Origin: an uncultured Rhodospirillaceae bacterium
Lineage (GTDB): Bacteria; Pseudomonadota; Alphaproteobacteria; GCA-2731375
Assembly (NCBI GenBank): GCA_964344935.1
Contig: CAYFPL010000001.1
Span: 1,276,303-1,340,302, forward strand
Direction: 5' to 3'
Length of the DNA: 64,000 bases
The notes under the pieces: model-generated
Databases searched by the model: none
Seen by the model: only the letters and a program-made list of their open reading frames with translations
Told to the model about the DNA's origin: nothing
Made by a program: the position numbers and the translations under genes
Part shown: in pieces, positions 1-64,000 of the stretch
Numbering within the stretch: the stretch's first letter is position 1
Layout: each line of letters begins with the position of its first letter

Positions 1-171
1 GGGGAAGCGGTGGAAACCCCGGTTTATATGCGCGACGATTTGGCACCGAGACACGAGATCGCGGGCCCGGCAGTGATCGAACAGTTGGACGCCACAACGA
101 TCCTGGCGCCTGGCGATCATTGCCAGGTCGACGACAGCGGCAATTTAAAGGTTGAGCTCTCCGATGCCTGA
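1..171 (+). CDS. 3' end (partial) of hydantoinase A / N-methylhydantoinase A family gene
   Basis: Frame 1 reads GEAVETPVYMRDDLAPRHEIAGPAVIEQLDATTILAPGDHCQVDDSGNLKVELSDA* with no upstream stop. This is a typical C-terminal tail of HyuA/oxoprolinase A proteins. Its stop overlaps the ATG of the downstream B-subunit gene (ATGCCTGA). Confidence 0.6.
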   Translation, partial: GEAVETPVYMRDDLAPRHEIAGPAVIEQLDATTILAPGDHCQVDDSGNLKVELSDA

Positions 172-1861
172 CAGTCCCGACACCGTTCCACTTGACCCAA
201 TCACCCTGGAAATCCTGCAGAACAGCCTGCGCTCCATCACGGACGAGACCTATATCGCCCTGACCAAGGCGGCCTATTCCACCAACATTAAGGAGCGTCG
301 CGACCATTCCACGGCCCTGACCGACGCCCAAGGCCGCCTGGTGGTACAGGCGGAAAACTCCCTGCCCATCCACCTCGCCTCCATGCTAGGAATGATGGAG
401 GAGTTGCTGGCGAAGTACCGGGCGGAAGACATGGTGGAAGGGGACATCTTCGTCGCCAACGACCCTTACGTGGCCGGCGGCACCCATCTGCCGGATGTCA
501 ATTTGGCAATGCCATGTTTCGCCGACGGCAAGCTGCTGGGTTTCATCTGCAATATCGCTCATCACGCCGATATCGGCGGCATGACACCTGGCAGCATGGC
601 CGGCGGCATGTCGGAAATCTATCAGGAAGGGCTGCGCATTCCCCTGGTGCGGCTGTTCAGGGCCGGGGAACTGGTGCAGGACATCTTCGACCTCCTGCTC
701 CTCAACGTCCGGGTGCCCCACGAACGCCGGGGCGATTATTTCGCCCAGGTCGCCGCCTGCCGCCTTGGCGCCCGCCGGCTGGGCGAACTGTGTGTTCGGT
801 ATGGCGCGGGTACCTTGACGGAGGCCTTCGCCGCCATCATGGACCGCACGGAAAGCCGACTGCGCACTGGTATTGCCGCCATCCCCGATGGCGTCTACGA
901 ATTCACGGACGTCCTGGATAACGACGGCATGGGAACCGAAGACATCCCCATTTCCGTTCGCGTCGATGTGAAGGGCGAGGATATCGCCTTCGATTTCGCC
1001 GGCACCGGACCGCAGATGAAAGGCAATTTCAACCTTACCTTCAATGCCACGCAATCGGCGGTCTATTACGTCCTCAAGGCGATGCTGGACCCGGACCTGC
1101 CCAATAATCATGGCCTGATCCGGGCGGTAGAGATCGCCGCGCCCCTGGGCAGCCTGGTCAATGCGGAACATCCCGCCGCCGTGGCGGGGCGGGCCAATAC
1201 CTCGCAGCGCCTGGTCGATGTGATCGTCGGCGCCCTGGCTCCCGCCCTGCCGGAACAGGCCGTAGGCGCCGCCAACGGTGCCAACGTCACGGCCGTGTTC
1301 TACGGCCATGATCCGCGCTACGACCGGGCCTATGTCTATCTGGAGACTCTGGGCGGCGGTTTTGGCGGCCGTTTCACCAAGGACGGCAAGGACGGCGTGC
1401 AGGTGCATATCACCAACACCTCCAACCTGCCGGTGGAGGCGATCGAGGCGGAGTATCCGCTGCTGGTGGAAAGTTATGGCCTGATCGAGGATTCAGGCGG
1501 CGCAGGTAAATTCAGGGGCGGCATGGGCATCCGCCGCGTGGTCCGCCCCGTGGATCACGACTGCGTCTTTTCCGGCATGGGGGAACGCTTCGTACACCGA
1601 CCCTGGGGCATCTTCGGCGGCAAGCCGGGCGCCACCGGCCGCTTCTCCATCCGCGGGCCTCATCACAACGACGAGACCCTGCCCGACAAACCGAACCACG
1701 TGCCTTTCGGCCCGGACGATGCCATCGTCATCGAAACCCCCGGTGCTGGAGGCTACGGCGAACCCTCAGAACGCGACCCGGACGCCCTGGCCGCCGACCG
1801 CCGCAGCGGCAAATTTACGGACACGTATCTGGCGGAGAATTACGGTTCCGAGGGCAAATAG
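164..1861 (+). CDS. Hydantoinase B / oxoprolinase family protein (HyuB-like)
   Basis: 566-aa ORF with hydantoinase_B family similarity (ANDPYVAGGTHLPD, GGGFGG motifs). The ORF track begins at TTG 152. ATG at 164 overlaps the upstream HyuA stop. Confidence 0.85.
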   Translation: MPDSPDTVPLDPITLEILQNSLRSITDETYIALTKAAYSTNIKERRDHSTALTDAQGRLVVQAENSLPIHLASMLGMMEELLAKYRAEDMVEGDIFVANDPYVAGGTHLPDVNLAMPCFADGKLLGFICNIAHHADIGGMTPGSMAGGMSEIYQEGLRIPLVRLFRAGELVQDIFDLLLLNVRVPHERRGDYFAQVAACRLGARRLGELCVRYGAGTLTEAFAAIMDRTESRLRTGIAAIPDGVYEFTDVLDNDGMGTEDIPISVRVDVKGEDIAFDFAGTGPQMKGNFNLTFNATQSAVYYVLKAMLDPDLPNNHGLIRAVEIAAPLGSLVNAEHPAAVAGRANTSQRLVDVIVGALAPALPEQAVGAANGANVTAVFYGHDPRYDRAYVYLETLGGGFGGRFTKDGKDGVQVHITNTSNLPVEAIEAEYPLLVESYGLIEDSGGAGKFRGGMGIRRVVRPVDHDCVFSGMGERFVHRPWGIFGGKPGATGRFSIRGPHHNDETLPDKPNHVPFGPDDAIVIETPGAGGYGEPSERDPDALAADRRSGKFTDTYLAENYGSEGK

Positions 1862-1877
1862 CCTTGGTTTCCGCGGT

Positions 1878-3494
1878 TCAGTAATCTCGCGCCGTGCCCT
1901 CTGTCGTAACGAAGCCTTCCACTAAATCGGCTTCGATCGCGTCTTGTGACCGGTCAGTCGGCTTGCCGAATCCGCCGCCGCCAGCCTCAATCAGGGTGAT
2001 GCGGTCGCCGGGCTGCAGTTCGTAGTGGCCCTTGGGGTCGACCGTTACATCGTTGATCCGGTGTTCCCTGGGCCGGCCCGGTTCGCCGCCCATGAGGCCC
2101 AAGGGTGGAAAGTCGGTGCGGTTAGCCATGCAGAAGACATTCATGATGTGACCGCTGTCGTTGCGGATCACCACCTCCTGGCCCAGGCCGCCGCGAAAGG
2201 CGCCCGCGCCGCCTGAATCTGGCAACAGGTGTTTGTGGGTCACCGTGGTCGATGTCAGAGTCTCCCAAACTTCCACCGGCACCACGGCCATGTTGGAGGG
2301 GCCCGGCGTGGTCTCGGCCCCGTCGCGGCCGTCCAGGGCACCGAAGCCGCCGGAGGCGAAATAGATGGTTGAAACGTCATGGCCGTCCCGGTGCCGGCCC
2401 TGAAAAGTCATCAGGTCGAGCATGCCGCAATCGGCCTGGATCTGTTCCGGCACTGCTGGCGCCAGGGCGCCGAATACCAGGGGCGAGACGAAATGGCCGA
2501 TCATGTGCCGCGCCCCGGTGGGCGAGGGCGGCTGCGCATTCAAAAGGCAGCCTTCCGGCGCCGTCACGGTAACGGGCACCACGCTGCCGCCATTATTGGG
2601 CAACTCCGGTGCGGTCAGGCACTTGATGGAGTAGAGCACCATGGCCTTGGTGTAACAGAACGGTACGTTGATGCCCTGGCGCACGCCGGGCGCTGTACCG
2701 GCGAAATCCACAGACAGGGCATTGCCCGCAACCTGGACCTTGCAGGCCAGGGTCAGGGCGCCCTCGACCCCTTCGATCTGAATGGCGTTTTCATAATCGC
2801 CGTCGGCCATTCTCCCGATCGCCGCCCGCGTCGCCTGTTCCGAGCGGCCGCGGATCTGCCCCGAGAGGGCCTGGAAGTCGGGCAGGCCGTATTCATGCAG
2901 GAAGGCCATGAGCATGTCATCACCCGCCTTCACGGCGGTGACGTTTGCCATCAGATCGCCGATCACTTGGTCCGGTGCGCGCACATTATTGCGCACCAGT
3001 TCGATAATGAAATCGTTGCGCCGGCCCGCTTCGAACAGCTTGCAGATCGGCAAGCGCAGGCCTTCGTGATAAATCTCCCGCGCCGCTGCGCCAAAGCCCA
3101 GGCCGCCTACATCCGGCAGGTGGGTGATGGAGATCACGTAGGCGACGATGCGGCCCTCGTGAAAGACCGGGCGCATAACGTTGATGTCAAATGTATGACC
3201 GGTGCCAAGCCAGGGATCGTTGGTGATTACGACATCGCCGGGCCGCAGGGTATCGGCGGGGAATTTGGCCAGCATGTGGGCCAAAGTGGCAGGCGCAGTG
3301 CCCATGAACACCGGCACGCTGTAGGTACCCTGGGCCATCAACTCGCCGTCCGCGTCCAGCAGCGCTACAGTCAGATCATAGCTTTCGCTGACGATGGTGG
3401 AGAACGAGGTGCGGACGAGGGTAGTGACGATCTCGTCAGACACCGCGACCAAGCGGTCCCACATGATGCCCACGCTGACAGCATCCAGGCTCAT
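1878..3494 (-). CDS. Hydantoinase B / oxoprolinase family protein (second paralog)
   Basis: 538-aa ORF (NDPWLGTGHTFD, HLPDVGG). Convergent with the plus-strand HyuB-like gene, 16-bp gap. Start ATG overlaps the stop of the upstream hyuA-like gene (ATGA at 3491-3494). Confidence 0.85.
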   Translation of the reverse strand: MSLDAVSVGIMWDRLVAVSDEIVTTLVRTSFSTIVSESYDLTVALLDADGELMAQGTYSVPVFMGTAPATLAHMLAKFPADTLRPGDVVITNDPWLGTGHTFDINVMRPVFHEGRIVAYVISITHLPDVGGLGFGAAAREIYHEGLRLPICKLFEAGRRNDFIIELVRNNVRAPDQVIGDLMANVTAVKAGDDMLMAFLHEYGLPDFQALSGQIRGRSEQATRAAIGRMADGDYENAIQIEGVEGALTLACKVQVAGNALSVDFAGTAPGVRQGINVPFCYTKAMVLYSIKCLTAPELPNNGGSVVPVTVTAPEGCLLNAQPPSPTGARHMIGHFVSPLVFGALAPAVPEQIQADCGMLDLMTFQGRHRDGHDVSTIYFASGGFGALDGRDGAETTPGPSNMAVVPVEVWETLTSTTVTHKHLLPDSGGAGAFRGGLGQEVVIRNDSGHIMNVFCMANRTDFPPLGLMGGEPGRPREHRINDVTVDPKGHYELQPGDRITLIEAGGGGFGKPTDRSQDAIEADLVEGFVTTEGTARDY

Positions 3495-5557
3495 TCTCCG
3501 CCCTCCAGTTCCGCGACCAGGTTGCCTTGTGGATCGACGCGCACCCGATCGCCGGGGCCGATCACAACGGTCGACTCCCGCTCTTCGATCAGGGCCGGGC
3601 CGGCAATCTCCGCGCCAGTGGCCAGTTGATAGCGGTCATAGACCGCCGCCGACTGGAACCCCCCGTCAAAATAGGCCTGCCGGTTGCCCTTGGCGATCAC
3701 GGCATCCGCGCCATTGGGAGCCGCCGTGAAAAGGGCTGGTGCAGGTGCGACGGCCTCCACCTTCCAGGTTGTGATGACCAGCGGCGCATCCAGCAAAGCA
3801 GCGCCATACACCGCCGCATAGGACTCACGAAACAATGCCGGGATATCGGCAAGTTCGGCACCGGCGGGCAAGCTGACTTCGATCTCGTGCCCCTGACCGT
3901 GATAACGCATGTCCAGACGGCGCAGCATCTCGGTCACCTGATCCGTAGCCCTTAAGGGCGCACCGGCCTGTTGTTCCAGGGCCGCGAAAGTGTCTTGAAA
4001 GTCCGCCGCCGTCAGATCGTCGAGAAAAATCTGTCGGGTGCGGGCTACTTCGAAAGTCAGGGGACTGGCCAGCAGCCCCAGGGCCGACATCACGCCCGCT
4101 GCCACCGGAAAGACCACCTTAGCGATGCCCAGTTTGCGCGCCACGCCCAGGGCATGCACCGGGCCGGAGCCACCGAAGGCGATCATGGTGCTGTCGCGGT
4201 AGTCAAAGCCCCGTTCCGAAGCGTGGATACGAAAGGCGCGGGCCACGTCTTCGTCGATGATCTCGTGGATACCCCAGGCCGCTCTTGCAAGCGACAGATC
4301 CAAGGGTGCTCCCACCGATGCGTCGATGGCATCTTCCGCCGCTTTTCGGTCCAGGGCCATGGCGCCGCCAAGGAAGAAGTCAGGGTCAAGGTAGCCCAGG
4401 GCCAAGTTGGCGTCCGTCAGCGTGGAGCATTCACCGCCCTGGCCATAACAGGCCGGTCCTGGATCGGCGCCGGCGCTTTGCGGCCCCACGGCTATGGCGC
4501 CGCGCACGTCAGGCTGGGCGATGGACCCGCCACCGGCGCCGATTTCGATCATATCGATCACCGGCGCCCGCACCGGCATGCCGCTGCCCGCCTTAAAGCC
4601 ATGCACCCTTGCCACTTCCTGGTGATATTCCTTGATTGCCCGGCCGCCGCGGATCAGGGCGCCCTTGGCCGTGGTGCCGCCCATATCGAACGACAGCACC
4701 TTGTCGCAAGCGAGGGCCCGACTGTGATGGGCTGACATCTGCGCCCCCGCCGCCGGGCCGGATTCAATGACGCGAACAGGAAAGCGCCGGGCGGTTTCCG
4801 GTGTCAATGTGCCACCACTGGATGACATGACATAAAGACCACCAGAGAATCCTAATTCCGCCAAGCCATGTTCCAGACGCCCCAGATAGTCGTCGAACAT
4901 GGGCTGGGTAAAGGCATTGAGCGCCGTGGTGGTGAAGCGCTCGAACTCTCGCCATTCGGGACAGACCTCGCTGGAAACGGAAACCGCGAGATCAGGGAAA
5001 TCTTCCGCCGCCATCGCCGCCAAGGCCTGTTCCTGCTCAGTATTGGCATAGCTGTGCAATAGACAGATGGCCAGGGAGGTGATGTTGTGTTCCTCGACCA
5101 ATTGGCCAAGATTGCGCCGCGCCTCCTGCAGATCCAACGGCACCTCGATGGTGCCATCGTAGTGACAGCGCTCCGTGACCTCGGCCCGCATGCGTCTTGG
5201 CACGATTGGATCGGGGAATGTCAGGCGAAGATCGAAGACGTCGTAGCGTTTCTCCTGCCGCATATCCAGGATGTCACGGAAACCCTTGGTCGTCAGCATG
5301 CCGGTGCGGGCGCCCTTGCGTTCGATTACCGCATTGGTGACCAATGTGGTGCCGTGGACGATCTCGCGCACCGCCGCCATGCTCACATCCTCCCGCACCA
5401 GCAGGGTCCGCGTTCCCTCAAGTACCGCACGGGACGGATCATCAGGTGTCGTCAGTTGCTTGTGAATGGCCAATCGCCCGCCCCGTTCGTCGTAGAGCGC
5501 GAAATCGGTGAAGGTGCCGCCGATATCGACGCCCAGTCTGTAGGGGCGGTCGGTCAT
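3491..5557 (-). CDS. Hydantoinase A / oxoprolinase family protein (HyuA-like)
   Basis: 688 aa. N-terminal RLGVDIGGTFTDFAL ATPase motif of the hydantoinase_A / ASKHA fold. Forms an A/B pair with 1878-3494. Confidence 0.85.
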   Translation of the reverse strand: MTDRPYRLGVDIGGTFTDFALYDERGGRLAIHKQLTTPDDPSRAVLEGTRTLLVREDVSMAAVREIVHGTTLVTNAVIERKGARTGMLTTKGFRDILDMRQEKRYDVFDLRLTFPDPIVPRRMRAEVTERCHYDGTIEVPLDLQEARRNLGQLVEEHNITSLAICLLHSYANTEQEQALAAMAAEDFPDLAVSVSSEVCPEWREFERFTTTALNAFTQPMFDDYLGRLEHGLAELGFSGGLYVMSSSGGTLTPETARRFPVRVIESGPAAGAQMSAHHSRALACDKVLSFDMGGTTAKGALIRGGRAIKEYHQEVARVHGFKAGSGMPVRAPVIDMIEIGAGGGSIAQPDVRGAIAVGPQSAGADPGPACYGQGGECSTLTDANLALGYLDPDFFLGGAMALDRKAAEDAIDASVGAPLDLSLARAAWGIHEIIDEDVARAFRIHASERGFDYRDSTMIAFGGSGPVHALGVARKLGIAKVVFPVAAGVMSALGLLASPLTFEVARTRQIFLDDLTAADFQDTFAALEQQAGAPLRATDQVTEMLRRLDMRYHGQGHEIEVSLPAGAELADIPALFRESYAAVYGAALLDAPLVITTWKVEAVAPAPALFTAAPNGADAVIAKGNRQAYFDGGFQSAAVYDRYQLATGAEIAGPALIEERESTVVIGPGDRVRVDPQGNLVAELEGGE

Positions 5558-5567
5558 GGCTGTCTCG

Positions 5568-7148
5568 TCACCGGTTATCCGGCAGGACGTCGACTGCGTC
5601 GCCGATGCCTCGTTCCCGCAACTCGTGGCGGGCGATCTCGTTTTTGGTCATGGTGCGGGGGAACTCCTCGACGAATTCGATGTAGCGCGGCACCTTGAAA
5701 AAGGCAATGCGGTCCTTGCACCATTCCACCAGTTCGCCCGGTTCAACCTCCGCGGCGGTTTGCACATAGGCCTTGATGTCTTCTTCGCCTATTTCCGAGG
5801 GCACGCCGACCACGGCGCAATCGACCACAGCCTCGTGGGCCGTCATGGCTTTCTCTACTTCAAAGGCGGAGACGTTCTCGCCGCGGCGGCGGATCCAGTG
5901 GGCCTCCCGACCGACAAAATAGACGAAGCCGTCCTCGTCCAGATAGCCCAGATCGCCGCTGTGGTACCAAAGGTTCTTCCAAGCAGCCAGGGTCTCATTG
6001 GGCTTGTTGATGTATTCCATCATGTAGGTATTGGGCACCTTGGGGCGGAGCAGGATCTGCCCGGTGGTATTGGCGGGCACAGGGTTGTCGTCTTCATCCA
6101 CGATCAGAACCTCGGCCCAGCCGTGGGGCCGGCCGCAGGAGCCGAGGCGACGGTCGAAAGTCCGTTCGCTGCAGATCAATACGCCCATCTCGGTCATGGA
6201 ATAGACCTCCATCATCGGCGTGCCGAAGCGTTCCTCGAACTCGTCACGCAGATCCCGGCGCACCTGACCCGCCGCGATGCCGACACCGATCCTAACCTTA
6301 TGGTCCATGTCCTTGTTCGACTTGGGCGCCCGCAGCAGCACGGCCATCATGGTGCCCAGGGGATCGATGATGGTAACGCCGTATTTACGGATTGTGGTCC
6401 AGTAGTTGGAGGCCGAGAACCATTTTTCCATGACCCCGGTCATGCCGTGATAGAGGGGGCCGGTGATGGCAAACTGCTGGCCGCCGATATGGAAGAAATG
6501 GGAATTGGCGAAATGCACGTCATCTTCGGTCGCTTCGGCGATATCGCCGTACCTGATGGCGGCAGCGATGTAATAGAGGTGTGAAACGAGCACTCCCTTG
6601 GGCATGGATGTGCTGCCGCCGGTGTAAACGATGCACATGGGATCCGCCGCGGCGACCTGGGCTTCGGGCAGGCTATCGTCGTCACCAACCAGGTCGTCGT
6701 ATGGCAAAGCGCCATCGACGGCGGTTTCGTCGCCCAGGACCAGAACCGTGGGTGCCACGGTCAATTCCGGCCTGGCGGCGATATAGGCGCGCGTCAATTC
6801 CTCGTCCACCACGAACAGCTTAGCGCCCGTGTCGTTCAGGGAATAGCAGAGGTCATCTTTGACCAGGGAGACGTTGAGGGCAGCGTAGACGGCGCCGATC
6901 TTGGCGCAGGCGAACCAGATCACCGCCTGCTCGATCGAATTGTACATCAGGGTTGCGACCACATCGCCCTTGCCGATGCCGTGTGCAATCAGACGGTTCG
7001 CCACGCGATTGGATAGCTCGTGGGCGTCGCCATAAGTCAGGGTGACGTCCCGGCAGATCAGGAACGGTTTCTCCCTCAATTCGGCCCGCATAATGATCAG
7101 GTCCCGCAAGGTTTCCGTATGGGGCGTGCGCCCCATAATGTCGATCAT
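5568..7148 (-). CDS. AMP-dependent synthetase/ligase (acyl-CoA synthetase family)
   Basis: AMP-binding signature YTGGSTSMPKG. Start chosen at ATG 7148 (MIDIMGRTPH), preceded by GAGGGTGGG. The longer ORF to 7187 would overlap the upstream gene by 26 nt. Confidence 0.8.
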   Translation of the reverse strand: MIDIMGRTPHTETLRDLIIMRAELREKPFLICRDVTLTYGDAHELSNRVANRLIAHGIGKGDVVATLMYNSIEQAVIWFACAKIGAVYAALNVSLVKDDLCYSLNDTGAKLFVVDEELTRAYIAARPELTVAPTVLVLGDETAVDGALPYDDLVGDDDSLPEAQVAAADPMCIVYTGGSTSMPKGVLVSHLYYIAAAIRYGDIAEATEDDVHFANSHFFHIGGQQFAITGPLYHGMTGVMEKWFSASNYWTTIRKYGVTIIDPLGTMMAVLLRAPKSNKDMDHKVRIGVGIAAGQVRRDLRDEFEERFGTPMMEVYSMTEMGVLICSERTFDRRLGSCGRPHGWAEVLIVDEDDNPVPANTTGQILLRPKVPNTYMMEYINKPNETLAAWKNLWYHSGDLGYLDEDGFVYFVGREAHWIRRRGENVSAFEVEKAMTAHEAVVDCAVVGVPSEIGEEDIKAYVQTAAEVEPGELVEWCKDRIAFFKVPRYIEFVEEFPRTMTKNEIARHELRERGIGDAVDVLPDNR

Positions 7149-7161
7149 TATCCCACCCTCG

Positions 7162-9177
7162 CTATTCGAACTGTCCGGCGAGGCCAACGGCGCCGGCCTG
7201 TTTCAGCGAGTCTATCTCGTCGTCGGCGAGGGACAAGACCCGGGCTAGGACCTCGCCGTCCTCATCACCCAGGATCGGTGCCGGCTTGTGGACGGCGGGC
7301 CGGCGGCCATCAACCCGCCAGGGGGCTGCAACCAATTCGTCCTCGCCGGTGAATGGATGCACAGACGGGACCCAGCCGCTGCAGTCGGCGAAGACCGATG
7401 CGCCGTCGGTTTCATCCAACTCCAGCATGTCGGTGTAATCGCCATCCCGCTCGCTGCAGGCTGCAACGATCTCGGCACGGCTGGCGCCATCCAAGGCCTG
7501 ACGCAGCGCCAACTTGTCTGAAAAGACCGCAACCGGAAAACTCACGGCGATATAACTGCCATCGTCGGCCGCCAGGATATCGCCTACGGTCTCCTCGTCC
7601 GGCATGGGCGTTCCTGCGAGGGTCGCCGCTGCTTCGATCTGGGAAACATCGAAAGCGCGGCCCTTCCCGTCGGCATGGACAGCCAAGGCGCCGGCAAGTA
7701 TGCCCATGGCGCCAAAGGCGGCGGCATTGGGATCCGACAGTGAGAAGGTCGGCGAGCCCAGGAATTCATCGCCTTCGCGGACCTGATCCTCGGCCCCGCC
7801 CAGGGCGCTCAAGACCAGACCATAAGAACGCAGGGCCTCGACACTGGAACCCCGGCCCGGGCCGCTCATGGACATCTGCACCAGTTTCGGATTGGCGTGC
7901 GCCAGGGCGGCTGCATCCAGTCCCAGGCGCTCCATGGTACCCACGGTGAAATTTTCGATCAGCAGGTCCGATTTCGCGGCAAGTTCTAGGGCCAGCCGCA
8001 AACCTTCCTCATGCTTCAGGTCCAGGGTCAAGCCGGATTTGTTGCGGTTCAGGCTATGGAAATAGAGCGAAGATTCGATCCTTGTCTTTTCGTCCATCTT
8101 CTTGCGCAAATGCTCCAGACCCCGGGTGCGGTAGAGATCGAAACGGCCCGGCGCTTCGACCTTGATTACGTCAGCGCCCAGGTCGGCGAGAATCTGGCCG
8201 ATCATGGGACCGGACCAGACCCAGCAGAGTTCCAGGCACCTGAGCCCGGCCAGCGGTCCGTCACCCCCGGCCATGTCCGCCCATGGATTCGATCCGCCCA
8301 CGCCGCTGCCCTGTTCGTGAATCTGAAACGGCATGCAGGGGACATCATCGACAATGAAACTGTCCCTGAAGACATCGCGCTCGGCCGCCTCCGCCTGGCT
8401 ATAAACCGGCGCGATGACGGCGCCATGAGCCAGGCCCTGGCGCAAGAGCTGATCGCGGCTGAACTGGGCCAGCGTGTCGCGCATCAGATCGTCCGCCTCT
8501 GCACTGTCCCGGGCCAGGGTGAAGGGATCTTGGAAGGCCTCGTCCTTGGCCCAGTCCGGATCGCCGATGGCCATGCGGATTTGCTGCCAATCCCGCCGGG
8601 AGCGGCCCAAAAGCGCCACATGGCCGTCCTTGCAGGGATAGAACCCCATAGGGAAGATGCCGCCATGATCAACACAGATGTGGCCATTACGCCGCCAGCT
8701 ACGGACCATCTCTTCCCGGCCGCCGGAATTCTGTAGGGAGAATACGCGGATCACATCGGCCGCCGAGACGTCGTACTCGATTTTTCCGTCGGCACCGTCA
8801 CGGCGGCGCCAGGCCTCCGCCAGGGCCAGGATGACGCCATAGATGCCGCACCATTTTTCGGGCATGTCGGCGGGCAATGGTCGGCCGGGGCCGTCCCTGT
8901 ATCCAATCACCGAGGCCGCACCGCCAACGGCACTGGCCAGGACGCCGCTGCCCCGACAGCCGACCTGGAAATCCCAGAGTCGGATCACACACGCAGCCTC
9001 GGACGGCTGATTATCGGCGACGATGGCAATGTCGGCCTGGTCCGGGTCCTGAGTGACGGAACCGCCTAACGCCTCAAGCCAATGCCGGGCATAATGGACG
9101 GACCGGTTGCCGGTCGATACTGCAATGCTTGCCGCCGCATCCAGCGGCAATTTCCTCGTTGGGCTCGCCGGGTTCAT
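7162..9177 (-). CDS. Family III CoA-transferase (CaiB/BaiF-like), unusually long tandem two-domain protein
   Basis: The C-terminal ~370 aa form a complete CaiB/BaiF-like domain (LRCLELCWVWSGPMIGQILADLGADVIKVEAP...). The N-terminal ~290 aa resemble the central and C-terminal part of a second CoA-transferase III domain. ORF track start 9183 is TTG. ATG at 9177 lies 2 nt after the upstream gene's stop. Confidence 0.75.
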   Translation of the reverse strand: MNPASPTRKLPLDAAASIAVSTGNRSVHYARHWLEALGGSVTQDPDQADIAIVADNQPSEAACVIRLWDFQVGCRGSGVLASAVGGAASVIGYRDGPGRPLPADMPEKWCGIYGVILALAEAWRRRDGADGKIEYDVSAADVIRVFSLQNSGGREEMVRSWRRNGHICVDHGGIFPMGFYPCKDGHVALLGRSRRDWQQIRMAIGDPDWAKDEAFQDPFTLARDSAEADDLMRDTLAQFSRDQLLRQGLAHGAVIAPVYSQAEAAERDVFRDSFIVDDVPCMPFQIHEQGSGVGGSNPWADMAGGDGPLAGLRCLELCWVWSGPMIGQILADLGADVIKVEAPGRFDLYRTRGLEHLRKKMDEKTRIESSLYFHSLNRNKSGLTLDLKHEEGLRLALELAAKSDLLIENFTVGTMERLGLDAAALAHANPKLVQMSMSGPGRGSSVEALRSYGLVLSALGGAEDQVREGDEFLGSPTFSLSDPNAAAFGAMGILAGALAVHADGKGRAFDVSQIEAAATLAGTPMPDEETVGDILAADDGSYIAVSFPVAVFSDKLALRQALDGASRAEIVAACSERDGDYTDMLELDETDGASVFADCSGWVPSVHPFTGEDELVAAPWRVDGRRPAVHKPAPILGDEDGEVLARVLSLADDEIDSLKQAGAVGLAGQFE

Positions 9178-9179
9178 AC

Positions 9180-10472
9180 TCAATCAGTAGCAAGCGGCAA
9201 GGGCACGGGCCCGTCGGATTTTGATGGCAGAGCAGTTACAGCCGTGCCGCGCGCCGACAACATATTCACTTGGTTGCGCGCCTCCACCTCCAGATCGACG
9301 AATTTCACGGCACCTTCGTCCCGTTTGCCCGTTACCTTGCCCCGCCACCACAGGGTATCGCCAACCATATTCGGTTTCAGTACGTCGACGGCCAATTTAT
9401 GCAGGAAACCGTGATCGCCGATCCAGTTGGTCAGCATGTGCTGCGCCCAGGCGATACGCTGGGGGCCTACATCGTAGGCTCCCCCCATGCCCACGTCCCG
9501 CCCGGTAGAGGCTTCCAGATGCCCGCGGCCAGCGGAATCCTTGGCCCCGGTTTCCTTGTTGATGTGATAATCCGCATGGCGGCGCCGATAACGGACCACG
9601 TCACCGTGCACGCCGCCGTAATGCAGCGCCCCCTGGGCGGCGGCATACCAGCCGATGATATCCATGATGGTCAGTGGACCCTTGATCACCGGCGGCACGT
9701 CATCGCCGATCTGCACATCCTCCCAGTAGAGCGGATCCGTGCCCCGCCGGGGCTCCGCCAGGATTTGTTCCTCGATATCCGCGAGTTCCGCCGGCTCGTA
9801 ACGATGGGGGACATGTCCCTTGGGTTCCTTGCCATCCTTGCGCTGACTGCCATCGCCCCGCGGCGTGCGGGCGCATTTGCCTACCGCGAAGGCGATCAAG
9901 GCGCCTTGTTGGTTATGGTATTTCAATTCGCCGGTCTGCAGAGCCCATTTGCCGAAACGGCGGCCGGATTTCACTTCCTGCTTGGTCAGCATTACATCCA
10001 CCTTGAAACTGTCGTCCAGGCGGATGTGGTCATACCAAGTCCATTCCGTGCCGGCATAGATCCATTGCACGCCGGCCAACTTGGGCGCGACGATGGTGGA
10101 ATCCACCGCATAAAGAATGCAGGGTGGCGCTACGATGCCCCCTGTAGGTCCGGCGGCAGCGTAATCCGCATCGAACCACAACGGGTTGTTGTCGCCGACG
10201 CCCCAGGCAAAATGCCGGATCGCATCCTTCGTCGCGGCTTCGATCCATTGCATGCGGTCGCGCCGCAGGGGTACGCCGATCAGTTCGGCGGCGGCGGCTA
10301 GGGTTTCTTCGTTGATCTTTCCCCAGGTCAAGTCAATCAGATCTCGTCCCGTACGTGCGACATGATTTAAGTGGCGGAATGCGCCCGCCCTCTTTGGGGC
10401 GGTGCGCAATAACGTCGATGGCGTAATAACCCTCAAAGTCTCCCGAATGGGAGCGCCGTTGTCAATCCACAA
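9180..10472 (-). CDS. MaoC-like (R)-specific enoyl-CoA hydratase/dehydratase, double hotdog fold
   Basis: Two hotdog-like halves (FAS1-like dehydratase N-domain plus MaoC C-domain). Stop TGA abuts the start of the CoA-transferase. The 5' end is uncertain: the ORF track starts at a TTG, with internal TTG/ATG candidates. Confidence 0.65.
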   Translation of the reverse strand: MWIDNGAPIRETLRVITPSTLLRTAPKRAGAFRHLNHVARTGRDLIDLTWGKINEETLAAAAELIGVPLRRDRMQWIEAATKDAIRHFAWGVGDNNPLWFDADYAAAGPTGGIVAPPCILYAVDSTIVAPKLAGVQWIYAGTEWTWYDHIRLDDSFKVDVMLTKQEVKSGRRFGKWALQTGELKYHNQQGALIAFAVGKCARTPRGDGSQRKDGKEPKGHVPHRYEPAELADIEEQILAEPRRGTDPLYWEDVQIGDDVPPVIKGPLTIMDIIGWYAAAQGALHYGGVHGDVVRYRRRHADYHINKETGAKDSAGRGHLEASTGRDVGMGGAYDVGPQRIAWAQHMLTNWIGDHGFLHKLAVDVLKPNMVGDTLWWRGKVTGKRDEGAVKFVDLEVEARNQVNMLSARGTAVTALPSKSDGPVPLPLATD

Positions 10473-10475
10473 TAA

Positions 10476-10510
10476 TATTGTCTATAGACAATAATTGTCG
10501 TCGCAATTAT
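10476..10510. promoter_or_regulatory. Putative operator: 18-bp perfect palindrome TATTGTCTATAGACAATA (10476-10493) overlapping a second inverted repeat ATAATTG-N6-CAATTAT (10491-10510)
   Basis: Read directly in the 43-bp AT-rich gap between the dehydrogenase gene end (10516) and the start of the long minus-strand operon (10472). Core TTGT-N6-ACAA resembles GntR/FadR-type boxes. Confidence 0.45.
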
Positions 10511-10515
10511 CTCAC

Positions 10516-11448
10516 TTACTCGCTCTCCAAAACCGCCCGAATATCGGCGGGATCCACTTCGATTTCCACCCCGGCACGCTCTTGTTGCAGGATCATGGCG
10601 GAGCGGGAATCCCTATCCCCCCAGCCCCGCCCCAGGGCCTCGGTCATATCGGCCACGGTGGCATTGATCAGACGCATGGGCACACCGAATTCACGCCCCA
10701 GCTCCGCCGCCAGGCTGACGTCTTTATGAGCCAGTTTCAGAGCAAAGTCGGCCGGGTCGTAGTTGTTAATCAGGTAATGCTCACCCAAGCTATCGAAAGT
10801 ACGCTGACGGCCCCGCGCCCCCTGGCGCACGGCCTCCCATAGGGCCAGGGGTTCCACGCCCGCTTTGACACCAACGGAGAAAACTTCCGCCAGGGCGGTC
10901 TGAATAGCATAGCCGGCGGCATTATGAACCAGCTTGGCAATGGAGCCGGCGCCGATGGGCCCGATATAGCGCACCTGATCGCCCAAGGCGTCCAAGGCTG
11001 CCCGGTGGGCGTTGAAGATTGCTTCATCACCTCCCACCCAGATTGCCAACTTACCCGAGGCCGCCCCCTTGGGCCCGCCGCTGACCGGTGCGTCGAGGCA
11101 GTGCAAACCCTTTTCGGCCATGACGCTGTGGACTTGACGGATCGCGGTCGGGGAATTGGTCGACAGATCGAACAGCACCGTGCCGGGCGCCATGCCCGCG
11201 ATCAGTCCGTTCTCGGCATCCAGGGCGACGGCTTCCACCTCTGGTGGGCCAGGCAGAGAGGTCAGGATGACATCCGAGGCCGCCGCCAATTCCCGCGGGC
11301 TGTCAGCCCATGCCGCACCCGCGGCCAAGTGGGGTTCGGCGACTTGGCGGTGAATATCGTGCACGGTTGTTTCGAAGCCGGCCTTGATGATGTTCCTGGC
11401 AAAGGATGCCCCCATAGTGCCCAGGCCGATAAATCCGATCTTTGCCAT
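10516..11448 (-). CDS. NAD(P)-dependent 3-hydroxyisobutyrate dehydrogenase family oxidoreductase (MmsB/GarR-like)
   Basis: N-terminal Rossmann motif MAKIGFIGLGTMG. 310 aa, typical beta-hydroxyacid dehydrogenase length. Confidence 0.85.
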   Translation of the reverse strand: MAKIGFIGLGTMGASFARNIIKAGFETTVHDIHRQVAEPHLAAGAAWADSPRELAAASDVILTSLPGPPEVEAVALDAENGLIAGMAPGTVLFDLSTNSPTAIRQVHSVMAEKGLHCLDAPVSGGPKGAASGKLAIWVGGDEAIFNAHRAALDALGDQVRYIGPIGAGSIAKLVHNAAGYAIQTALAEVFSVGVKAGVEPLALWEAVRQGARGRQRTFDSLGEHYLINNYDPADFALKLAHKDVSLAAELGREFGVPMRLINATVADMTEALGRGWGDRDSRSAMILQQERAGVEIEVDPADIRAVLESE

Positions 11449-11451
11449 GGC

Positions 11452-11760
11452 TTAGTCCTGCCCTTCCAGGACTTCCAAGGCCACACGGCCCGCATTCACT
11501 GCCGTGGGCCAGCCGGAATAAAACGCCAGATGGGTTATCAAGCCGAACAGTTCTTCCTTTGTGACGCCGTTGTCGATGGCGCGGGCCATATGCCCTTTCA
11601 GTTCCTCCGTTCGGTAAAGGGCGATGAGCACCGCCACGGTGGCCAGGCTGCGGTCCCGTTTTGAAAGTTCGGGCTGCTCCCAGACATCGCCGAACAGCAC
11701 CTCGTCACGCAAATTCCCCAATTGCGGGATGAGATCGTAGGGTGTTTTCTTCTCTGCCAT
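11452..11760 (-). CDS. Carboxymuconolactone decarboxylase (CMD/AhpD-like) family protein
   Basis: 102-aa protein with a CMD-family core. RBS AAGGA upstream. 3-nt gap to the downstream dehydrogenase gene. Confidence 0.75.
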   Translation of the reverse strand: MAEKKTPYDLIPQLGNLRDEVLFGDVWEQPELSKRDRSLATVAVLIALYRTEELKGHMARAIDNGVTKEELFGLITHLAFYSGWPTAVNAGRVALEVLEGQD

Positions 11761-11782
11761 AGTTCCGATCCTTTTTCGTTGT

Positions 11783-12589
11783 CTAGCTCGTGGCGTCCTT
11801 GGGCGGGACGTCCAATCGCACCACCGCGCCTTCCAAATCCGGGCGGGGTGCGGGATAGCGCTGCATCACGAGGGGGTCGTGCCCCGGCACGATATGGGCA
11901 TTGTCCTTGGCCAAACTGCGCAGATTGCGGTGGCTTTCCAGCATCTGGAAAAGATCTTCGTGAGTCAGGAACGGTGTCTCCTGTTCGAAGCTCTCGTAAT
12001 AGTGGGCCACGTCGGAAGCCAGGACGACCGGTCCACGCGGACTGCCGGCGCGGACCGCCTGCATGCCGCGGGTGTGGCCCGGCAAATGATGCACGCTTAC
12101 ACCCGGGGCGATCTCGTCTTCGCCGTCGTGGAACACCACCCGATCCCCGTAGATTAGGCGGACCATGTCGATGACATCGTCCAGGCGGAAGGAATGGCGC
12201 AGGGCCGGGTGGGTCATGGCCCGGCCGGTCACAAGCGACATTTCCGCATCCTGGATGTGAAACCGCGCCTTGGGAAACTGCTCCAAATTGCCGGCATGGT
12301 CGTAATGCATATGGGTGATGATCACATCCTCGATTTCGGCGGCGTCGATATCCAGCATGGCCAAGCCTTCCGTTGGCGAACGCAAATATGTCCGACCCCG
12401 GCGCTCGCCTTCCTCGCGGCCGTAGCCTACGTCGACCACGATCGTGCGCTGCTCGTTGCGAAGGACCCAGATGAAGTAGTCCATGGCCATCGGCGCATCA
12501 TGGGGATCGCCATGCACGAACATGGTGCCGCGCTCCCCCATACGCTCGCCATACTTGATGGCAAATATTTCATAGCGGTCGTCCGCCAT
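11783..12589 (-). CDS. MBL-fold metallo-hydrolase (N-acyl-homoserine-lactonase-like)
   Basis: HxHxDH motif (ITHMHYDHAGN). Start at ATG 12589 (MADDRYEIF), preceded by GGGAGG. The 573-aa ORF in the track is an unsupported N-terminal extension. Confidence 0.75.
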   Translation of the reverse strand: MADDRYEIFAIKYGERMGERGTMFVHGDPHDAPMAMDYFIWVLRNEQRTIVVDVGYGREEGERRGRTYLRSPTEGLAMLDIDAAEIEDVIITHMHYDHAGNLEQFPKARFHIQDAEMSLVTGRAMTHPALRHSFRLDDVIDMVRLIYGDRVVFHDGEDEIAPGVSVHHLPGHTRGMQAVRAGSPRGPVVLASDVAHYYESFEQETPFLTHEDLFQMLESHRNLRSLAKDNAHIVPGHDPLVMQRYPAPRPDLEGAVVRLDVPPKDATS

Positions 12590-12652
12590 GCGCTTTCCTC
12601 CCTTGTCGGCTTGGCATTTAGTGTAACATCCTTCGCGAGCAGGGGGTCGAAT

Positions 12653-13624
12653 ATGCGGATCATCATCTATGGTGCCGGCGGCATCGGCGGCGTTATCGGC
12701 GCGCAATTGTTCCAGGGCGGCATCGATACGCTGTTGATTGCCAGGGGCGACCACCTCAAGGCTATTCAGGACAAAGGACTGCACTACCGCACGCCACATC
12801 AAGACGTGACGCTGCCTATTGACGCCGTGGGCCATCCCAGAGAGATCGACTTCCGCGAAGATGACGTGGTCATCCTGACCATGAAGACCCAGCACACCCG
12901 GGATGCCCTGGACGATCTGCGCGCCGCTGCAGGCGACGGCATTCCCCTGTTCTGCTGCCAGAACGGGGTGGCGAACGAGCGTATGGCGGCCCGCCGTTTT
13001 CGAAACGTGCATGCCCAAATGGTCTATTTGCCTGCCACGCAACTGGAACCGGGCACAGTGGTGACACACGCCGCCGCCACAATCGGGGTGCTGGACGCGA
13101 GCGTTTATCCCACGGGCAGTTCCAATCTGGTGGAGGAGGTGACGGCCGCCCTGGACAGCAACGGCTTCTCCGCCCGGCCCAACGCAACGGTGATGCGTTT
13201 CAAATACGGCAAGCTGATCATGAACCTTGGCAACGCCCTTTCTGCCGTCGCCCCGCCGGGAGAAGAGACAAAGGCAATCCGGGCCCAGTTGCGGGCGGAA
13301 GCCGAGGCGGTGTTCGAAGCCGCGGGCATCGACTGCGCCAGCCAGGAGGAAGAGCGGGCCCGTCGCGGTGATCTGATGAAATCGGCGGCCGTCGCTGGGC
13401 AGGAACGGGTCGCCGGCTCGTCGTGGCAGAGCCTGGCCCGGGGCACCGGCAATATCGAGGCGGACTTCCTGAATGGCGAAATTGTTCTTCTGGGCCGACT
13501 GCACGGCATCCCCACCCCCGCCAACCTAATCCTGCAGCACCTGGCCAACGACCTGGCGGCCAGGGGTGGTGAACCACAGAGCATTCCTTTGGCGGAAGTA
13601 AAGCGGCAGATCGACGGCGCCTAA
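12653..13624 (+). CDS. panE: 2-dehydropantoate 2-reductase (ketopantoate reductase family)
   Basis: MRIIIYGAGGIGGVIG Rossmann N-terminus of the ApbA/PanE family. Start ATG 12653 after AGGGGG. Divergent from the MBL-hydrolase gene across a 63-bp intergenic region. Confidence 0.8.
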   Translation: MRIIIYGAGGIGGVIGAQLFQGGIDTLLIARGDHLKAIQDKGLHYRTPHQDVTLPIDAVGHPREIDFREDDVVILTMKTQHTRDALDDLRAAAGDGIPLFCCQNGVANERMAARRFRNVHAQMVYLPATQLEPGTVVTHAAATIGVLDASVYPTGSSNLVEEVTAALDSNGFSARPNATVMRFKYGKLIMNLGNALSAVAPPGEETKAIRAQLRAEAEAVFEAAGIDCASQEEERARRGDLMKSAAVAGQERVAGSSWQSLARGTGNIEADFLNGEIVLLGRLHGIPTPANLILQHLANDLAARGGEPQSIPLAEVKRQIDGA

Positions 13625-14826
13625 GGCGGCTCCGCGCCCATTTCCAAATGCAGCTTCTCGCCATCGTAGGGGTGGGCGAGGGCCACCACTTCATCCAATT
13701 CGACGCCCAAGCCTGGAGCAGTCGGCGGGATGACATAGCCGTCTTGCCACTGGATCGGTGTCTTCAGGATCTCAGCGTGAAAGCCATCCCAGCGTTCGAT
13801 GCCTTCCAGGATCAGGAAATTTGGCGAGCAGGCCGCGATCTGGATATTGGCCGCCCCCACCACCGGACCGCAGTAGAGGTGTGGCGCGATCTGGGCCTGA
13901 TGAGTTTCCGCCATCCCTGCGATCTTTTTCGCTTCGAGCAGGCCGCCGACCCGGCCCAGGTTCATTTGTAGGATGGATGCCGCTTCCGCCTGCAGCACTT
14001 GGGCGAATTCGTACTTGGTGGTCAGGCGCTCTCCAGTGGCGATGGGGATGGAAGTAGCCTGGGCCACCTGTGCCATGGCCTGGGGATTGTCGGGCGGCAC
14101 CGGCTCCTCGAACCACAACGGCTCATAGTCCGCCAGGCGGCGGGCCATGCGTTTCGCGCCAGACACGGTGAACTGGCCGTGGGTGCCGAACAGTAGATCC
14201 GCCCGATCGCCCACGGCCTCTCGCAGGCGGCGGCAAAAGAGCTCCGATCGCTCCAAGTCGGGCAAACTTGGCTGATGTCCGTCATAGACCGTATAAGGCC
14301 CAGCGGGATCGAACTTCAGGGCCGTGAAGCCCATAGCCAGATATTCGGCCGCCCGCGCCGCCGCCAGGTCCGGGTCGTCATAGACATTCGCGCCGTCGGC
14401 TGGGTCGGGATACACGGGACCGTCGGCGGGATAGATATAGGTATAGCTGCGCAAACGTTCATGCACCTTGCCGCCCAGCAGGTTATAGACCGGCTGTTCA
14501 ACCGCCTTGCCAACGATGTCCCAGCAGGCCATCTCCAGACCGCTCAGAACACCCATGAGCGAGACATCCGGCCGCAATGTATAACCCGCGCCATAGACGC
14601 GCCGCCACAAGGCCTCGATCCCAAAGGGGTCGTGTCCTTCCACATGGCGGGCAAAGACGTCATCGATCATGGCGACCATGGCCGCCGGCCCAAAGGTGGC
14701 GCCATAGACCTCGCCGAGCCCGCTGATACCGTTGTCAGTCTCCAACTTCAGGAAGATGAAATAGCGCCCGCCGAAGCCAGGCGGCGGATTGCCGACGACG
14801 AAGGTCTGCAGGGATTGGATTTTCAT
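13621..14826 (-). CDS. Mandelate racemase / muconate lactonizing enzyme family protein (enolase superfamily)
   Basis: MR_MLE family similarity (e.g. LKFDPAGPY, EEPVPPDN). Start ATG 14826 (MKIQSLQTFVV). Convergent with panE, overlapping by 4 bp. Confidence 0.8.
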   Translation of the reverse strand: MKIQSLQTFVVGNPPPGFGGRYFIFLKLETDNGISGLGEVYGATFGPAAMVAMIDDVFARHVEGHDPFGIEALWRRVYGAGYTLRPDVSLMGVLSGLEMACWDIVGKAVEQPVYNLLGGKVHERLRSYTYIYPADGPVYPDPADGANVYDDPDLAAARAAEYLAMGFTALKFDPAGPYTVYDGHQPSLPDLERSELFCRRLREAVGDRADLLFGTHGQFTVSGAKRMARRLADYEPLWFEEPVPPDNPQAMAQVAQATSIPIATGERLTTKYEFAQVLQAEAASILQMNLGRVGGLLEAKKIAGMAETHQAQIAPHLYCGPVVGAANIQIAACSPNFLILEGIERWDGFHAEILKTPIQWQDGYVIPPTAPGLGVELDEVVALAHPYDGEKLHLEMGAEPP

Positions 14827-14897
14827 GACGGCATCACTTGTTCTATCAGCAAAATTAAGGGGACAATGTTCTCTTAGCAGCACCTAGGAGCCCGGTC

Positions 14898-17800
14898 ATG
14901 ATCCAGAAGCGCAAAATCTCCAAAATCATGGTGGCGAACCGGGGCGAGATCGCCATCCGCGTGCTGCGCGCCGCCAACGAACTGGGACTAGGGACAGTGG
15001 CCGTCTTTGCCGAAGAAGACAAGCTGGCCCTGCACCGTTTTAAGGCGGACGAGGCCTATTTGATCGGCCAAGGCCTTGGCGCCATCAGGGCCTATCTTTC
15101 GATCGAGGAAATGATCCGCGTCGCCAAACAAGCCCGCGCGGATGCCATTCATCCCGGTTACGGCTTCCTATCAGAGAACCCTGATTTCGCCGAAGCCTGT
15201 GCGGAGGCGGGGATCGTTTTCGTCGGCCCGACGCCGGAGATCATGCGTCGTCTGGGAAACAAGGTTTCAGCCCGCCGGGTTGCCGTTGCAGCCGGTACGC
15301 CGGTCATGCCGGCAACCGGCCCCCTTCCCGACGATATGGATGAGGTTCGCAGCCTTGCCACTGAAGTCGGCTACCCCGTCATGTTGAAGGCGTCCTGGGG
15401 CGGGGGCGGGCGCGGTATGCGGGTGATCGAAAGCGAAAGCGAGCTTGAAGCGGAAGTGGAATCCGGACGGCGGGAGGCGCAGGCGGCCTTTGGCAACGGC
15501 GAGGTCTACCTTGAGAAACTGGTGCGCCGGGCCCGTCACGTCGAAGTGCAGTTGTTGGGCGATCACCACGGCAATGTGGTGCATTTGTTCGAGCGGGATT
15601 GCTCCGTCCAACGGCGCAATCAGAAAGTGGTGGAACGCGCGCCCGCCCCATTCCTGGATGACCAGCGTCGGGAAGAGTTGTGCCAGGCTGCCCTGCGTCT
15701 GGCCCGGGAGTCAGGCTATGTCAATGCGGGTACAGCCGAGTTCCTGATGGATGCGGACAGCGGTGAATTCTATTTCATAGAAGTCAATCCGCGCATCCAG
15801 GTGGAACATACGGTGACGGAGGAGGTCACCGGCATCGACATCGTCAAGGCACAAATCCGCATTGCGGGCGGCGCCAAGATCGGCGACGTCGCCGCCTCCG
15901 GCGTGCCGGCCCAGGACGATATCCGATTGCGCGGCCACGCCCTGCAGTGCCGCGTCACGACCGAAGACCCGGAAGAGAATTTCGTCCCCGACTATGGCCG
16001 AATTACCGCCTATCGCGGCGCCAATGGCTTCGGCATCCGCCTAGATGGCGGCACCGCCTATTCCGGCGCCGTCATCACCCGCCACTATGACAGCCTGCTG
16101 GAGAAGGTGACCGCCTGGGCGCCCACGCCGGAAGAGGCCATTGCCCGCATGGACCGAGCCCTGCGAGAGTTCCGCATTCGCGGCGTCACCACCAATCTGA
16201 CCTTCGTCGAAGGGCTGATCAACCATCCGAAGTTCAGGGCCGCTGAGTACACAACCCGTTTCATTGACGAGACACCGGAGCTGTTCAAACTCAGCCATCG
16301 CCGGGACCGGGCGACGCGTCTGTTGCGCTTCATCGCCAACGTCACCGTCAACGGCAATGACGAGGTCGCCGGGCGGCCCGAACCCAATACCGATCGGACA
16401 CCGCTGCTGCCCGAACATCTGACGGAGACACCGCCAGAGGGGACAAAGCAACTTTTGGATCGGATGGGCGCGGAGAAATTCGCCGCCTGGATGCTGGCCC
16501 AGGACCGCTTGCTGTTGACCGACACCACCATGCGCGATGCCCATCAATCGCTGCTGGCGACCCGCATGCGCAGTTACGACATCGTTCGGGCTGCCGACGC
16601 TTATGCCCACAATCTGCCGGAACTATTCTCTCTCGAATGCTGGGGTGGGGCCACGTTCGATGTTGCCATGCGGTTCCTGAACGAATGCCCCTGGGAGCGC
16701 CTGCGCCGGATCCGCGCACGGGTGCCGAACATCCTGCTGCAAATGCTTCTGCGTGGGGCCAACGGTGTCGGCTACACCACCTATCCCGACAACGTGGTAC
16801 GAACCTTCGTCCAACAAGCCGCCGACAGCGGCATGGATCTGTTTCGGGTGTTCGACAGCCTGAACTGGGTGGAAAATATGCGCGTGGCCATGGATGCGGT
16901 GCTGGAGTCCGGCAAGCTGCTGGAAGGCGCCATCTGCTACACCGGCGATATGCTGGATCCGGACCGCGACAAATACGATTTGAACTACTACACCACAATG
17001 GCGCGGGAACTGGCAGCGGCGGGCAGCCACATCATCGGCATCAAGGACATGGCGGGGCTGGCCAGGCCGGACGCCATCGCCAAGTTGGTCAAGGTGCTGA
17101 AGGAGGAGACCGGCCTGCCGGTGCACTTCCATACCCATGATACGTCCGGTATCGCGGCGGCCAGCGTGCTGGCGGCGGCGGAGGCGGGCGTGGATGCCGC
17201 CGACCTGTCGATGGATTCCCTTTCCGGCCTCACGTCCCAACCTAACCTGGGTTCCGTTGCCGGCGCCCTGCGCGGCGGCGGGCGCGATCCAGGCCTGGAT
17301 GCCGGTCAGATCCGTGCTTTCTCGGATTATTGGGAAGGCGTGCGGGCACAGTACGCCGCCTTCGAAAGCGACCTGCGGTTCGGCGCCTCGGAAGTTTATC
17401 TCCACGAAATGCCCGGGGGGCAGTTCACTAACCTGAAGGAACAGGCCCGTGCCCTGGGCCTGGAGGAACGCTGGCATGAAGTGGCGCGGGCCTATGCCGA
17501 GGTCAATGACATGCTGGGCGACATCGTCAAGGTGACGCCGTCGTCCAAGATGGTGGGCGATATGGCCCTGTCGATGGTCAGCGCTGATCTAAGCCGGGCG
17601 GACGTGGAAAACCCGGATAAGGAGATTGCCTTTCCCGAATCCGTGCGTTCCTATTTCCGCGGCGAATTGGGCCAACCGCCTGGCGGCTTCCCGGAGACGT
17701 TACAGGCCAAGGTCCTGGCTGGCGAGACTGCCCTGACAGAGCGGCCCGGCGCCAACCTGCCGCCGGCAGACCTCGTTGCCTTGCGCCGCGAGGCGGAGAA

Positions 17801-18356
17801 AAAGGTGGCGCGGCACATATCGGAGGAGGAGTTCAATTCCTACCTTATGTATCCGGATGTCTTCACTGCCTATGCCGCGCACCGACGCGAGTACGGGCCC
17901 GTTGACGTGTTGCCGACCCCCACCTTCTTTTATGGCATGCAACCGGACGAAGAAGTCACCGTGGATCTGGAAGCCGGCAAGAGCCTGGTGATCCGTCTGC
18001 AGGCCATGGGCGAGGTCGATGAAGATGGCTATGTGCGTGTCTTCTTTGAACTAAACGGACAGCCCCGCACAATTCGCATCGTCAACCGGCAGGTCGCCGC
18101 CAATGTGGAACGACATCCCCAGGCAGATGACAACAACCCCAACCACGTCCCCGCACCGATGCCGGGCGTCGTCGGCACAATCGCCGTTAATACCGGTCAG
18201 GCCGTGGAGGTGGGAGATCTGTTGCTGAACATCGAAGCCATGAAAATGGAGACCGCGATCCGCGCCGCTCGGTCCGGGACCATCGCCGCCATCTCGGTGA
18301 AATCCGGCATGTCTGTGGACGCCAAGGACCTGCTGCTTGAGTACGCCGCCGACTAG
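14898..18356 (+). CDS. pyc: Pyruvate carboxylase
   Basis: 1152 aa. N-terminal biotin carboxylase domain (KIMVANRGEIAIRVLRA), a central carboxyltransferase domain, and a C-terminal biotinyl domain with the EAMKMET biotin-attachment motif. RBS AGGAGC. Confidence 0.95.
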   Translation: MIQKRKISKIMVANRGEIAIRVLRAANELGLGTVAVFAEEDKLALHRFKADEAYLIGQGLGAIRAYLSIEEMIRVAKQARADAIHPGYGFLSENPDFAEACAEAGIVFVGPTPEIMRRLGNKVSARRVAVAAGTPVMPATGPLPDDMDEVRSLATEVGYPVMLKASWGGGGRGMRVIESESELEAEVESGRREAQAAFGNGEVYLEKLVRRARHVEVQLLGDHHGNVVHLFERDCSVQRRNQKVVERAPAPFLDDQRREELCQAALRLARESGYVNAGTAEFLMDADSGEFYFIEVNPRIQVEHTVTEEVTGIDIVKAQIRIAGGAKIGDVAASGVPAQDDIRLRGHALQCRVTTEDPEENFVPDYGRITAYRGANGFGIRLDGGTAYSGAVITRHYDSLLEKVTAWAPTPEEAIARMDRALREFRIRGVTTNLTFVEGLINHPKFRAAEYTTRFIDETPELFKLSHRRDRATRLLRFIANVTVNGNDEVAGRPEPNTDRTPLLPEHLTETPPEGTKQLLDRMGAEKFAAWMLAQDRLLLTDTTMRDAHQSLLATRMRSYDIVRAADAYAHNLPELFSLECWGGATFDVAMRFLNECPWERLRRIRARVPNILLQMLLRGANGVGYTTYPDNVVRTFVQQAADSGMDLFRVFDSLNWVENMRVAMDAVLESGKLLEGAICYTGDMLDPDRDKYDLNYYTTMARELAAAGSHIIGIKDMAGLARPDAIAKLVKVLKEETGLPVHFHTHDTSGIAAASVLAAAEAGVDAADLSMDSLSGLTSQPNLGSVAGALRGGGRDPGLDAGQIRAFSDYWEGVRAQYAAFESDLRFGASEVYLHEMPGGQFTNLKEQARALGLEERWHEVARAYAEVNDMLGDIVKVTPSSKMVGDMALSMVSADLSRADVENPDKEIAFPESVRSYFRGELGQPPGGFPETLQAKVLAGETALTERPGANLPPADLVALRREAEKKVARHISEEEFNSYLMYPDVFTAYAAHRREYGPVDVLPTPTFFYGMQPDEEVTVDLEAGKSLVIRLQAMGEVDEDGYVRVFFELNGQPRTIRIVNRQVAANVERHPQADDNNPNHVPAPMPGVVGTIAVNTGQAVEVGDLLLNIEAMKMETAIRAARSGTIAAISVKSGMSVDAKDLLLEYAAD

Positions 18357-19141
18357 CCGCCAAATCTTGGCTGACGCTTTTCGAGGAAGGCACGCATGCC
18401 TTCGCGGGCATCGTCGGAAAGGATCAATCCGGTTTGCGTTTGGCGCTCGAATGCAAGGGCATCACCCAGGCTGGCGCCCATAGCGCCATAGACTCCCCGC
18501 TTGATCGCCGCCAGGGCCTGCGGCGGTCCGGCAGCCAGGCGTTCGGCGAAGGCGTGGACTTGTTCACCGAAGCCCTCAAGCGGCCAGAGCTGGTTTAGAA
18601 GGCCAAGGCGATAGGCCTCCTCCGCCCCGATGCGGTCGCCGGTCATCATCAGCTCCATGGCTTTGGCTGCGCCCACCAATCGGGTCAGCGTTTCGAAGCC
18701 GCCCCAGTCGGGGACCAAACCGATCTTGACAAAGCTCTCCGAAAACAGGGTCTTCTCGCAGCCCAGGCGTATGTCGCAGGCCAGGGCCAGGTTCATGCCG
18801 CCGCCAGCGGCGGGGCCGTTAACGGCGGCGATTACGGGCTGGGGCAATGTACGCAACAGCCCAACCACCTTTTCCACCGTATCTAGATGGCTTTCCAGAA
18901 CGCTGGCATCGTTATCCTGCTGCCATTGCGCCATGGCCGCGATATCGCCGCCGGCGCAAAAGGCCCGGCCGGCACCGGTGATAACGACACACCGCACACC
19001 TGGGTCATCGGCACAGGCGGTCAGTTTGTCCAAGAGAATATCCCGCATATCCCCAGCCAGGGCGTTCATGGCCTCGGGCCGGTTCAGGGTGATGGTGGCA
19101 ACATGATTACTCACCTCGAACAGCAATTTTTCCACGCTCAT
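18353..19141 (-). CDS. Enoyl-CoA hydratase/isomerase (crotonase) family protein
   Basis: 262 aa with a crotonase-fold signature (VITGAGRAFCAGGDI). RBS GGGGAG. Convergent with pyc, with a 4-bp overlap. Confidence 0.85.
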   Translation of the reverse strand: MSVEKLLFEVSNHVATITLNRPEAMNALAGDMRDILLDKLTACADDPGVRCVVITGAGRAFCAGGDIAAMAQWQQDNDASVLESHLDTVEKVVGLLRTLPQPVIAAVNGPAAGGGMNLALACDIRLGCEKTLFSESFVKIGLVPDWGGFETLTRLVGAAKAMELMMTGDRIGAEEAYRLGLLNQLWPLEGFGEQVHAFAERLAAGPPQALAAIKRGVYGAMGASLGDALAFERQTQTGLILSDDAREGMRAFLEKRQPRFGG

Positions 19142-19281
19142 GGATGTCTCCCCACTCTTGATTTATTGTCCCTTACACAAAATGCGGTCATTGGTCCGGG
19201 CCCTGCACCCGTCGCTTTGACTTGCGGCCCCTGATAGAGATGCCCATCATATAAGCCAAACAACAAGCACGAGGAAACATC

Positions 19282-20997
19282 ATGCTAGATTTGATCATCC
19301 GCAACGCCCGGATCGCAGATGGTCTGGGCAGTCCTTTGATCGAAGGCGATCTGGCGGTCAAGGACGGCCGCGTCACAGATGTGGGCCAGGTCACAGGCGA
19401 CAGTGCAGCCGAGTTCGATGCGAACGGTGACGTCCTTGCCCCCGGCGTGATCGATCTGCATACCCATTACGATGCGCAACTGACCTGGGACCAGACCGCC
19501 TCGCCGGCCGGCGCCCTGGGCGTGACAACGGTGGTTGTGGGAAATTGCGGTTTCGGTATCGCCCCGGCACCGGCCGCCCACCGGGAGGCCATCCTGGCCA
19601 ACCTGGCAGAGGTCGAGGGGATGTCTCTCACATCCCTGAAGGCCGGTGTGGATACGAACTACGAAAGTTTCGGCGACTATCTCGATCTGCTGAAACAAAA
19701 GGGCGTCTATCCCAATGTTGCGGTACTGGCCTCGCACACCGTGTTCCGCACAGTGGTTATGGGCGATGAAAGTTCCGAGCGGGCCGCAACAGACGCGGAG
19801 CTGGCGCAGATTACGGCGCTCTTCCGCGAGGCCATGGATGCGGGCGCCATCGGCCTGGGTTCATCCAGCAATGAGAACCACCGGGGCGCGGGCGGCATCC
19901 CGATCGCCTCGCGGCTGGCCGATGATGATGAATTTCGCAGCCTAGCCGCGGTCATGGCGGACTATGACCACGGCGTCTTCATGGCCACCTTTGGCGAGAA
20001 GCACGGCATTCCCTTCCTCGAGGAATTGACCCGCATAAGCGGGCGGCCCGGCTTCTATGCGCCTATGTTCCATTTCGCTCACCAACCGGACCGCGCCAGC
20101 AATATCATGGCCCAGGCGGAAGATGCCCGGCACCGCGGCCTGCCGGTCTACACCCAGGGCTCCTGCCAGCCCTTGAGCCTAAGTTTCACTCTGGACAAGG
20201 CCTATATCCTGAAAGCCATGGAACACTGGCCGGCCACGGAGGATCATGGCGAATTGCGGCAGATCTTTTCCGATCCCGGCTTCCGCGATGCCTTCCGCCA
20301 GACTTTGAAGTCCGATGACAGCCAGCATGTCTTCAAGGGCCGCTGGGACTGGGTGCCTATCACCATAACCGGGCTGGACAAGAACAAGGATCTGGAAGGA
20401 CGCACCGTGGCGGAGGTCGCCGCCGAACGGGGGGTGGATCCCTTTGATCTGTTCCTGGACCTTGGCCTGGAAGAGGATTTCGCCACCAAATACACCTTCT
20501 ATCTCTTGAATATGGAAGAAGACGGCGTCGCCCCCCTGTTGGTCAACGATGGCACCCTGATTAGTCTGTCAGACGCCGGCGCGCACAATTCGCTATTGTG
20601 CGATGCAGGCTACGCCATGCACTTGTTCGGACATTGGACCCGTGAAAAGGGCCTGTTCGACCTGCCCACAGCCATCCGCAAGGTCACTTCCGACCCGGCG
20701 GATACATACGGCATCATCGACCGGGGACAACTGACGCCAGGGGCCTGGGCCGACATGATCCTGTTCGATCCCGAGACCATCGGGATCACAAAGATGGAAC
20801 GGCATTTCGACCTGCCGGCCGGTGGTGAGAGATTGTTGCGCCGGGCGCCGGGACTGAAGGGCACCTGGGTCAACGGCGTGCAGGTGTTCGACGGCACGCA
20901 TTATCTGGATGTGCCCGCGCCGGGAGAGGTGCTGACGAAGTTTGACAGCGGCCTTCCGACACTTGGCATGGGACCGGCCCAGGCCGCGGCCGAATAG
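19282..20997 (+). CDS. Amidohydrolase of the N-acyl-D-amino-acid deacylase (D-aminoacylase) family
   Basis: N-terminal RNARIADG...APGVIDLHTHYD metal-binding motif typical of D-aminoacylase-type amidohydrolases. RBS GAGGAAA. Confidence 0.8.
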   Translation: MLDLIIRNARIADGLGSPLIEGDLAVKDGRVTDVGQVTGDSAAEFDANGDVLAPGVIDLHTHYDAQLTWDQTASPAGALGVTTVVVGNCGFGIAPAPAAHREAILANLAEVEGMSLTSLKAGVDTNYESFGDYLDLLKQKGVYPNVAVLASHTVFRTVVMGDESSERAATDAELAQITALFREAMDAGAIGLGSSSNENHRGAGGIPIASRLADDDEFRSLAAVMADYDHGVFMATFGEKHGIPFLEELTRISGRPGFYAPMFHFAHQPDRASNIMAQAEDARHRGLPVYTQGSCQPLSLSFTLDKAYILKAMEHWPATEDHGELRQIFSDPGFRDAFRQTLKSDDSQHVFKGRWDWVPITITGLDKNKDLEGRTVAEVAAERGVDPFDLFLDLGLEEDFATKYTFYLLNMEEDGVAPLLVNDGTLISLSDAGAHNSLLCDAGYAMHLFGHWTREKGLFDLPTAIRKVTSDPADTYGIIDRGQLTPGAWADMILFDPETIGITKMERHFDLPAGGERLLRRAPGLKGTWVNGVQVFDGTHYLDVPAPGEVLTKFDSGLPTLGMGPAQAAAE

Positions 20998-21016
20998 ACG
21001 CAAGGACTTACGGCAA

Positions 21017-21886
21017 ATGCTGGCTGGAAAATGGGGCGTCTGGTACGCCCCCAACAGGATGCCCCGGGAAGAGATTACGCGCCTGGCGCAGGAGACCGAG
21101 GCAGGCGGCTATGACACTTTATGGTATCCGGAGGCCATGGCCTATGAGGCAATGGCCATGGGCGGATACCTATTGGGCCGGACGACGAAGCTGAACGTGG
21201 CGACCGGCATCGCCAATATCTATGTGCGCGACCCTTCGGCGGCCATACAGGGTCACAACACCCTGAACAGCCTGCACGATGGACGGTTCATTCTCGGCCT
21301 TGGCGTCTCGCACATTCCCATCGTGGAAGGGGCCCGCGGTCACGCCTATGGCAAACCGGTCACCACCATGCGCGCCTATCTGGCTGCCATGGAAGCAGCG
21401 CCTGTGCAGATAAAGGCGGATAAACGCCAGGTCGTCCTGGCGGCACTTGGGCCGAATATGCTGGCCCTTTCGGCGGAAATGGCGGATGGCGCCCTTCCCT
21501 ATAACGTCACGCCGGAACATACCCAACGGGCGCGGGAAATACTTAGCCCCGGCAAGGCCCTGTGCGTGGAACAAAAGATCTGTCTGACGGACGATGCCGC
21601 CAAAGCCCGCGATGTCGCCGCCGCGCAGCTGCAAATGTATCTGGGCCTACCTAACTACCGAAACTGCTGGCTGAGCCTGGGATTTTCGGAGGATGAACTG
21701 TCAGGCCGGGGCAGCGACCGGTTCCTCGACGCCATGGTCGCCTGGGGCAACGAAGACACCATCCGCGCCCGGCTGCAGGAACATTTCGATGCCGGCGCCG
21801 ATCACGTGGCTATCCAGCCCTTCGACCCCGACGGCGGCAACTCGCCCGATTGGAAGGCCCTGGCCACGTTCGCGCCGGGCGGCTAA
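21017..21886 (+). CDS. LLM-class (luciferase-like) flavin/F420-dependent oxidoreductase
   Basis: Luciferase-like monooxygenase family similarity. Start ATG 21017 chosen; the track ORF begins earlier, at 20942, and would overlap the upstream gene by 56 nt. Confidence 0.7.
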   Translation: MLAGKWGVWYAPNRMPREEITRLAQETEAGGYDTLWYPEAMAYEAMAMGGYLLGRTTKLNVATGIANIYVRDPSAAIQGHNTLNSLHDGRFILGLGVSHIPIVEGARGHAYGKPVTTMRAYLAAMEAAPVQIKADKRQVVLAALGPNMLALSAEMADGALPYNVTPEHTQRAREILSPGKALCVEQKICLTDDAAKARDVAAAQLQMYLGLPNYRNCWLSLGFSEDELSGRGSDRFLDAMVAWGNEDTIRARLQEHFDAGADHVAIQPFDPDGGNSPDWKALATFAPGG

Positions 21887-21920
21887 TAATAGCCAATCTG
21901 AAAATCAGGGAGAGACCGCC

Positions 21921-22238
21921 ATGAGCGTTGTAAGTGTCGTCGCTGTCATAACCACCAAACCGGGCAAGCGTGACGAGGTCCTGGCCGCGTTCCGAAACAA
22001 CCTTGCCGCCGTACGGGCCGAGGACGGCTGCATCGAATATGCCCCTCATATCGATACGGAAGGCATGGGCAGTTTTCAGACCGAATTCGGTCCCGACACA
22101 TTTGTTGTCATCGAGAAGTGGGAAAGCAAGGAAGCACTGGGCGCCCATGCCGTGGCACCGCACATGAAGGCCTACGCGGAAAAAGTGGGCGATCTTTTGG
22201 AAAGCCGCGTTATCCACATTCTTTCGTCCGCCGAATAG
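21921..22238 (+). CDS. Antibiotic-biosynthesis-monooxygenase (ABM) domain protein / putative quinol monooxygenase
   Basis: 105-aa ferredoxin-like ABM fold (VVAVITTKPGKRDEV...VVIEKWESKEALGAH). RBS AGGGAGAG. Lies 10 nt upstream of pcaH. Confidence 0.7.
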   Translation: MSVVSVVAVITTKPGKRDEVLAAFRNNLAAVRAEDGCIEYAPHIDTEGMGSFQTEFGPDTFVVIEKWESKEALGAHAVAPHMKAYAEKVGDLLESRVIHILSSAE

Positions 22239-22248
22239 GCGCAGTGCC

Positions 22249-22956
22249 ATGGCTGAGCCCGGGAATTACGCACCACGGGATTGGCAGAGCCATCCCCCCT
22301 ATCTCGCACCGGAGTACAAATCAACGCCGCTGCGGGCACCGACCAAGCCCCTGGTGATCCTGCCCCAGAACCTGTCTGAACTAACCGGGCCGGTCTATGG
22401 CCAGGACGCGGTCGGACCGCTGGATCACGACCTGACCAAGTCGGCCGCGAAGAACGGTGAACCAAATGGCGAGCGCATTATCGTAGCGGGCAAGATGACG
22501 GACGAAGACGGGCGCCCGGTGCCCAATATCCTGCTCGAGGTTTGGCAGCCGAACGCGGCGGGACGTTACAACCATGCCGACGACCAGCACGATGCCCCCA
22601 TCGATCCGAACTTCCTGGGCGCGGGCCGCTGTGTGACCGATGACGAGGGCCGATATCGTTTCATCACCATCAAGCCGGGCGCCTATCCTTGGGGCAATCA
22701 CTTCAACGCCTGGCGGCCCAACCATATCCATTTTTCCCTGTTCGGCCCTTCGATCCTGACTAGGTTGATCACCCAGATGTATTTCCCCGGCGATCCGCTG
22801 CTGGAGCTGGATCCCATCTTCAATGCCACGCCGGCCGCCACCCGTGACCTGTTGGTTTCGAAGTTGTCCATTGAGCTGTCCGAGCCGGAATGGGCGCTGG
22901 GTTATGAATTCAACATCTGTCTGCGCGGCCGCGTCGCCACGCCCATGGAGACGTGA
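22249..22956 (+). CDS. pcaH: Protocatechuate 3,4-dioxygenase beta subunit
   Basis: Strong PcaH signatures (ERIIVAGKMTDEDGRPVPN, AWRPNHIHFSLFGPS, QMYFPGDPL). Confidence 0.9.
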   Translation: MAEPGNYAPRDWQSHPPYLAPEYKSTPLRAPTKPLVILPQNLSELTGPVYGQDAVGPLDHDLTKSAAKNGEPNGERIIVAGKMTDEDGRPVPNILLEVWQPNAAGRYNHADDQHDAPIDPNFLGAGRCVTDDEGRYRFITIKPGAYPWGNHFNAWRPNHIHFSLFGPSILTRLITQMYFPGDPLLELDPIFNATPAATRDLLVSKLSIELSEPEWALGYEFNICLRGRVATPMET

Positions 22957-22958
22957 GC

Positions 22959-23534
22959 ATGGCGCCGAAACAGACCCCCTCGCAGACGGTGGGCCCATAC
23001 TTCGCCTATGGCCTGACGCCAGAGCAATACGGCTACGACTACAAACAGCTCGCCGGCAACAGCCTGAGGGAGGACGGCGCCGAGCCGATCATCATCCGGG
23101 GCCAGGTATTCGATGGCAATGGCGATACCGTGCGGGACGCTGTGTTGGAACTGTGGCAGGCCGACAGCCAGGGCCGCTACGCCCATCCCGCCGACCAAAG
23201 GAGCACCAACACCGGTTTTGGCGGTTTCGCCCGGGTCGGAACCGGAACCCGGGATGGCAATTTCTACGAGTTCGAGACGGTCAAGCCGGGCGCCATCGGC
23301 GACGGCCAGGCGCCCCATATCACCGTGGTCCTGTTCATGCGGGGTTTGTTGAACCACGTCTATACCCGCATCTACTTTTCTGACGAAGCAGCAGCCAACA
23401 GCGACGACCCTGTCCTGAACCTGGTTGATGAAGACCGCCGCGGCAGCCTGATCGCCCATCGAGAAGACGGCAATACCTACCGTTTCGACATCCACATGCA
23501 GGGTGACAGGGAAACCGTGTTTTTCGACGCCTGA
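22959..23534 (+). CDS. pcaG: Protocatechuate 3,4-dioxygenase alpha subunit
   Basis: PcaG-like (TPSQTVGPYF, APHITVVLFMRGL, ends ETVFFDA). Start 3 nt after the pcaH stop. Confidence 0.9.
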   Translation: MAPKQTPSQTVGPYFAYGLTPEQYGYDYKQLAGNSLREDGAEPIIIRGQVFDGNGDTVRDAVLELWQADSQGRYAHPADQRSTNTGFGGFARVGTGTRDGNFYEFETVKPGAIGDGQAPHITVVLFMRGLLNHVYTRIYFSDEAAANSDDPVLNLVDEDRRGSLIAHREDGNTYRFDIHMQGDRETVFFDA

Positions 23535-23539
23535 GGCCG

Positions 23540-24829
23540 ATGATACTGGATGCTTACCTGCAGGACCCTGATACGGAGGCTTTGATCTCCGATGCGGCAC
23601 TTGTGGCCGCCATGCTGGAGGTGGAAGCGTCCCTGGCCCGCGTACAGGGTCGCCTGGGCATCATTCCGGCGGAGGCTGCGGATCGCATCGTCGAAACGGC
23701 CACCAGCCTGGACGTAGATATCCCCGCATTGGGCCTGGCCACGGTCAAGGACGGCGTCCCCATAACGGACTTTGTCGCACAATTGCGTGCTGGTGTGGGC
23801 GAGGCTCATGGCGGCTATGTGCATTGGGGCGCCACCTCCCAGGACATTGTCGACACCGCCTTGGTTCTGCTGTTTCGGGTCGCTTTGGACCTGCTTGCGG
23901 GCCGTCTCGACGAACTGATCGGGGTCTGGGGCGAATTGGCCGACCGCCACCGCGCCACCGTCATGGCCGCCCGCACCCGCAACCAACAGGCCGTACCCAC
24001 CACATTTGGCCTGAAGGCAGCGGGCTGGATTGCGCCTCTGTTGCGGCATAGACGCCGCTTGGAAGCCCTTCAGAAGGATGGCCTGATGCTGCAGTTCGGC
24101 GGCGCCGGCGGCACCCTGGCGGCATTGGGTGACCGGGGCCCGGCCGTTGTGGAGGCCCTGGCCGCTGAACTGGAGCTGCCGTTCCCCATCATGCCCTGGC
24201 ACAATCAGCGCGACGGCTTTATGGACCTGGCCAACTGGCTATCCATGACCAGTGGCAGCTTGGGCAAGGCAGCGGATGATATCCTGCGAATGGCGCAGTC
24301 GGAGGTGGGCGAGGTCCGCATCGAAGGCGCAGGCGGTTCCTCCACCATGCCGCAAAAGGCCAACCCGGTTCTGGCGGAGGCCGTGGTCGCACTGTCCCGC
24401 CACAATGTGGGGCTGGCTGCCAATATGCAGCACGCCGCCTTACATGCTCACGAACGGGATGGCGTAGCCTGGACCATGGAATGGCTGGCCCTGCCGCAAA
24501 TGGTCCGCACCAGCGCCGCCGCTTTGCGCCATTCCCTGGATATCGCCCGCAACCTGCATGTGGACGCGGAGCGTATGCAGTCAAACTGCGGCCCGTCCTT
24601 GCTGGCGGAGGCCGCCGTCTTCGCCTTGAGCGAACACATGACGAAAGCAGAGGCCCAGGCATTGGTGAAAGCGGCCTTGACGGAGGCAACAGGGACGCGG
24701 GATATGTTCCAAATCCTGGCCGGCCGCACCACGGCACCGGTTGATTGGGAGAAACTGCGCGACCCAAGAACTTATCTCGGCGCCGCGGACGTCTTCATCG
24801 ACAGAATCTTGGAGGAGATCAAATCATGA
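23540..24829 (+). CDS. pcaB: 3-carboxy-cis,cis-muconate cycloisomerase (fumarate-lyase superfamily)
   Basis: Class II fumarase/aspartase family signature GSSTMPQKANP. Size and position directly after pcaHG fit PcaB. Confidence 0.85.
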   Translation: MILDAYLQDPDTEALISDAALVAAMLEVEASLARVQGRLGIIPAEAADRIVETATSLDVDIPALGLATVKDGVPITDFVAQLRAGVGEAHGGYVHWGATSQDIVDTALVLLFRVALDLLAGRLDELIGVWGELADRHRATVMAARTRNQQAVPTTFGLKAAGWIAPLLRHRRRLEALQKDGLMLQFGGAGGTLAALGDRGPAVVEALAAELELPFPIMPWHNQRDGFMDLANWLSMTSGSLGKAADDILRMAQSEVGEVRIEGAGGSSTMPQKANPVLAEAVVALSRHNVGLAANMQHAALHAHERDGVAWTMEWLALPQMVRTSAAALRHSLDIARNLHVDAERMQSNCGPSLLAEAAVFALSEHMTKAEAQALVKAALTEATGTRDMFQILAGRTTAPVDWEKLRDPRTYLGAADVFIDRILEEIKS

Positions 24830-25764
24830 GCATGCGGCTTGGATACCTGCTGCCCACCCGCGAACGGGTCATGCGTGGCCAGCCGGAGGCGGCACCGATC
24901 TTGGATCTGGCCAGCCGGGCAGAAGATCTGGGCTTCGATTCCGTCTGGATCGGCGACTCCGTCCTGGCCCGGCCCCGCCACGACCCCATCACCATGCTCG
25001 CGGCCATCGCAGCGCGGACCAACAAAGTGGAACTGGGCACGGCAGTACTGTTGCCTGCGCTGCGCAATCCCGTCCTGCTGGCGCATCAGTTTGCCACCCT
25101 CGACCAGATCAGCCAGGGCCGGGTGATCCTGGGCGTGGGCATCGCGGGTGATGTGCCGAATATCAGGGCCGAGTTCGCGTCCGTCGGGGTGCCGTTCGAA
25201 AAACGGGTGGGACGCATGATGGAAGGCCTGCGCCTGGCCAAGGCACTTTGGCGCGGGGAGCCGGTTGACTGGGACGGTCGCTGGCCGGTGCAACAGGGCG
25301 TGCTGGCGCCCACACCGCATCGTCCCGGCGGTCCACCCATTTGGGGCGGCGGTTCCGCACCGGCTGGCTTGATCCGTGCCGGCAAGAATTTCGACGGCTG
25401 GTTCCCCACCGGCCCCGATGCCGCTGGCTGGGCCGAGCAATGGCAAACAGTCAAGGATGCGGCCAGGGACGCAGGCCGCAATCCAGCGGACCTGACAGGC
25501 GCCCTGTATCTGACCATGGTCATCGATGACGACGCCGCAAAGGCGCAAGACCAGATTAATACCTACCTGGAAGAATATTATGGGGTCGCTGCCTCGGTTC
25601 TGACCAAGTGGCAGGCCTGTTTCGCCGGCCCAGCGGAGGCCGCTGCCGAATGGCTGAAGGGTTATGCCGATGCCGGCGCCAGCCACCTGGTGCTGCGCTT
25701 CGCGGGCGACAACGAACGGCACATGGATATTATCGCCGGCGTCCGCGAGAGCCTCGGTTGGTAA
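24826..25764 (+). CDS. LLM-class flavin-dependent oxidoreductase (luciferase-like)
   Basis: Luciferase-like family similarity. ATG 24826 overlaps the pcaB stop (ATGA). GGAGGAG RBS. Confidence 0.8.
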   Translation: MSMRLGYLLPTRERVMRGQPEAAPILDLASRAEDLGFDSVWIGDSVLARPRHDPITMLAAIAARTNKVELGTAVLLPALRNPVLLAHQFATLDQISQGRVILGVGIAGDVPNIRAEFASVGVPFEKRVGRMMEGLRLAKALWRGEPVDWDGRWPVQQGVLAPTPHRPGGPPIWGGGSAPAGLIRAGKNFDGWFPTGPDAAGWAEQWQTVKDAARDAGRNPADLTGALYLTMVIDDDAAKAQDQINTYLEEYYGVAASVLTKWQACFAGPAEAAAEWLKGYADAGASHLVLRFAGDNERHMDIIAGVRESLGW

Positions 25765-26151
25765 CTATTTGACGCCTTTCCAATAAGTATCCTTACGGTA
25801 AATCCGGCCGTCGCGGACCGGGTAAACGTCAACCACGTTAAGGTGATAATCCTTGCCGTTCTCGTCGGTGCCCTTTGTAGTGAACATCTGCAGGATCACA
25901 TCCCCTGCGGGACGCTCCACCATGTTCTCATAGCTGACATTGGTCCAATTAGCCTGGCGCCAGGCGATCTCTTCCATCACCGCGTCGATGCCTTTCAACA
26001 CTTTCCCGGTGGGACTGTCGCTGCCAGGCTCGCCATAGTGCATGTGCCATTCGAAATCATCGGTGGTGGCAGCGGCCAAACCTTCGCGGTCGGCCTTGGC
26101 ATAGGCCCGCCGAAACTGCTTCATCAGGTCCAGCATCTCTTCATTGTTCAT
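25765..26151 (-). CDS. NTF2-like / SnoaL-like small protein
   Basis: 128-aa ketosteroid-isomerase-like fold protein. Overlaps the puuE stop by 4 nt. It is the last gene of the purine-catabolism operon. Confidence 0.6.
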   Translation of the reverse strand: MNNEEMLDLMKQFRRAYAKADREGLAAATTDDFEWHMHYGEPGSDSPTGKVLKGIDAVMEEIAWRQANWTNVSYENMVERPAGDVILQMFTTKGTDENGKDYHLNVVDVYPVRDGRIYRKDTYWKGVK

Positions 26152-27065
26152 TTTTCAACTCCTTTCGCTGGATGATGGCTTCGCCAATGACGGGCGATAT
26201 CGATGCGCCGTGCGAACCATACGCCGTCATGGGCTTGAGCGTGGTCGATGAACCGGGCCAAGGCGGCGATACGGCCAGGCCGCCCCACCAGGCGGCAATG
26301 CAGGCCAACTGACATCATGCGCGGCGTCCTTTCGCCTTCGGCCAGCAAGACGTCAAATGCATCCCGCAAATAATTGAAGAACTGATCGCCCGCGTTGAAG
26401 CCCTGGGGCGTGGCGAAGCGCATGTCGTTGGCATCCAGGGTATATGGCACCACCAAGTGGTCCCTGTCGCCGACCTTGGTCCAGAACGGCAGATCGTCGC
26501 TGTAATCGTCGGCGTCATAGAGGAAGCCGCCTTCTTCCGCTACCAAGGCCCGGGTATTTTCGCTGGTGCGACCCGTATACCAGCCCAGGGGCCGCTCGCC
26601 CGTCAGGCCCTTGATGATCTCAATGGCTTTGTGAAGGTGTTCGCGCTCCAAATCCAGGGGTACATCACGATAATCGATCCAACGGTAGCCGTGGCTGCAG
26701 ATCTCGTGTCCTTTGGCCATCGCGGCCTCCGCCACCGCCGGATTGCGGGCTAAAGCCATCGCAACGGCAAAGATCGTCAATGGCACTTCGCGGCTGTTGA
26801 ATAGATCCAACAGGCGCCATATCCCCACCCGGCTGCCGTACTCGTAAATGCTTTCCATATTCATATGGCGCTGCCCCGCCCAGGGCTGCGCGCCAACGAT
26901 TTCGGAGAGGAAGGCTTCCGAGGCCGCGTCGCCATGCAGAATGTTGTTTTCACCACCCTCTTCGTAGTTGATCACAAACTGCACCGCCAGTTTGGCACCG
27001 TCGGGCCAGTCAGCCTGCGGCGGCGTGGGGCCATAGCCGACCATATCCCTGGGATAATCACTCAT
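26148..27065 (-). CDS. puuE: Allantoinase, polysaccharide-deacetylase type
   Basis: 305 aa polysaccharide-deacetylase family with PuuE-like features (HGYRWIDY). Sits inside the purine-catabolic operon. ATGA overlap with guaD. Confidence 0.8.
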   Translation of the reverse strand: MSDYPRDMVGYGPTPPQADWPDGAKLAVQFVINYEEGGENNILHGDAASEAFLSEIVGAQPWAGQRHMNMESIYEYGSRVGIWRLLDLFNSREVPLTIFAVAMALARNPAVAEAAMAKGHEICSHGYRWIDYRDVPLDLEREHLHKAIEIIKGLTGERPLGWYTGRTSENTRALVAEEGGFLYDADDYSDDLPFWTKVGDRDHLVVPYTLDANDMRFATPQGFNAGDQFFNYLRDAFDVLLAEGERTPRMMSVGLHCRLVGRPGRIAALARFIDHAQAHDGVWFARRIDIARHWRSHHPAKGVEK

Positions 27066-28351
27066 TGCCTCTCCCCTTTGATATAGACGGCGCCGACGGC
27101 CCGGTCGTCGCCCAACATCATTAGAGCGAACAGGGTATCCTCAAGAGTCTCGGACAACTCGTTGCGGGCCGCCAGAACCTCCGTCGCCTCCGGGTCCAGA
27201 ACCACGATGTCGCCAAAGGCGCCGGACTGCAGCGTCCCGATCTCGCCCTCAAGGCCCAGTGCCCTGGCATTCCCAAGCGTGGCCAAGTAGAAGCCATCGA
27301 AGGCGGTCAGTTTGCGCCCTTTCAACATAGCCACCTTGTAGGCTTCGCCTAGGGTTTGCAGCATGGAATAGCTTGTACCCCCTGCGACATCCGTCGCCAC
27401 ACCCACTTTCACCGGCCGTTCCGGCGCGCGCAGGTGGCCAATGTCAAACAGTCCGGAGCCGAGGAAATTGTTCGAGGTCGGGCAATGCACCACCGATGCG
27501 CCGGCATCGTGCAGGGCCTGGCATTCCCGCTCGGAAAGGTGGATGCCATGGGCGAAGACCGAGCAAGGGCCCAGAAGGCCGAAACGGTCGTATACGTCCG
27601 CATAGTCCTGCGACCAGGGAAACTGTCGCCTAACGAATTCGATTTCGCCGGCGCTTTCGGAAATGTGCGTATGCATCAAACAATCCGGATGGGCACGGTA
27701 CAATTCGCCGGCCTTTTGCATCTGCTCTTCCGTAGAGGTAACGGCGAAACGCACTGTAATTGCATAACGCAGACGGTCAGTGCCGTGCCATTTGCCGATC
27801 AGGTCGGCGCTATCCATCGCACTGCTCTCCGCCGTATCTAGGACGGCCTCCGGGGCATTGCGGTCCATCATGGTCTTGCCGGTGATCAGGGCCATGCCGC
27901 GTTTCTGCGCCGCCTGGAACAGACAATCGGCGGCCCCCTTGTGGACCGAGGAAAACGCCAGGGCGGAAGTGGTGCCGTGCGCGACCAACTTGTCCAGAAA
28001 CGGTTCCGCTGCGGCGGTGGCGAAGGCTTCGTCGCCATATTGCGCCTCTTCGTGGAAAGCGAAGCGGTTGAGCCATTCCAGCAGGTCCTTGGCCGGCGCG
28101 GCGATCATACGGTGCTGCGGGAAATGTACATGGGCATCGATGAAGCCCGGCATGACGATCTTTCTGGAATGGTCATGCACCTTGATCCCGGTATGATCCG
28201 CGGGCAGTTCTGCAAACGCGCCCGACCAGGCGATGCGGCCCCCTTCCCCGATGACCACGGCACCGTCATCGTGGGTGATGATGCCGCCCCCAAGGCGCGG
28301 GTCGTCCGCGAAACTGAGGGTGCGGCCGCGGATTACGCATGAATTGGTCAT
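27062..28351 (-). CDS. guaD: Guanine deaminase (amidohydrolase superfamily)
   Basis: PGFIDAHVHFPQ metal-binding motif with guanine-deaminase-like length and context. Start at ATG 28351 (MTNSCVIRG). Confidence 0.8.
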   Translation of the reverse strand: MTNSCVIRGRTLSFADDPRLGGGIITHDDGAVVIGEGGRIAWSGAFAELPADHTGIKVHDHSRKIVMPGFIDAHVHFPQHRMIAAPAKDLLEWLNRFAFHEEAQYGDEAFATAAAEPFLDKLVAHGTTSALAFSSVHKGAADCLFQAAQKRGMALITGKTMMDRNAPEAVLDTAESSAMDSADLIGKWHGTDRLRYAITVRFAVTSTEEQMQKAGELYRAHPDCLMHTHISESAGEIEFVRRQFPWSQDYADVYDRFGLLGPCSVFAHGIHLSERECQALHDAGASVVHCPTSNNFLGSGLFDIGHLRAPERPVKVGVATDVAGGTSYSMLQTLGEAYKVAMLKGRKLTAFDGFYLATLGNARALGLEGEIGTLQSGAFGDIVVLDPEATEVLAARNELSETLEDTLFALMMLGDDRAVGAVYIKGERQ

Positions 28352-28860
28352 GCCGATACCCGATCCTCGATGCGAAAGCGGAAGATGCGGCAAACATTGT
28401 CCAGGGCATTGGCGAATTCCGTCTCCCGGTCAGCGCCGATGCGTTCCTCGAATGATGCCAGGATCATCTCCTTGGTGGCGCCTTTGACGGCGAAGATGAA
28501 GGGAAAGTCGAACTTGGCCTTGTAGCGGTCATTGAGGTCCGTAAAACGCCGGAATTCTTCCGCGGTCAGCCTGTCCAATCCGGCACCCGCCTGTTCGCTT
28601 CGCGAGTCTTCTGTCAGTTCGCCGGCCACGGCCGCTTTGCCCGCCAGGTCGGGATGGGCCCGCAAGACGGCCAGTTGCCGGTCCCGGTCTGCCGCCCACA
28701 GAGCGCCGCCGAATTTCTCGATCAGGTCCTCGCGGTCAGTGAACGGCCGTGTGGCGGCCGCCTGCTCCGCGACCCATGGCGAATGTTCCGCCACATCGCC
28801 AAAGGCATCCACGAAGGCGGGCGCCGACATCCGGTTCACTTCCGCAAGGGCATAGGCCAT
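28348..28860 (-). CDS. uraD: OHCU decarboxylase (2-oxo-4-hydroxy-4-carboxy-5-ureidoimidazoline decarboxylase)
   Basis: OHCU decarboxylase family similarity (FVDAFGDVAEHSPWVAE ... ends RIFRFR-like). Start ATG 28860, or alternatively 28830. Confidence 0.75.
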   Translation of the reverse strand: MAYALAEVNRMSAPAFVDAFGDVAEHSPWVAEQAAATRPFTDREDLIEKFGGALWAADRDRQLAVLRAHPDLAGKAAVAGELTEDSRSEQAGAGLDRLTAEEFRRFTDLNDRYKAKFDFPFIFAVKGATKEMILASFEERIGADRETEFANALDNVCRIFRFRIEDRVSA

Positions 28861-28868
28861 GAGGCACT

Positions 28869-30047
28869 CTATTGGCTGTCGATCCAGGCGCCCAGTTTCA
28901 GGCGCTCTTCGTCGGTCATGCCGGTTTCGTTGCCCAAAGGCATGGCACGGGTCTGTACTGTGAACTGCATCACCTGCTGGCCGTGCCGCGCCAACTGATC
29001 CGTGTTCTCCAGCAGCACGTTCTTGGGCGGCGCGTCGATGCCTTCGTATTTCGGCTTGGCGGCATGGCACATGGTGCAGTGCTTCTGCACGATCTGCATC
29101 ACCTCCACATCCGAGACATCGTAGGCCTCGAAGTCGCGTTGTTGCGGCGAGGTCAGATAGATGGCGCCAATCAGGGCGACCAGGATTACCGGCAATGCGG
29201 CGCGGTACTTGGCGAACGGTTCACCAACCTCGTGGCTGACCAGAGCATGGCGCAGACAGGCGCCGCCCACGATGACGAAGGCCACGATCAGCCAGGCCTG
29301 GGGATGCCCCGATAGCATGGGATAATGGCCCGAGACCATCATCACTAGGACAGGCAGGGTCAGATAGGTGTTGTGGACCGAACGCTGTTTGCCGATCTCA
29401 CCGTATTTGGCATCAGGCTCCTCGCCGGCCAATAGGGCGGCGGTGACCTTCTTCTGGTTGGGAATGATGATGGCAAACACATTCGCCGCCATGATGGTGC
29501 CGATGAAGGCGCCTACGTGGATCAGGGCGGTGCGCCCCGAGAACACCTGGGTATAGAAATAGGCCGCCGCCATTACCCAAATGAAGCCGATCACCGCCAA
29601 CAGTGTGGTATTGCGGCCGATGGGACTACGGCACAAACCGTCATAAACGAACCAGCCCACGGCCATTGAGACGATCGAGATGGATATGGCCTGCCACGGC
29701 TCGAGCGACATAACGGATGGATCGATCATCCAGGCCCCGGCATCGAAATAGAACTGCACCACCATCAACAGGAAACCGGTCAGCCAGGTTAGGTAGGCCT
29801 CCCACTTGAACCAGACCAGATCCCCGGGCAATTCCTTGGGCGCAACCGTGTACTTTTCCACATGATAGAAGCCGCCGCCATGCACCTCCCACGCAGTGCC
29901 CATCACACCCTCTTTCATCTGCGCCCGTTTCTTGAGCGAAAGATCCAGGGCAATGAAATAGAAGGAGGTGCCGATCCAGCCGATACCGGCGATCATATGC
30001 GCCCAGCGGATCAGCAGGTTGGCCCAGTCGGCGGCGAAGGCGAGCAT
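28869..30047 (-). CDS. puuD: Membrane-bound urate hydroxylase with C-terminal cytochrome c domain
   Basis: Multi-TM N-terminal domain plus a C-terminal CTMCHA (CxxCH) heme motif, the architecture of PuuD-type urate oxidases. Start ATG 30047 after GGAGGG. Confidence 0.8.
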   Translation of the reverse strand: MLAFAADWANLLIRWAHMIAGIGWIGTSFYFIALDLSLKKRAQMKEGVMGTAWEVHGGGFYHVEKYTVAPKELPGDLVWFKWEAYLTWLTGFLLMVVQFYFDAGAWMIDPSVMSLEPWQAISISIVSMAVGWFVYDGLCRSPIGRNTTLLAVIGFIWVMAAAYFYTQVFSGRTALIHVGAFIGTIMAANVFAIIIPNQKKVTAALLAGEEPDAKYGEIGKQRSVHNTYLTLPVLVMMVSGHYPMLSGHPQAWLIVAFVIVGGACLRHALVSHEVGEPFAKYRAALPVILVALIGAIYLTSPQQRDFEAYDVSDVEVMQIVQKHCTMCHAAKPKYEGIDAPPKNVLLENTDQLARHGQQVMQFTVQTRAMPLGNETGMTDEERLKLGAWIDSQ

Positions 30048-30113
30048 GGGAGATCCCTCCACGGCGTCACGCCGGCCCAACCCAAAGGCCAGGCCGGCAC
30101 AACATCGGGACGC

Positions 30114-31184
30114 TTACTTCGGCAGCTTGCCGTCGACGCCTTTGACGTACCAGTTCATGCCCGCCAAGGTGCCATCATCAATGACCTTGCCGGCTTCCAG
30201 GAACAGACTGCCGTCCTGCTTGTACAAAGGTCCGGTAAAGGGATGCAGCTTGCCGGATGTGATCGCCGCTTCCGTCTTCTTGGCCATCTCGGCGACATCC
30301 GCCGGCATATTGGTATAGGCGGCCATCTCCACCGTGCCATCGGACAAGCCGTCCCAGGCATCGGAGGATTTCCAGGTCCCATCCAAGACCATCTTGGTGC
30401 GGCGCACATAGTAAGGTGCCCAGTTATCTACGATGGACGTCAGTTGCGCTTTCGGCGCGAACTTGATCATGTCCGAGGCCTGACCAAATCCCATGGCGCC
30501 CTTTTCGGCCGCGATCTGCAAGGGCGCCGTGCTGTCGGTGTGCTGGGTGATGATGTCGGCACCCTGGCCGATCAGCACTTTCGCGGCATCCGCTTCCTTG
30601 CCCGGATCGAACCAGGAGTTAACCCACACAACCTTCAACTTGTAGTCAGGATTGATGGTCTGGGCCCCCAGCAGGAACGCGTTGATACCCATCACCACTT
30701 CCGGAATCGGGAACGAGGCGATATAGCCAGCAACGCCTGACTTCGACATCTTGGCCGCGATCTGACCGATGATATAGCGGCCTTCATAGAAACGGGCGTT
30801 GTAGGTGGCAACGTTACTGGCCCGCTTGTAGCCGGTGGCATGTTCGAACTTCACCTTGGGGAAGCGTTTCGCCACCTTGATGGTCGGGTCCATGAAACCG
30901 AACGAGGTGGTGAAAATCAGGCCGGCGCCCTGGCGTGCCAGGCGGGTGATGGCCCGTTCCGCATCGGGCCCTTCGGCCACTTTCTCGACGAACATGGTCT
31001 CTACCTTGTCGCCCAGTTCCTTTTCGATGGCCAGGCGGCCTTGATCATGCTGGTAGGTCCAGCCGTGGTCGCCGACGGGGCCGACGTAGACGAAGCCGAC
31101 CTTCAATTTGTCGGCGGCGGATGCGGCGCCCATGGCGAAGACCATCGCCAAGGACAACGCGATCGAACCGATGAGTTTTTTCAC
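30114..31184 (-). CDS. BMP-family (basic membrane protein/PnrA-like) ABC transporter substrate-binding protein, likely nucleoside/purine-binding
   Basis: Signal peptide (KKLIGSIALSLAMVFAMGAASA). The Bmp family typically binds nucleosides. GTG start at 31184 is preceded by AAGGAG; the longer ATG start is at 31205. Confidence 0.8.
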   Translation of the reverse strand: MKKLIGSIALSLAMVFAMGAASAADKLKVGFVYVGPVGDHGWTYQHDQGRLAIEKELGDKVETMFVEKVAEGPDAERAITRLARQGAGLIFTTSFGFMDPTIKVAKRFPKVKFEHATGYKRASNVATYNARFYEGRYIIGQIAAKMSKSGVAGYIASFPIPEVVMGINAFLLGAQTINPDYKLKVVWVNSWFDPGKEADAAKVLIGQGADIITQHTDSTAPLQIAAEKGAMGFGQASDMIKFAPKAQLTSIVDNWAPYYVRRTKMVLDGTWKSSDAWDGLSDGTVEMAAYTNMPADVAEMAKKTEAAITSGKLHPFTGPLYKQDGSLFLEAGKVIDDGTLAGMNWYVKGVDGKLPK

Positions 31185-31281
31185 TGTTTGCTCCTTTTGC
31201 CTCACAAGTTTCGTAACGTTTCGCGGTGCTTGTTCTCAGGCCGCCAATGCCGTCCGCATAGCATTGGCGGCTGTTCTTGCC

Positions 31282-32202
31282 CTACCTCTCGGGCGCGAAT
31301 GGTTGGCCGATACAGGCCGGGGTGTTGACCTTGGTCAGCGTCTTGTTGCCGGAAATGATAATCAACGCGACGATGGTGACAAGATAGGGCAGCGACGAGA
31401 GCAGCTGCGAGGGGATGTCCACCCCCAGCGCCTGTACGTACAGCCCCATGATCCAGACCGTGCCGAACAAATAGGCGCCGATCAGGACCCGTTTCGGCAG
31501 CCAGGTGGAGAACACCACCAGCGCCAACGCAATCCAACCGCGCCCAGAGCTCATATTCTCGATCCATTGCGGCGTATAGGCCAGGGAGAGATAGGCCCCC
31601 GCCAGGCCGGAACAGGCACCGCCGAAGGCGATACAGCCGTAACGAACGCGGATCACGTTGTAGCCCAGTGCATGGGCCGAATGATGGTTGCCGCCCACCG
31701 CGGTGATGATCAGGCCTAGGCGGGTGCGGAACAACACATAGGCCACCCCGCCGGTAATGATCAGCGAACCGTAAACCAGGATGTCGTGGCCGAAGATCAC
31801 CGGCCCGATGAAGGGGATTTCGGTCAGAAATGGAATGTTCAAGGCCTCCAGCTTGACGCCAGGCAGGCCGGTGAAACTTTCCCCGATCATGCCCGAGAGG
31901 CCCAACCCCAAGAGCGTCAATGACAGGCCGGTTGCGACTTGGGAGGTCATCAGGGTCTGGGTCAGGAAGGCAAACAAAAGGGACATCCCCACCCCGGCCA
32001 CAAGGCCCGCACCGACACCCAGCATGGCGGAGCCGGAAGTATAGGCGGCGGCGAAACCGCAGACCGCGCCCATGATCATCATACCTTCCACGCCCAGGTT
32101 CAAAACGCCCGAACGTTCCGTCACCAGTTCGCCGATCGCCGCCAGCAGCAACGGCGTCGAGGCGGTGATGATGGTCAGAATGACGGCTTCGAGTGCACCC
32201 AT
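31282..32202 (-). CDS. ABC transporter permease (BMP-type system)
   Basis: 306-aa multi-TM permease. The overlapping 485-aa ORF (31202-32659) is a spurious alternative frame. Confidence 0.8.
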   Translation of the reverse strand: MGALEAVILTIITASTPLLLAAIGELVTERSGVLNLGVEGMMIMGAVCGFAAAYTSGSAMLGVGAGLVAGVGMSLLFAFLTQTLMTSQVATGLSLTLLGLGLSGMIGESFTGLPGVKLEALNIPFLTEIPFIGPVIFGHDILVYGSLIITGGVAYVLFRTRLGLIITAVGGNHHSAHALGYNVIRVRYGCIAFGGACSGLAGAYLSLAYTPQWIENMSSGRGWIALALVVFSTWLPKRVLIGAYLFGTVWIMGLYVQALGVDIPSQLLSSLPYLVTIVALIIISGNKTLTKVNTPACIGQPFAPER

Positions 32203-32211
32203 GGCCGCCTC

Positions 32212-33291
32212 CTATGCCTCTTTCGCCGCGGCACCCAGGGGGGCCATTTTGATGCGGTAGTGGATCAAGGTTTCGCAGGCCAGGATCAGGAACAACAACA
32301 TGCCCTGGAAGACCTGGGCCATCTTGTCGGAAATGCCCAGTTCCACCTGGGCCGCCTCGCCACCGAGATAGGATATCGCCAAGAGAATGCCGGCGAAGAT
32401 GACGCCTATGGGATTGAGCCGGCCCAGGAAGGCGACGATGATCGCCGTAAAGCCATAACCGGGCGAAATCACAGGCTGCAACTGTCCGCTGGGGCCGGCT
32501 ACCTCGCATATGCCAGCGAGGCCGGCCAAACCACCCGAGAGCAGGAAGCAGAACCAGATCACCCGTTTCTGGGCGAAGCCGGCAAAGGCGCCTGCCCTGG
32601 GCGAACTGCCAATAACACGGATTTCGAACCCGCGCAGGGAGCGGCCCATCATCATCCATAGGATTACGGCCGCGGCGATGGCAAATATGGCGCCAATGTG
32701 CACCCGGCCCTCGCCCAGCAGCGGCAGAAGCTGCCAGCCTTCAAATGAAACGGATTGCGGAAAGTTGAAGCCCTTGGGGTCCTTCCACGGGCCGCGGATG
32801 ATCCAGTCCAGCAGCAGCTGCGCCACGTAAACCAGCATCAGGGATGTGAGGATCTCGTTGGCGCCGAAGCGGTTCTTCAACAGGGCCGGTATTGCAGCGA
32901 ATAAAGCCCCGCCAACAGCGCCCAGTAATAGCATCAGGATCAGTACCAGGGGCGACTGCCAGGCGGTGAAATAGATCGGGATGGCGGAGCCGAATATGGC
33001 ACCGACCGTCAATTGACCTTCGGCACCAATGTTCCAAACGTTGGCGGTAAAGCAAACCGACAGGCCAACCCCGATCAGAATCAGGGGTGCCGCCTTCACT
33101 ATCAGTTCCTCGATTGACCACAGGCTGGTCACGGGCTCCACGAAATAGATATAGAGCGCTTTGAGAGGATCCAGCCCCAGGCCGGCGAAGATAAAACCGC
33201 CGATCACCACCGTTATGGCCAGCGCCAGCACCGGCGACAGCCAGACCATGGCCTGGGATTGTTCGTTGCGTTTTTCCAGGACGATCTTCAT
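32212..33291 (-). CDS. ABC transporter permease (BMP-type system)
   Basis: 359-aa multi-TM permease. Start overlaps the ATPase stop (ATGA). Confidence 0.8.
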   Translation of the reverse strand: MKIVLEKRNEQSQAMVWLSPVLALAITVVIGGFIFAGLGLDPLKALYIYFVEPVTSLWSIEELIVKAAPLILIGVGLSVCFTANVWNIGAEGQLTVGAIFGSAIPIYFTAWQSPLVLILMLLLGAVGGALFAAIPALLKNRFGANEILTSLMLVYVAQLLLDWIIRGPWKDPKGFNFPQSVSFEGWQLLPLLGEGRVHIGAIFAIAAAVILWMMMGRSLRGFEIRVIGSSPRAGAFAGFAQKRVIWFCFLLSGGLAGLAGICEVAGPSGQLQPVISPGYGFTAIIVAFLGRLNPIGVIFAGILLAISYLGGEAAQVELGISDKMAQVFQGMLLFLILACETLIHYRIKMAPLGAAAKEA

Positions 33292-34835
33292 GCCGCGCCC
33301 GCCTCCGCGCCTTTTTCATGGGCCCCGGCCATAAGCAGGCCAATTTGTTCCAGACTGAGTTCATTCGCCGGATAGGCTTCCGACATCTCGCCGCGAGAGA
33401 TCACGGCAATACGGTCGGCGATCTCGAATATCTCATCCAGGTCCTGGCTGATCACCAACACGGCGGAGCCTTCCCGCGCCAGATCGATCAGAGCCTGGCG
33501 GATCAACGCCGCCGCGCCCGCATCCACACCCCAGGTCGGTTGGTTCACCACCAACACCTTTGGCCGCAAGGCCATTTCGCGCCCCACCACGAACTTCTGC
33601 AGATTGCCGCCCGAAAGGGACTGCGCCTCCGGATCCGGCGTGCCCTTGCGCACGTCAAACAACTCTGTCACCTCGGCGTTCACGTCCCGGGCCGCATTGC
33701 GGTTGATGAAACCGCGGCGCACCACGGTTTCGCCCACAGCGTGATGGGTCAGAACGACATTTTCCGAGAGGGCGAAATTCGGCACCGCGCCATGGCCGAT
33801 GCGCTCCTCGGGCACGAAGGCCGCGTCCCGACGGCGACGCTGGGTGATATTCTCCCGGCCGCAGGGCGCCCCACCGATTTTCACGGCTTCGTTGTTCGTG
33901 CTTGTAACTTCGCCCGACACCGCGTCGAAAAATTCGCCCTGGCCGTTGCCCGCCACCCCGGCAACCGCGACGATCTCGCCGGCATGGACGGCAAGGTCGA
34001 TGCCCTTCAAGGACACGCCAAAGGGATCGTCCGTCTGCATTGACAGGTTATGCAGTTCCAATAGCGGCGCGCCGGGCTCGGCCGCCTTTTCCGCCTTCAC
34101 GGCGGCCACCTCGGTCCCCACCATGAGCGCCGCCAGGGAGGCGGCGGTTTCCTGCTGCGGGTCGACCCGGGCCACCAATTTGCCGTGACGCAGGATGGTA
34201 GCGTCGTGGCAGATGCGCTTCACCTCCTCCAGTCGGTGGGAAATATAGAGGACGCCACAGCCCTCCGCGGCCAGACGTTCCAGGGTGACGAACAATTGGT
34301 CCGCCTCCTGCGGTGTCAACACCGCCGTGGGCTCATCCATGATCAACAAGCGCGGTTCCTGCAACAGGCAGCGCACGATCTCGATCCGTTGACGTTCACC
34401 TACCGAAAGATCCGCCACCAGGGCATCGGGACGCAGCGGCAGGCCATAATCGTTCGAGACCTGTTCGATGCGGCCGGCCAGGTCTGCGAAATTCACATCC
34501 GGCGGCAGGGCCAAGGCGATGTTCTCGGCTACCGTCAGGGCATCAAACAGGGAAAAATGCTGAAACACCATGCCGATACCCAATTCCCGCGCCGCGGCCG
34601 GGTTAGGAATGGTCACAGGTTCACCCTGCCAATAGATCTGGCCCGAGGTGGCCCGCAGGGAGCCATAGATGATCTTGACCAGGGTCGATTTTCCGGCGCC
34701 ATTTTCCCCCAACAAAGCATGGATTTCGCCGGGCTTGAGCGAGAGTGTGACATCGTCATTGGCGCGAAGTTCGCCGAACACCTTTACGATATTGCGTGCC
34801 TCGAGAAGATACTCGCTTGCTTCCGCCACGCTCAC
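33288..34835 (-). CDS. ABC transporter ATP-binding protein with duplicated ATPase domains
   Basis: Walker A GENGAGKST plus a second nucleotide-binding domain. GTG start at 34835 after GGGGGAGG, overlapping the xdhC stop (GTGA). Confidence 0.8.
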   Translation of the reverse strand: MSVAEASEYLLEARNIVKVFGELRANDDVTLSLKPGEIHALLGENGAGKSTLVKIIYGSLRATSGQIYWQGEPVTIPNPAAARELGIGMVFQHFSLFDALTVAENIALALPPDVNFADLAGRIEQVSNDYGLPLRPDALVADLSVGERQRIEIVRCLLQEPRLLIMDEPTAVLTPQEADQLFVTLERLAAEGCGVLYISHRLEEVKRICHDATILRHGKLVARVDPQQETAASLAALMVGTEVAAVKAEKAAEPGAPLLELHNLSMQTDDPFGVSLKGIDLAVHAGEIVAVAGVAGNGQGEFFDAVSGEVTSTNNEAVKIGGAPCGRENITQRRRRDAAFVPEERIGHGAVPNFALSENVVLTHHAVGETVVRRGFINRNAARDVNAEVTELFDVRKGTPDPEAQSLSGGNLQKFVVGREMALRPKVLVVNQPTWGVDAGAAALIRQALIDLAREGSAVLVISQDLDEIFEIADRIAVISRGEMSEAYPANELSLEQIGLLMAGAHEKGAEAGAA

Positions 34836-35824
34836 CTCCCCCCTCTCAGACGCAGCAGGCCGTCCCGCTCTTCCTCGTCCCTGCCGCTCCGCCATTGTTC
34901 CACCCGACAGAGCAAATCCGCAACAACGGATGCGGCAATGGCCGCCGGTTCCTTGGAGCGGATACCGGGAATGCCTATGGGGCATACCAATTGACCGATG
35001 GCGGCTTCGCCCAGGCCGGCCTTGTGCAGCCGGCTGCGAAAGCGTGCCCGCTTGGTGTCCGAGCCGATCAGCCCCACATAGGCGAATCGATTCACCGCAA
35101 GGGCGCCCATGACGATATCAAAGTCCAAGGCGTGGCTGTGGGTCAGGACCAGAATCAAGGCACCGTCCGGCAATTCGTCCAGCACCGCGGCAGGTTCGGA
35201 GACATGCCGAGGCTTAACGTTTCCCGGCACAGCGGATGGAAATGCTGAGGCACGAGAGTCGATCCACACGACCTGGAAATCCAATGGCGCAAGGGCCAAT
35301 ATCAAGGACCGGCCCACATGCCCGGCACCGAACAACGCCAATGTTTGCCGCGATCTGCCGAACTGCTCCCACAGCAGCCCCGCCTCCGGTTCTTCCCCCT
35401 CGTTGAGGATCACGCGGTCAACGGAATGAGTGCCGATCCGGCCCTGGGTAGTGAACGCGCCTTCGCTCTCCGCCGCCGCCAGGGCTTGAAGATCAGGTAA
35501 CTGGGCCGGCGCGAACACTTCCAACAGCAATCGCACCGAGCCGCCGCAGCACTGCCCCAGATCCGGTCCCAGCGCCATTTGCGACTGACGCAAGGGCGGC
35601 AAGGATTTGTTCCTTAGGGCCTTGGCGATAGCCGTCTTGGCATTCGCCATGGCCTTCCATTCCAGGGCACCGCCACCGATGGTGCCGGTGAAAGCGCCAT
35701 CTTGGAGAATCACCATCCGCGCCCCCCGGTCGCGGGGGGCGGAACCGCGCGCCTCCAGAACGCTGACCATGGCACAGTAATCACCGCGTTCAAGACAATC
35801 GCAGATGGTGCGCCAGATCGTCAT
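34832..35824 (-). CDS. xdhC: Xanthine dehydrogenase accessory/maturation protein
   Basis: XdhC/CoxI family similarity. Immediately downstream of xdhB. Confidence 0.8.
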   Translation of the reverse strand: MTIWRTICDCLERGDYCAMVSVLEARGSAPRDRGARMVILQDGAFTGTIGGGALEWKAMANAKTAIAKALRNKSLPPLRQSQMALGPDLGQCCGGSVRLLLEVFAPAQLPDLQALAAAESEGAFTTQGRIGTHSVDRVILNEGEEPEAGLLWEQFGRSRQTLALFGAGHVGRSLILALAPLDFQVVWIDSRASAFPSAVPGNVKPRHVSEPAAVLDELPDGALILVLTHSHALDFDIVMGALAVNRFAYVGLIGSDTKRARFRSRLHKAGLGEAAIGQLVCPIGIPGIRSKEPAAIAASVVADLLCRVEQWRSGRDEEERDGLLRLRGGR

Positions 35825-35827
35825 GGC

Positions 35828-38161
35828 CTAGACCTCCCGCATCGCACGTACGGCACGCACGATCGCTTCCGGCGTTGCCGGCGCATCCAACGGCGGGACC
35901 CGCCCTGGACGCAGGCTGGCCACAGCGTCCGTAATGGCCGAAAAGACAGAGATGGCCAACATCAAGGGCGGTTCGCCAACGGCTTTGGAACGGTAGATGG
36001 TAGGCTCCTTGTTGCCCTTGGAATCCCACAGGGTGACACGGAAGTCTTCCGGCACGTCCGAGGCTGTGGGAATTTTGTAGGTGGAAGGAGCATGGGTCGT
36101 CAGGCGGCCCGCATCGTCGAACACCAGTTCCTCGGTGGTCAGCCAGCCCATGCCTTGAACAAAGCCGCCCTCGATCTGGCCAATGTCCAGTGCCGGGTTC
36201 AAGGATTTGCCCACATCGTGGATGATATCCACCCGGTCCACCCGCATTTCCCCGGTCCAGGTATCGATGGTGACCTCCGCACAGGCCGCGCCATAGGCGA
36301 AATAGAGAAACGGCTGACCTTCCGCCCGATCTCTGTCCCAGGTGATCTTGGGTGTCGCGAAATAGCCCGTGGAAGAAAGCGAGACTCGCTCCAGAAAACA
36401 GGTATTGGCAAGATCGGCGAAGGAGATATCCCGTTCGCCAACCTGCACCCGGTTGTTGGCAAAACGAACCTGTGACTTGCCGACCTGGTAGAGCCGGCAG
36501 GCCAGTTCTGTCATGCGCTCCTTGATAGCGCCCGCTGCCCGCTTGGCAGCCATGCCGTTCAGGTCCGAGCCGGACGAGGCCGCGGTGGGTGTGGTATTGG
36601 GCACCTTGTCGGTCTTGGTGGCGGTAATCTGTACATGGGCGAAATCGATGCCGAATTCCTCCGCAACCACCTGGGCCACCTTGGTATAGAGGCCCTGGCC
36701 CATTTCGGTACCGCCGTGGTTCACCTGCACCGAGCCGTCGGTATAGACATGAACCAGGGCGCCGGCCTGATTCAGGTGCTTCAAGGTGAATGCGATGCCG
36801 AATTTGACCGGCGTCAGCGCGATACCTTTCTTCAAGAACCGATTAGCCTTGTTGAAGGCGCGAGCCTCCTTGCGCCGCCGCCGGTAGTCGGCGGAGGTCT
36901 CCAACGCCCGCACGACCCGGGGCGCGATGTTGTCGGTGATCTTCATGCCATAGGGCGTGACATCCCGGTTTGGCCCATAGAGGTTGCGCTTGCGCACGTC
37001 GAGGGGATCGAGGCCGAGGCGAATAGCGATCTCGTCCATCATGTGCTCGGCGAACATCATGCCTTGCGGGCCGCCGAAACCCCTGAACGCGGTATTGGAT
37101 ACGGTGTTGGTCTTGACCCGGCGGGAATGAATGCGGGCGCTGGGATAGAAATAGGCGTTGTCGGTATGAAACAGGGTCCGATCACAGACGCCCAGTGACA
37201 GATCGGCGGAATAGCCGCAGCGGGCGTTGAAGGTGACATCGACGCCAAGGACCCGGCCCTTCTCGTCGTGGCCGTAGCTGTATTCGGCCAGCACATCGTG
37301 ACGCTTACCGGTCATCACCATGTCATCGTCCCGGTCCAGGCGCAGCTTCACCGCCCGTCCGGTGGCATGTGCGCCCAACGCCGCCAAGCAGGCCCATTGC
37401 GAGGCCTGACTCTCCTTGCCGCCGAAACCGCCACCCATGCGCCGGCATTCACAAACCACGCGAGCCTCGGGCACCGCCAGCATACGAGCCACAAGATGCT
37501 GCACCTCTGATGGATGCTGGGTGGAGGAGTGGATGTGCATCTGGCTCCCCTCGCCCGGCAGAGCCATGGCGATCTGGCCTTCCAGATAGAAATGCTCCTG
37601 CCCGCCCACGCGCAATGTGCCCGTGGCCCGATGGGGTGCCTCTGCCGCCGCCCGATCCGGATCGCCTCTGAGGAACTGATAGTCGGGTAAAACCACTTCG
37701 CCGGTCTCCAGGCCATCTTCGACGGAGACGGCCGGATCCGATGCGGCGACCTCGATATGGGCGAGCCGGACAGCGCGGCGCGCCTGAACGCGGCTTTCCG
37801 CCACCACGGCAAAAACCACCTGGCCGTGAAATTCGATGGCGCCGTCAGCCAGAATGGGATCGCCGCCAATAGAGGGGCTGCATTCGTTGGGGCCGGGTAT
37901 GTCCTTCGCACTCAGAACCGCGACCACGCCCGGCGCGGTGGCAACGGCTTCCAAATCCAGGACGGCAATAGGGCCCTTCGCGGCAGCACGAGCATAGCCG
38001 GGCGCCATGTGCAACAGGCCTGCCGGCTCGGGCATGTCGTCGATATACCAGGCATTGCCCTGAACCTGCCAAAGGGCGCTGTCGTGCGGCAGGGCGTTGC
38101 CAACGGCGGAGTTGCCGCTAGGAGGCGGAATCTGGGTGCGACTCGTTTGACTAGTGGACAT
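35828..38161 (-). CDS. xdhB: Xanthine dehydrogenase molybdopterin-binding subunit
   Basis: 777 aa, aldehyde oxidase / xanthine dehydrogenase Mo-cofactor domain similarity (GGGFGGKE). Confidence 0.9.
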   Translation of the reverse strand: MSTSQTSRTQIPPPSGNSAVGNALPHDSALWQVQGNAWYIDDMPEPAGLLHMAPGYARAAAKGPIAVLDLEAVATAPGVVAVLSAKDIPGPNECSPSIGGDPILADGAIEFHGQVVFAVVAESRVQARRAVRLAHIEVAASDPAVSVEDGLETGEVVLPDYQFLRGDPDRAAAEAPHRATGTLRVGGQEHFYLEGQIAMALPGEGSQMHIHSSTQHPSEVQHLVARMLAVPEARVVCECRRMGGGFGGKESQASQWACLAALGAHATGRAVKLRLDRDDDMVMTGKRHDVLAEYSYGHDEKGRVLGVDVTFNARCGYSADLSLGVCDRTLFHTDNAYFYPSARIHSRRVKTNTVSNTAFRGFGGPQGMMFAEHMMDEIAIRLGLDPLDVRKRNLYGPNRDVTPYGMKITDNIAPRVVRALETSADYRRRRKEARAFNKANRFLKKGIALTPVKFGIAFTLKHLNQAGALVHVYTDGSVQVNHGGTEMGQGLYTKVAQVVAEEFGIDFAHVQITATKTDKVPNTTPTAASSGSDLNGMAAKRAAGAIKERMTELACRLYQVGKSQVRFANNRVQVGERDISFADLANTCFLERVSLSSTGYFATPKITWDRDRAEGQPFLYFAYGAACAEVTIDTWTGEMRVDRVDIIHDVGKSLNPALDIGQIEGGFVQGMGWLTTEELVFDDAGRLTTHAPSTYKIPTASDVPEDFRVTLWDSKGNKEPTIYRSKAVGEPPLMLAISVFSAITDAVASLRPGRVPPLDAPATPEAIVRAVRAMREV

Positions 38162-39635
38162 GGGCTGCCTCCGCCGACCTGCGGCCGATAACCCGGGTCA
38201 TTGTGCTGGCCTGTCCGTTGGCCTCGTGCATGGCTTTTTCCAGCAAGGCCTGGGCTGTCCGAAGACGATAGGCAGCGCTTGCCCGCATGTCATCGATGGG
38301 CGTGTAGTCCCGCGCCAGAACCTCGGCCGCCGATAGCCATGCCGCTTCGTCCCGAAGCGAAAGGCCAATCAGCGCTTTTTCCGTCAGCGGCGCCCGCTTC
38401 GGCGTCGCGGCCATGCCGCCGAAAGCAATGCGCCCATTGGCGATGTGACCATCCTGGATCCTGAATTTGAAGGCGCCGAGCAAGCCGGAAATATCCTGAT
38501 CAAACCGCTTTGATATCTTGTAGCAACGGAAAATCTCACCATCCTTCAAGTGCGGCACCTGAACGCCAGCGACGAACTCGCCAGCACGAAGATCCTGACG
38601 GCCGTAATCGATGAAATAGTCTTCCAACGGCAGCATGCGCGTCGCCGTACCCTGGCGCAGGTGCAGTTCTGCGCCCAGGGCGATCAGCGCCGGCGGGGTA
38701 TCGCCGATCGGTGAACCGTTGGCGATATTGCCCCCTACGGTACCGGCGGCGCGCACCTGTTTCGAACCGATCCGGCGCAATAATTCGCCGAAGTCGGGAT
38801 CGATTGCGGCCAAGGCGGCCTCTGCCTGGGAGTATGTTGCGCCAGCGCCAATATGGACGCTGTCGGCCGCTTCCTTGATCGTCGCCAGTTCCGCCACGCG
38901 CCCCACGTGGATGATCTTAGGCAGTTGGCGCAATTGCTTGGTGATCCAAAGCCCAACATCCGTGGCGCCAGCGACGATCACGGCATCGGGATGCGCTTCA
39001 ATCGTCGCGGCAAGACTATCCATGGATGCCGGTGCGGCGAAAAATCCGGCACCATCACCGATCAACAGGTCGTTGCCGTCGTTCAATTCAGCTAGCTGAA
39101 TCGTAGTTCGCGCGCGGCGGGCGGCGAAACCGTCATCTGCGGGGCCGGCGCAAGCCTCCCGCCCAGCATCGACGATCGGACGATAGCCCGTGCAACGGCA
39201 AAGGTTGCCCGCTAGATAGTCATTCACCGTCTGCCGGTCGGCCTCCCCTGGGTCATGATAAAGCGTGAAGAGCGTCATCACGATACCCGGCGTACAAAAG
39301 CCGCATTGGCTGCCGTGATGGCGCAACATGGCTTCCTGTACTGGATGCAGGTGATCATCGCCCGCGGCAAGATCCTCTATCGTGACCAGTTCCTTGCCGT
39401 CGATCATGCCTAGAAGCTGTATGCAGGCATTGACCGGTTCATAAACCAGGACGCCATCGCGGCACGAGCCCAAGGCCACCGTACAGGCGCCGCAATCTCC
39501 TTCGGCACAACCTTCCTTGGTCCCAACGGCGCCCCGGCGCAAACGCAGATAGTCCAGTAAGGTCTCGTCCGGACCCACGTCGGCCAATTCGACGATTTCG
39601 CCGCGGTGAAGGAACCTTAGTAAGCCGCGCGCCAT
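38151..39635 (-). CDS. xdhA: Xanthine dehydrogenase small subunit (2Fe-2S and FAD-binding)
   Basis: Ferredoxin-type cysteine motif CAEGDCGACTV and CGFCTPG, followed by a FAD-binding domain. Confidence 0.9.
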   Translation of the reverse strand: MARGLLRFLHRGEIVELADVGPDETLLDYLRLRRGAVGTKEGCAEGDCGACTVALGSCRDGVLVYEPVNACIQLLGMIDGKELVTIEDLAAGDDHLHPVQEAMLRHHGSQCGFCTPGIVMTLFTLYHDPGEADRQTVNDYLAGNLCRCTGYRPIVDAGREACAGPADDGFAARRARTTIQLAELNDGNDLLIGDGAGFFAAPASMDSLAATIEAHPDAVIVAGATDVGLWITKQLRQLPKIIHVGRVAELATIKEAADSVHIGAGATYSQAEAALAAIDPDFGELLRRIGSKQVRAAGTVGGNIANGSPIGDTPPALIALGAELHLRQGTATRMLPLEDYFIDYGRQDLRAGEFVAGVQVPHLKDGEIFRCYKISKRFDQDISGLLGAFKFRIQDGHIANGRIAFGGMAATPKRAPLTEKALIGLSLRDEAAWLSAAEVLARDYTPIDDMRASAAYRLRTAQALLEKAMHEANGQASTMTRVIGRRSAEAAHVH

Positions 39636-39637
39636 GA

Positions 39638-39991
39638 CTAGCTTCCCCGGTAAGTGGAATAGCCATAAGGCGAGAGCAGCAGTGGCACATGGTAGTGCGC
39701 GCCGGCGTCGGCCACGCCGAAACGGATGGGCACCACGTCCAGGAACGGCGGCTCGGTCAGGGCCGCGGACTGCCGCTTCAAGTATGGGCCTGCAAGGAAG
39801 CGAAGCTCGTAGGTACCGGTGGCAAAATCCCCGCCCTCCAACAATGGCGCATCGACCCGGCCGTCGGCGTTGGTCTGCGCCGTCTTGAGGAGAGTTGGCT
39901 CCGCCTCGTCTAGGCGCCAGAGTTCGACGGTCAAACCGTCGGCGGGCTTACCCGTCGCCAGATCCAGCACGTGCGTGGTCAGTCCACCCAT
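39638..39991 (-). CDS. uraH: 5-hydroxyisourate hydrolase (transthyretin-like)
   Basis: 117 aa from ATG 39991. LTTHVLD N-terminus and the C-terminal YRGS tetrapeptide typical of HIU hydrolases. Confidence 0.8.
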
Positions 39992-40102
39992 TTGTCCGGT
40001 TCCACCCTGTTGTCCGCCGTTGCCCGGCTTATTCCTTGCGTTTCCACAACTATCAACCAATCGACATTATGGAAAAAGAACTAAATCGTCGTACTACGAC
40101 TG

Positions 40103-41335
40103 TCATGCCAGCATTTCCGCGATCGACAGCGCAATGACGGCGGCGGCATCATGCAACAAATGCACCGGCAACCGTTCATCCGCCCGATGGGCGTTTGCAT
40201 CTTCGATGCTCCTCGGCCCGGCCCCGTAGAGGATGGTGGGGATGCCATGGGCCGTGTAATGGCGGGCATCTGTGTAGAGTGGCACACCAGCTTGAGGAAT
40301 TTCCTCGCCGAGGACCGCGCTGGCGTGCTTTTGCACTACGCCGGCCAGGCGCTCCACATCGCCCACGGGACGGAGTGGCTCGGCCAGCATAATGCGCTCC
40401 ACCGCTATTTCGATCCCTTGCCGCCCCATGGCCGCACGGCTAATCAGGACGCGCATATCCGCCTCGACGTCGCCGGCATCCTCTTCCGGGATCAATCGCC
40501 TATCGAGGCGCAGGCTGACCCGATCCGGCACCACGTTTGTGTTAATGCCGCCTTCGATCAGACCTACATTCAATTGCGGCGAACCGATGCCTGCGATGGC
40601 GGATGTGCGCTCCGACAGCAGGCTGCGATGATCGTAGATGGCAGCCAGGATGCCGGTGGCGGCTTCCAGGGCATCATGACCTGTATCGGGCTTGGCGGCG
40701 TGGGCGGATTTGCCCTTCACCTCCACTTCCAAGTGCAAACAGCCGTTGTGGCAGGTGATAACGCCATAAGAGAAACCGGCTGATATGGCATAGTCCGGCT
40801 TGGAGATGCCTTCCTCGATCAGCCATTTCGGGCCGATGGCGCCGCCGGCCTCCTCGTCGTAGGTGAAATGCAATTCCACTGCGCCGTTGAGCTTGGCGTC
40901 GGTGTCCTGCAGGGCCTTGAGGGCAAAGGCATAGGTCGCGAAATCCGACTTCGATACCGCCGCGCCGCGACCATACATCCAGCCGTCGACGATGTCGCCG
41001 GCATAGGGATCCTGGCTCCAGCCCTCGCCTGGAGCGACCACATCGCCATGGGCATTCAGGGCGATGACCGGGCCGTCTCCAAAGCGATGGCGGACGATTA
41101 GATTTGTCGCCGAGATCATGCCGTTGTCCCGGCACAAAGCTACAGGAACTGGGTGGTGCTCCACTTCGAAGTCCATGGCCTCCAGCAACGCCGCCGCCCG
41201 CTCTCCATGCGGGGCGCAATCGCCAGGGGGATTGTCGGACGGGACCTTGACCAACTCCCGCAGAAAGGCAACCTGGTCCTCCCGGTGCGACTTGAGCCAG
41301 TGGATCACAGCTTGTTCGGTTTCAGCCATGGCCAT
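40103..41335 (-). CDS. M20-family metallohydrolase (ArgE/DapE/ACY1-like)
   Basis: 410 aa with M20 peptidase family similarity. Start ATG abuts the stop of the upstream allantoate amidohydrolase gene. Confidence 0.75.
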   Translation of the reverse strand: MAMAETEQAVIHWLKSHREDQVAFLRELVKVPSDNPPGDCAPHGERAAALLEAMDFEVEHHPVPVALCRDNGMISATNLIVRHRFGDGPVIALNAHGDVVAPGEGWSQDPYAGDIVDGWMYGRGAAVSKSDFATYAFALKALQDTDAKLNGAVELHFTYDEEAGGAIGPKWLIEEGISKPDYAISAGFSYGVITCHNGCLHLEVEVKGKSAHAAKPDTGHDALEAATGILAAIYDHRSLLSERTSAIAGIGSPQLNVGLIEGGINTNVVPDRVSLRLDRRLIPEEDAGDVEADMRVLISRAAMGRQGIEIAVERIMLAEPLRPVGDVERLAGVVQKHASAVLGEEIPQAGVPLYTDARHYTAHGIPTILYGAGPRSIEDANAHRADERLPVHLLHDAAAVIALSIAEMLA

Positions 41336-42568
41336 TCACTCCTCCAGCTCGTCCAATACGGCCAGCATGATGCGAATTCCCGCGGCGATATCGGTCTCGC
41401 TGGTACGTTCCGCCGGGTTATGGCTTACGCCACCGTCGCTACGCAGAAAAATCATTCCTACATCGCAAAGTTCCGTCATGGCGGCGGCATCATGACCGGC
41501 GCCGCTGGTCATCCTGACGGGCTGAATGCCGCAGGCGGTTACCGCCCGTTCAATGGCATCCATCATATTGGGCGCACATGGGGCAGATGTCGCCTCGTGA
41601 AATACATTGATACGCGCCTCTGCTCCGCGCTTGTCCGCCGCGGCGCGAATGGCGCGGATGATGGCTGCGACCGCGTCTCGTCGCGACGCATCCTCCCTGG
41701 CGCGCACATCCACGGTAAAATTGACTTCACCTGGAATGACGTTGATGGCGCCAGGCGCAGTACGCATGATACCTACCGTCCCGACGACGTCTTCCATCCC
41801 GGCACAAATTTCCTCCACCGCCAACACGCCCTGGGCAGCCACCGTCAAGGCGTCCTTGCGCAAGGTCATGGGCACCGTACCAGCATGTCCCGCCTCGCCT
41901 GTAACGACGACAGACAACCGGGTCTGGCCATTGATTGCAGTGACGATGCCCGCCGGCAGGCCCAGGGATTCCAGTACCGGGCCCTGTTCGATATGCAGTT
42001 CCAGAAAGGCTTTCACGTCCTCGGGGCCGCGGGCCGCCTGTCCGATCTGCTCCGCATCCAGGCCGAAGTCCGAAAGGGCTTGGCGAAAACTGACCTCGTC
42101 GCCGTCGGTCCGCTCCAATGTCTCGGGATCCAATTTTCCGGCCAAGGCACGGCTGCCCAGATAGGTGGTGCCGAAACGAACCCCTTCTTCATCGCCAAAT
42201 CCTATGACCTCGATAGGGTAGGATTTCCGTTTTCCGGTCCGGGATAGGGCCTGGACACAGGCAATGCCGCACAAAACCCCCAGCATGCCGTCAAACTTGC
42301 CCGCATTGACCACCGTGTCCAAATGGGAGCCGATCAACAATGCCGGACTACCGGGCTGGGAGCCCTCGTATCGGCCGACGATGTTGCCGGCCGCATCCTG
42401 GCGGCTCTCCATTCCTGCGGCCGCCATCCATTCACCCACCAGTCTATTCACCCGGCGATGCTCGTCCGTCAGGTAGCGGCGTGTGAGGATGTCGGCGTCT
42501 TCACTCACTGCCGCCAGCTTGTCGATGCGCTGCATGACCTCGCAGGCCAATGCTTCAGCCGAATTCAT
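41336..42568 (-). CDS. allC: Allantoate amidohydrolase / N-carbamoyl-amino-acid hydrolase (M20 family)
   Basis: M20 AllC/HyuC family similarity (LIGSHLDTV, GFGDEEG). Start ATG 42568 (MNSAEALACEV). Confidence 0.75.
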   Translation of the reverse strand: MNSAEALACEVMQRIDKLAAVSEDADILTRRYLTDEHRRVNRLVGEWMAAAGMESRQDAAGNIVGRYEGSQPGSPALLIGSHLDTVVNAGKFDGMLGVLCGIACVQALSRTGKRKSYPIEVIGFGDEEGVRFGTTYLGSRALAGKLDPETLERTDGDEVSFRQALSDFGLDAEQIGQAARGPEDVKAFLELHIEQGPVLESLGLPAGIVTAINGQTRLSVVVTGEAGHAGTVPMTLRKDALTVAAQGVLAVEEICAGMEDVVGTVGIMRTAPGAINVIPGEVNFTVDVRAREDASRRDAVAAIIRAIRAAADKRGAEARINVFHEATSAPCAPNMMDAIERAVTACGIQPVRMTSGAGHDAAAMTELCDVGMIFLRSDGGVSHNPAERTSETDIAAGIRIMLAVLDELEE

Positions 42569-43430
42569 GCAGGGCCTCGTGGGAATTCTCGATGCGTGCG
42601 AGTCTGTTGCGACCCCGGGCACCCATTTCCCGCATGACCGCCATGGCGTGGAAATGCATTAGCGACATGACGCCGGCATATCGATCAAAGGCGTCCGCAC
42701 CACGTATGGGACAGCGAACAGTCCAATCGGCCGAACCGCTGCCGCCCGCATCCTGGTCAGTAAAGTAAAGGGTCGCCGCGCCCGCATCCCGTACCAAGGC
42801 CAGGGTTTCCGAGACGGCCCTGACACGACGACGGAAGCCGAGGAGAATGGCCATGTCCGTCTCGTTAAGGTCTGCCAACGATTCCGCCATTGTCTCGCCG
42901 CCCCGGGGCAGAAGATGCACATCATCGCGCACTTGAATCAGTTGCCAGCGCAGATAACCGGCCAGGTATTGGCTATTCCGCCAGCCGATCACGAATACCC
43001 GGTCCGCTTCGCAAATGGCCTTGATACTGGCGGCGAATGCGCCGGCATCGACGCCATCCAGAGATTGGGACAACAAAGCCGCGTCCTGGCGCAAATGATC
43101 GTGGGCCAATGTGCCGAAATCCTGATCGTCCCCGTCCATCTGATCCCGGTTCAACAGATACAGGGGCGACCCGGCCCTGGTATCGTCGCGGGCCGCCCGG
43201 CGCATGGCCTCAAACCCGGCATAGCCAAGCCGGTGGCACAACCGGGTCACCGCGGCCTTAGAGGCGCCGGCAAGCTGAGCCAGTTCGGTCGCGGAATAAC
43301 TGGCAATCTGCCCCGGAAAATCCATGATCAGGTCACCAACTTTGCGCTCGCTTTCCGGCAAGGCGCCATAGTGGGCACGAATACGGGATTCGAGCGCTGA
43401 CTCCAGGACTGGCGATTGCGGCTGGCTCAT
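42555..43430 (-). CDS. MurR/RpiR-family transcriptional regulator (HTH plus SIS domain)
   Basis: N-terminal HTH (ATELAQLAGASKAAVTRLCHRLGYAGF) and a C-terminal SIS sugar-isomerase-like domain. Divergent from the adenine deaminase gene. Confidence 0.8.
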   Translation of the reverse strand: MSQPQSPVLESALESRIRAHYGALPESERKVGDLIMDFPGQIASYSATELAQLAGASKAAVTRLCHRLGYAGFEAMRRAARDDTRAGSPLYLLNRDQMDGDDQDFGTLAHDHLRQDAALLSQSLDGVDAGAFAASIKAICEADRVFVIGWRNSQYLAGYLRWQLIQVRDDVHLLPRGGETMAESLADLNETDMAILLGFRRRVRAVSETLALVRDAGAATLYFTDQDAGGSGSADWTVRCPIRGADAFDRYAGVMSLMHFHAMAVMREMGARGRNRLARIENSHEALHEFG

Positions 43431-43479
43431 GGCTTGCTTTCAGGTAGCCGGGTATCCATGTGAAACCTAAACCAAAGGC

Positions 43480-43523
43480 AATTGAAATTACAATTTCAAT
43501 TTTCGTGATTTTGAAAACAAAAT
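43480..43523. promoter_or_regulatory. Two candidate operators in the divergent promoter: AATTGAAATT-ac-AATTTCAATT (43480-43501) and ATTTTG-aaaa-CAAAAT (43508-43523)
   Basis: Perfect inverted repeats read directly in the 138-bp AT-rich gap between the RpiR regulator and the adenine deaminase gene. Confidence 0.45.
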
Positions 43524-43598
43524 TTTATATCATGGTTTGGCTGTCCGGCACGAGGATAGTGACAGACTGTGGCTCAGGTGATTGGGGATCGACGACAG

Positions 43599-45308
43599 AT
43601 GGTTGACAACGCGGCGATCTTGGCCCGGCGAATTGATCAAGCCCTGGGCCGCGTGCCTGCCGATCTTGTTGTAAAGAACACCCGTTACCTGAATGTCATC
43701 GACGGCGCCATGGTGGAAGGCGATATCGCCATCGCCGGCGACACCATCGTCGGTGTACAGGCGGATTACCGGGGGAATCAGGAAATTGACGGCCGCGGTA
43801 AGGTGGTGGTGCCGGGTTTCATTGATACTCATGTCCATGTGGAAAGCACCTGCATCTCACCCTGGCAGTTCGACCAGGTGGTATTGCCCCGTGGCACCAC
43901 CACGGCAATCTGCGATCCCCATGAAATCTGCAACGTCTTGGGCACCAGAGGTCTGGAGTACTTCTTTTCTGCCTCGGAAAACCTGGTCATGGATCTCCGT
44001 GTCCAGCTTTCCAGTTGCGTACCGGCAAGCCACCTGGAAACCTCCGGTGCGGTCATGACGGCGGCTGATCTCCTCCCTTACAAGGACCACCCCAATGGCA
44101 TCGGCCTGGCCGAGTTCATGAATTATCCAGGCCTTCTGGAGAAGGACGGGGAGGTATTGGCAAAACTCGCCGCCTTTTTCGGCAGCCATATCGACGGCCA
44201 TGCACCCATGGTTTCGGGCCAAGACCTGAACGCCTATTGCGCCTGCGGCATCAAGAATTGCCATGAAAGCACGTCGCTTTCTGAAGCGGCCGAGAAGCTT
44301 TCGAAAGGCATGCAGGTGCTGATCCGGGACGGTTCCCTGTGCAAGGATGTGGTTACCCTGACTCCCCTGATCAATGATCTCACATCTCCCTTCCTTGCCT
44401 TCTGCACCGACGACCGCAATCCCCTGGATATCGCCGTGGAAGGCCATATGGATCATCTGATCCGCACGGCAATCGCCAACGGCGCGCCGCAAGGCGCGGT
44501 TTATCGGGCGGCAAGCTGGTCGGCGGCCCAGGGCTTCGGGCTTCGGGACCGCGGTTTAGTGGCGCCGGGATACCGGGCGGATCTGGTATTGCTGGACGAC
44601 GTCGCCGATTGCGCCGTCGCAGCCGTGATCCGCGATGGACAATTGGTGGATGAAGACGCCTTTTCCGAACATCGGCCTGAACTCTCTATCGGCCGCCGTT
44701 CCATCAAACTGGATCCAGTGGACCCGTCCATATTTGCGGTGCCGGCGCCTGGCCCCTCGGGTCCTGTCATCGGCTTGGTCCACGACGGGGTGATCACCCG
44801 CCATTTGACCATGGAACTTCCCTTCGCCGACGGCGTTCGCCTGCCCGATCCCGACAATGATGTTCTGAAAGTGGTGGTATTGAATCGCCACGGCGGCAAC
44901 CGGAATATCGGCCGCGGCTTCATCAAGGGATTCGGATTTCGGGATGCCGCGATCGCATCCAGCGTTGGCCACGACGCCCACAATGTCATCGTGGTCGGCG
45001 ACCATGACGGCGACATGGCGGTGGCGGTCAATCATCTGATCGGGATCGAGGGCGGTTTCGCGGTGGTAAAGGACGGGCAAGTGCTCGCCGATCTGCCCTT
45101 GCCGATCGCTGGTTTGATGAGCGACCGGCCAGCAGACGAAGTCGTGACGAAACTGCGGCGCCTGCGCGCCGCGGCCAAGGATATTGGCTGTCCGCTGCCG
45201 GAACCTTTTCTGCACATGGCTTTTCTACCCCTATGTGTAATACCGCACCTTAAAATCACCGACCACGGGCTTGTTGACGTGGATAAGTTTGAATTGATTG
45301 CTGCATAG
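43599..45308 (+). CDS. ade: Adenine deaminase
   Basis: Adenine deaminase family (VPGFIDTHVHVES, ~570 aa). Start ATG 43599; an alternative GTG is at 43569. Confidence 0.8.
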   Translation: MVDNAAILARRIDQALGRVPADLVVKNTRYLNVIDGAMVEGDIAIAGDTIVGVQADYRGNQEIDGRGKVVVPGFIDTHVHVESTCISPWQFDQVVLPRGTTTAICDPHEICNVLGTRGLEYFFSASENLVMDLRVQLSSCVPASHLETSGAVMTAADLLPYKDHPNGIGLAEFMNYPGLLEKDGEVLAKLAAFFGSHIDGHAPMVSGQDLNAYCACGIKNCHESTSLSEAAEKLSKGMQVLIRDGSLCKDVVTLTPLINDLTSPFLAFCTDDRNPLDIAVEGHMDHLIRTAIANGAPQGAVYRAASWSAAQGFGLRDRGLVAPGYRADLVLLDDVADCAVAAVIRDGQLVDEDAFSEHRPELSIGRRSIKLDPVDPSIFAVPAPGPSGPVIGLVHDGVITRHLTMELPFADGVRLPDPDNDVLKVVVLNRHGGNRNIGRGFIKGFGFRDAAIASSVGHDAHNVIVVGDHDGDMAVAVNHLIGIEGGFAVVKDGQVLADLPLPIAGLMSDRPADEVVTKLRRLRAAAKDIGCPLPEPFLHMAFLPLCVIPHLKITDHGLVDVDKFELIAA

Positions 45309-45423
45309 CGATTTGAAGCTATTGCGGTCACTCCGCCGTCATTGCATTCTGTGCCCTTCGTCTCAAGCCGAATATGCAAATGTCACGAATTTGCTATTTC
45401 GCCATGGCAAGTGGAGGTAGCCG

Positions 45424-46227
45424 TTGCTGACCGATGCCACCGGTCGACAGCTTTATCCAGCAGGGTCCAGCGCGCGCATCGTCTCTCTGGTCCCCAGTTT
45501 GACCGAGCTTTTGTTCGACATGGGGTTACAGAACCTATTGGTGGGTCGCACTTCGACCTGTACCGAGCCGGCTGATCTGGTGGAAAGTATTAACGTGATT
45601 GGTACGGTCCGCTCAGTTGATGTACTAGCCCTGGCCGAACTCGGTCCCAGTCATGTCCTGGTCAGCCAGACGGACACGCCGGCGACCGTGACCGAAGAGA
45701 TCGTCAACCTTGGTGTCGAGGTCATCCAGACCCATTGTAACGGCCCGGAAGACGTGGGTGCGCTCTTTGAGCTCATCGGTGGCGTATTCGGCAAATCGGA
45801 GCAAGCTGCGGCCTTGAAAAGGGAATTGGACCAGGTAATCGCACAGGCAAAAAGCCTAGCGGCACAACGCCCGGTGAAGACTGTCATATATTTAACTTGG
45901 AAGGATCCGTGGATCACCGTATCGGAGAACACCTACGCTTCCAGACTTCTCGAGATGACCGGTCTAAAGACACTTTGCCATGATCCGGAAAAAAGGTTCC
46001 CCCATGTTGAAATGAGTAGCGGCCTGTTGTCTCAAGCCGATCTGGTGCTATTGGCCAACGAACCGTTCGGATTCGAGGACGAGGATGTGCAAGACATGCA
46101 GTTGGAGTACGGCATCGGCAGCAAGCCCCTTATTGAAATCGTCGACGGCCGTGTTCTCGATTGGCCCGGCCGGCGCGCCTTCGAAGCACTGAGGGGACTG
46201 ACGCAGCTGGCCGCCCGGCTGCCGTAG
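45424..46227 (+). CDS. BtuF/TroA-like (class III periplasmic-binding-protein fold) protein, apparently lacking a signal peptide
   Basis: Similarity to cobalamin/iron-siderophore binding proteins (RIVSLVPSLTELLFDMGL). TTG start preceded by AAGTGGAGG. No hydrophobic signal sequence is visible. Confidence 0.55.
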   Translation: MLTDATGRQLYPAGSSARIVSLVPSLTELLFDMGLQNLLVGRTSTCTEPADLVESINVIGTVRSVDVLALAELGPSHVLVSQTDTPATVTEEIVNLGVEVIQTHCNGPEDVGALFELIGGVFGKSEQAAALKRELDQVIAQAKSLAAQRPVKTVIYLTWKDPWITVSENTYASRLLEMTGLKTLCHDPEKRFPHVEMSSGLLSQADLVLLANEPFGFEDEDVQDMQLEYGIGSKPLIEIVDGRVLDWPGRRAFEALRGLTQLAARLP

Positions 46228-46236
46228 TTTGGCGTC

Positions 46237-47847
46237 CTATCCGCGCAAGGCGCGCATTTGCTCCAAATAGCCGTCCGGGTCCAAGACGACATCGATCAGA
46301 CAGGGCCCTTGATCCGCCGCCGCCCCTTCGAGGGCCGCCGTTAATTCTGCCGTTGTACTGACCCGCCACGCCCGCAAACCGAAACCCTGGGCTGCGGTAG
46401 CGAAATCGGGGCGCTCCCAAATGAAGCCGAGATCAGGCAATTGCATTTCCTGCCGCTTTATATCGATCAGCGACAAGGCACCGTCGTTGAAAACAATAAC
46501 CGACACGTTCGCGCCTGTTTGAGCCGCAGTGACCAATTCGCCCATGCACATCATCAAACCACCGTCCCCGGTCATGGCGACGGCACCGCGGTCAGGGTCG
46601 TGCAAAGCGGCCGCGACCGCGGCGGGCAAGGCAAAGGCCATGCTGGCCAGGCCGTTAGATATCAAGACATCATAGGGCGCGGCGGCAGGCCAAAATGCAA
46701 CAGCCGAAAACATATGCGCGCCCGCATCGACCGCCAGACGCGGCCGCCCGTCAAAAGCCGCCACTGATCGTTTCACCACTTCCACCGGTGTCAGTTCGGG
46801 GCGGTCCTTAAAGGCCATGGCGTCGAAGAAATTGCTCCTATGATAGGCGATCTCCTCTGGCGTCCAATCGCTTGGCGGGACGTCTTCAATCAAGCTGCTG
46901 ACGCCATCAGCGATGGCCCCATAAAGACCTTGGTCGGGGATCAAATAGTGTTTGTCGTGACGCACGGCACCGAGATCCAAGACAGGCGCACTGTAGGCCC
47001 AGGGTTTGCGGATGAGCTCGACCGGATCCAGCCCCGCCAGAATGATCAGGTCCGCCTGCGAGACACAAGGATATTCCGCCTGTCCACCTGTGAAGATGCC
47101 GGCGAAGTTCGGATGATCATCGGGGATCACGCCCTTCGCCATGTAAGTGACAAACCCCGGTGCTCCCGATTGTTCCAAGAGGCGCCGGACACTGGCGCTG
47201 TTACCGCCAACCGCAGCTTCCAAACCGCAGACGATCACCGGCCGCCGGGCCCTCAGAAGCAGATCGCGCGCACCGCCCCTATCGCCGATGATCGGCGCTG
47301 CCTCGAACGAAACCGGTGGCGGCACAACATTAAGCCTGCGCTTGGCCGTGGCGCCGGTCAGTTCGATGTAGCCCGGTCCAACCGGCGGTCGGTGGAGTGT
47401 CTGCAACAGTCCGTCAAGTTCCGCGGCCGGGTCCGTACCGGAAAGCGTGGCGATGGCTTTCGTGATGGGTTCAAGAACCGCCGCCTGATCGAAGTACTGA
47501 TGGGAAACGTAGTCCCGCTCGTCAGCGCCGAAGCCGTCGGAGACGAAAACCACCGGCGCCCGATCCAGATGGGCGGAGGCAACACCGTTGGTCCCCGACG
47601 TCAGACCCGGACCTTTGGTGGCCAGGGCCAAACCAGGGGCGCCGCTTAACCAGGCGGTGACGGCTGCCATGATGGCGCCCGAATCTTCCCTCCGGCTGAG
47701 CACGAAGTCCAAACCGGCACATCTGCCGGCATCGATCAGATCCATGCTACTGCCGCCGCCGGGCACACCGAAGAACCGTTGCAGGCCCCGCGTCTTCAGA
47801 CGGTCGATCAGCAACTCGGCGACGGTAACTTCCGTTTTGGCCTTCAT
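46237..47847 (-). CDS. Thiamine-diphosphate-dependent enzyme (acetolactate synthase / benzoylformate decarboxylase-like)
   Basis: 536-aa ThDP-enzyme-like protein. The GDGG ThDP-binding motif is present (AMTGDGGLMM). Confidence 0.8.
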   Translation of the reverse strand: MKAKTEVTVAELLIDRLKTRGLQRFFGVPGGGSSMDLIDAGRCAGLDFVLSRREDSGAIMAAVTAWLSGAPGLALATKGPGLTSGTNGVASAHLDRAPVVFVSDGFGADERDYVSHQYFDQAAVLEPITKAIATLSGTDPAAELDGLLQTLHRPPVGPGYIELTGATAKRRLNVVPPPVSFEAAPIIGDRGGARDLLLRARRPVIVCGLEAAVGGNSASVRRLLEQSGAPGFVTYMAKGVIPDDHPNFAGIFTGGQAEYPCVSQADLIILAGLDPVELIRKPWAYSAPVLDLGAVRHDKHYLIPDQGLYGAIADGVSSLIEDVPPSDWTPEEIAYHRSNFFDAMAFKDRPELTPVEVVKRSVAAFDGRPRLAVDAGAHMFSAVAFWPAAAPYDVLISNGLASMAFALPAAVAAALHDPDRGAVAMTGDGGLMMCMGELVTAAQTGANVSVIVFNDGALSLIDIKRQEMQLPDLGFIWERPDFATAAQGFGLRAWRVSTTAELTAALEGAAADQGPCLIDVVLDPDGYLEQMRALRG

Positions 47848-49940
47848 GTGCGCCTCTCGACCACGAAGTTCAGCGCGCCGTCGATCACACCGGCAAAATC
47901 CGGCGGTAGAACCAGGGTGGATTCTACTTCTTCTAAAATCGCTGGCCCTTCTATCTCCGTGCCGGGCGTCAAGGTGTCTCGATTGAAAACGGGGCTATCC
48001 AAATAGCCCATATCGGAGCCAAACCAGACACGGCGGCTGGCTCGCTTCTCTAGCGGACGATCCGACGCGCCGGCGCCGGCAAGGGCATCCTGCAACGGCG
48101 GCCGCGGGCCGCTGACGACCACGCGCCAGGTAATTGTTTCCGCCGCCATTGCCTCCGTACGGCCAAAACGGCGGCGATAGCTGTCGGCGAAACCGGCGGC
48201 AACGGCGTCTTCATTCCGATCGCCGATCCAGGCTTGGTCGACTGGCACCTCTACTTCGTATCCCTGGCCGATGTAACGCATCATGATGGAAACCCGAGTG
48301 GTGATATCTTTCGGGGCCACGCCCGCATCGCGTACTAAAATTTCAGCTTGCTTTGCCATGTTGTTGACCATGTCACGGGCCGCCGCCCAATCCACCTGCG
48401 CCAGCGGCGCCATATAAGCCTGGGCCAATTCGAACGAAATGGGCGCCCCCAGCATGCCGATGGCCGAGGCGACGCCGGCGCCGATAGGGCTGATCAGCCG
48501 GTCGATGCCTATCTTTCGCGCCATGGCACAGACATGGACCGGACCGGCACCACCGATAGGCACCAAGGTAAAGCGTTCCGCATTCAGGCCTTTTTCGATG
48601 GCATGGATGGCCGCCGCCTGGGCCATGTTGCCGGTTACCGTTTCGTGGACGCCCCAGGCTGCCTCTTCGATCGAGATGCCGAGGGGATCGGCCAATTGCT
48701 CTTTGATTGCAGTCGCGGCGCCCTTGGCGTCGAGGTGCATTTCCCCACCAAGAAAATTTTCGGGATCGAGATAGCCCAGGATCAAATCCGCGTCCGTCAC
48801 AGTAGGTTCTCGGCCGCCCAGGCCATAGCAGACCGGCCCAGGGTCGGAACCGGCACTATCCGGACCCACCTGAATCAGGCCCAGACGGTCGATGCGCGCG
48901 ATGCTCCCACCCCCCGCTCCAATTTCGATCATGTCGATGGCTGGAATCTGCAAGGGCAGGCCGCTGCCTTCTGCGAAACGGAAGACGCGGGCCACCTCGA
49001 ACGTGGCGGAACGCTGCGGCTCGCCATTCTCGATCATGCAGGCCTTGGCCGTGGTGCCGCCCATATCGAAGCACAGCAAATCGTCCGTATCCGACATAGC
49101 ACCATACAACACTGCCGCCTGCGCGCCCGCTGCCGGACCCGACTGCACCAGACGGATGGGAAACTGGGTCGCCGTTTCCGCCGTGACGAGCCGGCCATCC
49201 GAGAGGATCAGTAGCAAATCCCTGGTGAAGCCCATTTCCGAAAGGCCGCTTGCCAGGCGCGCGACATAAGCCTTGAAAATGGGATGTACATAGGCGTTGG
49301 CCACGGTGGTGGACGTACGTTCATACTCCCCCATCTCGGGGCTGACGGCGGCGGAGAGCGAAATCGACAGATCCGGCGCCAATTGCCGCAACCTCTCAGC
49401 AACCGCATGTTCATGGCCAGGATTGCGATAGGCATGCAGCAGGCAGACGGCAACGGACTGAACGCCGGTATCGACGAATTCCTTGGCGATGTCGTCCAGT
49501 TCTGACAGATCGACGGGCGTAATGGCCGCCCCTTGCGCGTTCATCCGTTCGGTGATCTCGCGCCGTGCCGGCCGGCCGGCAATAGGCTGGGGCATCTCGA
49601 TCGACAGATCGAACAGGTCGTAGCGCCATTCCCGTCCAATCTCGAGTACATCGCGGAAGCCCTTGGTGGTAATCAAACCGGTCGTAACACCCTTGCGTTC
49701 GATCAGGGCATTGGCCACCAGGGTGGTGCCGTGGATCACCGCCTCCACCTGGTCGGGGCGGACACCGCTGTCAGTCAGGATGCGACCGATACCGTCCATG
49801 ACTGCGCGGGATGGATCGTCGGGCGTGGTCAGCAATTTGGTCCGGACGGTCCGCCCGCCATTCAAATTCCAAAGCACAATGTCGGTGAATGTGCCGCCGA
49901 TATCGACGCCGATGCGATGGCCGCTGCCACTAACCGCCAT
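47844..49940 (-). CDS. Hydantoinase A / oxoprolinase family protein (third A paralog)
   Basis: RIGVDIGGTFTDIVL motif. Start ATG 49940. Stop overlaps the start of the downstream ThDP enzyme gene. Confidence 0.85.
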   Translation of the reverse strand: MAVSGSGHRIGVDIGGTFTDIVLWNLNGGRTVRTKLLTTPDDPSRAVMDGIGRILTDSGVRPDQVEAVIHGTTLVANALIERKGVTTGLITTKGFRDVLEIGREWRYDLFDLSIEMPQPIAGRPARREITERMNAQGAAITPVDLSELDDIAKEFVDTGVQSVAVCLLHAYRNPGHEHAVAERLRQLAPDLSISLSAAVSPEMGEYERTSTTVANAYVHPIFKAYVARLASGLSEMGFTRDLLLILSDGRLVTAETATQFPIRLVQSGPAAGAQAAVLYGAMSDTDDLLCFDMGGTTAKACMIENGEPQRSATFEVARVFRFAEGSGLPLQIPAIDMIEIGAGGGSIARIDRLGLIQVGPDSAGSDPGPVCYGLGGREPTVTDADLILGYLDPENFLGGEMHLDAKGAATAIKEQLADPLGISIEEAAWGVHETVTGNMAQAAAIHAIEKGLNAERFTLVPIGGAGPVHVCAMARKIGIDRLISPIGAGVASAIGMLGAPISFELAQAYMAPLAQVDWAAARDMVNNMAKQAEILVRDAGVAPKDITTRVSIMMRYIGQGYEVEVPVDQAWIGDRNEDAVAAGFADSYRRRFGRTEAMAAETITWRVVVSGPRPPLQDALAGAGASDRPLEKRASRRVWFGSDMGYLDSPVFNRDTLTPGTEIEGPAILEEVESTLVLPPDFAGVIDGALNFVVERRT

Positions 49941-51561
49941 AAACTTCGTCCGCTTTCTCTTCACTCAGCAGACCGCGTCGGATGTCCTGCTGTACAGCCT
50001 CGGCTGATCGCTTGGCAGGAGGGTGCAACCCACCCCCGCCGGGGGTTTGAAACGTGGCCACGTCGCCTGGCTGAAGATCTAACCGTGCCTTGGCGGGAAT
50101 GCTTTGTCCGTTGACCAGGTCCCGACCCGGCGCGCCGTCTTGGCCACCCAACAAGCCACGCGGTGGGAATTGAATGCGTTCGTGCCGAATGGTCATGGTT
50201 ATGGGCGCATCGGCGACGGATTTGAACGATAGCCGTTGGGCGTCACCGCCTCGGAAGCCGCCCTCGCCCGCACTGTCGGGCACGAAGCATTTCTCGGTCA
50301 CCAGCAAAGGCGCCTGGTTCTCGAACAACTCGATGGGCTGGTTCGATACATTCGACGGGAAACTCAGGCAACCAGGGCCGTCGCCGTCAGGCCGGGCCCC
50401 GTGGCCGCCGTTCATGAAAAACATCTTCACGAACCCTTCGCCACTGTCCGGCTGCCGGCCCTTGAAATAGACATTCCAAAGTGGCGAACCGGATTCAGCG
50501 ATGACCCGGTCGGGCAGCACGGAACTCAAAGCCCCGAATATTGCCGGCGGGGCATAGTGGCCCGAAAGATGCCGCCCCCAGACTGGTGCTGGCCGTTTGG
50601 CGTTCAGAAGACAGCCTTCGGGAGCCCGGATGGTAACCGCCTCGAATGATCCGCTGTTGTTCGGCGCACCAGGATCCAACAGGCATTTCAGGGCGAAGCA
50701 GGAATAGGCCTGGGTGTAGTTCATCACGCTGTTGATGGGATACTTGATCTGGAGGGAGGTGCCGGCGAAGTCCACATCGATTGTTTCGCCGTCGATGGTG
50801 ACCGTGCAGCGGATGGTCAATGGTTCATCGAAGCCGTCGATCTGAAATTCATCGCTGTAGGCGCCGTTGGGCAGATCACGGATCACCGCCCGCATGCTGG
50901 CGGCGGAGCGGCCAATGATTTCGGCGATGACGGCTTCGAAATCATCCAGGCGTTCTTCTTCAAGCACCTCCAAGACCTTGCGCTGACAATCATGATAGGC
51001 GGCAAACTGCGCCCGAATGTCACCAAGCGTCTCTGCAGGCGCGCGCAGGTTCTCGGTCAGAAAATCGATCACCAGTTCGTTTTCAACGCCCCCCTCGACG
51101 ATCTTGCAGATGGGAATGCACAGGCCCTCTTCGAATGAATCCTGGGCGCTGGGCGAGGGTGCGCCGCCAATATCAACGCTATGGGCCGTGCTGCCGGCGA
51201 AGGCAATCAGTCGGCCGTCCCGGAACAGCGGGCAGATCATGGAGATATCGTTCAGGTGTCCGGTGCCGATCCAAGCGTCATTAGTGATAACGACATCGCC
51301 GGGTCGGAGGCTTTCGGCCGGAAACTTCTCCAACACCGCTGCCAGGGTCCGGGGCAAGGTACCGATGAAACTGGGAATGGAACGCTTTGACTGGACAAAC
51401 TGCCGGCCGCGGATATCAAGCAGGCTGAATGCCATATCATAGTTGTCGCGCACGACAGTGGAAAATGCCGCCCTGATGAAAGTTTCCGAAACCTGGTCAA
51501 CGATGCCATTCAGGCGCTGCCAGATCAGGCCCAGGCGAATGGGGTCCATGGCCTCAGTCAT
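49930..51561 (-). CDS. Hydantoinase B / oxoprolinase family protein (third B paralog)
   Basis: 543 aa, hydantoinase_B similarity (NDAWIGTGHLND, HSVDIGG). Here B precedes A, the opposite order to the 1878-5557 pair. Confidence 0.85.
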   Translation of the reverse strand: MTEAMDPIRLGLIWQRLNGIVDQVSETFIRAAFSTVVRDNYDMAFSLLDIRGRQFVQSKRSIPSFIGTLPRTLAAVLEKFPAESLRPGDVVITNDAWIGTGHLNDISMICPLFRDGRLIAFAGSTAHSVDIGGAPSPSAQDSFEEGLCIPICKIVEGGVENELVIDFLTENLRAPAETLGDIRAQFAAYHDCQRKVLEVLEEERLDDFEAVIAEIIGRSAASMRAVIRDLPNGAYSDEFQIDGFDEPLTIRCTVTIDGETIDVDFAGTSLQIKYPINSVMNYTQAYSCFALKCLLDPGAPNNSGSFEAVTIRAPEGCLLNAKRPAPVWGRHLSGHYAPPAIFGALSSVLPDRVIAESGSPLWNVYFKGRQPDSGEGFVKMFFMNGGHGARPDGDGPGCLSFPSNVSNQPIELFENQAPLLVTEKCFVPDSAGEGGFRGGDAQRLSFKSVADAPITMTIRHERIQFPPRGLLGGQDGAPGRDLVNGQSIPAKARLDLQPGDVATFQTPGGGGLHPPAKRSAEAVQQDIRRGLLSEEKADEVYGG

Positions 51562-52492
51562 TGTAGACCGGGCTTAGCCAATGTTCATGCCCCGCTGCGC
51601 GGCCCCGGACAATATCGTCGAACCGTGCCTGCAGGCGTCTGGTCACCGGCCCCGGCACACCTTCGCCAACGGGACGGCCGTCGAAGGCTGTCACGGGACT
51701 GATTTCCTGCCCGGTACCGCAATAAAAGGCCTCTTCTGCCAGATACAGCTCCGTGCGGCCGATGGGCCGCTCGGCTGTTTCTATGCCCATGGGTCCCGCG
51801 ATATCCAGGATGGATTGCCGCGTGATGCTTTCCAATATGCCGCTGTTCACATCCGGCGTGAGAAACACGCCGTCGCGCATGAGGAACAGGCAACCTCCAG
51901 GGCCTTCGCTGATGGTTCCGTCGTTGTTCAGGATCACGGCCCCACCGGCGCCATGGCGCTTGGCCTCTAATCCGGCAAGGCGGCTGTTGAGGTAGTTGGC
52001 GGAGGCCTTGATACGCGGCGGCGAGGCATTCTCGCTATTGCGGGACCAGGACGAGGTGATGAAAGTCTGGCCCTTTTCGAAAGTCGCGACTCGAGGTCGG
52101 GGCCGGCAGATCACCGTGCTGCCCAGCGGACCCGTAGCCGTCATGGACCCCCAATCGTCCACATAGACCTGCAGGCGGATATAGGTGTCCTCGCGGAATT
52201 CGTTGGCCTTTAGCGTCGCCATGATGTCGGCGGCGAAGACCTCGGAAGAGGGCGGGTCATCCAGTTCCAACAAATTCATGGAGAATTGCAGGCGTTTGAG
52301 ATGATCGTCGAGACGGAAAATGTAGAGATCCTGCGCGGCTTCGTTCCAGTAGGCGCGAAAGCCTTCGAACACCAGGGCGGCGAAGGTCAGTCCCGGCGCC
52401 ATGACAGAAATCTTGGCGTCTTCGTAAGGGACAAGGGCGTGGTTCTGCATCACCCATTTGATCTGGGCACGGCTATCAGCAGTTGTACTCAC
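51554..52492 (-). CDS. Class IV aminotransferase (branched-chain amino acid / D-amino acid aminotransferase family)
   Basis: The N-terminus aligns with IlvE-type proteins (IKWVMQNHALVPYEDAKISVM...VFEGFRAY). GTG start at 52492; an alternative ATG is at 52450. Confidence 0.8.
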   Translation of the reverse strand: MSTTADSRAQIKWVMQNHALVPYEDAKISVMAPGLTFAALVFEGFRAYWNEAAQDLYIFRLDDHLKRLQFSMNLLELDDPPSSEVFAADIMATLKANEFREDTYIRLQVYVDDWGSMTATGPLGSTVICRPRPRVATFEKGQTFITSSWSRNSENASPPRIKASANYLNSRLAGLEAKRHGAGGAVILNNDGTISEGPGGCLFLMRDGVFLTPDVNSGILESITRQSILDIAGPMGIETAERPIGRTELYLAEEAFYCGTGQEISPVTAFDGRPVGEGVPGPVTRRLQARFDDIVRGRAAGHEHWLSPVYND

Positions 52493-52496
52493 TGGC

Positions 52497-53423
52497 TCAG
52501 AGGTCCCAACTGACGAATATAGCCCGTAAAGCCGTTACCAGGGCGAGAGGCTGGTCGATGGCGATATGGTGCTGGGCGTCGGGGACGCAGATCATCGGAT
52601 TTGCGGCATCGAATATGGGCGCCATATATTCCGCTACGTCAGGCCCGAATATGGCACTGTCCGCGCCATATATCATCGCCTTGCGGCAGGTGAGGCCGCG
52701 CAAATAGTCTTCCAGCGGCTCGTCATGCAGACCTGCAACCCTGGCGGACGGGTCGAACTTCCAAGTATAGCCCCCTTCACATGGTTTCAGGGATTGGCGC
52801 GCAATATGTTCGACGATGTATTCGTTCTCGCAGTATTGCGGCGGAATAGTGCGAAAGCGGTAGACCATTTCCTCCGGATCTTCAAAGACCCGGTTCGGCG
52901 GCCGTTTTGGTGGATCGTAAAAACGACGTTTCTCGCCAGTCGGCCGATTTTCGGGCCGTAGAGGCGAATCTATGATGACCGCGCCGGCCATCTGATCGGC
53001 ATATTTGTTGCCATAGCACATGGTCATGAAACCGCCGAAACTGTGCCCCACGATGATTGGTTTTTCGCCCAAATTCGCAGCCTCCAGCACGGCGGCAATT
53101 TCCGGCACGTGAAATTCGCTGCCATAGAATTCGCGCCAGCCACTATCGCCCATGCCGGATAGGTCGATCGCCGCGACAGGCCTGTCGGAAGAGAAAAACG
53201 GTGCGATGAACGACCACCACTGGGCGTGGCAGCCCGCGCCATGAATGAACAGAATGCCCGTCCGTTCGGATACCTCCGGACCCCAGCGTAGATAATTGAT
53301 CTCGCAGTCCATCACCTGTACCTGGTGAGAGGTAGGCGTGTCTTGTAATGCCTGTTCGAACCAATAGGGCGGCTCCACGGGGGGCGGTTCCTGCGGCGGG
53401 GGCTGCGGCGGTTCCTCGTACAT
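52497..53423 (-). CDS. Alpha/beta-fold hydrolase
   Basis: Nucleophile-elbow GHSFGG and HGAG oxyanion motifs. Pro-rich N-terminus. ATG 53423 chosen; the track ORF starts at a TTG at 53489. Confidence 0.7.
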   Translation of the reverse strand: MYEEPPQPPPQEPPPVEPPYWFEQALQDTPTSHQVQVMDCEINYLRWGPEVSERTGILFIHGAGCHAQWWSFIAPFFSSDRPVAAIDLSGMGDSGWREFYGSEFHVPEIAAVLEAANLGEKPIIVGHSFGGFMTMCYGNKYADQMAGAVIIDSPLRPENRPTGEKRRFYDPPKRPPNRVFEDPEEMVYRFRTIPPQYCENEYIVEHIARQSLKPCEGGYTWKFDPSARVAGLHDEPLEDYLRGLTCRKAMIYGADSAIFGPDVAEYMAPIFDAANPMICVPDAQHHIAIDQPLALVTALRAIFVSWDL

Positions 53424-53533
53424 AACGGTTGTCCAATTAATTGAGTGATCTGTGACGACATACACTGCACAGGGATCGAATTTGGTCAATATGACACTAT
53501 GTTAGTGTAAAAGCATATTCAGGAGAGCTTGGC

Positions 53534-54886
53534 ATGTCAGAAGCGGCGGCGCATGAGGATACAGGGGTTTCGGTGGAGCAGAATTCCTTTCTGCAAGGCA
53601 ACTTTGCCCCGGTGGAGGAGGAAGTCACGACTTCTGAGCTCGTCGTCGAAGGTGCCATTCCAATGGAACTGAACGGCGCCCTGTTACGCGACGGCCCCAA
53701 CCCCATCGCGCCCGGCCCGGGCCACCATTGGTTCCAGGGTGACGGCATGGTGCATGGGATCAACCTGCGCGACGGCCAGGCCCTTGGCTACCGCAACCGC
53801 TGGGTCCGCACCAAGCAGGTAGAGGAACTCAAAGGCTTTACCGCGGCGCCAACCAGTCCTCATCAGCCCATGCAGCAGGGCTCGGGCAGCGTCAACGTCA
53901 TCGGCCATGGGGGGCGCATTCTGGCACTGCCGGAAGTCGGCCTGCCCTGGGAACTGGATGGTGAGCTCAATACCGTCGGCCAGTGGGATTATGACGGCGC
54001 CTTACGCAGCAACATGACCGCGCATCCGAAAATTGACCCCATCAGCGGCGAGCTGGTCTTCTTTGGCTACGATTTCGGCAACATCAGCCTGCGTTACCAC
54101 GTCGCCGACCGCGCCGGAGAGTTAATACGCACGGTGGAGATCGAGAAACCTATCCCCACCATGATGCATGATTTCGGGGTTACCGAGAGCAGGGTCATAT
54201 TCATGGACCTGCCCGTCGCCTTCAGCCTGGAAATGGCCATGGCCGGCAAGGGGCTGCCCTTCCATTGGCGGGACGACATGCCCGCCCGGCTGGGCTTATT
54301 GCCGCGCGATGCGACGTCCGACCAAGTACAATGGTTCGAAATCGACACCTGCTTCGTTTACCATCCGCTGAACGCCTATGACGACGGCGACGAGATCATC
54401 TTCGATGTGGTCCGCCACGACCGCACCTTCGTCAAGGGCCGGCTGGAGGACGGCGGCGAGATCAGGCTGGAACGCTGGACCATCGACCCGGCCAAAGAGC
54501 GGGTGAGCGCCGAGGTGATAAGCGACCGCAGCCAGGAATTCCCCCGCGTCGACCCCCGTGTGGAGTGCCGGGCGCACCGGTTTGGATACGGTGTTGATTT
54601 CGAGTTGAAATCAGGGCCGGGCGGGCTGTTGAAACATGACCTGGAGAACCGCACCGCCATCCTGCACGACACCGGCCCGGCGGGCGCGGCCAGCGAGGGC
54701 GTCTTCGTCCCGGTTGGAGATGGCGAGGACGAAGGCTATGTATTGTCCGTGGTCTATGATGGTGATACTGGCGGCAGCCACCTTCGCATCATCGATGCTC
54801 AGGATTTTGCCGGCCCGCCCCTGGCCAAGGTCCACCTGCCACAACGGGTGCCGTTCGGGTTTCATGGCAACTGGATCGCAGGCTGA
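53534..54886 (+). CDS. Carotenoid cleavage oxygenase family protein (lignostilbene-alpha,beta-dioxygenase-like, RPE65 family)
   Basis: 450 aa with conserved His ligand contexts (HPKID, FVYHPLNAY, FHGNW C-terminus). RBS AGGAGAG. Confidence 0.85.
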   Translation: MSEAAAHEDTGVSVEQNSFLQGNFAPVEEEVTTSELVVEGAIPMELNGALLRDGPNPIAPGPGHHWFQGDGMVHGINLRDGQALGYRNRWVRTKQVEELKGFTAAPTSPHQPMQQGSGSVNVIGHGGRILALPEVGLPWELDGELNTVGQWDYDGALRSNMTAHPKIDPISGELVFFGYDFGNISLRYHVADRAGELIRTVEIEKPIPTMMHDFGVTESRVIFMDLPVAFSLEMAMAGKGLPFHWRDDMPARLGLLPRDATSDQVQWFEIDTCFVYHPLNAYDDGDEIIFDVVRHDRTFVKGRLEDGGEIRLERWTIDPAKERVSAEVISDRSQEFPRVDPRVECRAHRFGYGVDFELKSGPGGLLKHDLENRTAILHDTGPAGAASEGVFVPVGDGEDEGYVLSVVYDGDTGGSHLRIIDAQDFAGPPLAKVHLPQRVPFGFHGNWIAG

Positions 54887-54964
54887 TGTTTTTTGCAATA
54901 AACAAGGCGTGTTTGGACTTCGTCAATAATTCCCTGCCATCATGATTAGCGGAGGTAGGTAGAC

Positions 54965-55444
54965 ATGAACTTTTGGGACACATTGCTAAACCCCGACCGG
55001 GATGAGTTTCCTAACCGGACGGTCGTCGTCAACGCGGCCAACTTGCTGGAAGTTGGCGAGTTTCAATTCCTACAACTGGCGTTCGCCCATTGGCACGGCC
55101 GGGATATGACACCGGCGGAAGCGAACGAAGTGTTTACCTCTTTCATGATCCGCTCGGAAGTGCCTACCTGGGCGCTGCAATATGCACGCGATATCCGCAC
55201 GCTGGACCAAAACAGCGAACTCGACGGCAACGATCCCAACTATCACCGCTACGATGTGGTCAAGACGCCGCCTACGCCCATGGGCCCGCAAGCCGGCTTT
55301 CTGGCTTCGGTCGTTTTCCTGGTCGGAACACTCGGCGGCGCGTTGGCCCTGGCCAGCGATGTAGCCAACGATCAATCGCCGTGCAGCGGACAGTTCCCGC
55401 CCTGTGTGGCCACCAGCGATATTCCCGACTCCCGTTCGCAATAA
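54965..55444 (+). CDS. Hypothetical protein with C-terminal hydrophobic segment
   Basis: 159-aa ORF with a good RBS (GGAGGTAGG). Predicted TM helix near the C-terminus (FLASVVFLVGTLGGALALA). No family recognised. Confidence 0.5.
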   Translation: MNFWDTLLNPDRDEFPNRTVVVNAANLLEVGEFQFLQLAFAHWHGRDMTPAEANEVFTSFMIRSEVPTWALQYARDIRTLDQNSELDGNDPNYHRYDVVKTPPTPMGPQAGFLASVVFLVGTLGGALALASDVANDQSPCSGQFPPCVATSDIPDSRSQ

Positions 55445-55505
55445 CGCTACGAACGACCGGTGTCCCGCCCTTGCCCCCTTGGCGGGGCTTGGTTAGGCTG
55501 ACGCC

Positions 55506-55709
55506 ATGTTTGAATTCGCCGGCGAATGGGAACAACCCATCAACATCATCTTTCTGATTGTCACCGCAGGCGTCGCTGTGCACGCTATCCGCTACAAGGA
55601 CAAAGAAGGAAAAAGCGACGGCGTCCGCTTGTTATTCGGCTGTATTGCTGCCGTTTTCTTTATGCTGGTGCTGTTTCAGGACGTATTGGGCCTAGTGACG
55701 TTTTCTTAG
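55506..55709 (+). CDS. Small hypothetical membrane protein (two predicted TM helices)
   Basis: 67 aa, two hydrophobic helices. Weak RBS. Low confidence as a real gene. Confidence 0.3.
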   Translation: MFEFAGEWEQPINIIFLIVTAGVAVHAIRYKDKEGKSDGVRLLFGCIAAVFFMLVLFQDVLGLVTFS

Positions 55710-55710
55710 C

Positions 55711-56319
55711 CTAGGGCTTGTGGTCGCGGGATTTCGCGTCCTCTTCCGGTATTCGAAGGACCTGTTGATCCTTTGGCTTTTGCAGTTCCTTGTAGAGGTA
55801 CTCCGCCCGTTTTTGCACGGTCGAGGGGCTAGGGTCATAGAGGATCCGGTCGATCAAGCCTGGGCCTTCCACCGCTTCGGCATCCACCTTCAAGGCTTCA
55901 ATGTAATTCTTGAGCGCCAATTCATGTCGGTTGTTGCGGTCGTGCACAATGCCCAGGTTGGCATAGGCGGCGGCAAGGGTGCCGCGGCCCGTGGCGTCGT
56001 TCTCCGCCAAGGTATCGTTCAGGAACTTAATCAACCCTTCCAACTCCACTACCGCCTCGTCATGACGGCCAGTGGCGATCAGTACGGTGATTCTGCCCAT
56101 GAGGGCGCCACGATGATCGGGGTTGATGCGCAGGGCGGCGTTGAAATTCTCTATGGCGTCGGCATAGTCCTTGGTGCCGAGATACATGGCGCCGCGCTCC
56201 GTCTCGTAGTCGCCGGGCGGTCGGTCGAAGAAACTGTCATAGAACATCACGGTACCGCCCGTGAGGGCTAAGGCGATGAACATGATAAAGATGAACCGCC
56301 GCAATACCCGTGGGTTCAT
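55711..56319 (-). CDS. TPR-repeat protein with N-terminal membrane anchor
   Basis: Start ATG 56319 (MNPRVLRRFIFIMFIALALTGG) followed by TPR-like repeats (AIENFNAALRINPDH..., LKNYIEALKVD). ATGA overlap with the upstream small membrane gene. Confidence 0.6.
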   Translation of the reverse strand: MNPRVLRRFIFIMFIALALTGGTVMFYDSFFDRPPGDYETERGAMYLGTKDYADAIENFNAALRINPDHRGALMGRITVLIATGRHDEAVVELEGLIKFLNDTLAENDATGRGTLAAAYANLGIVHDRNNRHELALKNYIEALKVDAEAVEGPGLIDRILYDPSPSTVQKRAEYLYKELQKPKDQQVLRIPEEDAKSRDHKP

Positions 56320-56558
56320 GAGCCTGGACCAAATAGGTAGTTGGTGTAGATCAGCGAGAACAGAAAACACAATAGAGCCGCCGTGATGCCGGCCCGGCGG
56401 TACAGGCGCTGCCGTTCCGCCTCGTCCCCGGCGCCGCCCTTGCTCTGTGCCCTGCGCACGGTCATCACCCAGATCAGCTTTCGCACCGGGAAGAATAAAA
56501 GAACCGTCAGCACAACGGCCCAAAGCAACCAATACTGCGGCTGAAAAATCCCCGCCAT
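56316..56558 (-). CDS. Small hypothetical inner-membrane protein (two TM helices)
   Basis: 80 aa. Hydrophobic helices flank a charged loop (RRAQSKGGAGDEAERQRLYRR). Translationally coupled to the TPR gene. Confidence 0.45.
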   Translation of the reverse strand: MAGIFQPQYWLLWAVVLTVLLFFPVRKLIWVMTVRRAQSKGGAGDEAERQRLYRRAGITAALLCFLFSLIYTNYLFGPGS

Positions 56559-56599
56559 GACGATCCGCTCAAAGTCCCGCCGAAGACCTCAGGCTAACG

Positions 56600-56640
56600 A
56601 AAAAAGGGGGGAAGGGCCATGCCCTTCCCCCGAAATTTTC
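56600..56640 (-). terminator. Rho-independent terminator (11-bp GC stem, 3-nt loop, T6 tract on the minus strand)
   Basis: GGGGGAAGGGC-CAT-GCCCTTCCCCC at 56607-56631. Flanked by AAAAAA (56600-56605) on the plus strand, which is CTTTTTT on the minus strand. Lies about 50 nt downstream of the SSS transporter stop. Confidence 0.65.
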
Positions 56641-56683
56641 GCTCTGAGCATGGCGCGATGGCACCACACCCAGACTACTCTGG

Positions 56684-58666
56684 CTACGAACCCGCTGTTT
56701 GCGGTTGCGCATCGCCAATGTCTTCGGTGAGAACCTCGATCTCCTTCGAGGGAACCGACGACATCTCCATCTTGTAGGCCAGGAACCACATCATCCCGAC
56801 GCCTAGGATCCAGAACAGGATCTGCCAGGCCCAGATTGACGGGATACCGAAAGTCCAGCCTTCGACGCCGGCATCCGGCGCGCCAAAGATGGTGTTGCCG
56901 ATGACCGCGCCCGGGCCGATGCCGAAGAACAGCCAGGCCAGGGTGATGATCCAGGCAACCGGGACCAGCTTGCGCTTGTCCTCGGAGATCGCCGCATGCT
57001 CGCGCAGGAAGTCATGATACACCATGCGATGGGAACGTGACTTTTCATCCTGCGTCAGGGCCGAGACCACGATGCAGACGGCGAGGTTGAAGATCATGCC
57101 CCAACCGGCCGAATGAATGGTCCAAGGCCAACGACCCCAGGGCAGATCGCCGTATTTGCCGTCACCGTTGTAGAACAACGTATCCAAGATCGAGAGGCCG
57201 AAGTTCTCGGAGAAGATTACGGCAATAAGGCCAACCGCCAGACCCCAGGTCGCACCCTGGCGGGTGATCCATGGGAACCAGCAGATCGCCGCCAGCGATG
57301 GCCACATCTGGAAGCCGAAGGCAACCGCAAGGCCGCCCAGCAACACCAGGGCATCGGCCGAGAACGTTGCCACCAATAACGCTGCGATGACAATGAAGCA
57401 AACACCCAAACGCCCGAACAGCTTCTGCGTGGTGTGGTCGGCTGTGGGGTTCAGATAGCGCTTGTACAGATCGCGGGTCAGCATGCCGCCGGCCGTTGAC
57501 ATATACGCCGCGCCCGTCGACTGCATGGCCGCGAGGGCACAAACTGCCAACAGACCCACGAACCATGGTGCCGCATCACCGATCAGGTTGATGTAATGGG
57601 GTACCAGGCCCGCCTGCTTGTTCGCCGTCAGATCGGGGATCACCGTCGAGATGCCGGCCGCCTCGCCCACGGCTGGATTGGCGCCCAGGAAATGGGCCCC
57701 CATGCCTTGTGCCGCGGTGAAGAAGAACAGGATCAGGCCGATGCCGAACGAAGAGGCCCAGACCTGCTGCGGTGCGAACGGCCGCGGGTCGGTGTTTGAG
57801 AACGCCCACATGGAGAAGGCCGGTGCCGACTGGATGCCCATCAGGGCGAACATGTAGGTCAGGCACATGATGCCGGTCCACAAACCGCCCGTCGGTGTTT
57901 CCACCCCAAGGCCGGCAGTGAATTGGATCACACCGGGTATCGCCAGATAGGCATTATGACCCGCCGGTGTCGCCCCCCACCTTCCAAGTTCAGGGTTCTT
58001 GCCCATCGCGCCCATGGCTTCGTTGAAGGCGCCAAAGCCGCCCAAGAAGCTATAGGCAATGAAGCCGATGGAGACGATACCGAAGGCAAGGAGAACACAT
58101 TGCAAGGTGTCCACGTAGGCCACCGCTCTGAGCCCCCCGGTGGCGACATAAATCAGCACCACGGCCGACAGCACCCACATGCCGATGTCCCTGGTGATCA
58201 TGTCGTCGGTCAGGACGTTAAACAGGAAGCCCGAAGCGCCCAACTGCACGCCCAGGTACGGAATGGAGAACAGCAGCGCGACCAGGACCACGAGAATGCG
58301 GATTGCATCCCCCTGGAAATAGTCGGACAGCATTTCGCCCGGCGTGACATAGCCAAAGCGCTTGCCCAACATCCATTGCCGCTTCAAGAACATGACGCCG
58401 GTAAATGGAATGGTGATGGTGTAGAAGGACGCATAGGCGTACTGAAACCCATCACGATAAATCAGGCCCGGATGGCCCATGAAGGTCCAGCCGGAAAACG
58501 ACGTCGCCGTCGCCGCCAGAACAAAGACCCAAATCGATAATCTGCGCCCGGCAATGAAATAGTCAGACGCTGTCTTCGCGGCCATCGCGCTTTTCACACC
58601 CCAGAAGATGCAATAGCACCAATAGAGTGCCACAAACACGAAGAGCCAAACGATTTTGGCTTCCAT
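56684..58666 (-). CDS. Sodium:solute symporter (SSS) family transporter
   Basis: 660 aa, many TM helices, SSS-family similarity. Start ATG 58666 immediately after a strong GGGAGG RBS. The track ORF is extended to 58750. Confidence 0.85.
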   Translation of the reverse strand: MEAKIVWLFVFVALYWCYCIFWGVKSAMAAKTASDYFIAGRRLSIWVFVLAATATSFSGWTFMGHPGLIYRDGFQYAYASFYTITIPFTGVMFLKRQWMLGKRFGYVTPGEMLSDYFQGDAIRILVVLVALLFSIPYLGVQLGASGFLFNVLTDDMITRDIGMWVLSAVVLIYVATGGLRAVAYVDTLQCVLLAFGIVSIGFIAYSFLGGFGAFNEAMGAMGKNPELGRWGATPAGHNAYLAIPGVIQFTAGLGVETPTGGLWTGIMCLTYMFALMGIQSAPAFSMWAFSNTDPRPFAPQQVWASSFGIGLILFFFTAAQGMGAHFLGANPAVGEAAGISTVIPDLTANKQAGLVPHYINLIGDAAPWFVGLLAVCALAAMQSTGAAYMSTAGGMLTRDLYKRYLNPTADHTTQKLFGRLGVCFIVIAALLVATFSADALVLLGGLAVAFGFQMWPSLAAICWFPWITRQGATWGLAVGLIAVIFSENFGLSILDTLFYNGDGKYGDLPWGRWPWTIHSAGWGMIFNLAVCIVVSALTQDEKSRSHRMVYHDFLREHAAISEDKRKLVPVAWIITLAWLFFGIGPGAVIGNTIFGAPDAGVEGWTFGIPSIWAWQILFWILGVGMMWFLAYKMEMSSVPSKEIEVLTEDIGDAQPQTAGS

Positions 58667-59004
58667 AGATACCTCCCTAGCAAAGGGTCCCAGAAAGCCT
58701 AATGTACGTATCGCGCACCTAGCCCCAAGACCCGCAAATACCACATTCACCGATTCTTCAAACGGCCCACTTGCGCAGGCCGTTGCAAAAAGTTCGGTAC
58801 TACCTGTTACGCTTACATTGGACCTCGGGATATATCATCGAGGTGCCTGGCCGGGTTCGTCCCACCACTTTATTCTGTTTTGCCCAGCCGAGAATTCACA
58901 TCACGCGGTCCAAACCTCGTCAAGCCCAGGCGCGGACACCGTCCCGCAAGGAACTGATTCGGTGTGGAAATTTACCATTGGACATAACGCAAAGCAATCG
59001 CAAG

Positions 59005-60135
59005 TCATGCATCGCCCTTCGTCGTTTCGGGCGCGAAAGGCTGGCGCAGGCCGGCCTGTTCCAAAAGGGGCATCACCAAATCGATCCACTGTTGGCACTC
59101 CGAAAGGTAGTCGACCCACGAAATGAGCATGCCGTCGACGCCCATATCAGACAGGCGGGCGATACCATCGACGATCTGTTCCGGCGTACCGACCAGCGGG
59201 TAACCGCCGAAACCCGCCTTGAAATGAAACTTGAAGGTCTCCAATACCTCGTCTGTCAGGGTCGCGGATTGAGCGCCAAATATGCGGATCATGTTTGCCA
59301 CTGCCTGGTCGTCGCCCTGCTCAACCACATAGCGGTGCAGATAGTCGCGGGCTTCCTGTTCGGTTTCACGGCAGACAACATAGACGTGGATCCAACATTG
59401 GGAGCTTCGCCCCAGGTCCGAGGCCAAGCTTTTGAGTTGTCCAATCTGGGCCCGATCGCTGTCTTCGTCCTGTTGCCGCAACATGGCAAAATTCATGTCC
59501 GCATGCTGGGCGGAAAAGGCATGTCCGGTCACCGAACTGCCTGCGTTCATAATGGGCGGACGCGGGCTTTGCAGCGGCTTGGGCTGGCTCCACAGCCCCT
59601 TGCCTTGGAAATAGCTACCTTCGAAGTCGAACTCCTGTTCCTCGGTCCATAACCGTTTGACGAGGGTCAGCCATTCGGCGGCGTAGTCGTAGCGTTCCTC
59701 GTGCGGGGCGAGGTGAAGACCGAACATGTCGAATTCGTCCTGATACCATCCCGCGACGAGGTTGAGGGCAAAGCGGCCGCCCGAGACATGATCGATCGTC
59801 GATGCCATCTTGGCGGCGGCCACGGGGTGGATCACGGGCGCGTGCACGGTCGCGAATATGGTGCTGTATGTCGTCACCGCCGACACCGCGGCGGCCCAAG
59901 TCAGGGTTTCGTAGGTACGGTTGTTAAAATTGCTCTCGCCGCCATAACCCTTCCATCGGCCCACGGGCAAAAGAGCCTCCATACCCGCTTGGTCCGCCAT
60001 TTTCGCCAGGGCCAAATTGTCCTCCCAAGTCATGGCCCAGGCTTCATCGACGTTCGTAACGGTGGAGCCGTGAGAACAATTAAAGGCCATAACGCCGAGT
60101 TTGACGGGATTATCGCCCAAGAGAGCATTGGTCAT
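59005..60135 (-). CDS. LLM-class flavin-dependent monooxygenase (luciferase-like)
   Basis: 376 aa with luciferase-like monooxygenase family similarity. Confidence 0.8.
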   Translation of the reverse strand: MTNALLGDNPVKLGVMAFNCSHGSTVTNVDEAWAMTWEDNLALAKMADQAGMEALLPVGRWKGYGGESNFNNRTYETLTWAAAVSAVTTYSTIFATVHAPVIHPVAAAKMASTIDHVSGGRFALNLVAGWYQDEFDMFGLHLAPHEERYDYAAEWLTLVKRLWTEEQEFDFEGSYFQGKGLWSQPKPLQSPRPPIMNAGSSVTGHAFSAQHADMNFAMLRQQDEDSDRAQIGQLKSLASDLGRSSQCWIHVYVVCRETEQEARDYLHRYVVEQGDDQAVANMIRIFGAQSATLTDEVLETFKFHFKAGFGGYPLVGTPEQIVDGIARLSDMGVDGMLISWVDYLSECQQWIDLVMPLLEQAGLRQPFAPETTKGDA

Positions 60136-60232
60136 GTTGGTTACCCAGATACAACGTCCGATGGCGGGCCTTGCGATAGCCCTTGCTGCGTATCACAATA
60201 ACACCAATCACCTCGCAACCGGGAAGGTCGAT

Positions 60233-61081
60233 ATGGCGAAGCGTCTGACCGAAAGCCAGATCAAACACTATGAGCAGGAGGGCTATGTCTATCCGATCCC
60301 CGTCCTGACACCGGAAGAAGTGCGCGCGGCGCGGGGCGAGATCGAAGCGTTCGAGGCCAAGACCGGCAAAACCCTGGATTATCCGGAAAAATCAAAATCC
60401 TACCTGCTTTTCGACTGGGCCGACCGCCTTGTGCGCCATCCAGCTGTCCTGGACGCTGTCGAGGATCTGATCGGGCCGGACATCCTGGTCTACCACACCA
60501 CCATGTGGATCAAGGATGTGGACTCGCCGGGTTATATCCTTTGGCATCAGGACGGAACCTACTTCTTTCTCGATCAACCCCTGCATGTCACCGCCTGGGT
60601 GGCCCTGTCCGATGCCAGCGTGGAGGCCGGCTGTATGCACGTCCTGCCAGGCAGCCACACGATGGGGCAGCTTGCCCATCAGGACGATCCAGGGGAACAC
60701 AACCTAATCCTGCGCGGCCAGGCCATCTTTGGCCGTTTTGAAGATGAAGTGGGGGTGCCGATGCCCCTGAAGGCGGGAGAAATGTCCCTGCACAATACCA
60801 ACCTGGTCCATTGCTCGCGCCCCAACCAGGCCGCCGACCGGCGCATGGGTTTCGGTATCAGCTATATCCCGGCACACGTGCGTGATGTGGGTGCGCCGCC
60901 GGGATCCGCCATGCTGGTCAGAGGCCGCGATCACGGAAACTTCCGGCCCGAGGAACGCATCGGCGGCGCCCTGAGCCAGGAAGCCTACGCCAACCACGAA
61001 GCTCTGATGACTGCATTTCGTGCCCGCCAGGATGCCGGCGCCCAAATCGGCCGCGATGTGAGCTACAGCGAAGTTTCCTGA
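60233..61081 (+). CDS. Phytanoyl-CoA dioxygenase (PhyH) family Fe(II)/2-oxoglutarate-dependent oxygenase
   Basis: Start ATG 60233 (MAKRLTESQIKHYEQEGY) after GGGAAGG. The HxD...H facial-triad context is present (WHQDGTYF ... HCSRPN). Confidence 0.8.
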   Translation: MAKRLTESQIKHYEQEGYVYPIPVLTPEEVRAARGEIEAFEAKTGKTLDYPEKSKSYLLFDWADRLVRHPAVLDAVEDLIGPDILVYHTTMWIKDVDSPGYILWHQDGTYFFLDQPLHVTAWVALSDASVEAGCMHVLPGSHTMGQLAHQDDPGEHNLILRGQAIFGRFEDEVGVPMPLKAGEMSLHNTNLVHCSRPNQAADRRMGFGISYIPAHVRDVGAPPGSAMLVRGRDHGNFRPEERIGGALSQEAYANHEALMTAFRARQDAGAQIGRDVSYSEVS

Positions 61082-61106
61082 CGCCAGGCTGATCCCCGTC
61101 TCGGAC

Positions 61107-61373
61107 CTATCCCGCGCGTCCCTCGTTCTCGGCCGCGGCAATCGCCCTTTCGAGTGCCTTGCTTAGCGCCTTGGCGGATTCCAATGTCAACTCCACACCG
61201 GCGCGCGCGCCCGCCCCCTGGTCGGGATCGATGAAGTCGATGGCGATGGCCTCATCAATAAAGGCGAATTGGGGGTGGTCATAAGAGACAACCGCCTTCG
61301 AAACAGGGAACCATCGGTTGCCATCCTTGCCCGAACCCTCGGCTTCCACGATCTCCACGATTGACGTACACAT
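61107..61373 (-). CDS. Small conserved hypothetical protein
   Basis: 88 aa, acidic. Co-directional with the dienelactone hydrolase gene, 5 nt downstream of it. No family confidently recognised. Confidence 0.45.
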   Translation of the reverse strand: MCTSIVEIVEAEGSGKDGNRWFPVSKAVVSYDHPQFAFIDEAIAIDFIDPDQGAGARAGVELTLESAKALSKALERAIAAAENEGRAG

Positions 61374-61378
61374 CCACC

Positions 61379-62125
61379 CTACCCCGCCAAATGCTTTTCG
61401 AAAAACGTGAAGACTTTCTCCCAGCCGTCCTGGGCTTGCTCGATACGGTACATGGGACGGTGATAGTAGAAGAAACCGTGCCCGGCATCGTCGTACCGGT
61501 GGAACTCGTAATCCTTGCCATGCTTCTTCAACTCGGCCTCATGCAGGTCCACCTGCTCCGGACTGGGCGCGGGGTCATCATTGCCGAACAGGCCCAGCAA
61601 GGGGCAGGAAAGATCCTTGGTGTAATCAATCGGCGGCACCGGCTGTTTCTCCGGCCGGTCGTCCTCGGCCTGCACCACGCGGCCGCCCCATAGATCGATG
61701 ACGGCATCGATGTTGTTGGATCTGCAGGCGTAAAGATAGGCATGCCGGCCGCCCGAACAGCTGCCGATGAGGCCGACCTTGCCATTGCAATATGGCTGCG
61801 CGCGCAACCATTCCACGGCACCGCTGGTATCGCCGATGACCTGGTCGTCGGCAACGCCGCCTTCGGCTCTTACTTTCGCCGCCACATCCTCGGCGCTGCC
61901 CTCGCCGGAACGGTGATAGAGGTTGTGGCTGATTGCGGCATAGCCATGGTGAGCGAAGCGGCGGGTCGCCTCGCGGTACCATTCGTCCCAGCCCGGCAGA
62001 TGGTGGATCAAGACCACGCCGGGAAACGGACCAGGACCAAGTGGCCGTGCCACATAGGCCGATATGGGCTCGCTGTTATGCCCGTTGATGGACAGTGTTT
62101 CGGCAATCATTCCTTCGTATGCCAT
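61379..62125 (-). CDS. Dienelactone hydrolase family protein
   Basis: DLH-family similarity (GVVLIHHLPGWDEW, GLIGSCSGG). Start ATG 62125 after GGGGGAG. Confidence 0.8.
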   Translation of the reverse strand: MAYEGMIAETLSINGHNSEPISAYVARPLGPGPFPGVVLIHHLPGWDEWYREATRRFAHHGYAAISHNLYHRSGEGSAEDVAAKVRAEGGVADDQVIGDTSGAVEWLRAQPYCNGKVGLIGSCSGGRHAYLYACRSNNIDAVIDLWGGRVVQAEDDRPEKQPVPPIDYTKDLSCPLLGLFGNDDPAPSPEQVDLHEAELKKHGKDYEFHRYDDAGHGFFYYHRPMYRIEQAQDGWEKVFTFFEKHLAG

Positions 62126-62190
62126 GGTCTCCCCCTTCTCATATGTCAGCAAGAATTCACTCTAGTTTGCAGAGGAACTTCCAGCGGTGG

Positions 62191-63024
62191 TCAATGGCTG
62201 GGCTTGGTCGAATACGGCGTCAATTGAAGCTCGTGGGTCCAGCAGGATCGATCCTGAGTATGCAGATAATAGAATGCCTCGGCGATCTTAACCGGATTCA
62301 TCACGATCTCTGGCCGCTCTTGTGCTTTCGGCAAGGAACGTGTTCCCGGTGAATCGATCAGGCCGTCGATCACCACGTTCGCCACATGCACACCATGTTC
62401 GGAGTATTCCTCCGTCAGGACCTGGGCCAGGGTGCGCATCATGCCCCTTGGGTAATAAAGCGACTCGCCGGTATTACGCTTGCGCCCACGCAGGGAAGAG
62501 CTGTTATTGGAAATGAGAAAGGTTCCCATACCCTTCTGGCGCATGGCTGGCAGGACCTCCTTGGCCACCATGAAGGGACCGCGGCTGGAAACGTGCTGCG
62601 CGGTCTCGAACATCTCCAACGGAATGTATTCCAGCAGTTCATTCCCTGGCGGCAAATCGCGGCCATCCAGATAGCCGGCGTTGTAAACCAGGACGTCCGG
62701 GTCACCGGCTTCGCGGCGGATTTCCGCGAAAGCGGCAGCAACCGATTGTTCCGAAACCAGATCCAATTCAACGGTCATGCATTCACCGCCCTGCTCCTGG
62801 ATGGCATCGGAGAGCGCGGCGGCATTGGCCGTGGTGCGGGTTGTCAGGACGACGAAGAAACCTTCCTGGGCGAATTTCTGCGCAATGGCGCCGCCGACAC
62901 CCCAACGCACGCCTGGCGGAAATTCGCTGTCATCGACGGCTTGGCCGTGCGCCAATTTTGTCATCCGGCCATCGGCCTGCCATTTGGTGGTGGCGCCCAC
63001 CACCACCGCGACCTGCTTATCCAT
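62191..63024 (-). CDS. Short-chain dehydrogenase/reductase (SDR) family oxidoreductase
   Basis: N-terminal VAVVVGATTKW Rossmann-like motif. Start ATG 63024 after AGAGGTGG. The track ORF begins at a GTG at 63033. Confidence 0.7.
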   Translation of the reverse strand: MDKQVAVVVGATTKWQADGRMTKLAHGQAVDDSEFPPGVRWGVGGAIAQKFAQEGFFVVLTTRTTANAAALSDAIQEQGGECMTVELDLVSEQSVAAAFAEIRREAGDPDVLVYNAGYLDGRDLPPGNELLEYIPLEMFETAQHVSSRGPFMVAKEVLPAMRQKGMGTFLISNNSSSLRGRKRNTGESLYYPRGMMRTLAQVLTEEYSEHGVHVANVVIDGLIDSPGTRSLPKAQERPEIVMNPVKIAEAFYYLHTQDRSCWTHELQLTPYSTKPSH

Positions 63025-63299
63025 CACAACCACCTCTGATTGGTTCCCATACCACCTGAATTGAGGTCCGCCTGAATGAAATTGTCAATTCATCCAACGA
63101 AAACCCGGCAACCACGAAAAGTTGATGTTCGCCCAGGGTCCGTTGGCATCCTGGCACATAGCCCGATCTGTGATCGGCGATGGCAGCGTCCCCTGCGGCC
63201 GCTACTTGACCACGGGGGCCATCCAATTCCACAATTCCGGGCACAAACAACGGCGGCGGGAAAACGCGCCTTCAATACTTCTGCCGGGAGTGGCGAATC

Positions 63300-63983
63300 A
63301 TGGCTAAGGTATCCTTGAATTGGGTTTTGGGATTGCTTCTCATCGCCGGCCTGGCCAGCATTGGGCCGCGGCCGGTGCCTGCCAGCACCGAACGCACATT
63401 GGCCTGGGAAGATCTGATGCCGCCGGAAACGGATCTGCGGGCTCCCTTCAAGCATCTTTCGCAAGTGCAGATCTCTGATTTGTACGAACTGCACAAAATG
63501 CATAGCTGGCGCCGCACCGATGGCGGCAAGAACGATACTGCCGTGAGCGGGCAGATCGACGAGTTAACTGCCAAGCTGACGGCGCAGGACCTGGATGTCG
63601 CGGCCCTCTTGAAGAAAATGGCTGATGCCCTGGACGAATACAAGAAGCAGCAATCGACGCCGGTTGCCGGCCTGAATGGCGAAATGGTCCGCCTGCCGGG
63701 CTATGTCCTGCCGCTGGAGTTCGGCGGTCAGGCGGTCAGCGAATTCTTTCTGGTGCCTTATGTGGGCGCCTGCATTCATACGCCGCCGCCACCGGCCAAT
63801 CAGATCGTGCTGGTGAAGCTTAAGCAAAGCTACAAGGTAAGCGGGCTTTACGATGCCGTCTGGGTGACCGGACGCCTGAAGGTGGTCGAGAATAAGCGCC
63901 AGTTGGGTTATCGCGACGGCGTGGGCCGGGTTGCGTCCACCTATGAAATCGAAGGTATGAAGATCGTACCCTACGAAAATTGA
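63300..63983 (+). CDS. Secreted DUF3299-like protein
   Basis: N-terminal signal peptide (VSLNWVLGLLLIAGLASIG). Conserved VPYVGACIHTPPPPANQ motif, reminiscent of DUF3299-type proteins. Confidence 0.6.
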   Translation: MAKVSLNWVLGLLLIAGLASIGPRPVPASTERTLAWEDLMPPETDLRAPFKHLSQVQISDLYELHKMHSWRRTDGGKNDTAVSGQIDELTAKLTAQDLDVAALLKKMADALDEYKKQQSTPVAGLNGEMVRLPGYVLPLEFGGQAVSEFFLVPYVGACIHTPPPPANQIVLVKLKQSYKVSGLYDAVWVTGRLKVVENKRQLGYRDGVGRVASTYEIEGMKIVPYEN

Positions 63984-64000
63984 GTAGGACGGCAGCGCCG

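Follow-up and report, generated by a model that had tools for sequence, protein, structure and literature searches.

A conserved two-box operator and promoter, very likely for an uncharacterised IclR-family regulator, inside a catabolic gene cluster of an uncultured Rhodospirillaceae bacterium

The window, i.e., the whole 64-kb stretch of DNA that was analysed here, carries a run of putative catabolic genes interrupted by an intergenic gap that holds a perfect 18-bp palindrome. The genes flanking the site all lie on the minus strand and, from 5′ to 3′, are the following:

5′ of the CMD-family gene and on the same strand, minus: metallo-beta-lactamase-fold (MBL) gene
11452-11760, minus: CMD-family gene, preceding the dehydrogenase gene
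10516-11448, minus: 3-hydroxyisobutyrate/tartronate-semialdehyde dehydrogenase-like protein, 310 aa, upstream of the gap
10332-10515, minus: intergenic gap of 184 bp, from the dehydrogenase stop codon to the dehydratase start codon, 49.5% GC
9180-10331, minus: double hot-dog MaoC/FAS1-like acyl dehydratase, 383 aa, start TTG, the first gene 3′ of the promoter
7162-9183, minus: fused family III CoA-transferase
5568-7187, minus: AMP-forming acyl-CoA ligase
3491-5557, minus: hydantoinase/caprolactamase-like subunit A
1878-3494, minus: hydantoinase/caprolactamase-like subunit B

The gene order of the co-directional set (1878-9183) is identical in the loci L002, L009 and L017. The NCBIfam matches, all of them far below the cut-offs, gave no substrate for the pathway. 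The CoA-transferase (7162-9183) is a 673-aa fusion in which the Pfam domain was matched from residue ~310 onward only; in one set of relatives (group B, see below), the corresponding parts are encoded separately (384 aa and ~318 aa) and in the reversed order. Genes for the beta and alpha subunits of protocatechuate 3,4-dioxygenase, together with a lyase-family gene (possibly a cycloisomerase), were found about 12 kb away at 22249-24829 on the opposite strand, and the box matrix scan described below detected no box in that region.

The position of the palindrome relative to the dehydratase depends on the start codon of this gene. The 120 homologues listed are 377-410 aa long, nearly all of them 381-396 aa, and cover 98-100% of the 383-aa product that begins at TTG 10331. 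The same TTG was picked by the gene caller on an identical metagenome contig, and the dehydratases of relatives begin likewise, with TTG, GTG or ATG followed by ACC-TGG-GG codons (M-T-W-G). A sequence-only reading of this DNA had placed the palindrome 4 nt from the first ORF, a figure that refers to the longest possible ORF (TTG 10472). Since translation really starts at TTG 10331, about 145 nt separate the palindrome from the dehydratase start codon downstream of it. The same reading had put the site at the head of a long operon. The MBL, CMD and dehydrogenase genes precede it on the same strand, and the site is thus located in an internal intergenic region.

The 184-bp gap contains the operator, the promoter and a predicted 5′ leader of about 100 nt. 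We assigned the following features to it:

10491-10510: second inverted repeat, ATAATTG-N6-CAATTAT, specific to the window
10476-10493: box 1, perfect 18-bp palindrome TATTGTCTATAGACAATA, with the 14-bp core TTGTCTATAGACAA at 10478-10491 (minus strand 10491..10478)
10459-10472, minus (10472..10459): box 2, TTGTGGATTGACAA, with TTGT-N6-ACAA arms retained; contains the -35 hexamer; 19 bp from box 1, centre to centre
10460-10465, minus: putative -35 hexamer TTGACA, present as TTGACA in 8 of 9 group A sequences and most of group B
10437-10442, minus: putative -10 hexamer GAGACT, 17 nt after the -35; GAGACT, AATGAT or GATGTT at equal spacing in relatives
near 10430, minus: predicted transcription start, about 55 nt downstream of the box 1 centre (box 1 at ~-55)
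10385-10402, minus: G+C-rich hairpin CCGCCC-N6-GGGCGG in the predicted 5′ leader, without a T-run after it
10337-10366, minus: possible 3′-end remnant of a luciferase-like monooxygenase gene (ending IMSHVRDEI-stop vs EVMPHVQT-stop, a weak resemblance)

The sequence at 10476-10493 is indeed a perfect palindrome of 18 bp, as the sequence-only reading had it, with an even-centred dyad, and it is the longest perfect palindrome of the 64-kb window. By itself it has no significance, because perfect palindromes of at least 18 bp arose in 103 of 300 first-order Markov random windows; the significance is supplied by conservation across species. Within the window, there is no further copy at ≤3 mismatches from the 18-mer, and a search with the 14-mer core, also at ≤3 mismatches, gave box 2 as the sole additional match.

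The GC content is 30% at 10473-10515 (43 bp) and 61% in the whole window, the latter being lower than the 65% first given for the surrounding DNA. The observation that these 43 bp are exceptionally A+T-rich holds for their neighbourhood, where the minimum GC of any 43 nt between 5 and 16 kb is 28% at 10459 and the next lowest value is 35% near 14815, but not for the window as a whole, the minimum of which is 16% at 43485.

The second inverted repeat, ATAATTG-N6-CAATTAT, was also read correctly as sequence, but it has a counterpart in none of the relatives compared. Its arm at 10504-10510 resembles the spacer after the dehydrogenase stop codon of L002 (TAAGTGAGATAATT vs TAAGGGAGATACATT), and the other arm is the flank of box 1. 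This repeat is probably incidental. The earlier assignment of it to the element does not fit with its lack of conservation and with an arm that is seemingly dehydrogenase-side spacer. The genuine second site, which had been overlooked, appears to be box 2 at 10459-10472, which flanks the palindrome on the opposite side and overlaps the -35 hexamer.

To place the gap in a comparative context, we used orthologous dehydratase loci from assemblies and from one genome per species (37 species-representative loci). The source genome is outside the species-representative set, and its closest species is that of L017 (83% identical). Upstream of the orthologous suboperon, the same block order, namely box 1 TTGTCTATAGACAA, 5 nt, box 2 TTGTGGATTGACAA with TTGACA, 17 nt and the -10 hexamer, was found in 16 of the 37 other species. 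The window 14-mer with ≤2 mismatches gave 21 matches in 15 of the 37 species loci, while shuffles gave a mean of 0.55 and a maximum of 3. The block invariably lies 5′ of the first gene of the orthologous suboperon, irrespective of its upstream neighbour, which is a molybdenum hydroxylase in L002, L012, L013 and L041, a divergent IclR gene in L014, L015 and L017, and a co-directional IclR gene in group B.

Group A comprises Rhodospirillaceae-like MAGs with dehydratases 76-83% identical, in which the block was aligned gap-free (nine distinct sequences). Box 1 of this group is TTGTC-ATAGACAA, and box 2 is either TTGTGGATTGACAA or TTGCACATTGACAA. The information content is 1.77 bits per column for either box, compared with 0.36 on the upstream side, 0.39 on the downstream side, 0.78 within the spacer and 0.98 in the -10 region. 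Group B includes Hoeflea, a Rhizobiaceae MAG, Sphingobium aquiterrae, Rhodobacteraceae and others; here TTTTCTATAGAAAA is followed by TTGTATATTGACAA with centres 20-21 bp apart, and TTGT-N6-ACAA is retained in box 2 of most loci. In the distant contexts L058 and L084, box 2 has a weaker left arm and may be mostly the -35 hexamer plus one half-site.

Using a matrix made from the sites of other genomes alone, we scanned the 64 kb of the window, and the two highest scores fell on box 1 (26.9 bits) and box 2 (13.2 bits), in this order. The third match, TTTGCAATAAACAA (12.3 bits), is located at 54892-54905 between an RPE65-like carotenoid oxygenase gene and a 159-aa ORF and is probably due to chance. 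The matrix scores of the 37 species loci were bimodal (≥19.4 vs ≤11.9). Based on this cross-species conservation, the original suggestion that the palindrome is an operator for a transcription factor is very probable.

It should be noted that some close relatives (dehydratase 76-79% identical) have no box at the orthologous promoter, namely L009 (6778-6936) and L010, as well as L016, L042 and L043. In L009 and L010, unrelated sequence precedes a TTGACC -35, and it includes a loose CAAAGG...CCTTTG inverted repeat. This suggests that the L009/L010 lineage swapped its regulator.

The putative promoter has the form of a sigma-70-type one, with position-conserved hexamers at a spacing within 16-18 nt (TTGACA-N17-GAGACT), and a dyad site lies within or next to its core (the palindrome and the TTGT-N6-ACAA box over TTGACA). 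Wherever TTGACA occurs in groups A and B, a -10-like hexamer always follows 17-18 nt further on; GAGACT itself is a poor match to TATAAT. Another promoter obtained by a simple scan, ACGACA-N18-TATTAT with the palindrome in its spacer, was rejected, since its -35 sits in unconserved sequence.

The palindrome might act at the RNA level, as a hairpin that terminates or processes the transcript of the upstream dehydrogenase; a role as terminator hairpin only had been named by the sequence-only reading as an alternative that would refute its operator. The site starts 23 nt past the dehydrogenase stop codon on the same strand, and the palindrome is able to form a 7-bp stem. This stem, however, is rich in A+T, lacks a G+C clamp and is followed by no proper U-tract; the terminator scan made no call, the fold energy was within that of shuffles (z = -1.2), and no Rfam match was obtained. 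Furthermore, the substitutions in relatives are one-sided, mostly pair-breaking and non-compensatory (TTGTCTATTGACAA, TTGTCCATAGACAA, TTGTCGATAGACAA), and the box is retained in L014, L015 and L017, whose upstream gene is divergent and leaves nothing to terminate. We therefore consider an RNA hairpin function highly improbable. As for the G+C-rich hairpin of the leader (10385-10402), it folds no better than shuffles (z = -1.1), and the aligned place in L002 holds a different hairpin-forming sequence.

The genes around the module differ from those of relatives. Between the dehydrogenase gene and the box, relatives carry genes for a methionine-synthase-like protein and a second CMD protein, usually also for a three-subunit molybdenum hydroxylase and, in some of them, for an IclR regulator, and in most relatives a luciferase-like monooxygenase gene lies between the box and the dehydratase gene. 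The window is devoid of all these additional genes, and L015 also lacks the monooxygenase. The leader of the window can be aligned with the monooxygenase leader of L002 and L041 (ACGCCATCGA, GGCG-GCG-AT), the resemblance being weak. The operator-promoter module thus seems to have been retained while genes on either side of it were lost. In L012, three tandem 15-nt units (GTCCAGACTTAGGCG, the third with one change) are located at 9955-10000, between the luciferase-like stop codon and the dehydratase start.

With such changes in gene content on both sides of the gap, the palindrome might be taken for a gene-loss scar, a mobile-element remnant at a gene-order breakpoint or a chance product of an A+T-rich spacer, and about a third of random windows do contain a perfect palindrome of this length. 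Against this, the block is conserved and its flanks are variable, 16 of the 37 species loci have it at the orthologous position, it is present as a single copy in the window, and neither terminal repeats nor a target duplication were seen. An origin of this kind is extremely improbable.

The boxes of relatives are linked to regulator genes. A divergent regulator ORF starts 13 nt from box 1 in L014, L015 and L017, and in group B a co-directional regulator gene ends 49-213 bp before box 1. Pfam HTH_IclR and IclR_C domains were detected in all seven neighbouring regulators tested; a linked gene of this architecture occurs in the relatives and is missing from the window itself. The neighbouring regulators represent two orthologous groups, which are 28-36% identical to each other. 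The occurrence of the regulator and of the box in the 37 species loci was as follows:

IclR orthologue present: box present in 11 loci, box absent in 0 loci
IclR orthologue absent: box present in 5 loci, box absent in 21 loci

The association has a Fisher's exact p = 5e-6, a generous value because the loci share descent. The box was 13-213 bp from the regulator gene in 11 of 11 loci with an IclR orthologue. Besides the window, five loci carry the box with no IclR gene within the fetched DNA.

An independent route led from the box to the regulator. Metagenome contigs were selected solely by the 16-mer ATTGTCTATAGACAAT, which gave at least 120 contigs, mostly low-GC and unrelated, with an informative high-GC subset. 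Of the high-GC matches listed, L058, L082, L084, L143 and L149 have an IclR orthologue with 45-57% identity, the regulator of L110 is identical to that of L014, and L121 has a cut fragment. The distance between the orthologue and the box on these contigs is 14-130 bp in most cases and ~1.3 kb in L149. In several of the contigs selected in this way, the box has other neighbours, i.e., genes for an acyl-CoA ligase, a paralogous dehydratase, a CoA-transferase or a thioesterase. The 16-mer was also seen in tandem or in 3-4 nearby copies (L072 at 1045-1078; L049, L060 and L114; L133 and L166; L081 and L152). Because some of the low-GC contigs have no detected IclR orthologue, it is possible that boxes like ATTGTCTATAGACAAT serve other regulators in unrelated bacteria.

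In L029, L030 and L038, an additional box precedes the gene of the regulator itself by 30-40 nt, and in L034, L037 and L047 such boxes precede further operons belonging to the same cluster. By its placement in L029, L030 and L038, and likewise in L014, L015 and L017, the site is positioned for control of the regulator's own gene, which fits with negative autoregulation. The recognition-helix segment PST-LHILR-L of the regulators has invariant S, T, H, I, L, R and L in 13 proteins that are 28-87% identical overall, and this invariant DNA-reading segment would fit with a common CTATAG-centred box.

No linked regulator reached the curated NCBIfam cut-off of a named IclR subfamily (BhcR, PcaR/PcaU/PobR, AllR or KdgR). 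Because the best NCBIfam scores are far below the cut-offs, we assign the linked regulators to an unnamed subfamily. The solved structures matched by them are generic IclR entries only (5tjj, E = 5e-18; BlcR 3mq0, E = 2e-8). In the literature searched, no paper pairs TCTATAGA with IclR, and GTCTATAGAC appeared solely in unrelated primer lists.

The sequence-only reading had favoured a GntR/FadR-like factor. Some FadR-subfamily operators have TTGT..ACAA arms, and the operators of this subfamily share with box 1 an even-length dyad, TTGT/ACAA-like arms and a catabolic target. The site in the window is without an adjoining regulator, and low-GC metagenome contigs in which no IclR orthologue was found also contain ATTGTCTATAGACAAT, sometimes in tandem. 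However, wherever a regulator gene adjoins the box, its family is IclR, and in the relatives the box-coupled regulator at 13-213 bp in 11 of 11 loci is of the HTH_IclR plus IclR_C type. Around about 25 sites, the genes next to the box encode enzymes or IclR proteins, and none of them was seen to be GntR-like (Pfam was run on part of them); the box was linked to a GntR gene in no locus examined. A GntR-type operator would be a short dyad with a GT..AC core and a short spacer, and here the TTGT and ACAA arms are 6 nt apart around the conserved CTATAG centre. The linked IclR proteins share an invariant DNA-reading helix. A dimeric repressor of the GntR/FadR type, or of another non-IclR family, with its gene elsewhere is a very improbable owner of this operator. 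A LysR-type T-N11-A site was also rejected, since an odd-centred dyad is expected for it and the dyad is even-centred, and no LysR-like neighbour was seen.

As the sequence-only reading stated, no regulator gene is adjacent to the site. A tblastn search of the 64-kb window with seven IclR orthologues gave no match, and according to Pfam analysis of about 40 window ORFs and inspection of the gaps, the sole regulator is an RpiR-like gene (42555-43430, minus strand) 32 kb off. The latter lies in a purine/urate catabolism cluster. The most A+T-rich spot of the window (43485) falls in the divergent gap 43430-43569 between this gene and an adenine deaminase gene (43569-45308, plus strand), which is probably another operator-promoter region.

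Based on the above results, we suggest that the palindrome is very likely box 1 of a two-box operator and promoter bound by an uncharacterised IclR-family regulator. From the sequence, its conservation and the linkage to IclR genes, as observed in the compared loci, we infer the binding, the oligomeric state, the direction of regulation, the effector and the transcription start as follows. The minus-strand sigma-70-type promoter would drive the dehydratase, CoA-transferase, acyl-CoA ligase and hydantoinase-like genes. Box 1 would be the primary site for one dimer of the regulator, which may bind as a dimer of dimers, one dimer per box, on the same helix face (centres 19-21 bp apart). The bound regulator would cover the -35 and exclude RNA polymerase, and a pathway metabolite on its C-terminal domain is proposed to trigger the release.

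It is also conceivable that the same operator and IclR regulator work in the other direction, with the protein acting as an activator or a dual regulator that sits at about -55 and -36 and aids RNA polymerase when effector-bound, as for PcaR, PcaU and PobR. The centre of box 1 at ~-55, upstream of the -35, and the weak -10 (GAGACT) agree with such a role. Some IclR proteins with sites over the -35 or just upstream of it, PcaR among them, are activators. In addition, the right arm of box 2, ATTGACAA, is a direct repeat of the right half of box 1, ATAGACAA, and the PcaU and PobR sites consist of a palindrome plus a direct repeat. On the other hand, a perfect TTGACA with the 17-nt spacer in nearly all relatives argues against dependence on an activator, box 2 covers the -35, and boxes 13-40 nt from the regulator's own start codon have the placement expected for repression. 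We regard activation or dual control at this operator as unlikely. If the site is an IclR operator, repression is the rather likely mode, given that the -35 is perfect and that boxes occur at 13-40 nt from the start codon of the regulator itself; activation retains some room, since the -10 is weak and box 1 lies upstream of the -35.

Both modes have precedents in the family. As summarised by 10.1101/2023.07.27.550818, IclR proteins bind as dimers or tetramers, their repressors occlude RNA polymerase, and TtgV binds as a tetramer; PcaR is described there as a dimer of dimers over the -35/-10 that represses its own gene and activates from that site overlapping the -35/-10, which speaks for an activating role here.

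The repressor-type IclR operator proposed for the window has its nearest counterparts in the operators of TtgV (Pseudomonas putida) and BlcR (Agrobacterium), two repressors of the family that bind paired promoter sites as tetramers. As in the system described here, an IclR protein is genetically linked, two dyad-like boxes about two helical turns apart overlap the -35, and the regulator gene is divergent or adjacent (here, in the relatives). The BlcR operator has a two-palindrome layout, and BlcR (PDB 3mq0) is among the few solved relatives of the linked regulators (E = 2e-8). Unlike in these systems, the operator sequence is different and the protein similarity is low. A tetramer, as reported for TtgV with occlusion of RNA polymerase (10.1101/2023.07.27.550818), would be the form assumed here as well.

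Two other groups of IclR proteins are comparable by their targets. BhcR of the beta-hydroxyaspartate cycle of marine Alphaproteobacteria is the best NCBIfam match (67-68 bits) and, similarly, an IclR protein that controls a carbon-assimilation cluster in bacteria of this class, but the score is far under the 350-bit cut-off and the regulated genes are unrelated. The PcaR/PcaU/PobR family is the second-best match of both regulator groups (TIGR02431, 62-67 bits) and has a catabolic operon as a target; however, the linked regulators, being far under the 285-bit cut-off, are non-members, the box sequences differ, and the PcaR/PcaU/PobR proteins activate.

Taken as a whole, this is a textbook combination of repressor, operator and promoter within a known family, and it changes no concept. 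What is new is the box sequence, which was absent from the literature searched, the unnamed IclR subfamily and its tie to an uncharacterised CoA-dependent catabolic cluster. Since the regulator gene is absent from the window, the site could be an orphan in this organism. We tentatively propose a wider picture, which is possible though less than even in our estimation: the box and the invariant PST-LHILR-L helix may define an undescribed IclR subfamily, the regulon of which would be uncharacterised CoA-dependent catabolic clusters with a double hot-dog dehydratase, a family III CoA-transferase, an acyl-CoA ligase and a caprolactamase-like enzyme, widespread in marine and other Alphaproteobacteria, and the module of the window may have survived two flanking gene losses, including that of the adjacent regulator. 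If this is true, the switch in the window would be controlled in trans from a distant gene, or it would be an orphan site that leaves the operon constitutive.

The two boxes provide a concrete operator sequence for an unstudied IclR subfamily, TTGTCTATAGACAA with the variant TTTTCTATAGAAAA, and thereby a handle on a conserved, uncharacterised CoA-dependent catabolic cluster of uncultured marine Alphaproteobacteria. The box can be used for delimiting the regulon in complete genomes, and the regulator together with its box would be a potential biosensor once the effector is known.

Follow-up and report, generated by a model that had tools for sequence, protein, structure and literature searches.

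A conserved operon of uncultured marine alphaproteobacteria combines the protocatechuate ring-cleavage genes pcaHGB with an amidohydrolase and oxidoreductases

Within the 64-kb stretch of DNA analysed here (the window), seven tightly packed genes occupy positions 19282-25764 of the + strand in the order amidohydrolase (AMH), luciferase-like oxidoreductase LLM1, ABM-domain protein, pcaH, pcaG, pcaB and a second luciferase-like oxidoreductase, LLM2 (Table 1). The successive intergenic gaps are 19, 34, 10, 2, 5 and -4 nt, the last being an ATGA overlap of the pcaB stop with the LLM2 start; both this overlap and the layout as a single operon of co-directional, closely spaced genes are as the preliminary description had given them. 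The chosen starts yield protein lengths that agree with the gene calls of relatives (571, 289, 102-105, 235, 194-206, 429-437 and 312 residues, in block order); an alternative GTG start of pcaG at 22953 would overlap pcaH by 4 nt. No internal terminator-like site was seen on the + strand within the block, which is bounded by a divergent gene of the enoyl-CoA hydratase/isomerase family (ECH) and a convergent SnoaL-like gene. The ECH protein passes none of the specific NCBIfam thresholds; its gene adjoins the first operon gene wherever a locus of the related clade extends that far and is syntenic in all clade variants.

Table 1. Features of the operon and its surroundings (positions in the window; paired values are score vs cut-off)
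Feature	Coordinates	Strand	Evidence
CMD-family protein, 102 aa	11452-11760	-	PcaC model TIGR02425, 66.4 bits vs cut-off 155.7
MBL-fold lactonase-like protein, 268 aa	11783-12589	-	Lactamase_B
ECH, enoyl-CoA hydratase/isomerase family	18353-19141	-	ECH_1 E = 1e-63
Promoter-like motif	19217-19250	+	140-nt ECH/amidohydrolase intergenic region
AMH, D-aminoacylase / N-acyl-D-amino-acid deacylase family, 571 aa	19282-20997	+	Pfam Amidohydro_3/Amidohydro_1
LLM1, luciferase-like oxidoreductase, 289 aa, TIGR03620 (MSMEG_4141) subfamily	21017-21886	+	TIGR03620 292.7 vs 219.8
ABM-domain protein, YgiN-like, 105 aa	21921-22238	+	PF03992 E = 1.6e-18
pcaH	22249-22956	+	TIGR02422 333.4 vs cut-off 296.4
pcaG, protocatechuate 3,4-dioxygenase alpha subunit	22959-23534	+	TIGR02423 237.9 vs cut-off 126.25
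pcaB, 3-carboxy-cis,cis-muconate cycloisomerase	23540-24829	+	TIGR02426 364.8 vs 355.75, narrow pass
LLM2, luciferase-like oxidoreductase, 312 aa	24826-25764	+	PF00296 E = 2e-64; TIGR03619 167.5 vs 166.9
SnoaL-like gene, convergent, right edge of operon	25765-26151	-	

The promoter-like motif upstream of AMH consists of CTTGCG (19221-19226), an 18-nt spacer and CATCAT (19245-19250), with the first ATG 31 nt further on. It is conserved in seven loci: the same CTTGCRG...GCCATCATG element also precedes the first gene of the operon in L006, L007, L009, L011, L013 and L001; a generic sigma-70 scan made no call at the motif. We infer that this element is probably the promoter of the operon, and such a single promoter upstream of AMH would drive all seven genes.

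The pcaHGB genes are, as judged from their sequences, an ordinary, functional protocatechuate ortho-cleavage trio. Their signatures had been called clear, and all three products indeed score above their curated equivalog cut-offs, with iron ligands, substrate-binding residues and lyase motifs retained. PcaH matches the solved 2pcd_M (E = 1.3e-72) and retains the aligned Tyr, Tyr, His and His iron ligands together with Arg457, Tyr324 and Arg330, with Arg450 changed to Gly (numbering that we take to be that of the P. putida structures). PcaG matches the solved 1eo2_A (E = 1.6e-44) and retains the TPSQT.GPY motif and the Arg of F(A/M)RG (Arg133). PcaB matches the solved CMLEs 1q5n (E = 2e-73) and 1re5 (E = 7e-70), with all three lyase signature regions conserved; its region 2 variant, RTRxQQA, recurs in the pcaB located after pcaHG in L138, L097 and L106, and a related form, RTRMQVA, occurs in L098. 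PcaHG converts protocatechuate to 3-carboxy-cis,cis-muconate, which PcaB lactonises to 4-carboxymuconolactone.

In its orthologue-grade PcaH, PcaG and PcaB and its H-G-B order the trio resembles the protocatechuate branch of the beta-ketoadipate pathway (P. putida pcaHG + pcaBDC, Agrobacterium pcaDCHGB, Roseobacter pcaQDCHGB). Unlike that branch, the operon lacks pcaC, pcaD, pcaIJ, pcaF and a PcaQ/PcaR-type regulator, and AMH, the two LLM genes and the ABM gene are interleaved in the transcription unit. When all large ORFs of the 64-kb window were scanned against Pfam and NCBIfam, no PcaC, PcaD, PcaIJ or PcaF was recovered, in agreement with the preliminary description, and the window holds no PcaQ- or PcaR-type regulator. 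Nor do pcaCDIJF lie just outside the block in the same transcription unit, which the divergent and convergent genes close.

None of the accessory enzymes has a characterised close relative. AMH matches Pfam Amidohydro_3 with E = 1.9e-25, falls below every NCBIfam threshold without an equivalog match, and has as its best solved relatives D-aminoacylase (1m7j, 135 bits) and N-acyl-D-glutamate deacylase (3gip). It resembles these enzymes, as typified by the D-aminoacylase of Alcaligenes faecalis DA1, in its N- and C-terminal parts, where the HxH, GNCG (Cys) and SD(A)G(A)H (Asp) metal-site motifs align, and differs from them in being about 90 residues longer, with a diverged, unalignable central region. 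It belongs to a highly conserved family of its own (120 matches listed, 65-88% identical, from several phyla). Solved relatives of LLM1 are limited to weak matches to the F420-dependent Mer. LLM2 is a short barrel whose sequence is nearer to Fgd and Mer, which use F420, than to monooxygenases that depend on FMNH2, such as SsuD and NtaA. The ABM protein, for which no NCBIfam equivalog was matched, has as its best solved relative the E. coli quinol monooxygenase YgiN (1tuv/1r6y; near full length, E = 1.4e-17); its genomic partners here are pcaH and the LLM genes, whereas that of ygiN in E. coli is presumably mdaB.

In six loci of relatives (L001, L009, L013/L086, L087, L089, L090) LLM2 is immediately preceded by a gene for a 222-residue flavin reductase (PF01613). 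Its position between pcaB and LLM2 in sister genomes had gone unnoticed earlier; the window itself has no flavin reductase. In actinorhodin tailoring, the ABM protein ActVA-Orf6, the PF01613 reductase ActVB and the flavin monooxygenase ActVA-Orf5 carry out phenol-to-quinol/quinone oxygenation. The sister loci, in which the reductase gene adjoins LLM2 on its upstream side and the operon also includes an ABM gene, are similar to this system and to LLM plus PF01613 systems of the NtaA/NtaB type, from which the window differs in lacking the reductase.

The operon is genuine and is shared by a group of uncultured alphaproteobacteria from the sea. It is no one-off: the block, whose conservation had been proposed for checking, is found again in at least 10 MAG loci of relatives (records labelled Rhodospirillaceae or Alphaproteobacteria) with protein identities of 60-90%, despite at least three different right and at least three different left flanks. 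The order AMH-LLM1-ABM-pcaHGB-(flavin reductase)-LLM2 is present in L006, L007, L009, L011, L013/L086, L014, L087, L089 and L090, with partial copies in L008 and L012. Because all the conserving genomes are fairly close relatives, part of this synteny reflects shared ancestry, and because LLM2 was the query by which the loci were retrieved, the constant company of pcaHGB and LLM2 among them is ascertainment-biased. Among 80 more distant pcaH loci none has AMH, LLM or ABM partners, and in 25 pcaH adjoins pcaC or pcaL.

The variants within the clade show that the accessory genes can come apart as modules. L015 and L041 have ABM-pcaHGB-LLM2 without AMH, LLM1 or the reductase; L001 has LLM1-ABM-flavin reductase-LLM2 alone beside ECH. 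L032 has only ABM-LLM2. LLM1, ABM, the reductase and LLM2 therefore do not depend on PcaHGB. The ABM gene is present in L032 and in all marine-clade variants whose locus reaches its position. As L001 pairs with the full-cluster locus L089 in NJ trees of LLM2 and ECH, its lack of AMH and pcaHGB apparently stems from two separate deletions. In the more distant L048, pcaHGB, a MetE-like gene and an LLM2-family gene are abutting ORFs, and no ABM gene was detected; the LLM2 of L048 is only 55% identical, compared with 63-70% for LLM2s unlinked to pca genes, which suggests a second, independent association of pcaHGB with LLM2.

Our tentatively preferred reading, to which we give slightly less than an even chance, is that this clade-specific operon channels an aromatic acid, amide-linked or hydroxylated, into the ortho-cleavage of protocatechuate, the lower pathway being encoded elsewhere. 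The pcaHGB trio sits among the oxidoreductase genes of an LLM1-ABM-(flavin reductase)-LLM2 module, with AMH in front. In the proposed peripheral funnel, AMH would liberate the aromatic acid of an N-aroyl amide; N-benzoyl amino acids are substrates of D-aminoacylases. LLM2 would work with reduced flavin, provided by the dedicated reductase in sister genomes and by one encoded elsewhere in the present genome, and would act jointly with LLM1 and the YgiN-like ABM protein to hydroxylate or oxidise the ring to the catechol cleaved by PcaHG. Decarboxylation, lactone hydrolysis and CoA activation would be encoded outside the operon. The novelty is the partner set, an amide-cleaving enzyme and three oxidoreductases, around the well-known ring opening of protocatechuate, and not a new kind of system. 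Within the marine clade AMH is never seen without pcaHGB (pcaHGB occurs without AMH in L015, L041 and L048), the behaviour expected of a funnel enzyme. Against this reading count the F420-type affinities of both LLM proteins (LLM1 through its TIGR03620 subfamily), the lack of characterised close relatives, the arrangements in L001 and L032, and the homologues of AMH (66-78% identity, L171-L173) and LLM2 (52-70% identity) in unrelated neighbourhoods.

The last two points would also fit an ordinary pcaHGB cassette inserted into a pre-existing LLM1-ABM-reductase-LLM2 operon beside an independent AMH, the genes being co-transcribed while serving different pathways, with standard pcaC/D/IJ/F elsewhere. 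We consider this unlikely, though it retains real weight. The gene sets of L001 and L032, those of L015 and L041, the fully canonical PcaHGB and the absence of the partners from the distant pcaH loci are all in keeping with it. However, the composite order has been kept in at least 10 genomes through rearrangement of both flanks, and six loci show translational coupling of LLM2 to pcaB. In the NJ trees L001 falls inside the pcaHGB-bearing clade, pointing to loss of AMH and pcaHGB together, though non-adjacent, from a composite ancestor; the separate linkage of pcaHGB with an LLM2-family gene in L048 also speaks against this reading.

In another reading, the PcaB product or 3-oxoadipate would be the substrate of LLM2, aided by ABM and/or LLM1, in place of PcaC and PcaD in the clade, possibly by flavin- or F420-dependent butenolide reduction or a Baeyer-Villiger-type oxygenation. 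The overlap of LLM2 with pcaB, the LLM2-family gene downstream of pcaB in L048, the likeness of the LLMs to F420-type reductases, and the lack of canonical pcaC/pcaD in operon and window, where 25 of 80 other pcaH loci carry pcaC/pcaL alongside, would suit such a role. We regard it as improbable: L001 keeps LLM2, ABM and LLM1 though pcaHGB is gone, LLM2 homologues elsewhere lack pca neighbours, the partner reductase suggests an oxygenase over a reductase, and pcaC and pcaD may be elsewhere on the 1.6-Mb contig. Literature searches found no precedent, and we know of no LLM enzymes that replace PcaC/PcaD.

Finally, it is very improbable that PcaHG and PcaB act on a substituted catechol with AMH as a lactone hydrolase, on the model of the 4-sulfocatechol cluster of Hydrogenophaga intermedia and Agrobacterium radiobacter S2 (pcaH2G2, pcaB2, sulfomuconolactone hydrolase, maleylacetate reductase), in which pcaHG- and pcaB-type genes reportedly cluster with an amidohydrolase-superfamily lactone hydrolase, as here without pcaC/pcaD: the narrow threshold pass of PcaB and the Gly at Arg450 of PcaH would allow it, but PcaH and PcaG lie comfortably above the protocatechuate equivalog cut-offs, the carboxylate-holding residues are kept (Tyr324 of beta, Arg133 of alpha, the Thr-Pro-Ser-Gln-Thr loop), AMH is placed upstream and is an Amidohydro_3 protein of D-aminoacylase type whereas sulfomuconolactone and pyrone-dicarboxylate hydrolases are Amidohydro_2, the block has no maleylacetate reductase gene, and three loci carry pcaHGB without AMH.

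Two further genes, overlooked in the preliminary description, lie 7.5 kb upstream of the operon, and the membership of each in the system is uncertain. One codes for a sub-threshold CMD-family protein that lacks the N-terminal ~30 residues present in the pcaC/pcaL products adjoining pcaH and is PcaC-like, not a canonical PcaC; the other, of the MBL fold, gives only weak, sub-threshold matches to AHL lactonases and 4-pyridoxolactonase. The MBL-fold gene is syntenic in L001, L009, L015 and L041, and the CMD-family gene in L001, L015 and L041, being retained in L001, which lacks pcaHGB.

The seven genes of the operon have been collected with their neighbors and other features of the surrounding DNA in the table below. 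The preliminary description had interpreted their products as an amidohydrolase of the D-aminoacylase family, two luciferase-like oxidoreductases (LLM1 and LLM2), an ABM monooxygenase, and PcaH, PcaG and PcaB, and Pfam and NCBIfam profile matches agree with this for all seven ORFs. The successive intergenic gaps are 19, 34, 10, 2, 5 and -4 nt, the last being an ATGA overlap between pcaB and LLM2, with gene starts picked by ribosome-binding context giving the same gene lengths as the calls in relatives. No terminator-like site was seen on the plus strand within the operon in a generic promoter/terminator scan, which was uninformative in that its counts were at chance level. As judged from its sequence organization, the operon is predicted to be a single transcription unit.

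Coordinates and profile matches of the operon, its flanking genes and further features of the window (bit scores are set against the cut-off of the respective model)
Feature	Position	Strand	Length	Remarks
Hydantoinase/oxoprolinase A and B subunit genes	152-5557 and 47844-51561			three sets
Acyl-CoA ligase, family III CoA-transferase and MaoC-like hydratase array	5568-10472	-	673 aa (transferase), 430 aa (hydratase)
Dehydrogenase-like, CMD and MBL-lactonase-like genes with ApbA/PanE-like reductase	10516-13624	- (reductase +)
CMD-family ORF	11452-11760	-	102 aa	7.5 kb from operon, opposite strand
ECH, enoyl-CoA hydratase	18353-19141	-		divergent, bounds operon on left
Operon	19282-25764	+		seven ORFs
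Amidohydrolase (AMH)		+	571 aa	Amidohydro_3/Amidohydro_1
LLM1		+	289 aa	TIGR03620, 292.7 bits vs 219.8
ABM protein		+	105 aa
PcaH		+		TIGR02422, 333.4 vs 296.4
PcaG		+		TIGR02423, 237.9 vs 126.25
PcaB		+		TIGR02426, 364.8 vs 355.75 (narrow pass)
LLM2		+	312 aa	TIGR03619, 167.5 vs 166.9 (marginal)
SnoaL-like gene	25765-26151	-	128 aa	convergent, bounds operon on right
Purine-catabolism region	26148-45308	mostly -
RpiR-family regulator gene	42555-43430
Alpha/beta hydrolase gene	52497-53489
RPE65-family oxygenase gene	53534-54886	+		carotenoid or lignostilbene-type
Third LLM gene and PhyH-family dioxygenase gene	59005-61081	- (LLM)	376 aa (LLM)	ORFs overlap head-to-head by 35 nt
DLH-family gene	61379-62152

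Searches with LLM2 recovered close relatives from MAGs labelled Rhodospirillaceae or Alphaproteobacteria, in keeping with which the host is an alphaproteobacterium; the isolate names of these MAGs suggest origins in Saanich Inlet, ocean samples from 3000-4000 m, the Caspian Sea and other sites. We compared the window proteins with 85 LLM2-anchored loci (90 after the addition of L086-L090), also using precomputed Pfam tables, and found the complete order, namely a divergent ECH gene followed by amidohydrolase-LLM1-ABM-pcaH-pcaG-pcaB-LLM2, in four of them (L006, L007, L011, L014) and a partial version in two (L008, L012). Other loci (L009, L013/L086, L087, L089, L090) display the full order but for one additional gene, encoding a PF01613 flavin reductase of 222 aa, that separates pcaB from LLM2. 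More abbreviated versions include L015 and L041, with only the divergent ECH and ABM-pcaHGB-LLM2; L001, with the divergent ECH and LLM1-ABM-flavin reductase-LLM2 in the absence of the amidohydrolase and pcaHGB; and L032 from Stellaceae, with only ABM-LLM2. In L048, from a more distant alphaproteobacterial MAG, abutting pcaH, pcaG and pcaB ORFs are followed by a MetE-like gene and LLM2 (72% identity to the window for PcaH and 55% for LLM2). The right flank of these loci is either the purine cluster or a Glyoxalase/TPP-enzyme/CoA-ligase set, and the left flanks vary too; given that the gene order persists while the flanks change, the block itself is the conserved unit. Thus, the LLM-ABM-pcaHGB-LLM arrangement, the conservation of which had been put forward for examination, recurs in related alphaproteobacterial loci, and the seven-gene feature is real and conserved. 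A promoter-like element consisting of CTTGCRG, a spacer and GCCATCATG is likewise conserved ahead of the first gene in seven loci, L001 among them. Additionally, a stand-alone MetE-like (Meth_synt_2) gene, not found in the window, recurs near LLM2: within the operon between pcaB and LLM2 in L048 (8874-10004), convergent with LLM2 in L086 (10953-11990) and upstream of it in L001 (1897-3000). The L015 contig (PBHT01000002.1), recorded as 'Acidobacteria bacterium', carries the alphaproteobacterial cluster with 70-90% protein identity to the window and is probably mis-binned.

The pca core is canonical and belongs to the protocatechuate branch of the beta-ketoadipate pathway. PcaH matches Pseudomonas putida PcaH (PDB: 2pcd) with E = 1.3e-72, and in the alignment retains the two tyrosine and two histidine iron ligands along with Arg457, Tyr324 and Arg330, with Arg450 -> Gly being the sole difference among the compared residues (residues numbered as in the P. 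putida structures). Likewise, alignment of PcaG to 1eo2 shows an intact N-terminal TPSQT.GPY segment and alpha-Arg133, and the arginine mutated to histidine in the Acinetobacter 2bux series is retained. In PcaB, each of the three lyase signature regions is conserved; the second takes the form RTRxQQA, which is common to the pcaB genes following pcaHG at other loci (L138, L097, L106), and L098 has the related RTRMQVA. The score of PcaB against NF006554 is below threshold (374.9 vs 595). PcaB is also the least conserved operon protein among the relatives (55-68% against 75-90% for its neighbors); however, ordinary pca loci display the same gradient of PcaH > PcaG > PcaB, and with the signature motifs intact we rejected a relaxed or changed function as the cause of its low identity. 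By sequence, PcaHG and PcaB form a functional trio converting protocatechuate to 4-carboxymuconolactone.

While PcaH, PcaG and PcaB conform to the beta-ketoadipate operon, its remaining features, pcaC, pcaD, pcaIJF and a regulator, are absent from both operon and window. The absence of pcaC, pcaD and pcaIJF from the window had been noted before, and is borne out by scanning the large ORFs of the 64 kb with Pfam and NCBIfam models, which recovered no PcaC, PcaD, PcaIJ, PcaF or pca regulator. The NCBIfam scan for PcaD covered a subset of ORFs, and neither the alpha/beta hydrolase nor the DLH-family gene matched a PcaD model in it. No regulator gene, whether of the PcaQ (LysR) or PcaR (IclR) type or any other, lies at 10.5-42.5 kb in the window, the regulator nearest to the operon being of the RpiR family. 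The sole PcaC candidate in the window, the CMD-family ORF, scores 66.4 bits against the 155.7 of TIGR02425 and is without about 30 N-terminal residues present in the pcaC or pcaL products encoded beside pcaH elsewhere; it is a paralogue and not canonical PcaC. It adjoins MBL-fold lactonase-like and 3-hydroxyisobutyrate dehydrogenase-like genes, and we downgraded this trio as a source of the missing PcaC and PcaD because its CMD protein is N-terminally short and fails the PcaC threshold, and because L001, a locus without pcaHGB, still has the trio, and in L089 and L090 the trio is not adjacent. Together with the ApbA/PanE-like reductase gene this set is conserved in L001, L009, L015 and L041, and in relatives it directly adjoins ECH; in the window an enolase-superfamily dehydratase gene and a pyruvate carboxylase gene intervene.

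Among the accessory proteins, the amidohydrolase most closely resembles D-aminoacylase and N-acyl-D-glutamate deacylase, and its HxH, GNCG and C-terminal Asp motifs align with 1m7j; the central region has diverged, with two central histidine ligands sitting in the part that does not align, and all scores are below the curated NCBIfam thresholds (best 73 vs 340). The family is itself very conserved, with 65-88% identity among the 120 matches listed, whose named members include records from Entotheonella, Stellaceae and gammaproteobacteria. The ABM protein is closest to E. coli YgiN. Both LLM proteins pass F420-named subfamily models, with Mer and Fgd as their nearest solved relatives, those of LLM2 being F420 enzymes, and we found no literature on the function of either subfamily. 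An actinobacterial origin suggested by these matches was rejected, since the close relatives are all alphaproteobacterial MAGs. No F420 biosynthesis genes (cofC/D/E/G/H, fbiC) were found in the window or the fetched loci, and no flavin reductase gene in the window; in six sister loci the orthologous LLM2 is immediately preceded by the PF01613 reductase gene.

We tentatively favor, at somewhat less than even odds, a reading in which the operon feeds an aromatic acid into protocatechuate cleavage. Here the amidohydrolase would free the acid from an N-aroyl amide, and LLM2 together with the ABM protein and LLM1 would hydroxylate or oxidize the ring to give a catechol, with the steps after PcaB being encoded elsewhere in the genome. 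LLM2 may be read as an oxygenase dependent on reduced flavin because its orthologues have the dedicated reductase directly upstream. Combinations of an ABM protein, a PF01613 reductase and a flavin monooxygenase have a precedent in the phenol-to-quinone oxygenation of actinorhodin tailoring. In this clade every locus with the amidohydrolase also has pcaHGB, and pcaHGB does occur without the amidohydrolase, a pattern suggestive of a peripheral funnel enzyme.

Somewhat unlikely, and the closest competitor, is that the genes form a functionally unrelated mosaic.

As a control we scanned metagenome contigs anchored on PcaH: a CMD gene (pcaC or pcaL) adjoins pcaH or pcaB in 25 of the 80 loci (58-75% identity), and none of the 80 has LLM, ABM or amidohydrolase neighbors, though with relatives at no more than 75% identity the ascertainment bias of the LLM2-anchored set stays. 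The partnership is thus clade-specific and atypical for pca loci. LLM2 homologues of 52-70% identity outside the close relatives had no recurrent partner, and a universal partner of the LLM2 family was rejected, as ORF clustering around 81 LLM2 loci yielded no family common beyond the close relatives. Amidohydrolase homologues (66-78% identity) lie in unrelated contexts in three distant genomes, with no link to an aromatic pathway nearby. These genomes (L171, L172, L173) are 6.5-9 Mb in size, and the neighbors, which differ each time, include Abhydrolase_3, SDR, CoA-transferase III, hydantoinase and an LLM; L172 has two paralogues 7 kb apart, the first with a faint CMD-family match just upstream and a CoA-transferase III gene directly after. 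In neighbor-joining trees of LLM2 and ECH, constructed without support values, L001 pairs with the full-cluster locus L089 within the pcaHGB-bearing clade. This suggests as the simplest history a composite ancestor from which the L001 lineage subsequently lost both the amidohydrolase and pcaHGB by two non-adjacent deletions, along with loss of the amidohydrolase and LLM1 in the L015/L041 lineage and more than one loss of the flavin reductase. Since LLM2 and ABM are retained where pcaHGB is gone, they may serve a function independent of PcaHGB. All these presence/absence readings are suggestive, because the locus set is anchored on LLM2 and the genomes are related.

Considerably less probable is that LLM2, ABM and LLM1 take over from PcaC and PcaD downstream of PcaB. 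This reading draws on the translational coupling of LLM2 to pcaB and on the independent linkage of an LLM2-family gene to pcaHGB in L048; the LLM2 of this locus is more distant than LLM2 copies unlinked to pca genes, which hints at a second, independent recruitment beside pcaHGB. The more specific proposal, that in this clade LLM2, as a flavin- or F420-dependent enzyme, together with ABM and/or LLM1 converts 4-carboxymuconolactone or 3-oxoadipate reductively or through Baeyer-Villiger-type chemistry, we hold to be slightly more doubtful still. That PcaHGB acts on something other than protocatechuate is very improbable: the resemblance to the 4-sulfocatechol cluster is limited to the association of pcaHGB with an enzyme of the amidohydrolase superfamily, which there, next to pcaH2G2B2, is an Amidohydro_2-type sulfomuconolactone hydrolase and here a D-aminoacylase-type protein in another position, the block has no gene for an iron-type alcohol dehydrogenase or for the maleylacetate reductase of that cluster, and the canonical residues and motifs of PcaH, PcaG and PcaB make a substituted catechol of this kind unlikely.

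Protocatechuate is the hub by which carbon from lignin, polyphenols and phthalates reaches central metabolism, and in the sea the routes leading to and away from it have been mapped only poorly. The operon ties the canonical ring-cleavage trio to four enzymes of uncharacterized function in an uncultured marine clade found in many waters. Were it to feed aromatic acids into cleavage, it would point to aromatic amides or hydroxy-aromatics as a substrate class so far unrecognized in the dissolved organic matter of the sea, and would for the first time give access to the function of TIGR03619/TIGR03620-type LLMs outside actinobacteria; were the accessory enzymes to act after PcaB, the beta-ketoadipate pathway, a textbook pathway, would gain a new lower branch; and were they unrelated, the locus would be an instructive case of operon mosaicism. 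Literature searches on this gene combination, on the LLM subfamilies and on marine pca variants turned up no account of the cluster. In a 2026 preprint on SAR116, marine alphaproteobacteria are reported to have undergone loss and analogous substitution of pca genes; the genes described there are canonical pcaGHBCD/fadA alongside gctAB, and neither 'luciferase' nor 'amidohydrolase' is mentioned.

To the left of the operon are the pyruvate carboxylase and enolase-superfamily dehydratase genes and a long minus-strand array. One of the hydantoinase sets runs into the minus-strand array with the acyl-CoA ligase gene. To the right of the operon, on the other strand, the purine-catabolism cluster codes for a PuuE-type allantoinase (TIGR03212, 529 bits), a guanine-deaminase-like amidohydrolase, an OHCU decarboxylase, a PuuD-type membrane urate oxidase, a Bmp-family ABC transporter, XdhC, XdhB, XdhA, two M20 peptidases, the RpiR regulator and an adenine deaminase; this region showed no 5-hydroxyisourate hydrolase of the transthyretin type. 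The stop codon of the SnoaL-like gene directly abuts that of LLM2 (0 nt between them) and the gene overlaps puuE by 4 nt; as it accompanies the purine cluster in L006, L007, L008 and L012, it is part of that cluster rather than of the pca operon. Farther right, the RPE65-family oxygenase, third LLM and PhyH-family genes add to the richness of the region in oxygenases.

Follow-up and report, generated by a model that had tools for sequence, protein, structure and literature searches.

Described HyuA/HyuB systems and the present locus

ATP-dependent enzymes of the HyuA/HyuB family act on several cyclic amides. 5-Oxoprolinase (OPLAH in eukaryotes, OplA/OplB in bacteria) converts 5-oxoproline to glutamate, and in classical hydantoin-utilisation clusters, such as hyuA/hyuB/hyuC/hyuE of Pseudomonas sp. 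NS671, a HyuA/HyuB pair opens the ring on the way to an amino acid. AgaF/AgaG is the agropinic-acid lactamase of octopine-type Ti plasmids, and IaaC/IaaE functions in anaerobic indoleacetate degradation; both are precedents for the opening of carboxylate-bearing lactams. Transaminase-decarboxylase routes are represented by AruH/AruI/KauB, the arginine transaminase pathway of Pseudomonas aeruginosa, and by the Ehrlich pathway, which take an amino acid through its 2-oxo acid and an aldehyde to an acid with an aminotransferase, an acetolactate-synthase- or PDC-like ThDP decarboxylase and an aldehyde dehydrogenase (ALDH). In the caprolactam pathway of Pseudomonas jessenii GO3, CapAB caprolactamase is followed by an omega-aminotransferase, 6-oxohexanoate dehydrogenase and an adipate beta-oxidation cluster (PMC6061476, PMC8453981); the downstream genes encode ALDH, CoA-transferase, thiolase, 3HCDH, a butyryl-CoA-dehydrogenase-like acyl-CoA dehydrogenase (ACAD), ECH and IclR (PMC6061476). 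PspHyuA/B and IaaCE are also listed as HyuA/HyuB family members (PMC8453981).

The window analysed here is a stretch of 64,000 nucleotides from an uncultured Rhodospirillaceae bacterium. All six open reading frames of a preliminary description are present at the coordinates reported there, with well-supported family matches, as follows:

46237..47847, minus strand: ThDP enzyme, 536 aa, last operon gene, core; Pfam TPP_enzyme N, M and C
47844..49964, minus strand: HyuA, ATP-binding (alpha) subunit, 706 aa from GTG 49964, core; Hydant_A_N, Hydantoinase_A, Hydant_A_C
49930..51561, minus strand: HyuB, metal-site (beta) subunit, 543 aa, core; Pfam Hydantoinase_B
51554..52492, minus strand: aminotransferase AT4, fold-type IV, BCAT-like, 312 aa, core; Pfam Aminotran_4
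52497..53423, minus strand: alpha/beta-hydrolase ABH, 308 aa from ATG 53423, first operon gene, accessory; Abhydrolase_6/1
53424..53533, no strand: divergent intergenic region, 110 bp, presumed to hold the promoters of the operon and the oxygenase gene
53534..54886, plus strand: RPE65/carotenoid-cleavage-oxygenase family gene, 450 aa, lineage-specific neighbour; Pfam RPE65

Our tentative reading is that the operon may serve the catabolism of a carboxylate-bearing cyclic amide, by the logic of the caprolactam pathway plus an additional step.

Operon structure and the conserved core

Read from the sequence, ABH and AT4 are separated by a 4-nt spacer, AT4 and HyuB overlap by 8 nt (ATGACTGA), and HyuA and the ThDP gene overlap by 4 nt (ATGA); the HyuB/HyuA overlap is 11 nt or 35 nt, depending on whether HyuA starts at ATG 49940 or GTG 49964. 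These junctions, which show translational coupling, together with retention of the core among 83 loci, confirm the proposal that the five minus-strand genes (ABH, AT4, HyuB, HyuA and ThDP) are a single operon. The mechanically called ABH frame reaches TTG 53489; the 308-aa length from ATG 53423 agrees with the 311-aa gene call in relatives and leaves a divergent gap of 110 bp. This region (53424-53533) has one sigma-70-like match per strand (53540-53512 minus, 53491-53519 plus), but the five matches found are not above expectation (4.0 +/- 1.7 in shuffled sequence), and an Rfam scan of the 110 bp gave 0 families at gathering score.

We compared 83 non-redundant related loci, with each count taken over evaluable loci only. 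HyuA adjoins HyuB in 71 of 72 loci; AT4 is adjacent in 58 of 75 and present anywhere within the locus in 68, and the corresponding figures for the ThDP gene are 56 and 61 of 66. This grouping is far beyond chance, and the conserved unit is AT4-HyuB-HyuA-ThDP, retained in Alphaproteobacteria, Gammaproteobacteria and one Chloroflexota MAG at HyuB identities of 57-86%. The neighbourhood conservation that the preliminary description proposed to examine thus holds for these four genes, with ABH and the oxygenase outside the core. The flanking TroA-like binding protein and adenine deaminase of the window occur in none of the related loci. HyuB-HyuA-ThDP is the tightest sub-unit: among the 26 evaluable loci with HyuB identity under 64%, AT4 lies 4-10 kb away or is absent in 17. 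A variant module on Antarctobacter plasmid pSMS3-1 has identities of 42/33/42% (HyuB/ThDP/AT4). A literature search found no published description of the AT4-HyuB-HyuA-ThDP module, in agreement with the earlier statement that this is not a described pathway. The core recurs in many marine bacteria.

The divergent gene had been called lignostilbene-dioxygenase-like and had been suggested to generate the operon's substrate by cleavage of an aromatic or polyene compound, so that all six genes would form one pathway. Its product spans Pfam RPE65 (393 bits, profile positions 1-468 of 469), and the label is not borne out, as the apocarotenoid 13,14-cleaving dioxygenase model NF052295 gives 427.5 bits (cutoff 675) against 221 and 206 bits for the lignostilbene dioxygenase models. 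A single pathway would be consistent with the shared 110-bp intergenic region, with retention of the divergent arrangement by the closest four relatives (L001/L015, L002, L006, L013), and with a PhyH-family dioxygenase and a luciferase-like monooxygenase in the wider neighbourhood of the nearest clade; however, synteny over >10 kb means that these relatives do not count as independent observations. Of 65 evaluable loci, only 3 carry the oxygenase beside the module, all in the nearest clade at HyuB identities of at least 84%; it is missing from all 54 evaluable loci below 78% and from 8 of the 11 above. Orthologues of the oxygenase that are 78, 70 and 67% identical have MFS or TetR genes as neighbours and no hyu genes, and the ABH adjoining one of them is unrelated to the window ABH. 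Moreover, oxidative cleavage of a carotenoid or stilbene yields nitrogen-free aldehydes and ketones, and hence no lactam. Comparative genomics thus largely refutes the six-gene pathway, which we consider very unlikely, and the oxygenase is probably outside the four-gene module.

The three predicted core activities

HyuB matches Pfam Hydantoinase_B over profile positions 1-516 of 519 (475 bits), and its Asp42, His102, Asp105 and His127 align with the essential tetrad Asp41, His99, Asp102 and His124 of CapB (PMC8453981). The HyuA motifs DIGGTFTD (residue 21), DMGGT (300) and GSDPGP (372) agree with the ASKHA ATP-site motifs defined for CapA (PMC8453981). The ATP-site and metal-site residues are intact, and the pair resembles caprolactamase as a predicted two-subunit, ATP-dependent lactamase of the same family; unlike it, HyuA and HyuB miss the CapA and CapB equivalog cutoffs widely (485 and 201 bits against 1000), and HyuB lacks the vicinal Cys-Cys of CapB. 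The nearest solved relatives of HyuB are N-methylhydantoinase 7hk5 (203 bits) and then caprolactamase 6yra (167 bits), against 107 bits for acetophenone carboxylase and 60 bits for acetone carboxylase, and on these scores HyuAB is predicted to belong to the hydrolytic side of the hydantoinase/oxoprolinase/lactamase family. We propose that HyuA/HyuB and ATP would open a stable lactam bearing a carboxylate on its nitrogen-bearing carbon, giving an alpha-amino dicarboxylic acid; the substrate could be a homologue of 5-oxoproline (6-oxopipecolate or 7-oxoazepane-2-carboxylate, for example) or a derivative. 5-Oxoprolinase catalyses the equivalent one-step reaction, but the glutamate that it forms does not call for a transaminase, ThDP decarboxylase, ALDH and ACAD route of its own, and the conserved partners thus argue for a homologue or derivative rather than for 5-oxoproline itself. 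AgaF/AgaG and IaaC/IaaE differ in having other partner enzymes and no transaminase-ThDP pair, and the Agrobacterium plasmid homologues of HyuB are only ~41% identical.

An aminotransferase is also the next step of the caprolactam pathway, but that enzyme is a fold-type I omega-aminotransferase (subgroup II, now class III), whereas AT4 is fold-type IV and BCAT-like. Its closest solved structures are the BCATs 6gkr, 6h65 and 5ce8, and it retains the PLP and alpha-carboxylate-binding residues of BCATs, the conserved positions being K159, Y164, E193, R40, R59, Y95, R97, G256 and T257. The position of E. coli W126 is an invariant Arg, which is no proof of an acidic side chain because the characterised T. 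terrenum BCAT 6gkr has it too. In our reading AT4 would transfer the amino group to a 2-oxo-acid acceptor and yield a 2-oxo-dicarboxylate, the product being a 2-oxo acid and not an aldehyde because the amine carbon bore the carboxylate. The omega-amino-acid route considered earlier (caprolactam, valerolactam) fits poorly with a BCAT-type enzyme whose alpha-carboxylate-binding residues are intact and with carboxylate-family transporters, and also because such a route needs no ThDP enzyme.

The acetolactate-synthase-like ThDP enzyme is the obligatory member that the caprolactam pathway lacks. It carries the GDG-X24-ND cofactor motif at residue 427, and among solved structures catabolic acetolactate synthases come closest (E 1e-51). 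Its top NCBIfam models are also acetolactate synthases, but no equivalog cutoff is reached (best PRK08322, 272 against 509), and it falls outside the AruI subfamily (NF005712, 154 bits, cutoff 500). We infer that it is a 2-oxo-acid decarboxylase, which would act non-oxidatively to give an omega-oxo acid. A Variovorax paradoxus VAI-C cluster (CP063167.1, 716703-738325), itself uncharacterised, supports a role in feeding an ALDH: a 46% identical ThDP homologue lies directly downstream of an ALDH gene, with TctC binding proteins, and an SMP-30 lactonase and an alpha-hydroxy-acid oxidase stand in place of HyuAB and the aminotransferase, both of which are missing, as if oxygen replaced nitrogen. 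The proposed sequence matches AruH/AruI/KauB and the Ehrlich pathway from the amino acid onwards, but differs in that the amino acid would be formed in situ by ATP-dependent ring opening and in that the aminotransferase is of BCAT type.

Two other assignments of these enzymes were weighed. AT4 and the ThDP enzyme could be ordinary branched-chain biosynthesis paralogues (IlvE, IlvB) beside a 5-oxoprolinase, as the acetolactate synthase matches and a narrow pass of TIGR01122 ilvE_I (254.1 bits, cutoff 245.55) might suggest; we regard this as hardly credible. AT4 misses NF005146 (258.7 against 279), the ThDP enzyme is far under the acetolactate synthase cutoff, no ilvN, ilvC or ilvD is nearby, linkage is to catabolic genes (LysR, transporters, ALDH, ACAD), and both genes overlap their hyu neighbours, co-varying with them across phyla. 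By its 8-nt overlap with hyuB and its linkage to hyuBA in 68 of 75 loci, the aminotransferase is dedicated to the module rather than a free-standing IlvE, the outcome that the preliminary description had favoured. In the other assignment HyuAB would be non-hydrolytic, carrying out ATP-dependent enolate chemistry (carboxylation or phosphorylation) on an AT4-derived ketone or 2-oxo acid, with the ThDP enzyme as a lyase or carboligase acting on the product. This would accord with the position of AT4 first in gene order, with its loose attachment to HyuB-HyuA-ThDP in divergent loci, and with 6gkr, the closest solved aminotransferase, which is a member of a BCAT group with some amine-transaminase activity. 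The family also includes carboxylases with the same ATP and metal sites (PMC8453981), acetone and acetophenone carboxylases being the model. Yet HyuA and HyuB score far better against hydrolytic members, HyuB (543 aa) is close in length to CapB (581 aa) and not to the acetone carboxylase alpha subunit (776 aa), genes for gamma or epsilon subunits are absent, and decarboxylation to an aldehyde is a simpler account of the ALDH, ACAD and beta-oxidation partners; enolate chemistry therefore seems improbable.

Partner genes, accessory hydrolases and the substrate

TTT and TRAP binding proteins recognise carboxylates, and the transporters found beside the core are TTT (24-28 loci), TAXI-TRAP, DctPQM-TRAP, MFS or SSF; they point to an anionic substrate, unlike caprolactam. 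LysR is a further recurrent partner. ALDH occurs in 16 loci, an ADP-forming acyl-CoA synthetase in 5, and a short-chain ACAD in 22, usually directly downstream of the ThDP gene, which in 5 loci is adjoined by HpcH/HpaI-type 2-oxo-diacid aldolases. In L082 and L060, AT4-HyuB-HyuA runs on into ACAD, 3HCDH, ALDH, thiolase and enoyl-CoA hydratase; the PaaH-type 3-hydroxyacyl-CoA dehydrogenase (NF006124, 606 against a cutoff of 508) and the thiolase, which passes the 3-oxoadipyl-CoA thiolase equivalog cutoff (TIGR02430, 669 against 597), point to a dicarboxylate product. Such a fused set is confined to a few Rhodobacterales loci. The downstream genes of the caprolactam pathway (ALDH, CoA activation, ACAD, ECH, 3HCDH, thiolase, IclR) thus recur beside the module in other genomes, and the earlier suggestion of lactamase, transaminase and ThDP decarboxylation in series fits the conserved ALDH, acyl-CoA synthetase, ACAD and beta-oxidation genes. 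Breakdown would be completed by ALDH, acyl-CoA synthetase, ACAD and a dicarboxylyl-CoA beta-oxidation set; in the window no gene for ALDH, ACAD or TTT adjoins the operon, and these functions are presumably encoded elsewhere in this genome.

ABH, previously counted as a member of the unit, is an interchangeable accessory outside the core. It has a GHSFG nucleophile motif at residue 126, reaches no NCBIfam cutoff, and has only remote esterases as its closest solved structures (E 2e-13). Of 71 evaluable loci, 12 have ABH immediately upstream of AT4; in close relatives its place is taken by an Amidohydro_3 protein (L003) or a PF00144 serine hydrolase (L008, L016, L018). An in-operon hydrolase of one of these three varying folds is nearly universal at HyuB identities of at least 77%, MBL-fold or isochorismatase-like hydrolases are found in other clades, and many loci, for example L023, L036 and L041, have no hydrolase beside the core. 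ABH may provide an extra, lineage-dependent hydrolysis, such as freeing the ring acid from a conjugate (ester or amide) or cleaving a second amide.

Several points count against an alpha-carboxy lactam: the interchangeable hydrolase fits a two-amide substrate equally well, natural seawater sources of 6- and 7-membered alpha-carboxy lactams are not established, the window's own operon lacks the ALDH, ACAD and TTT neighbours, the fused beta-oxidation set occurs in only a few loci, and the ACAD family is heterogeneous in its catalytic-base motifs and finds its best structural matches in butyryl-CoA dehydrogenases and not glutaryl-CoA dehydrogenase. HyuAB might instead open a 5-substituted hydantoin, another cyclic ureide or a cyclic dipeptide (diketopiperazine), after which the accessory hydrolase would cleave the N-carbamoyl amino acid or linear dipeptide and a branched-chain-like amino acid would pass through the BCAT, ThDP decarboxylase and ALDH to an acyl-CoA, as in an Ehrlich-type route. 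Besides the hydrolases of changing fold, the BCAT type of AT4 would suit such a substrate, as would an Asp/Glu-racemase-family gene downstream of the ThDP gene in L003, AMDase/EutA-like genes in 6 loci, and the ACAD family, which best matches short-chain enzymes and has one subgroup with an IVD-type base position. Also in line with this reading, a 2013 paper described diketopiperazine-hydrolysing enzymes as unidentified (PMC3852281). We nevertheless consider a two-amide ring unlikely, as hydrolase-free loci are many, neutral compounds such as hydantoins and diketopiperazines do not suit linked transporters of carboxylate-binding families, and the thiolase and 3HCDH fused to the Rhodobacterales operons are of the dicarboxylyl-CoA type. 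In contrast to classical hyu clusters, the operon has a transaminase and a ThDP enzyme, no hydantoin racemase and no carbamoylase (HyuC, M20 or nitrilase type), and no NCS1 hydantoin permease is among the linked genes. The window does encode an M20 enzyme, 3.6 kb past the operon end and beyond two plus-strand genes; it passes the allantoate amidohydrolase cutoff and sits inside a purine-catabolism block.

Gene order and distribution of the module

The five minus-strand genes of the operon lie divergent to an oxygenase gene across a gap of 110 bp. All six genes named in the preliminary description are borne out by the ORF list and by Pfam and NCBIfam scans, on which these assignments rest:

46237-47847, minus strand, thiamine-dependent (ThDP) enzyme
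47844-49964, minus strand, HyuA
49930-51561, minus strand, HyuB
51554-52492, minus strand, class IV aminotransferase (AT4)
52497-53423, minus strand, alpha/beta-hydrolase (ABH)
53534-54886, plus strand, RPE65-family oxygenase

Read from the sequence, ABH and AT4 are separated by a spacer of 4 nt, and the remaining junctions are overlaps of 8 nt (AT4/HyuB), 11 or 35 nt (HyuB/HyuA) and 4 nt (HyuA/ThDP); with only a 4-nt spacer or overlaps throughout, the minus-strand genes form the single, tightly packed unit that had been proposed. Promoter-like hexamers on both strands of the 110-bp gap did not exceed the number expected from shuffled sequence, and nor did matches in a terminator scan. An Rfam scan of the window and three related loci found no riboswitch or other element beyond one unrelated TPP riboswitch in locus L038 (3331-3425, minus strand; 67 bits against a gathering score of 54). 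The four minus-strand genes downstream of this riboswitch, which is about 2.5 kb away from the module in its SAR116 version, are probably a thiamine operon (transport or biosynthesis) unrelated to the module.

We placed homologues of the window genes by tblastn in 80 genome loci and several metagenome contigs, giving 83 non-redundant loci. This comparison of neighbourhoods, which the preliminary description had suggested, showed that AT4-HyuB-HyuA-ThDP recurs across the 83 loci.

Retention of the window genes in related loci (adjacent; anywhere in the locus), as fractions of evaluable loci
HyuA: 71/72; uncounted
AT4: 58/75; 68/75
ThDP enzyme: 56/66; 61/66
ABH: 12/71; 13/71
Oxygenase: uncounted; 3/65

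The other window neighbours of the operon were kept in none of the related loci by tblastn. HyuB homologues of 67-100% identity are numerous, mostly from marine metagenomes and from MAGs of Rhodospirillaceae and other Alphaproteobacteria; clustering at 90% identity divides those of at least 67% into more than 120 distinct groups, again mostly from marine metagenomes. Carriers of the module include SAR116, Rhodospirillales, Hyphomicrobiaceae, Rhodobacterales, Woeseiaceae, Porticoccaceae and Ca. Foliamicus; the clade takes in several gammaproteobacterial groups and one Chloroflexota MAG. Cultured carriers are Jannaschia seohaensis DSM 25227 (NZ_UETC01000003.1, 447972-469585), alpha proteobacterium BAL199 (ABHC01000009.1) and Antarctobacter heliothermus SMS3. 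Plasmid pSMS3-1 of A. heliothermus holds a distant version in the order HyuB-HyuA-ThDP-SDR-BCAT (identities to the window of 42% for HyuB, 33% for ThDP and 42% for AT4); a plasmid search with HyuB found only homologues of at most 46% identity, among which a Bradyrhizobium match has another context (CoA-transferase, ECH). Because AT4-HyuB-HyuA-ThDP is conserved across loci and clades and has this distant version on pSMS3-1, we regard the four-gene core as the real unit, and as an old one.

In L003, several transposase genes (IS110, DDE_3, rve) lie on either side of the module (961-4571 and 17019-18158), which is consistent with mobility of the cluster, and L010 and L014 have no ThDP gene downstream of HyuA.

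The divergent oxygenase is a member of the carotenoid cleavage oxygenase family, judged by an RPE65 domain of full length (393 bits, profile positions 1-468 of 469). It had been labelled lignostilbene-dioxygenase-like, a label that the scores do not support: it missed both lignostilbene-alpha,beta-dioxygenase equivalogs (221 against 800 and 206 against 650), and among curated models it scores best with an apocarotenoid 13,14-cleaving dioxygenase (427.5 bits, below the cutoff of 675). It had also been taken to indicate that the substrate of the operon derives from oxidative cleavage of an aromatic or polyene compound, and the divergent arrangement favours such a coupled pathway. However, the oxygenase stands beside the module in only three of the 65 evaluable loci, all from the nearest clade and syntenic over more than 10 kb, while its orthologues at 78, 70 and 67% identity adjoin MFS/TetR genes and unrelated functions, and none lies by hyu genes. 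These data give no support to a functional link, and we consider the coupled pathway less likely; the comparison removes a misleading tie of the module to carotenoid or stilbene cleavage. An alpha/beta-hydrolase adjoining a distant orthologue of the oxygenase (L090) proved unrelated to the window ABH.

Directly 3' of the oxygenase, in the window (54965-55444, plus strand) and in its nearest relatives (63-72% identity), lies a gene for a 159-aa protein with a hydrophobic stretch near its C-terminus and no Pfam or NCBIfam match. Beyond a strong terminator-like hairpin (56607-56631, minus strand) follow an SSF-family symporter (688 aa), an SfnG/RutA-like luciferase-type monooxygenase and a PhyH-family dioxygenase (56684-61081), the synteny of which is limited to the nearest clade. 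In L004 and L005 the module is flanked by a luciferase-like monooxygenase, a PALP enzyme and a TAXI-TRAP transporter.

Family assignment of the core enzymes

HyuA has the domains Hydant_A_N, Hydantoinase_A and Hydant_A_C (Pfam), and the ASKHA ATP-site motifs defined for the alpha subunit (DxGGTxTD, DxGGT and GxxPGP; PMC8453981) are intact, as DIGGTFTD at residue 21, DMGGT at 300 and GSDPGP at 372. In CapB, a subunit of the caprolactamase of Pseudomonas jessenii GO3, the metal-binding tetrad D41, H99, D102 and H124 is essential (PMC8453981); a HMMER alignment to 6yra_B places D42, H102, D105 and H127 of HyuB on it, and all four columns are invariant among 12 clade members. By domains and motifs, HyuA and HyuB are thus members of the hydantoinase/oxoprolinase/ATP-dependent lactamase family, with ATP-dependent hydrolysis of a cyclic amide as the predicted activity.

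Narrower assignments did not fit. The pair is not a caprolactamase by equivalog, as CapA and CapB scored 485 and 201 against cutoffs of 1000 (NCBIfam), and the vicinal Cys-Cys of CapB aligns with SF in HyuB, which has no adjacent cysteines. A role as an acetone- or acetophenone-type carboxylase, which would draw on the same family, is less likely: the acetophenone carboxylase equivalogs were missed (ApcC 281 against 1500, ApcA 180 against 1250, ApcD 90 against 1500), HyuB has 543 aa against about 680-780 aa for the corresponding carboxylase subunit, and the ORF list shows no small-subunit ORF within the operon. In sequence, HyuA and HyuB are closer to N-methylhydantoinase and caprolactamase than to these carboxylases. 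Nor does the operon correspond to the classical hyu hydantoin-utilisation type: neither an N-carbamoyl-amino-acid amidohydrolase nor a hydantoin racemase was found within it (ORF list, Pfam), and the closest M20 gene product (41336-42622) scores above the cutoff for allantoate amidohydrolase and is part of a purine-catabolism block.

This block (35003-45308) comprises xdhC, xdhB, xdhA, a hydroxyisourate hydrolase, an ArgE/DapE-type deacylase, an allantoate amidohydrolase (546 bits against a cutoff of 479), an RpiR regulator and an adenine deaminase, and no allantoinase was recognised among its scanned genes. HyuAB as an ATP-dependent allantoinase serving the block was rejected, as the adjacency is kept in no relative: block and module are syntenic in none.

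AT4 is of the branched-chain aminotransferase (BCAT) type, fold type IV, on the evidence of its residues and nearest structures. It has the BCAT residues Lys159, Glu193, Tyr164 and Arg59 together with Tyr95, Arg97, Gly256 and Thr257 of the alpha-carboxylate site (E. coli numbering; the catalytic Lys of the reference sequence aligned correctly), and 54-56 of 56 module-linked homologues retain these PLP and alpha-carboxylate residues. Its closest solved structures are BCATs; it narrowly passes TIGR01122 (254.1 against 245.55) and falls below NF005146 (258.7 against 279). In the side-chain pocket, relative to E. coli IlvE, W126 is replaced by an invariant Arg, V109 by Ala, and three residues are deleted at Y129. 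This Arg is no proof of an acidic substrate, since it is shared by the characterised T. terrenum BCAT (6gkr), and we base no conclusion about the substrate on it.

The ThDP enzyme has the three-domain architecture of TPP_enzyme N, M and C (Pfam) and the cofactor motif GDGGLMMCMGELVTAAQTGANVSVIVFND at residue 427, of the form GDG-X24-ND; a putative activating Glu in RREDSG, assigned by position, aligns with a Glu of the Antarctobacter homologue. Architecture and motif place it in the POX/ALS group as an acetolactate-synthase-like enzyme. Acetolactate synthase itself, biosynthetic or catabolic, was rejected: no curated cutoff was reached (best PRK08322, 272 against 509; AlsS, 216 against 510), and the window ORF list has no ilvN-like ORF for a regulatory small subunit. 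This bears on a biosynthetic IlvE/IlvB reading of AT4 and the ThDP enzyme, which the BCAT type and narrow TIGR01122 pass of AT4 would suit and which is less likely. A stand-alone housekeeping IlvE with its own promoter, raised earlier as part of what would undo the operon hypothesis, does not agree with the gene order: AT4 is coupled to ABH by the 4-nt spacer and to hyuB by the 8-nt overlap, and hyuB lies within 10 kb in 68 of 75 evaluable loci.

A plasmid search with the ThDP enzyme returned only two Variovorax matches, both without HyuAB. In Variovorax paradoxus VAI-C (CP063167.1, 716703-738325), the homologue (46% identity) directly follows an aldehyde dehydrogenase (ALDH), in a cluster that also holds an SMP-30 lactonase, an alpha-hydroxy-acid oxidase, three TctC proteins and CoA-transferases. 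The cluster resembles a lactone (oxygen) counterpart of the lactam module, sharing ALDH and ThDP but lacking HyuAB, and by analogy the adjacency supports a putative decarboxylase-to-ALDH role for the ThDP enzyme.

Partner genes and accessory hydrolases

All ORFs of the loci were clustered and recurrent families annotated; GC-rich shadow ORFs (families 9, 15, 18, 19, 24 and 35) were dropped by inspection. A TctC/TctB/TctA tripartite tricarboxylate transporter lies directly upstream of AT4 in 24-28 loci, with a divergent LysR gene; other loci have TAXI-TRAP, DctPQM-TRAP or MFS transporters, and an SSF symporter lies nearby in the window clade. Examples of the linked TctC- or TAXI-type binding proteins are L041 5924-6892, L038 5967-6926 and L051 1843-3099. 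A short-chain acyl-CoA dehydrogenase (ACAD) occurs in 22 loci, directly after ThDP in most of those of lower identity, ALDH in 16 and an ADP-forming acyl-CoA synthetase in five; several have an enoyl-CoA hydratase, an SDR and an HpcH/HpaI-type aldolase. In two Rhodobacterales loci (L082 and L060), AT4-HyuB-HyuA continues in one operon with ACAD, a 3-hydroxyacyl-CoA dehydrogenase of PaaH architecture (NF006124, 606 against 508), ALDH, a thiolase scoring above the cutoff of the 3-oxoadipyl-CoA thiolase equivalog (TIGR02430, 669 against 597) and an enoyl-CoA hydratase, which is the enzyme set that processes adipate in the caprolactam pathway (PMC6061476). An Arg84 equivalent of 3-sulfinopropionyl-CoA desulfinase in the linked ACAD was rejected, the aligned residue being Asp, and we draw no substrate inference from ACAD because catalytic-base motifs are heterogeneous within the family.

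The hydrolase within the operon differs among close relatives. ABH, with an intact nucleophile motif (GHSFG), precedes AT4 in the window and 11 other loci, in tandem copies in two; L003 has Amidohydro_3 in its place, and three loci (L008, L016, L018) have a PF00144 serine hydrolase right after ThDP. SAR116 loci carry an MBL-fold protein and gammaproteobacterial loci an isochorismatase-like protein. The tandem copies (L009, L010) are about 48-53% identical to the window ABH, and L014 has a single copy further upstream of AT4.

Proposed pathway and alternatives

The most economical reading, every reaction step of which we infer, is caprolactam logic with one extra step. HyuAB would open an alpha-carboxy lactam that is a homologue or derivative of 5-oxoproline to an alpha-amino dicarboxylate; AT4 would transaminate this to a 2-oxo acid, which the ThDP enzyme would decarboxylate to an aldehyde destined for ALDH and beta-oxidation of the dicarboxylyl-CoA type. 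In the caprolactam pathway the freed amine is terminal and transamination gives the aldehyde directly, whereas in the module a 2-oxo acid would come first, because AT4 appears to act on alpha-amino acids and the transporters point to a carboxylate. The need for a decarboxylase to reach the aldehyde would explain why no other gene stays with hyuBA as faithfully as that of the ThDP enzyme. The dicarboxylyl-CoA-type genes of the Rhodobacterales operon would imply an alpha-amino dicarboxylate, and this in turn an alpha-carboxy lactam. To our knowledge, only a few substrates of ATP-dependent lactamases have been established: 5-oxoproline, N-methylhydantoin, caprolactam/valerolactam, agropinic acid and 2-oxo-indoleacetate.

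A substrate with two amides (a hydantoin or other ureide, a cyclic dipeptide or a pyroglutamyl conjugate) is a serious rival to the alpha-carboxy lactam, and the interchangeable hydrolase keeps it so. We consider it possible, if rather doubtful, that the module is a widespread and unrecognised marine route for an abundant natural ring amide, with a lactamase specificity and a ThDP 2-oxo-diacid decarboxylase that would both be new. Its substrate might then be an alpha-carboxy lactam with a ring of six or seven members, a pyroglutamyl conjugate or a cyclic dipeptide, and the interchangeable hydrolase (ABH, PF00144 or amidohydrolase) would adapt one core to different conjugates. Where it treats the enzymes that degrade cyclic dipeptides (diketopiperazines), a 2013 paper reports them as unidentified (PMC3852281).

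A full-text literature search found no published account of the AT4-HyuB-HyuA-ThDP combination, nor of the module in work on marine hyuAB expression, 6-oxopipecolate/oxoprolinase routes or diketopiperazine degradation. What appears new is an ATP-dependent lactam/hydantoin catabolic cluster joined to a transaminase-decarboxylase route and common in marine bacteria. Were its substrate identified, a nitrogen-containing ring compound of marine dissolved organic matter would have a defined sink, and a lactamase, a transaminase and a 2-oxo-diacid decarboxylase would become available that might be used in making or recycling nylon-type monomers.

Some loci carry further genes. In the gammaproteobacterial loci L063-L085, a 651-aa protein that has a Vgb-lyase/SMP-30-like beta-propeller, and in a representative of which a CxxCH haem-binding-like motif was seen by eye, recurs, often in two or three copies around the module; TonB-dependent receptors, a class III aminotransferase and an isochorismatase-like hydrolase are also found there. 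Immediately upstream of ABH-AT4-HyuB-HyuA-ThDP in L032, L039, L045 and L051 lie a second, divergent HyuA/HyuB pair, a class I/II aminotransferase and a TAXI-TRAP transporter, so that the substrate there may be more elaborate or ring opening may take two steps.
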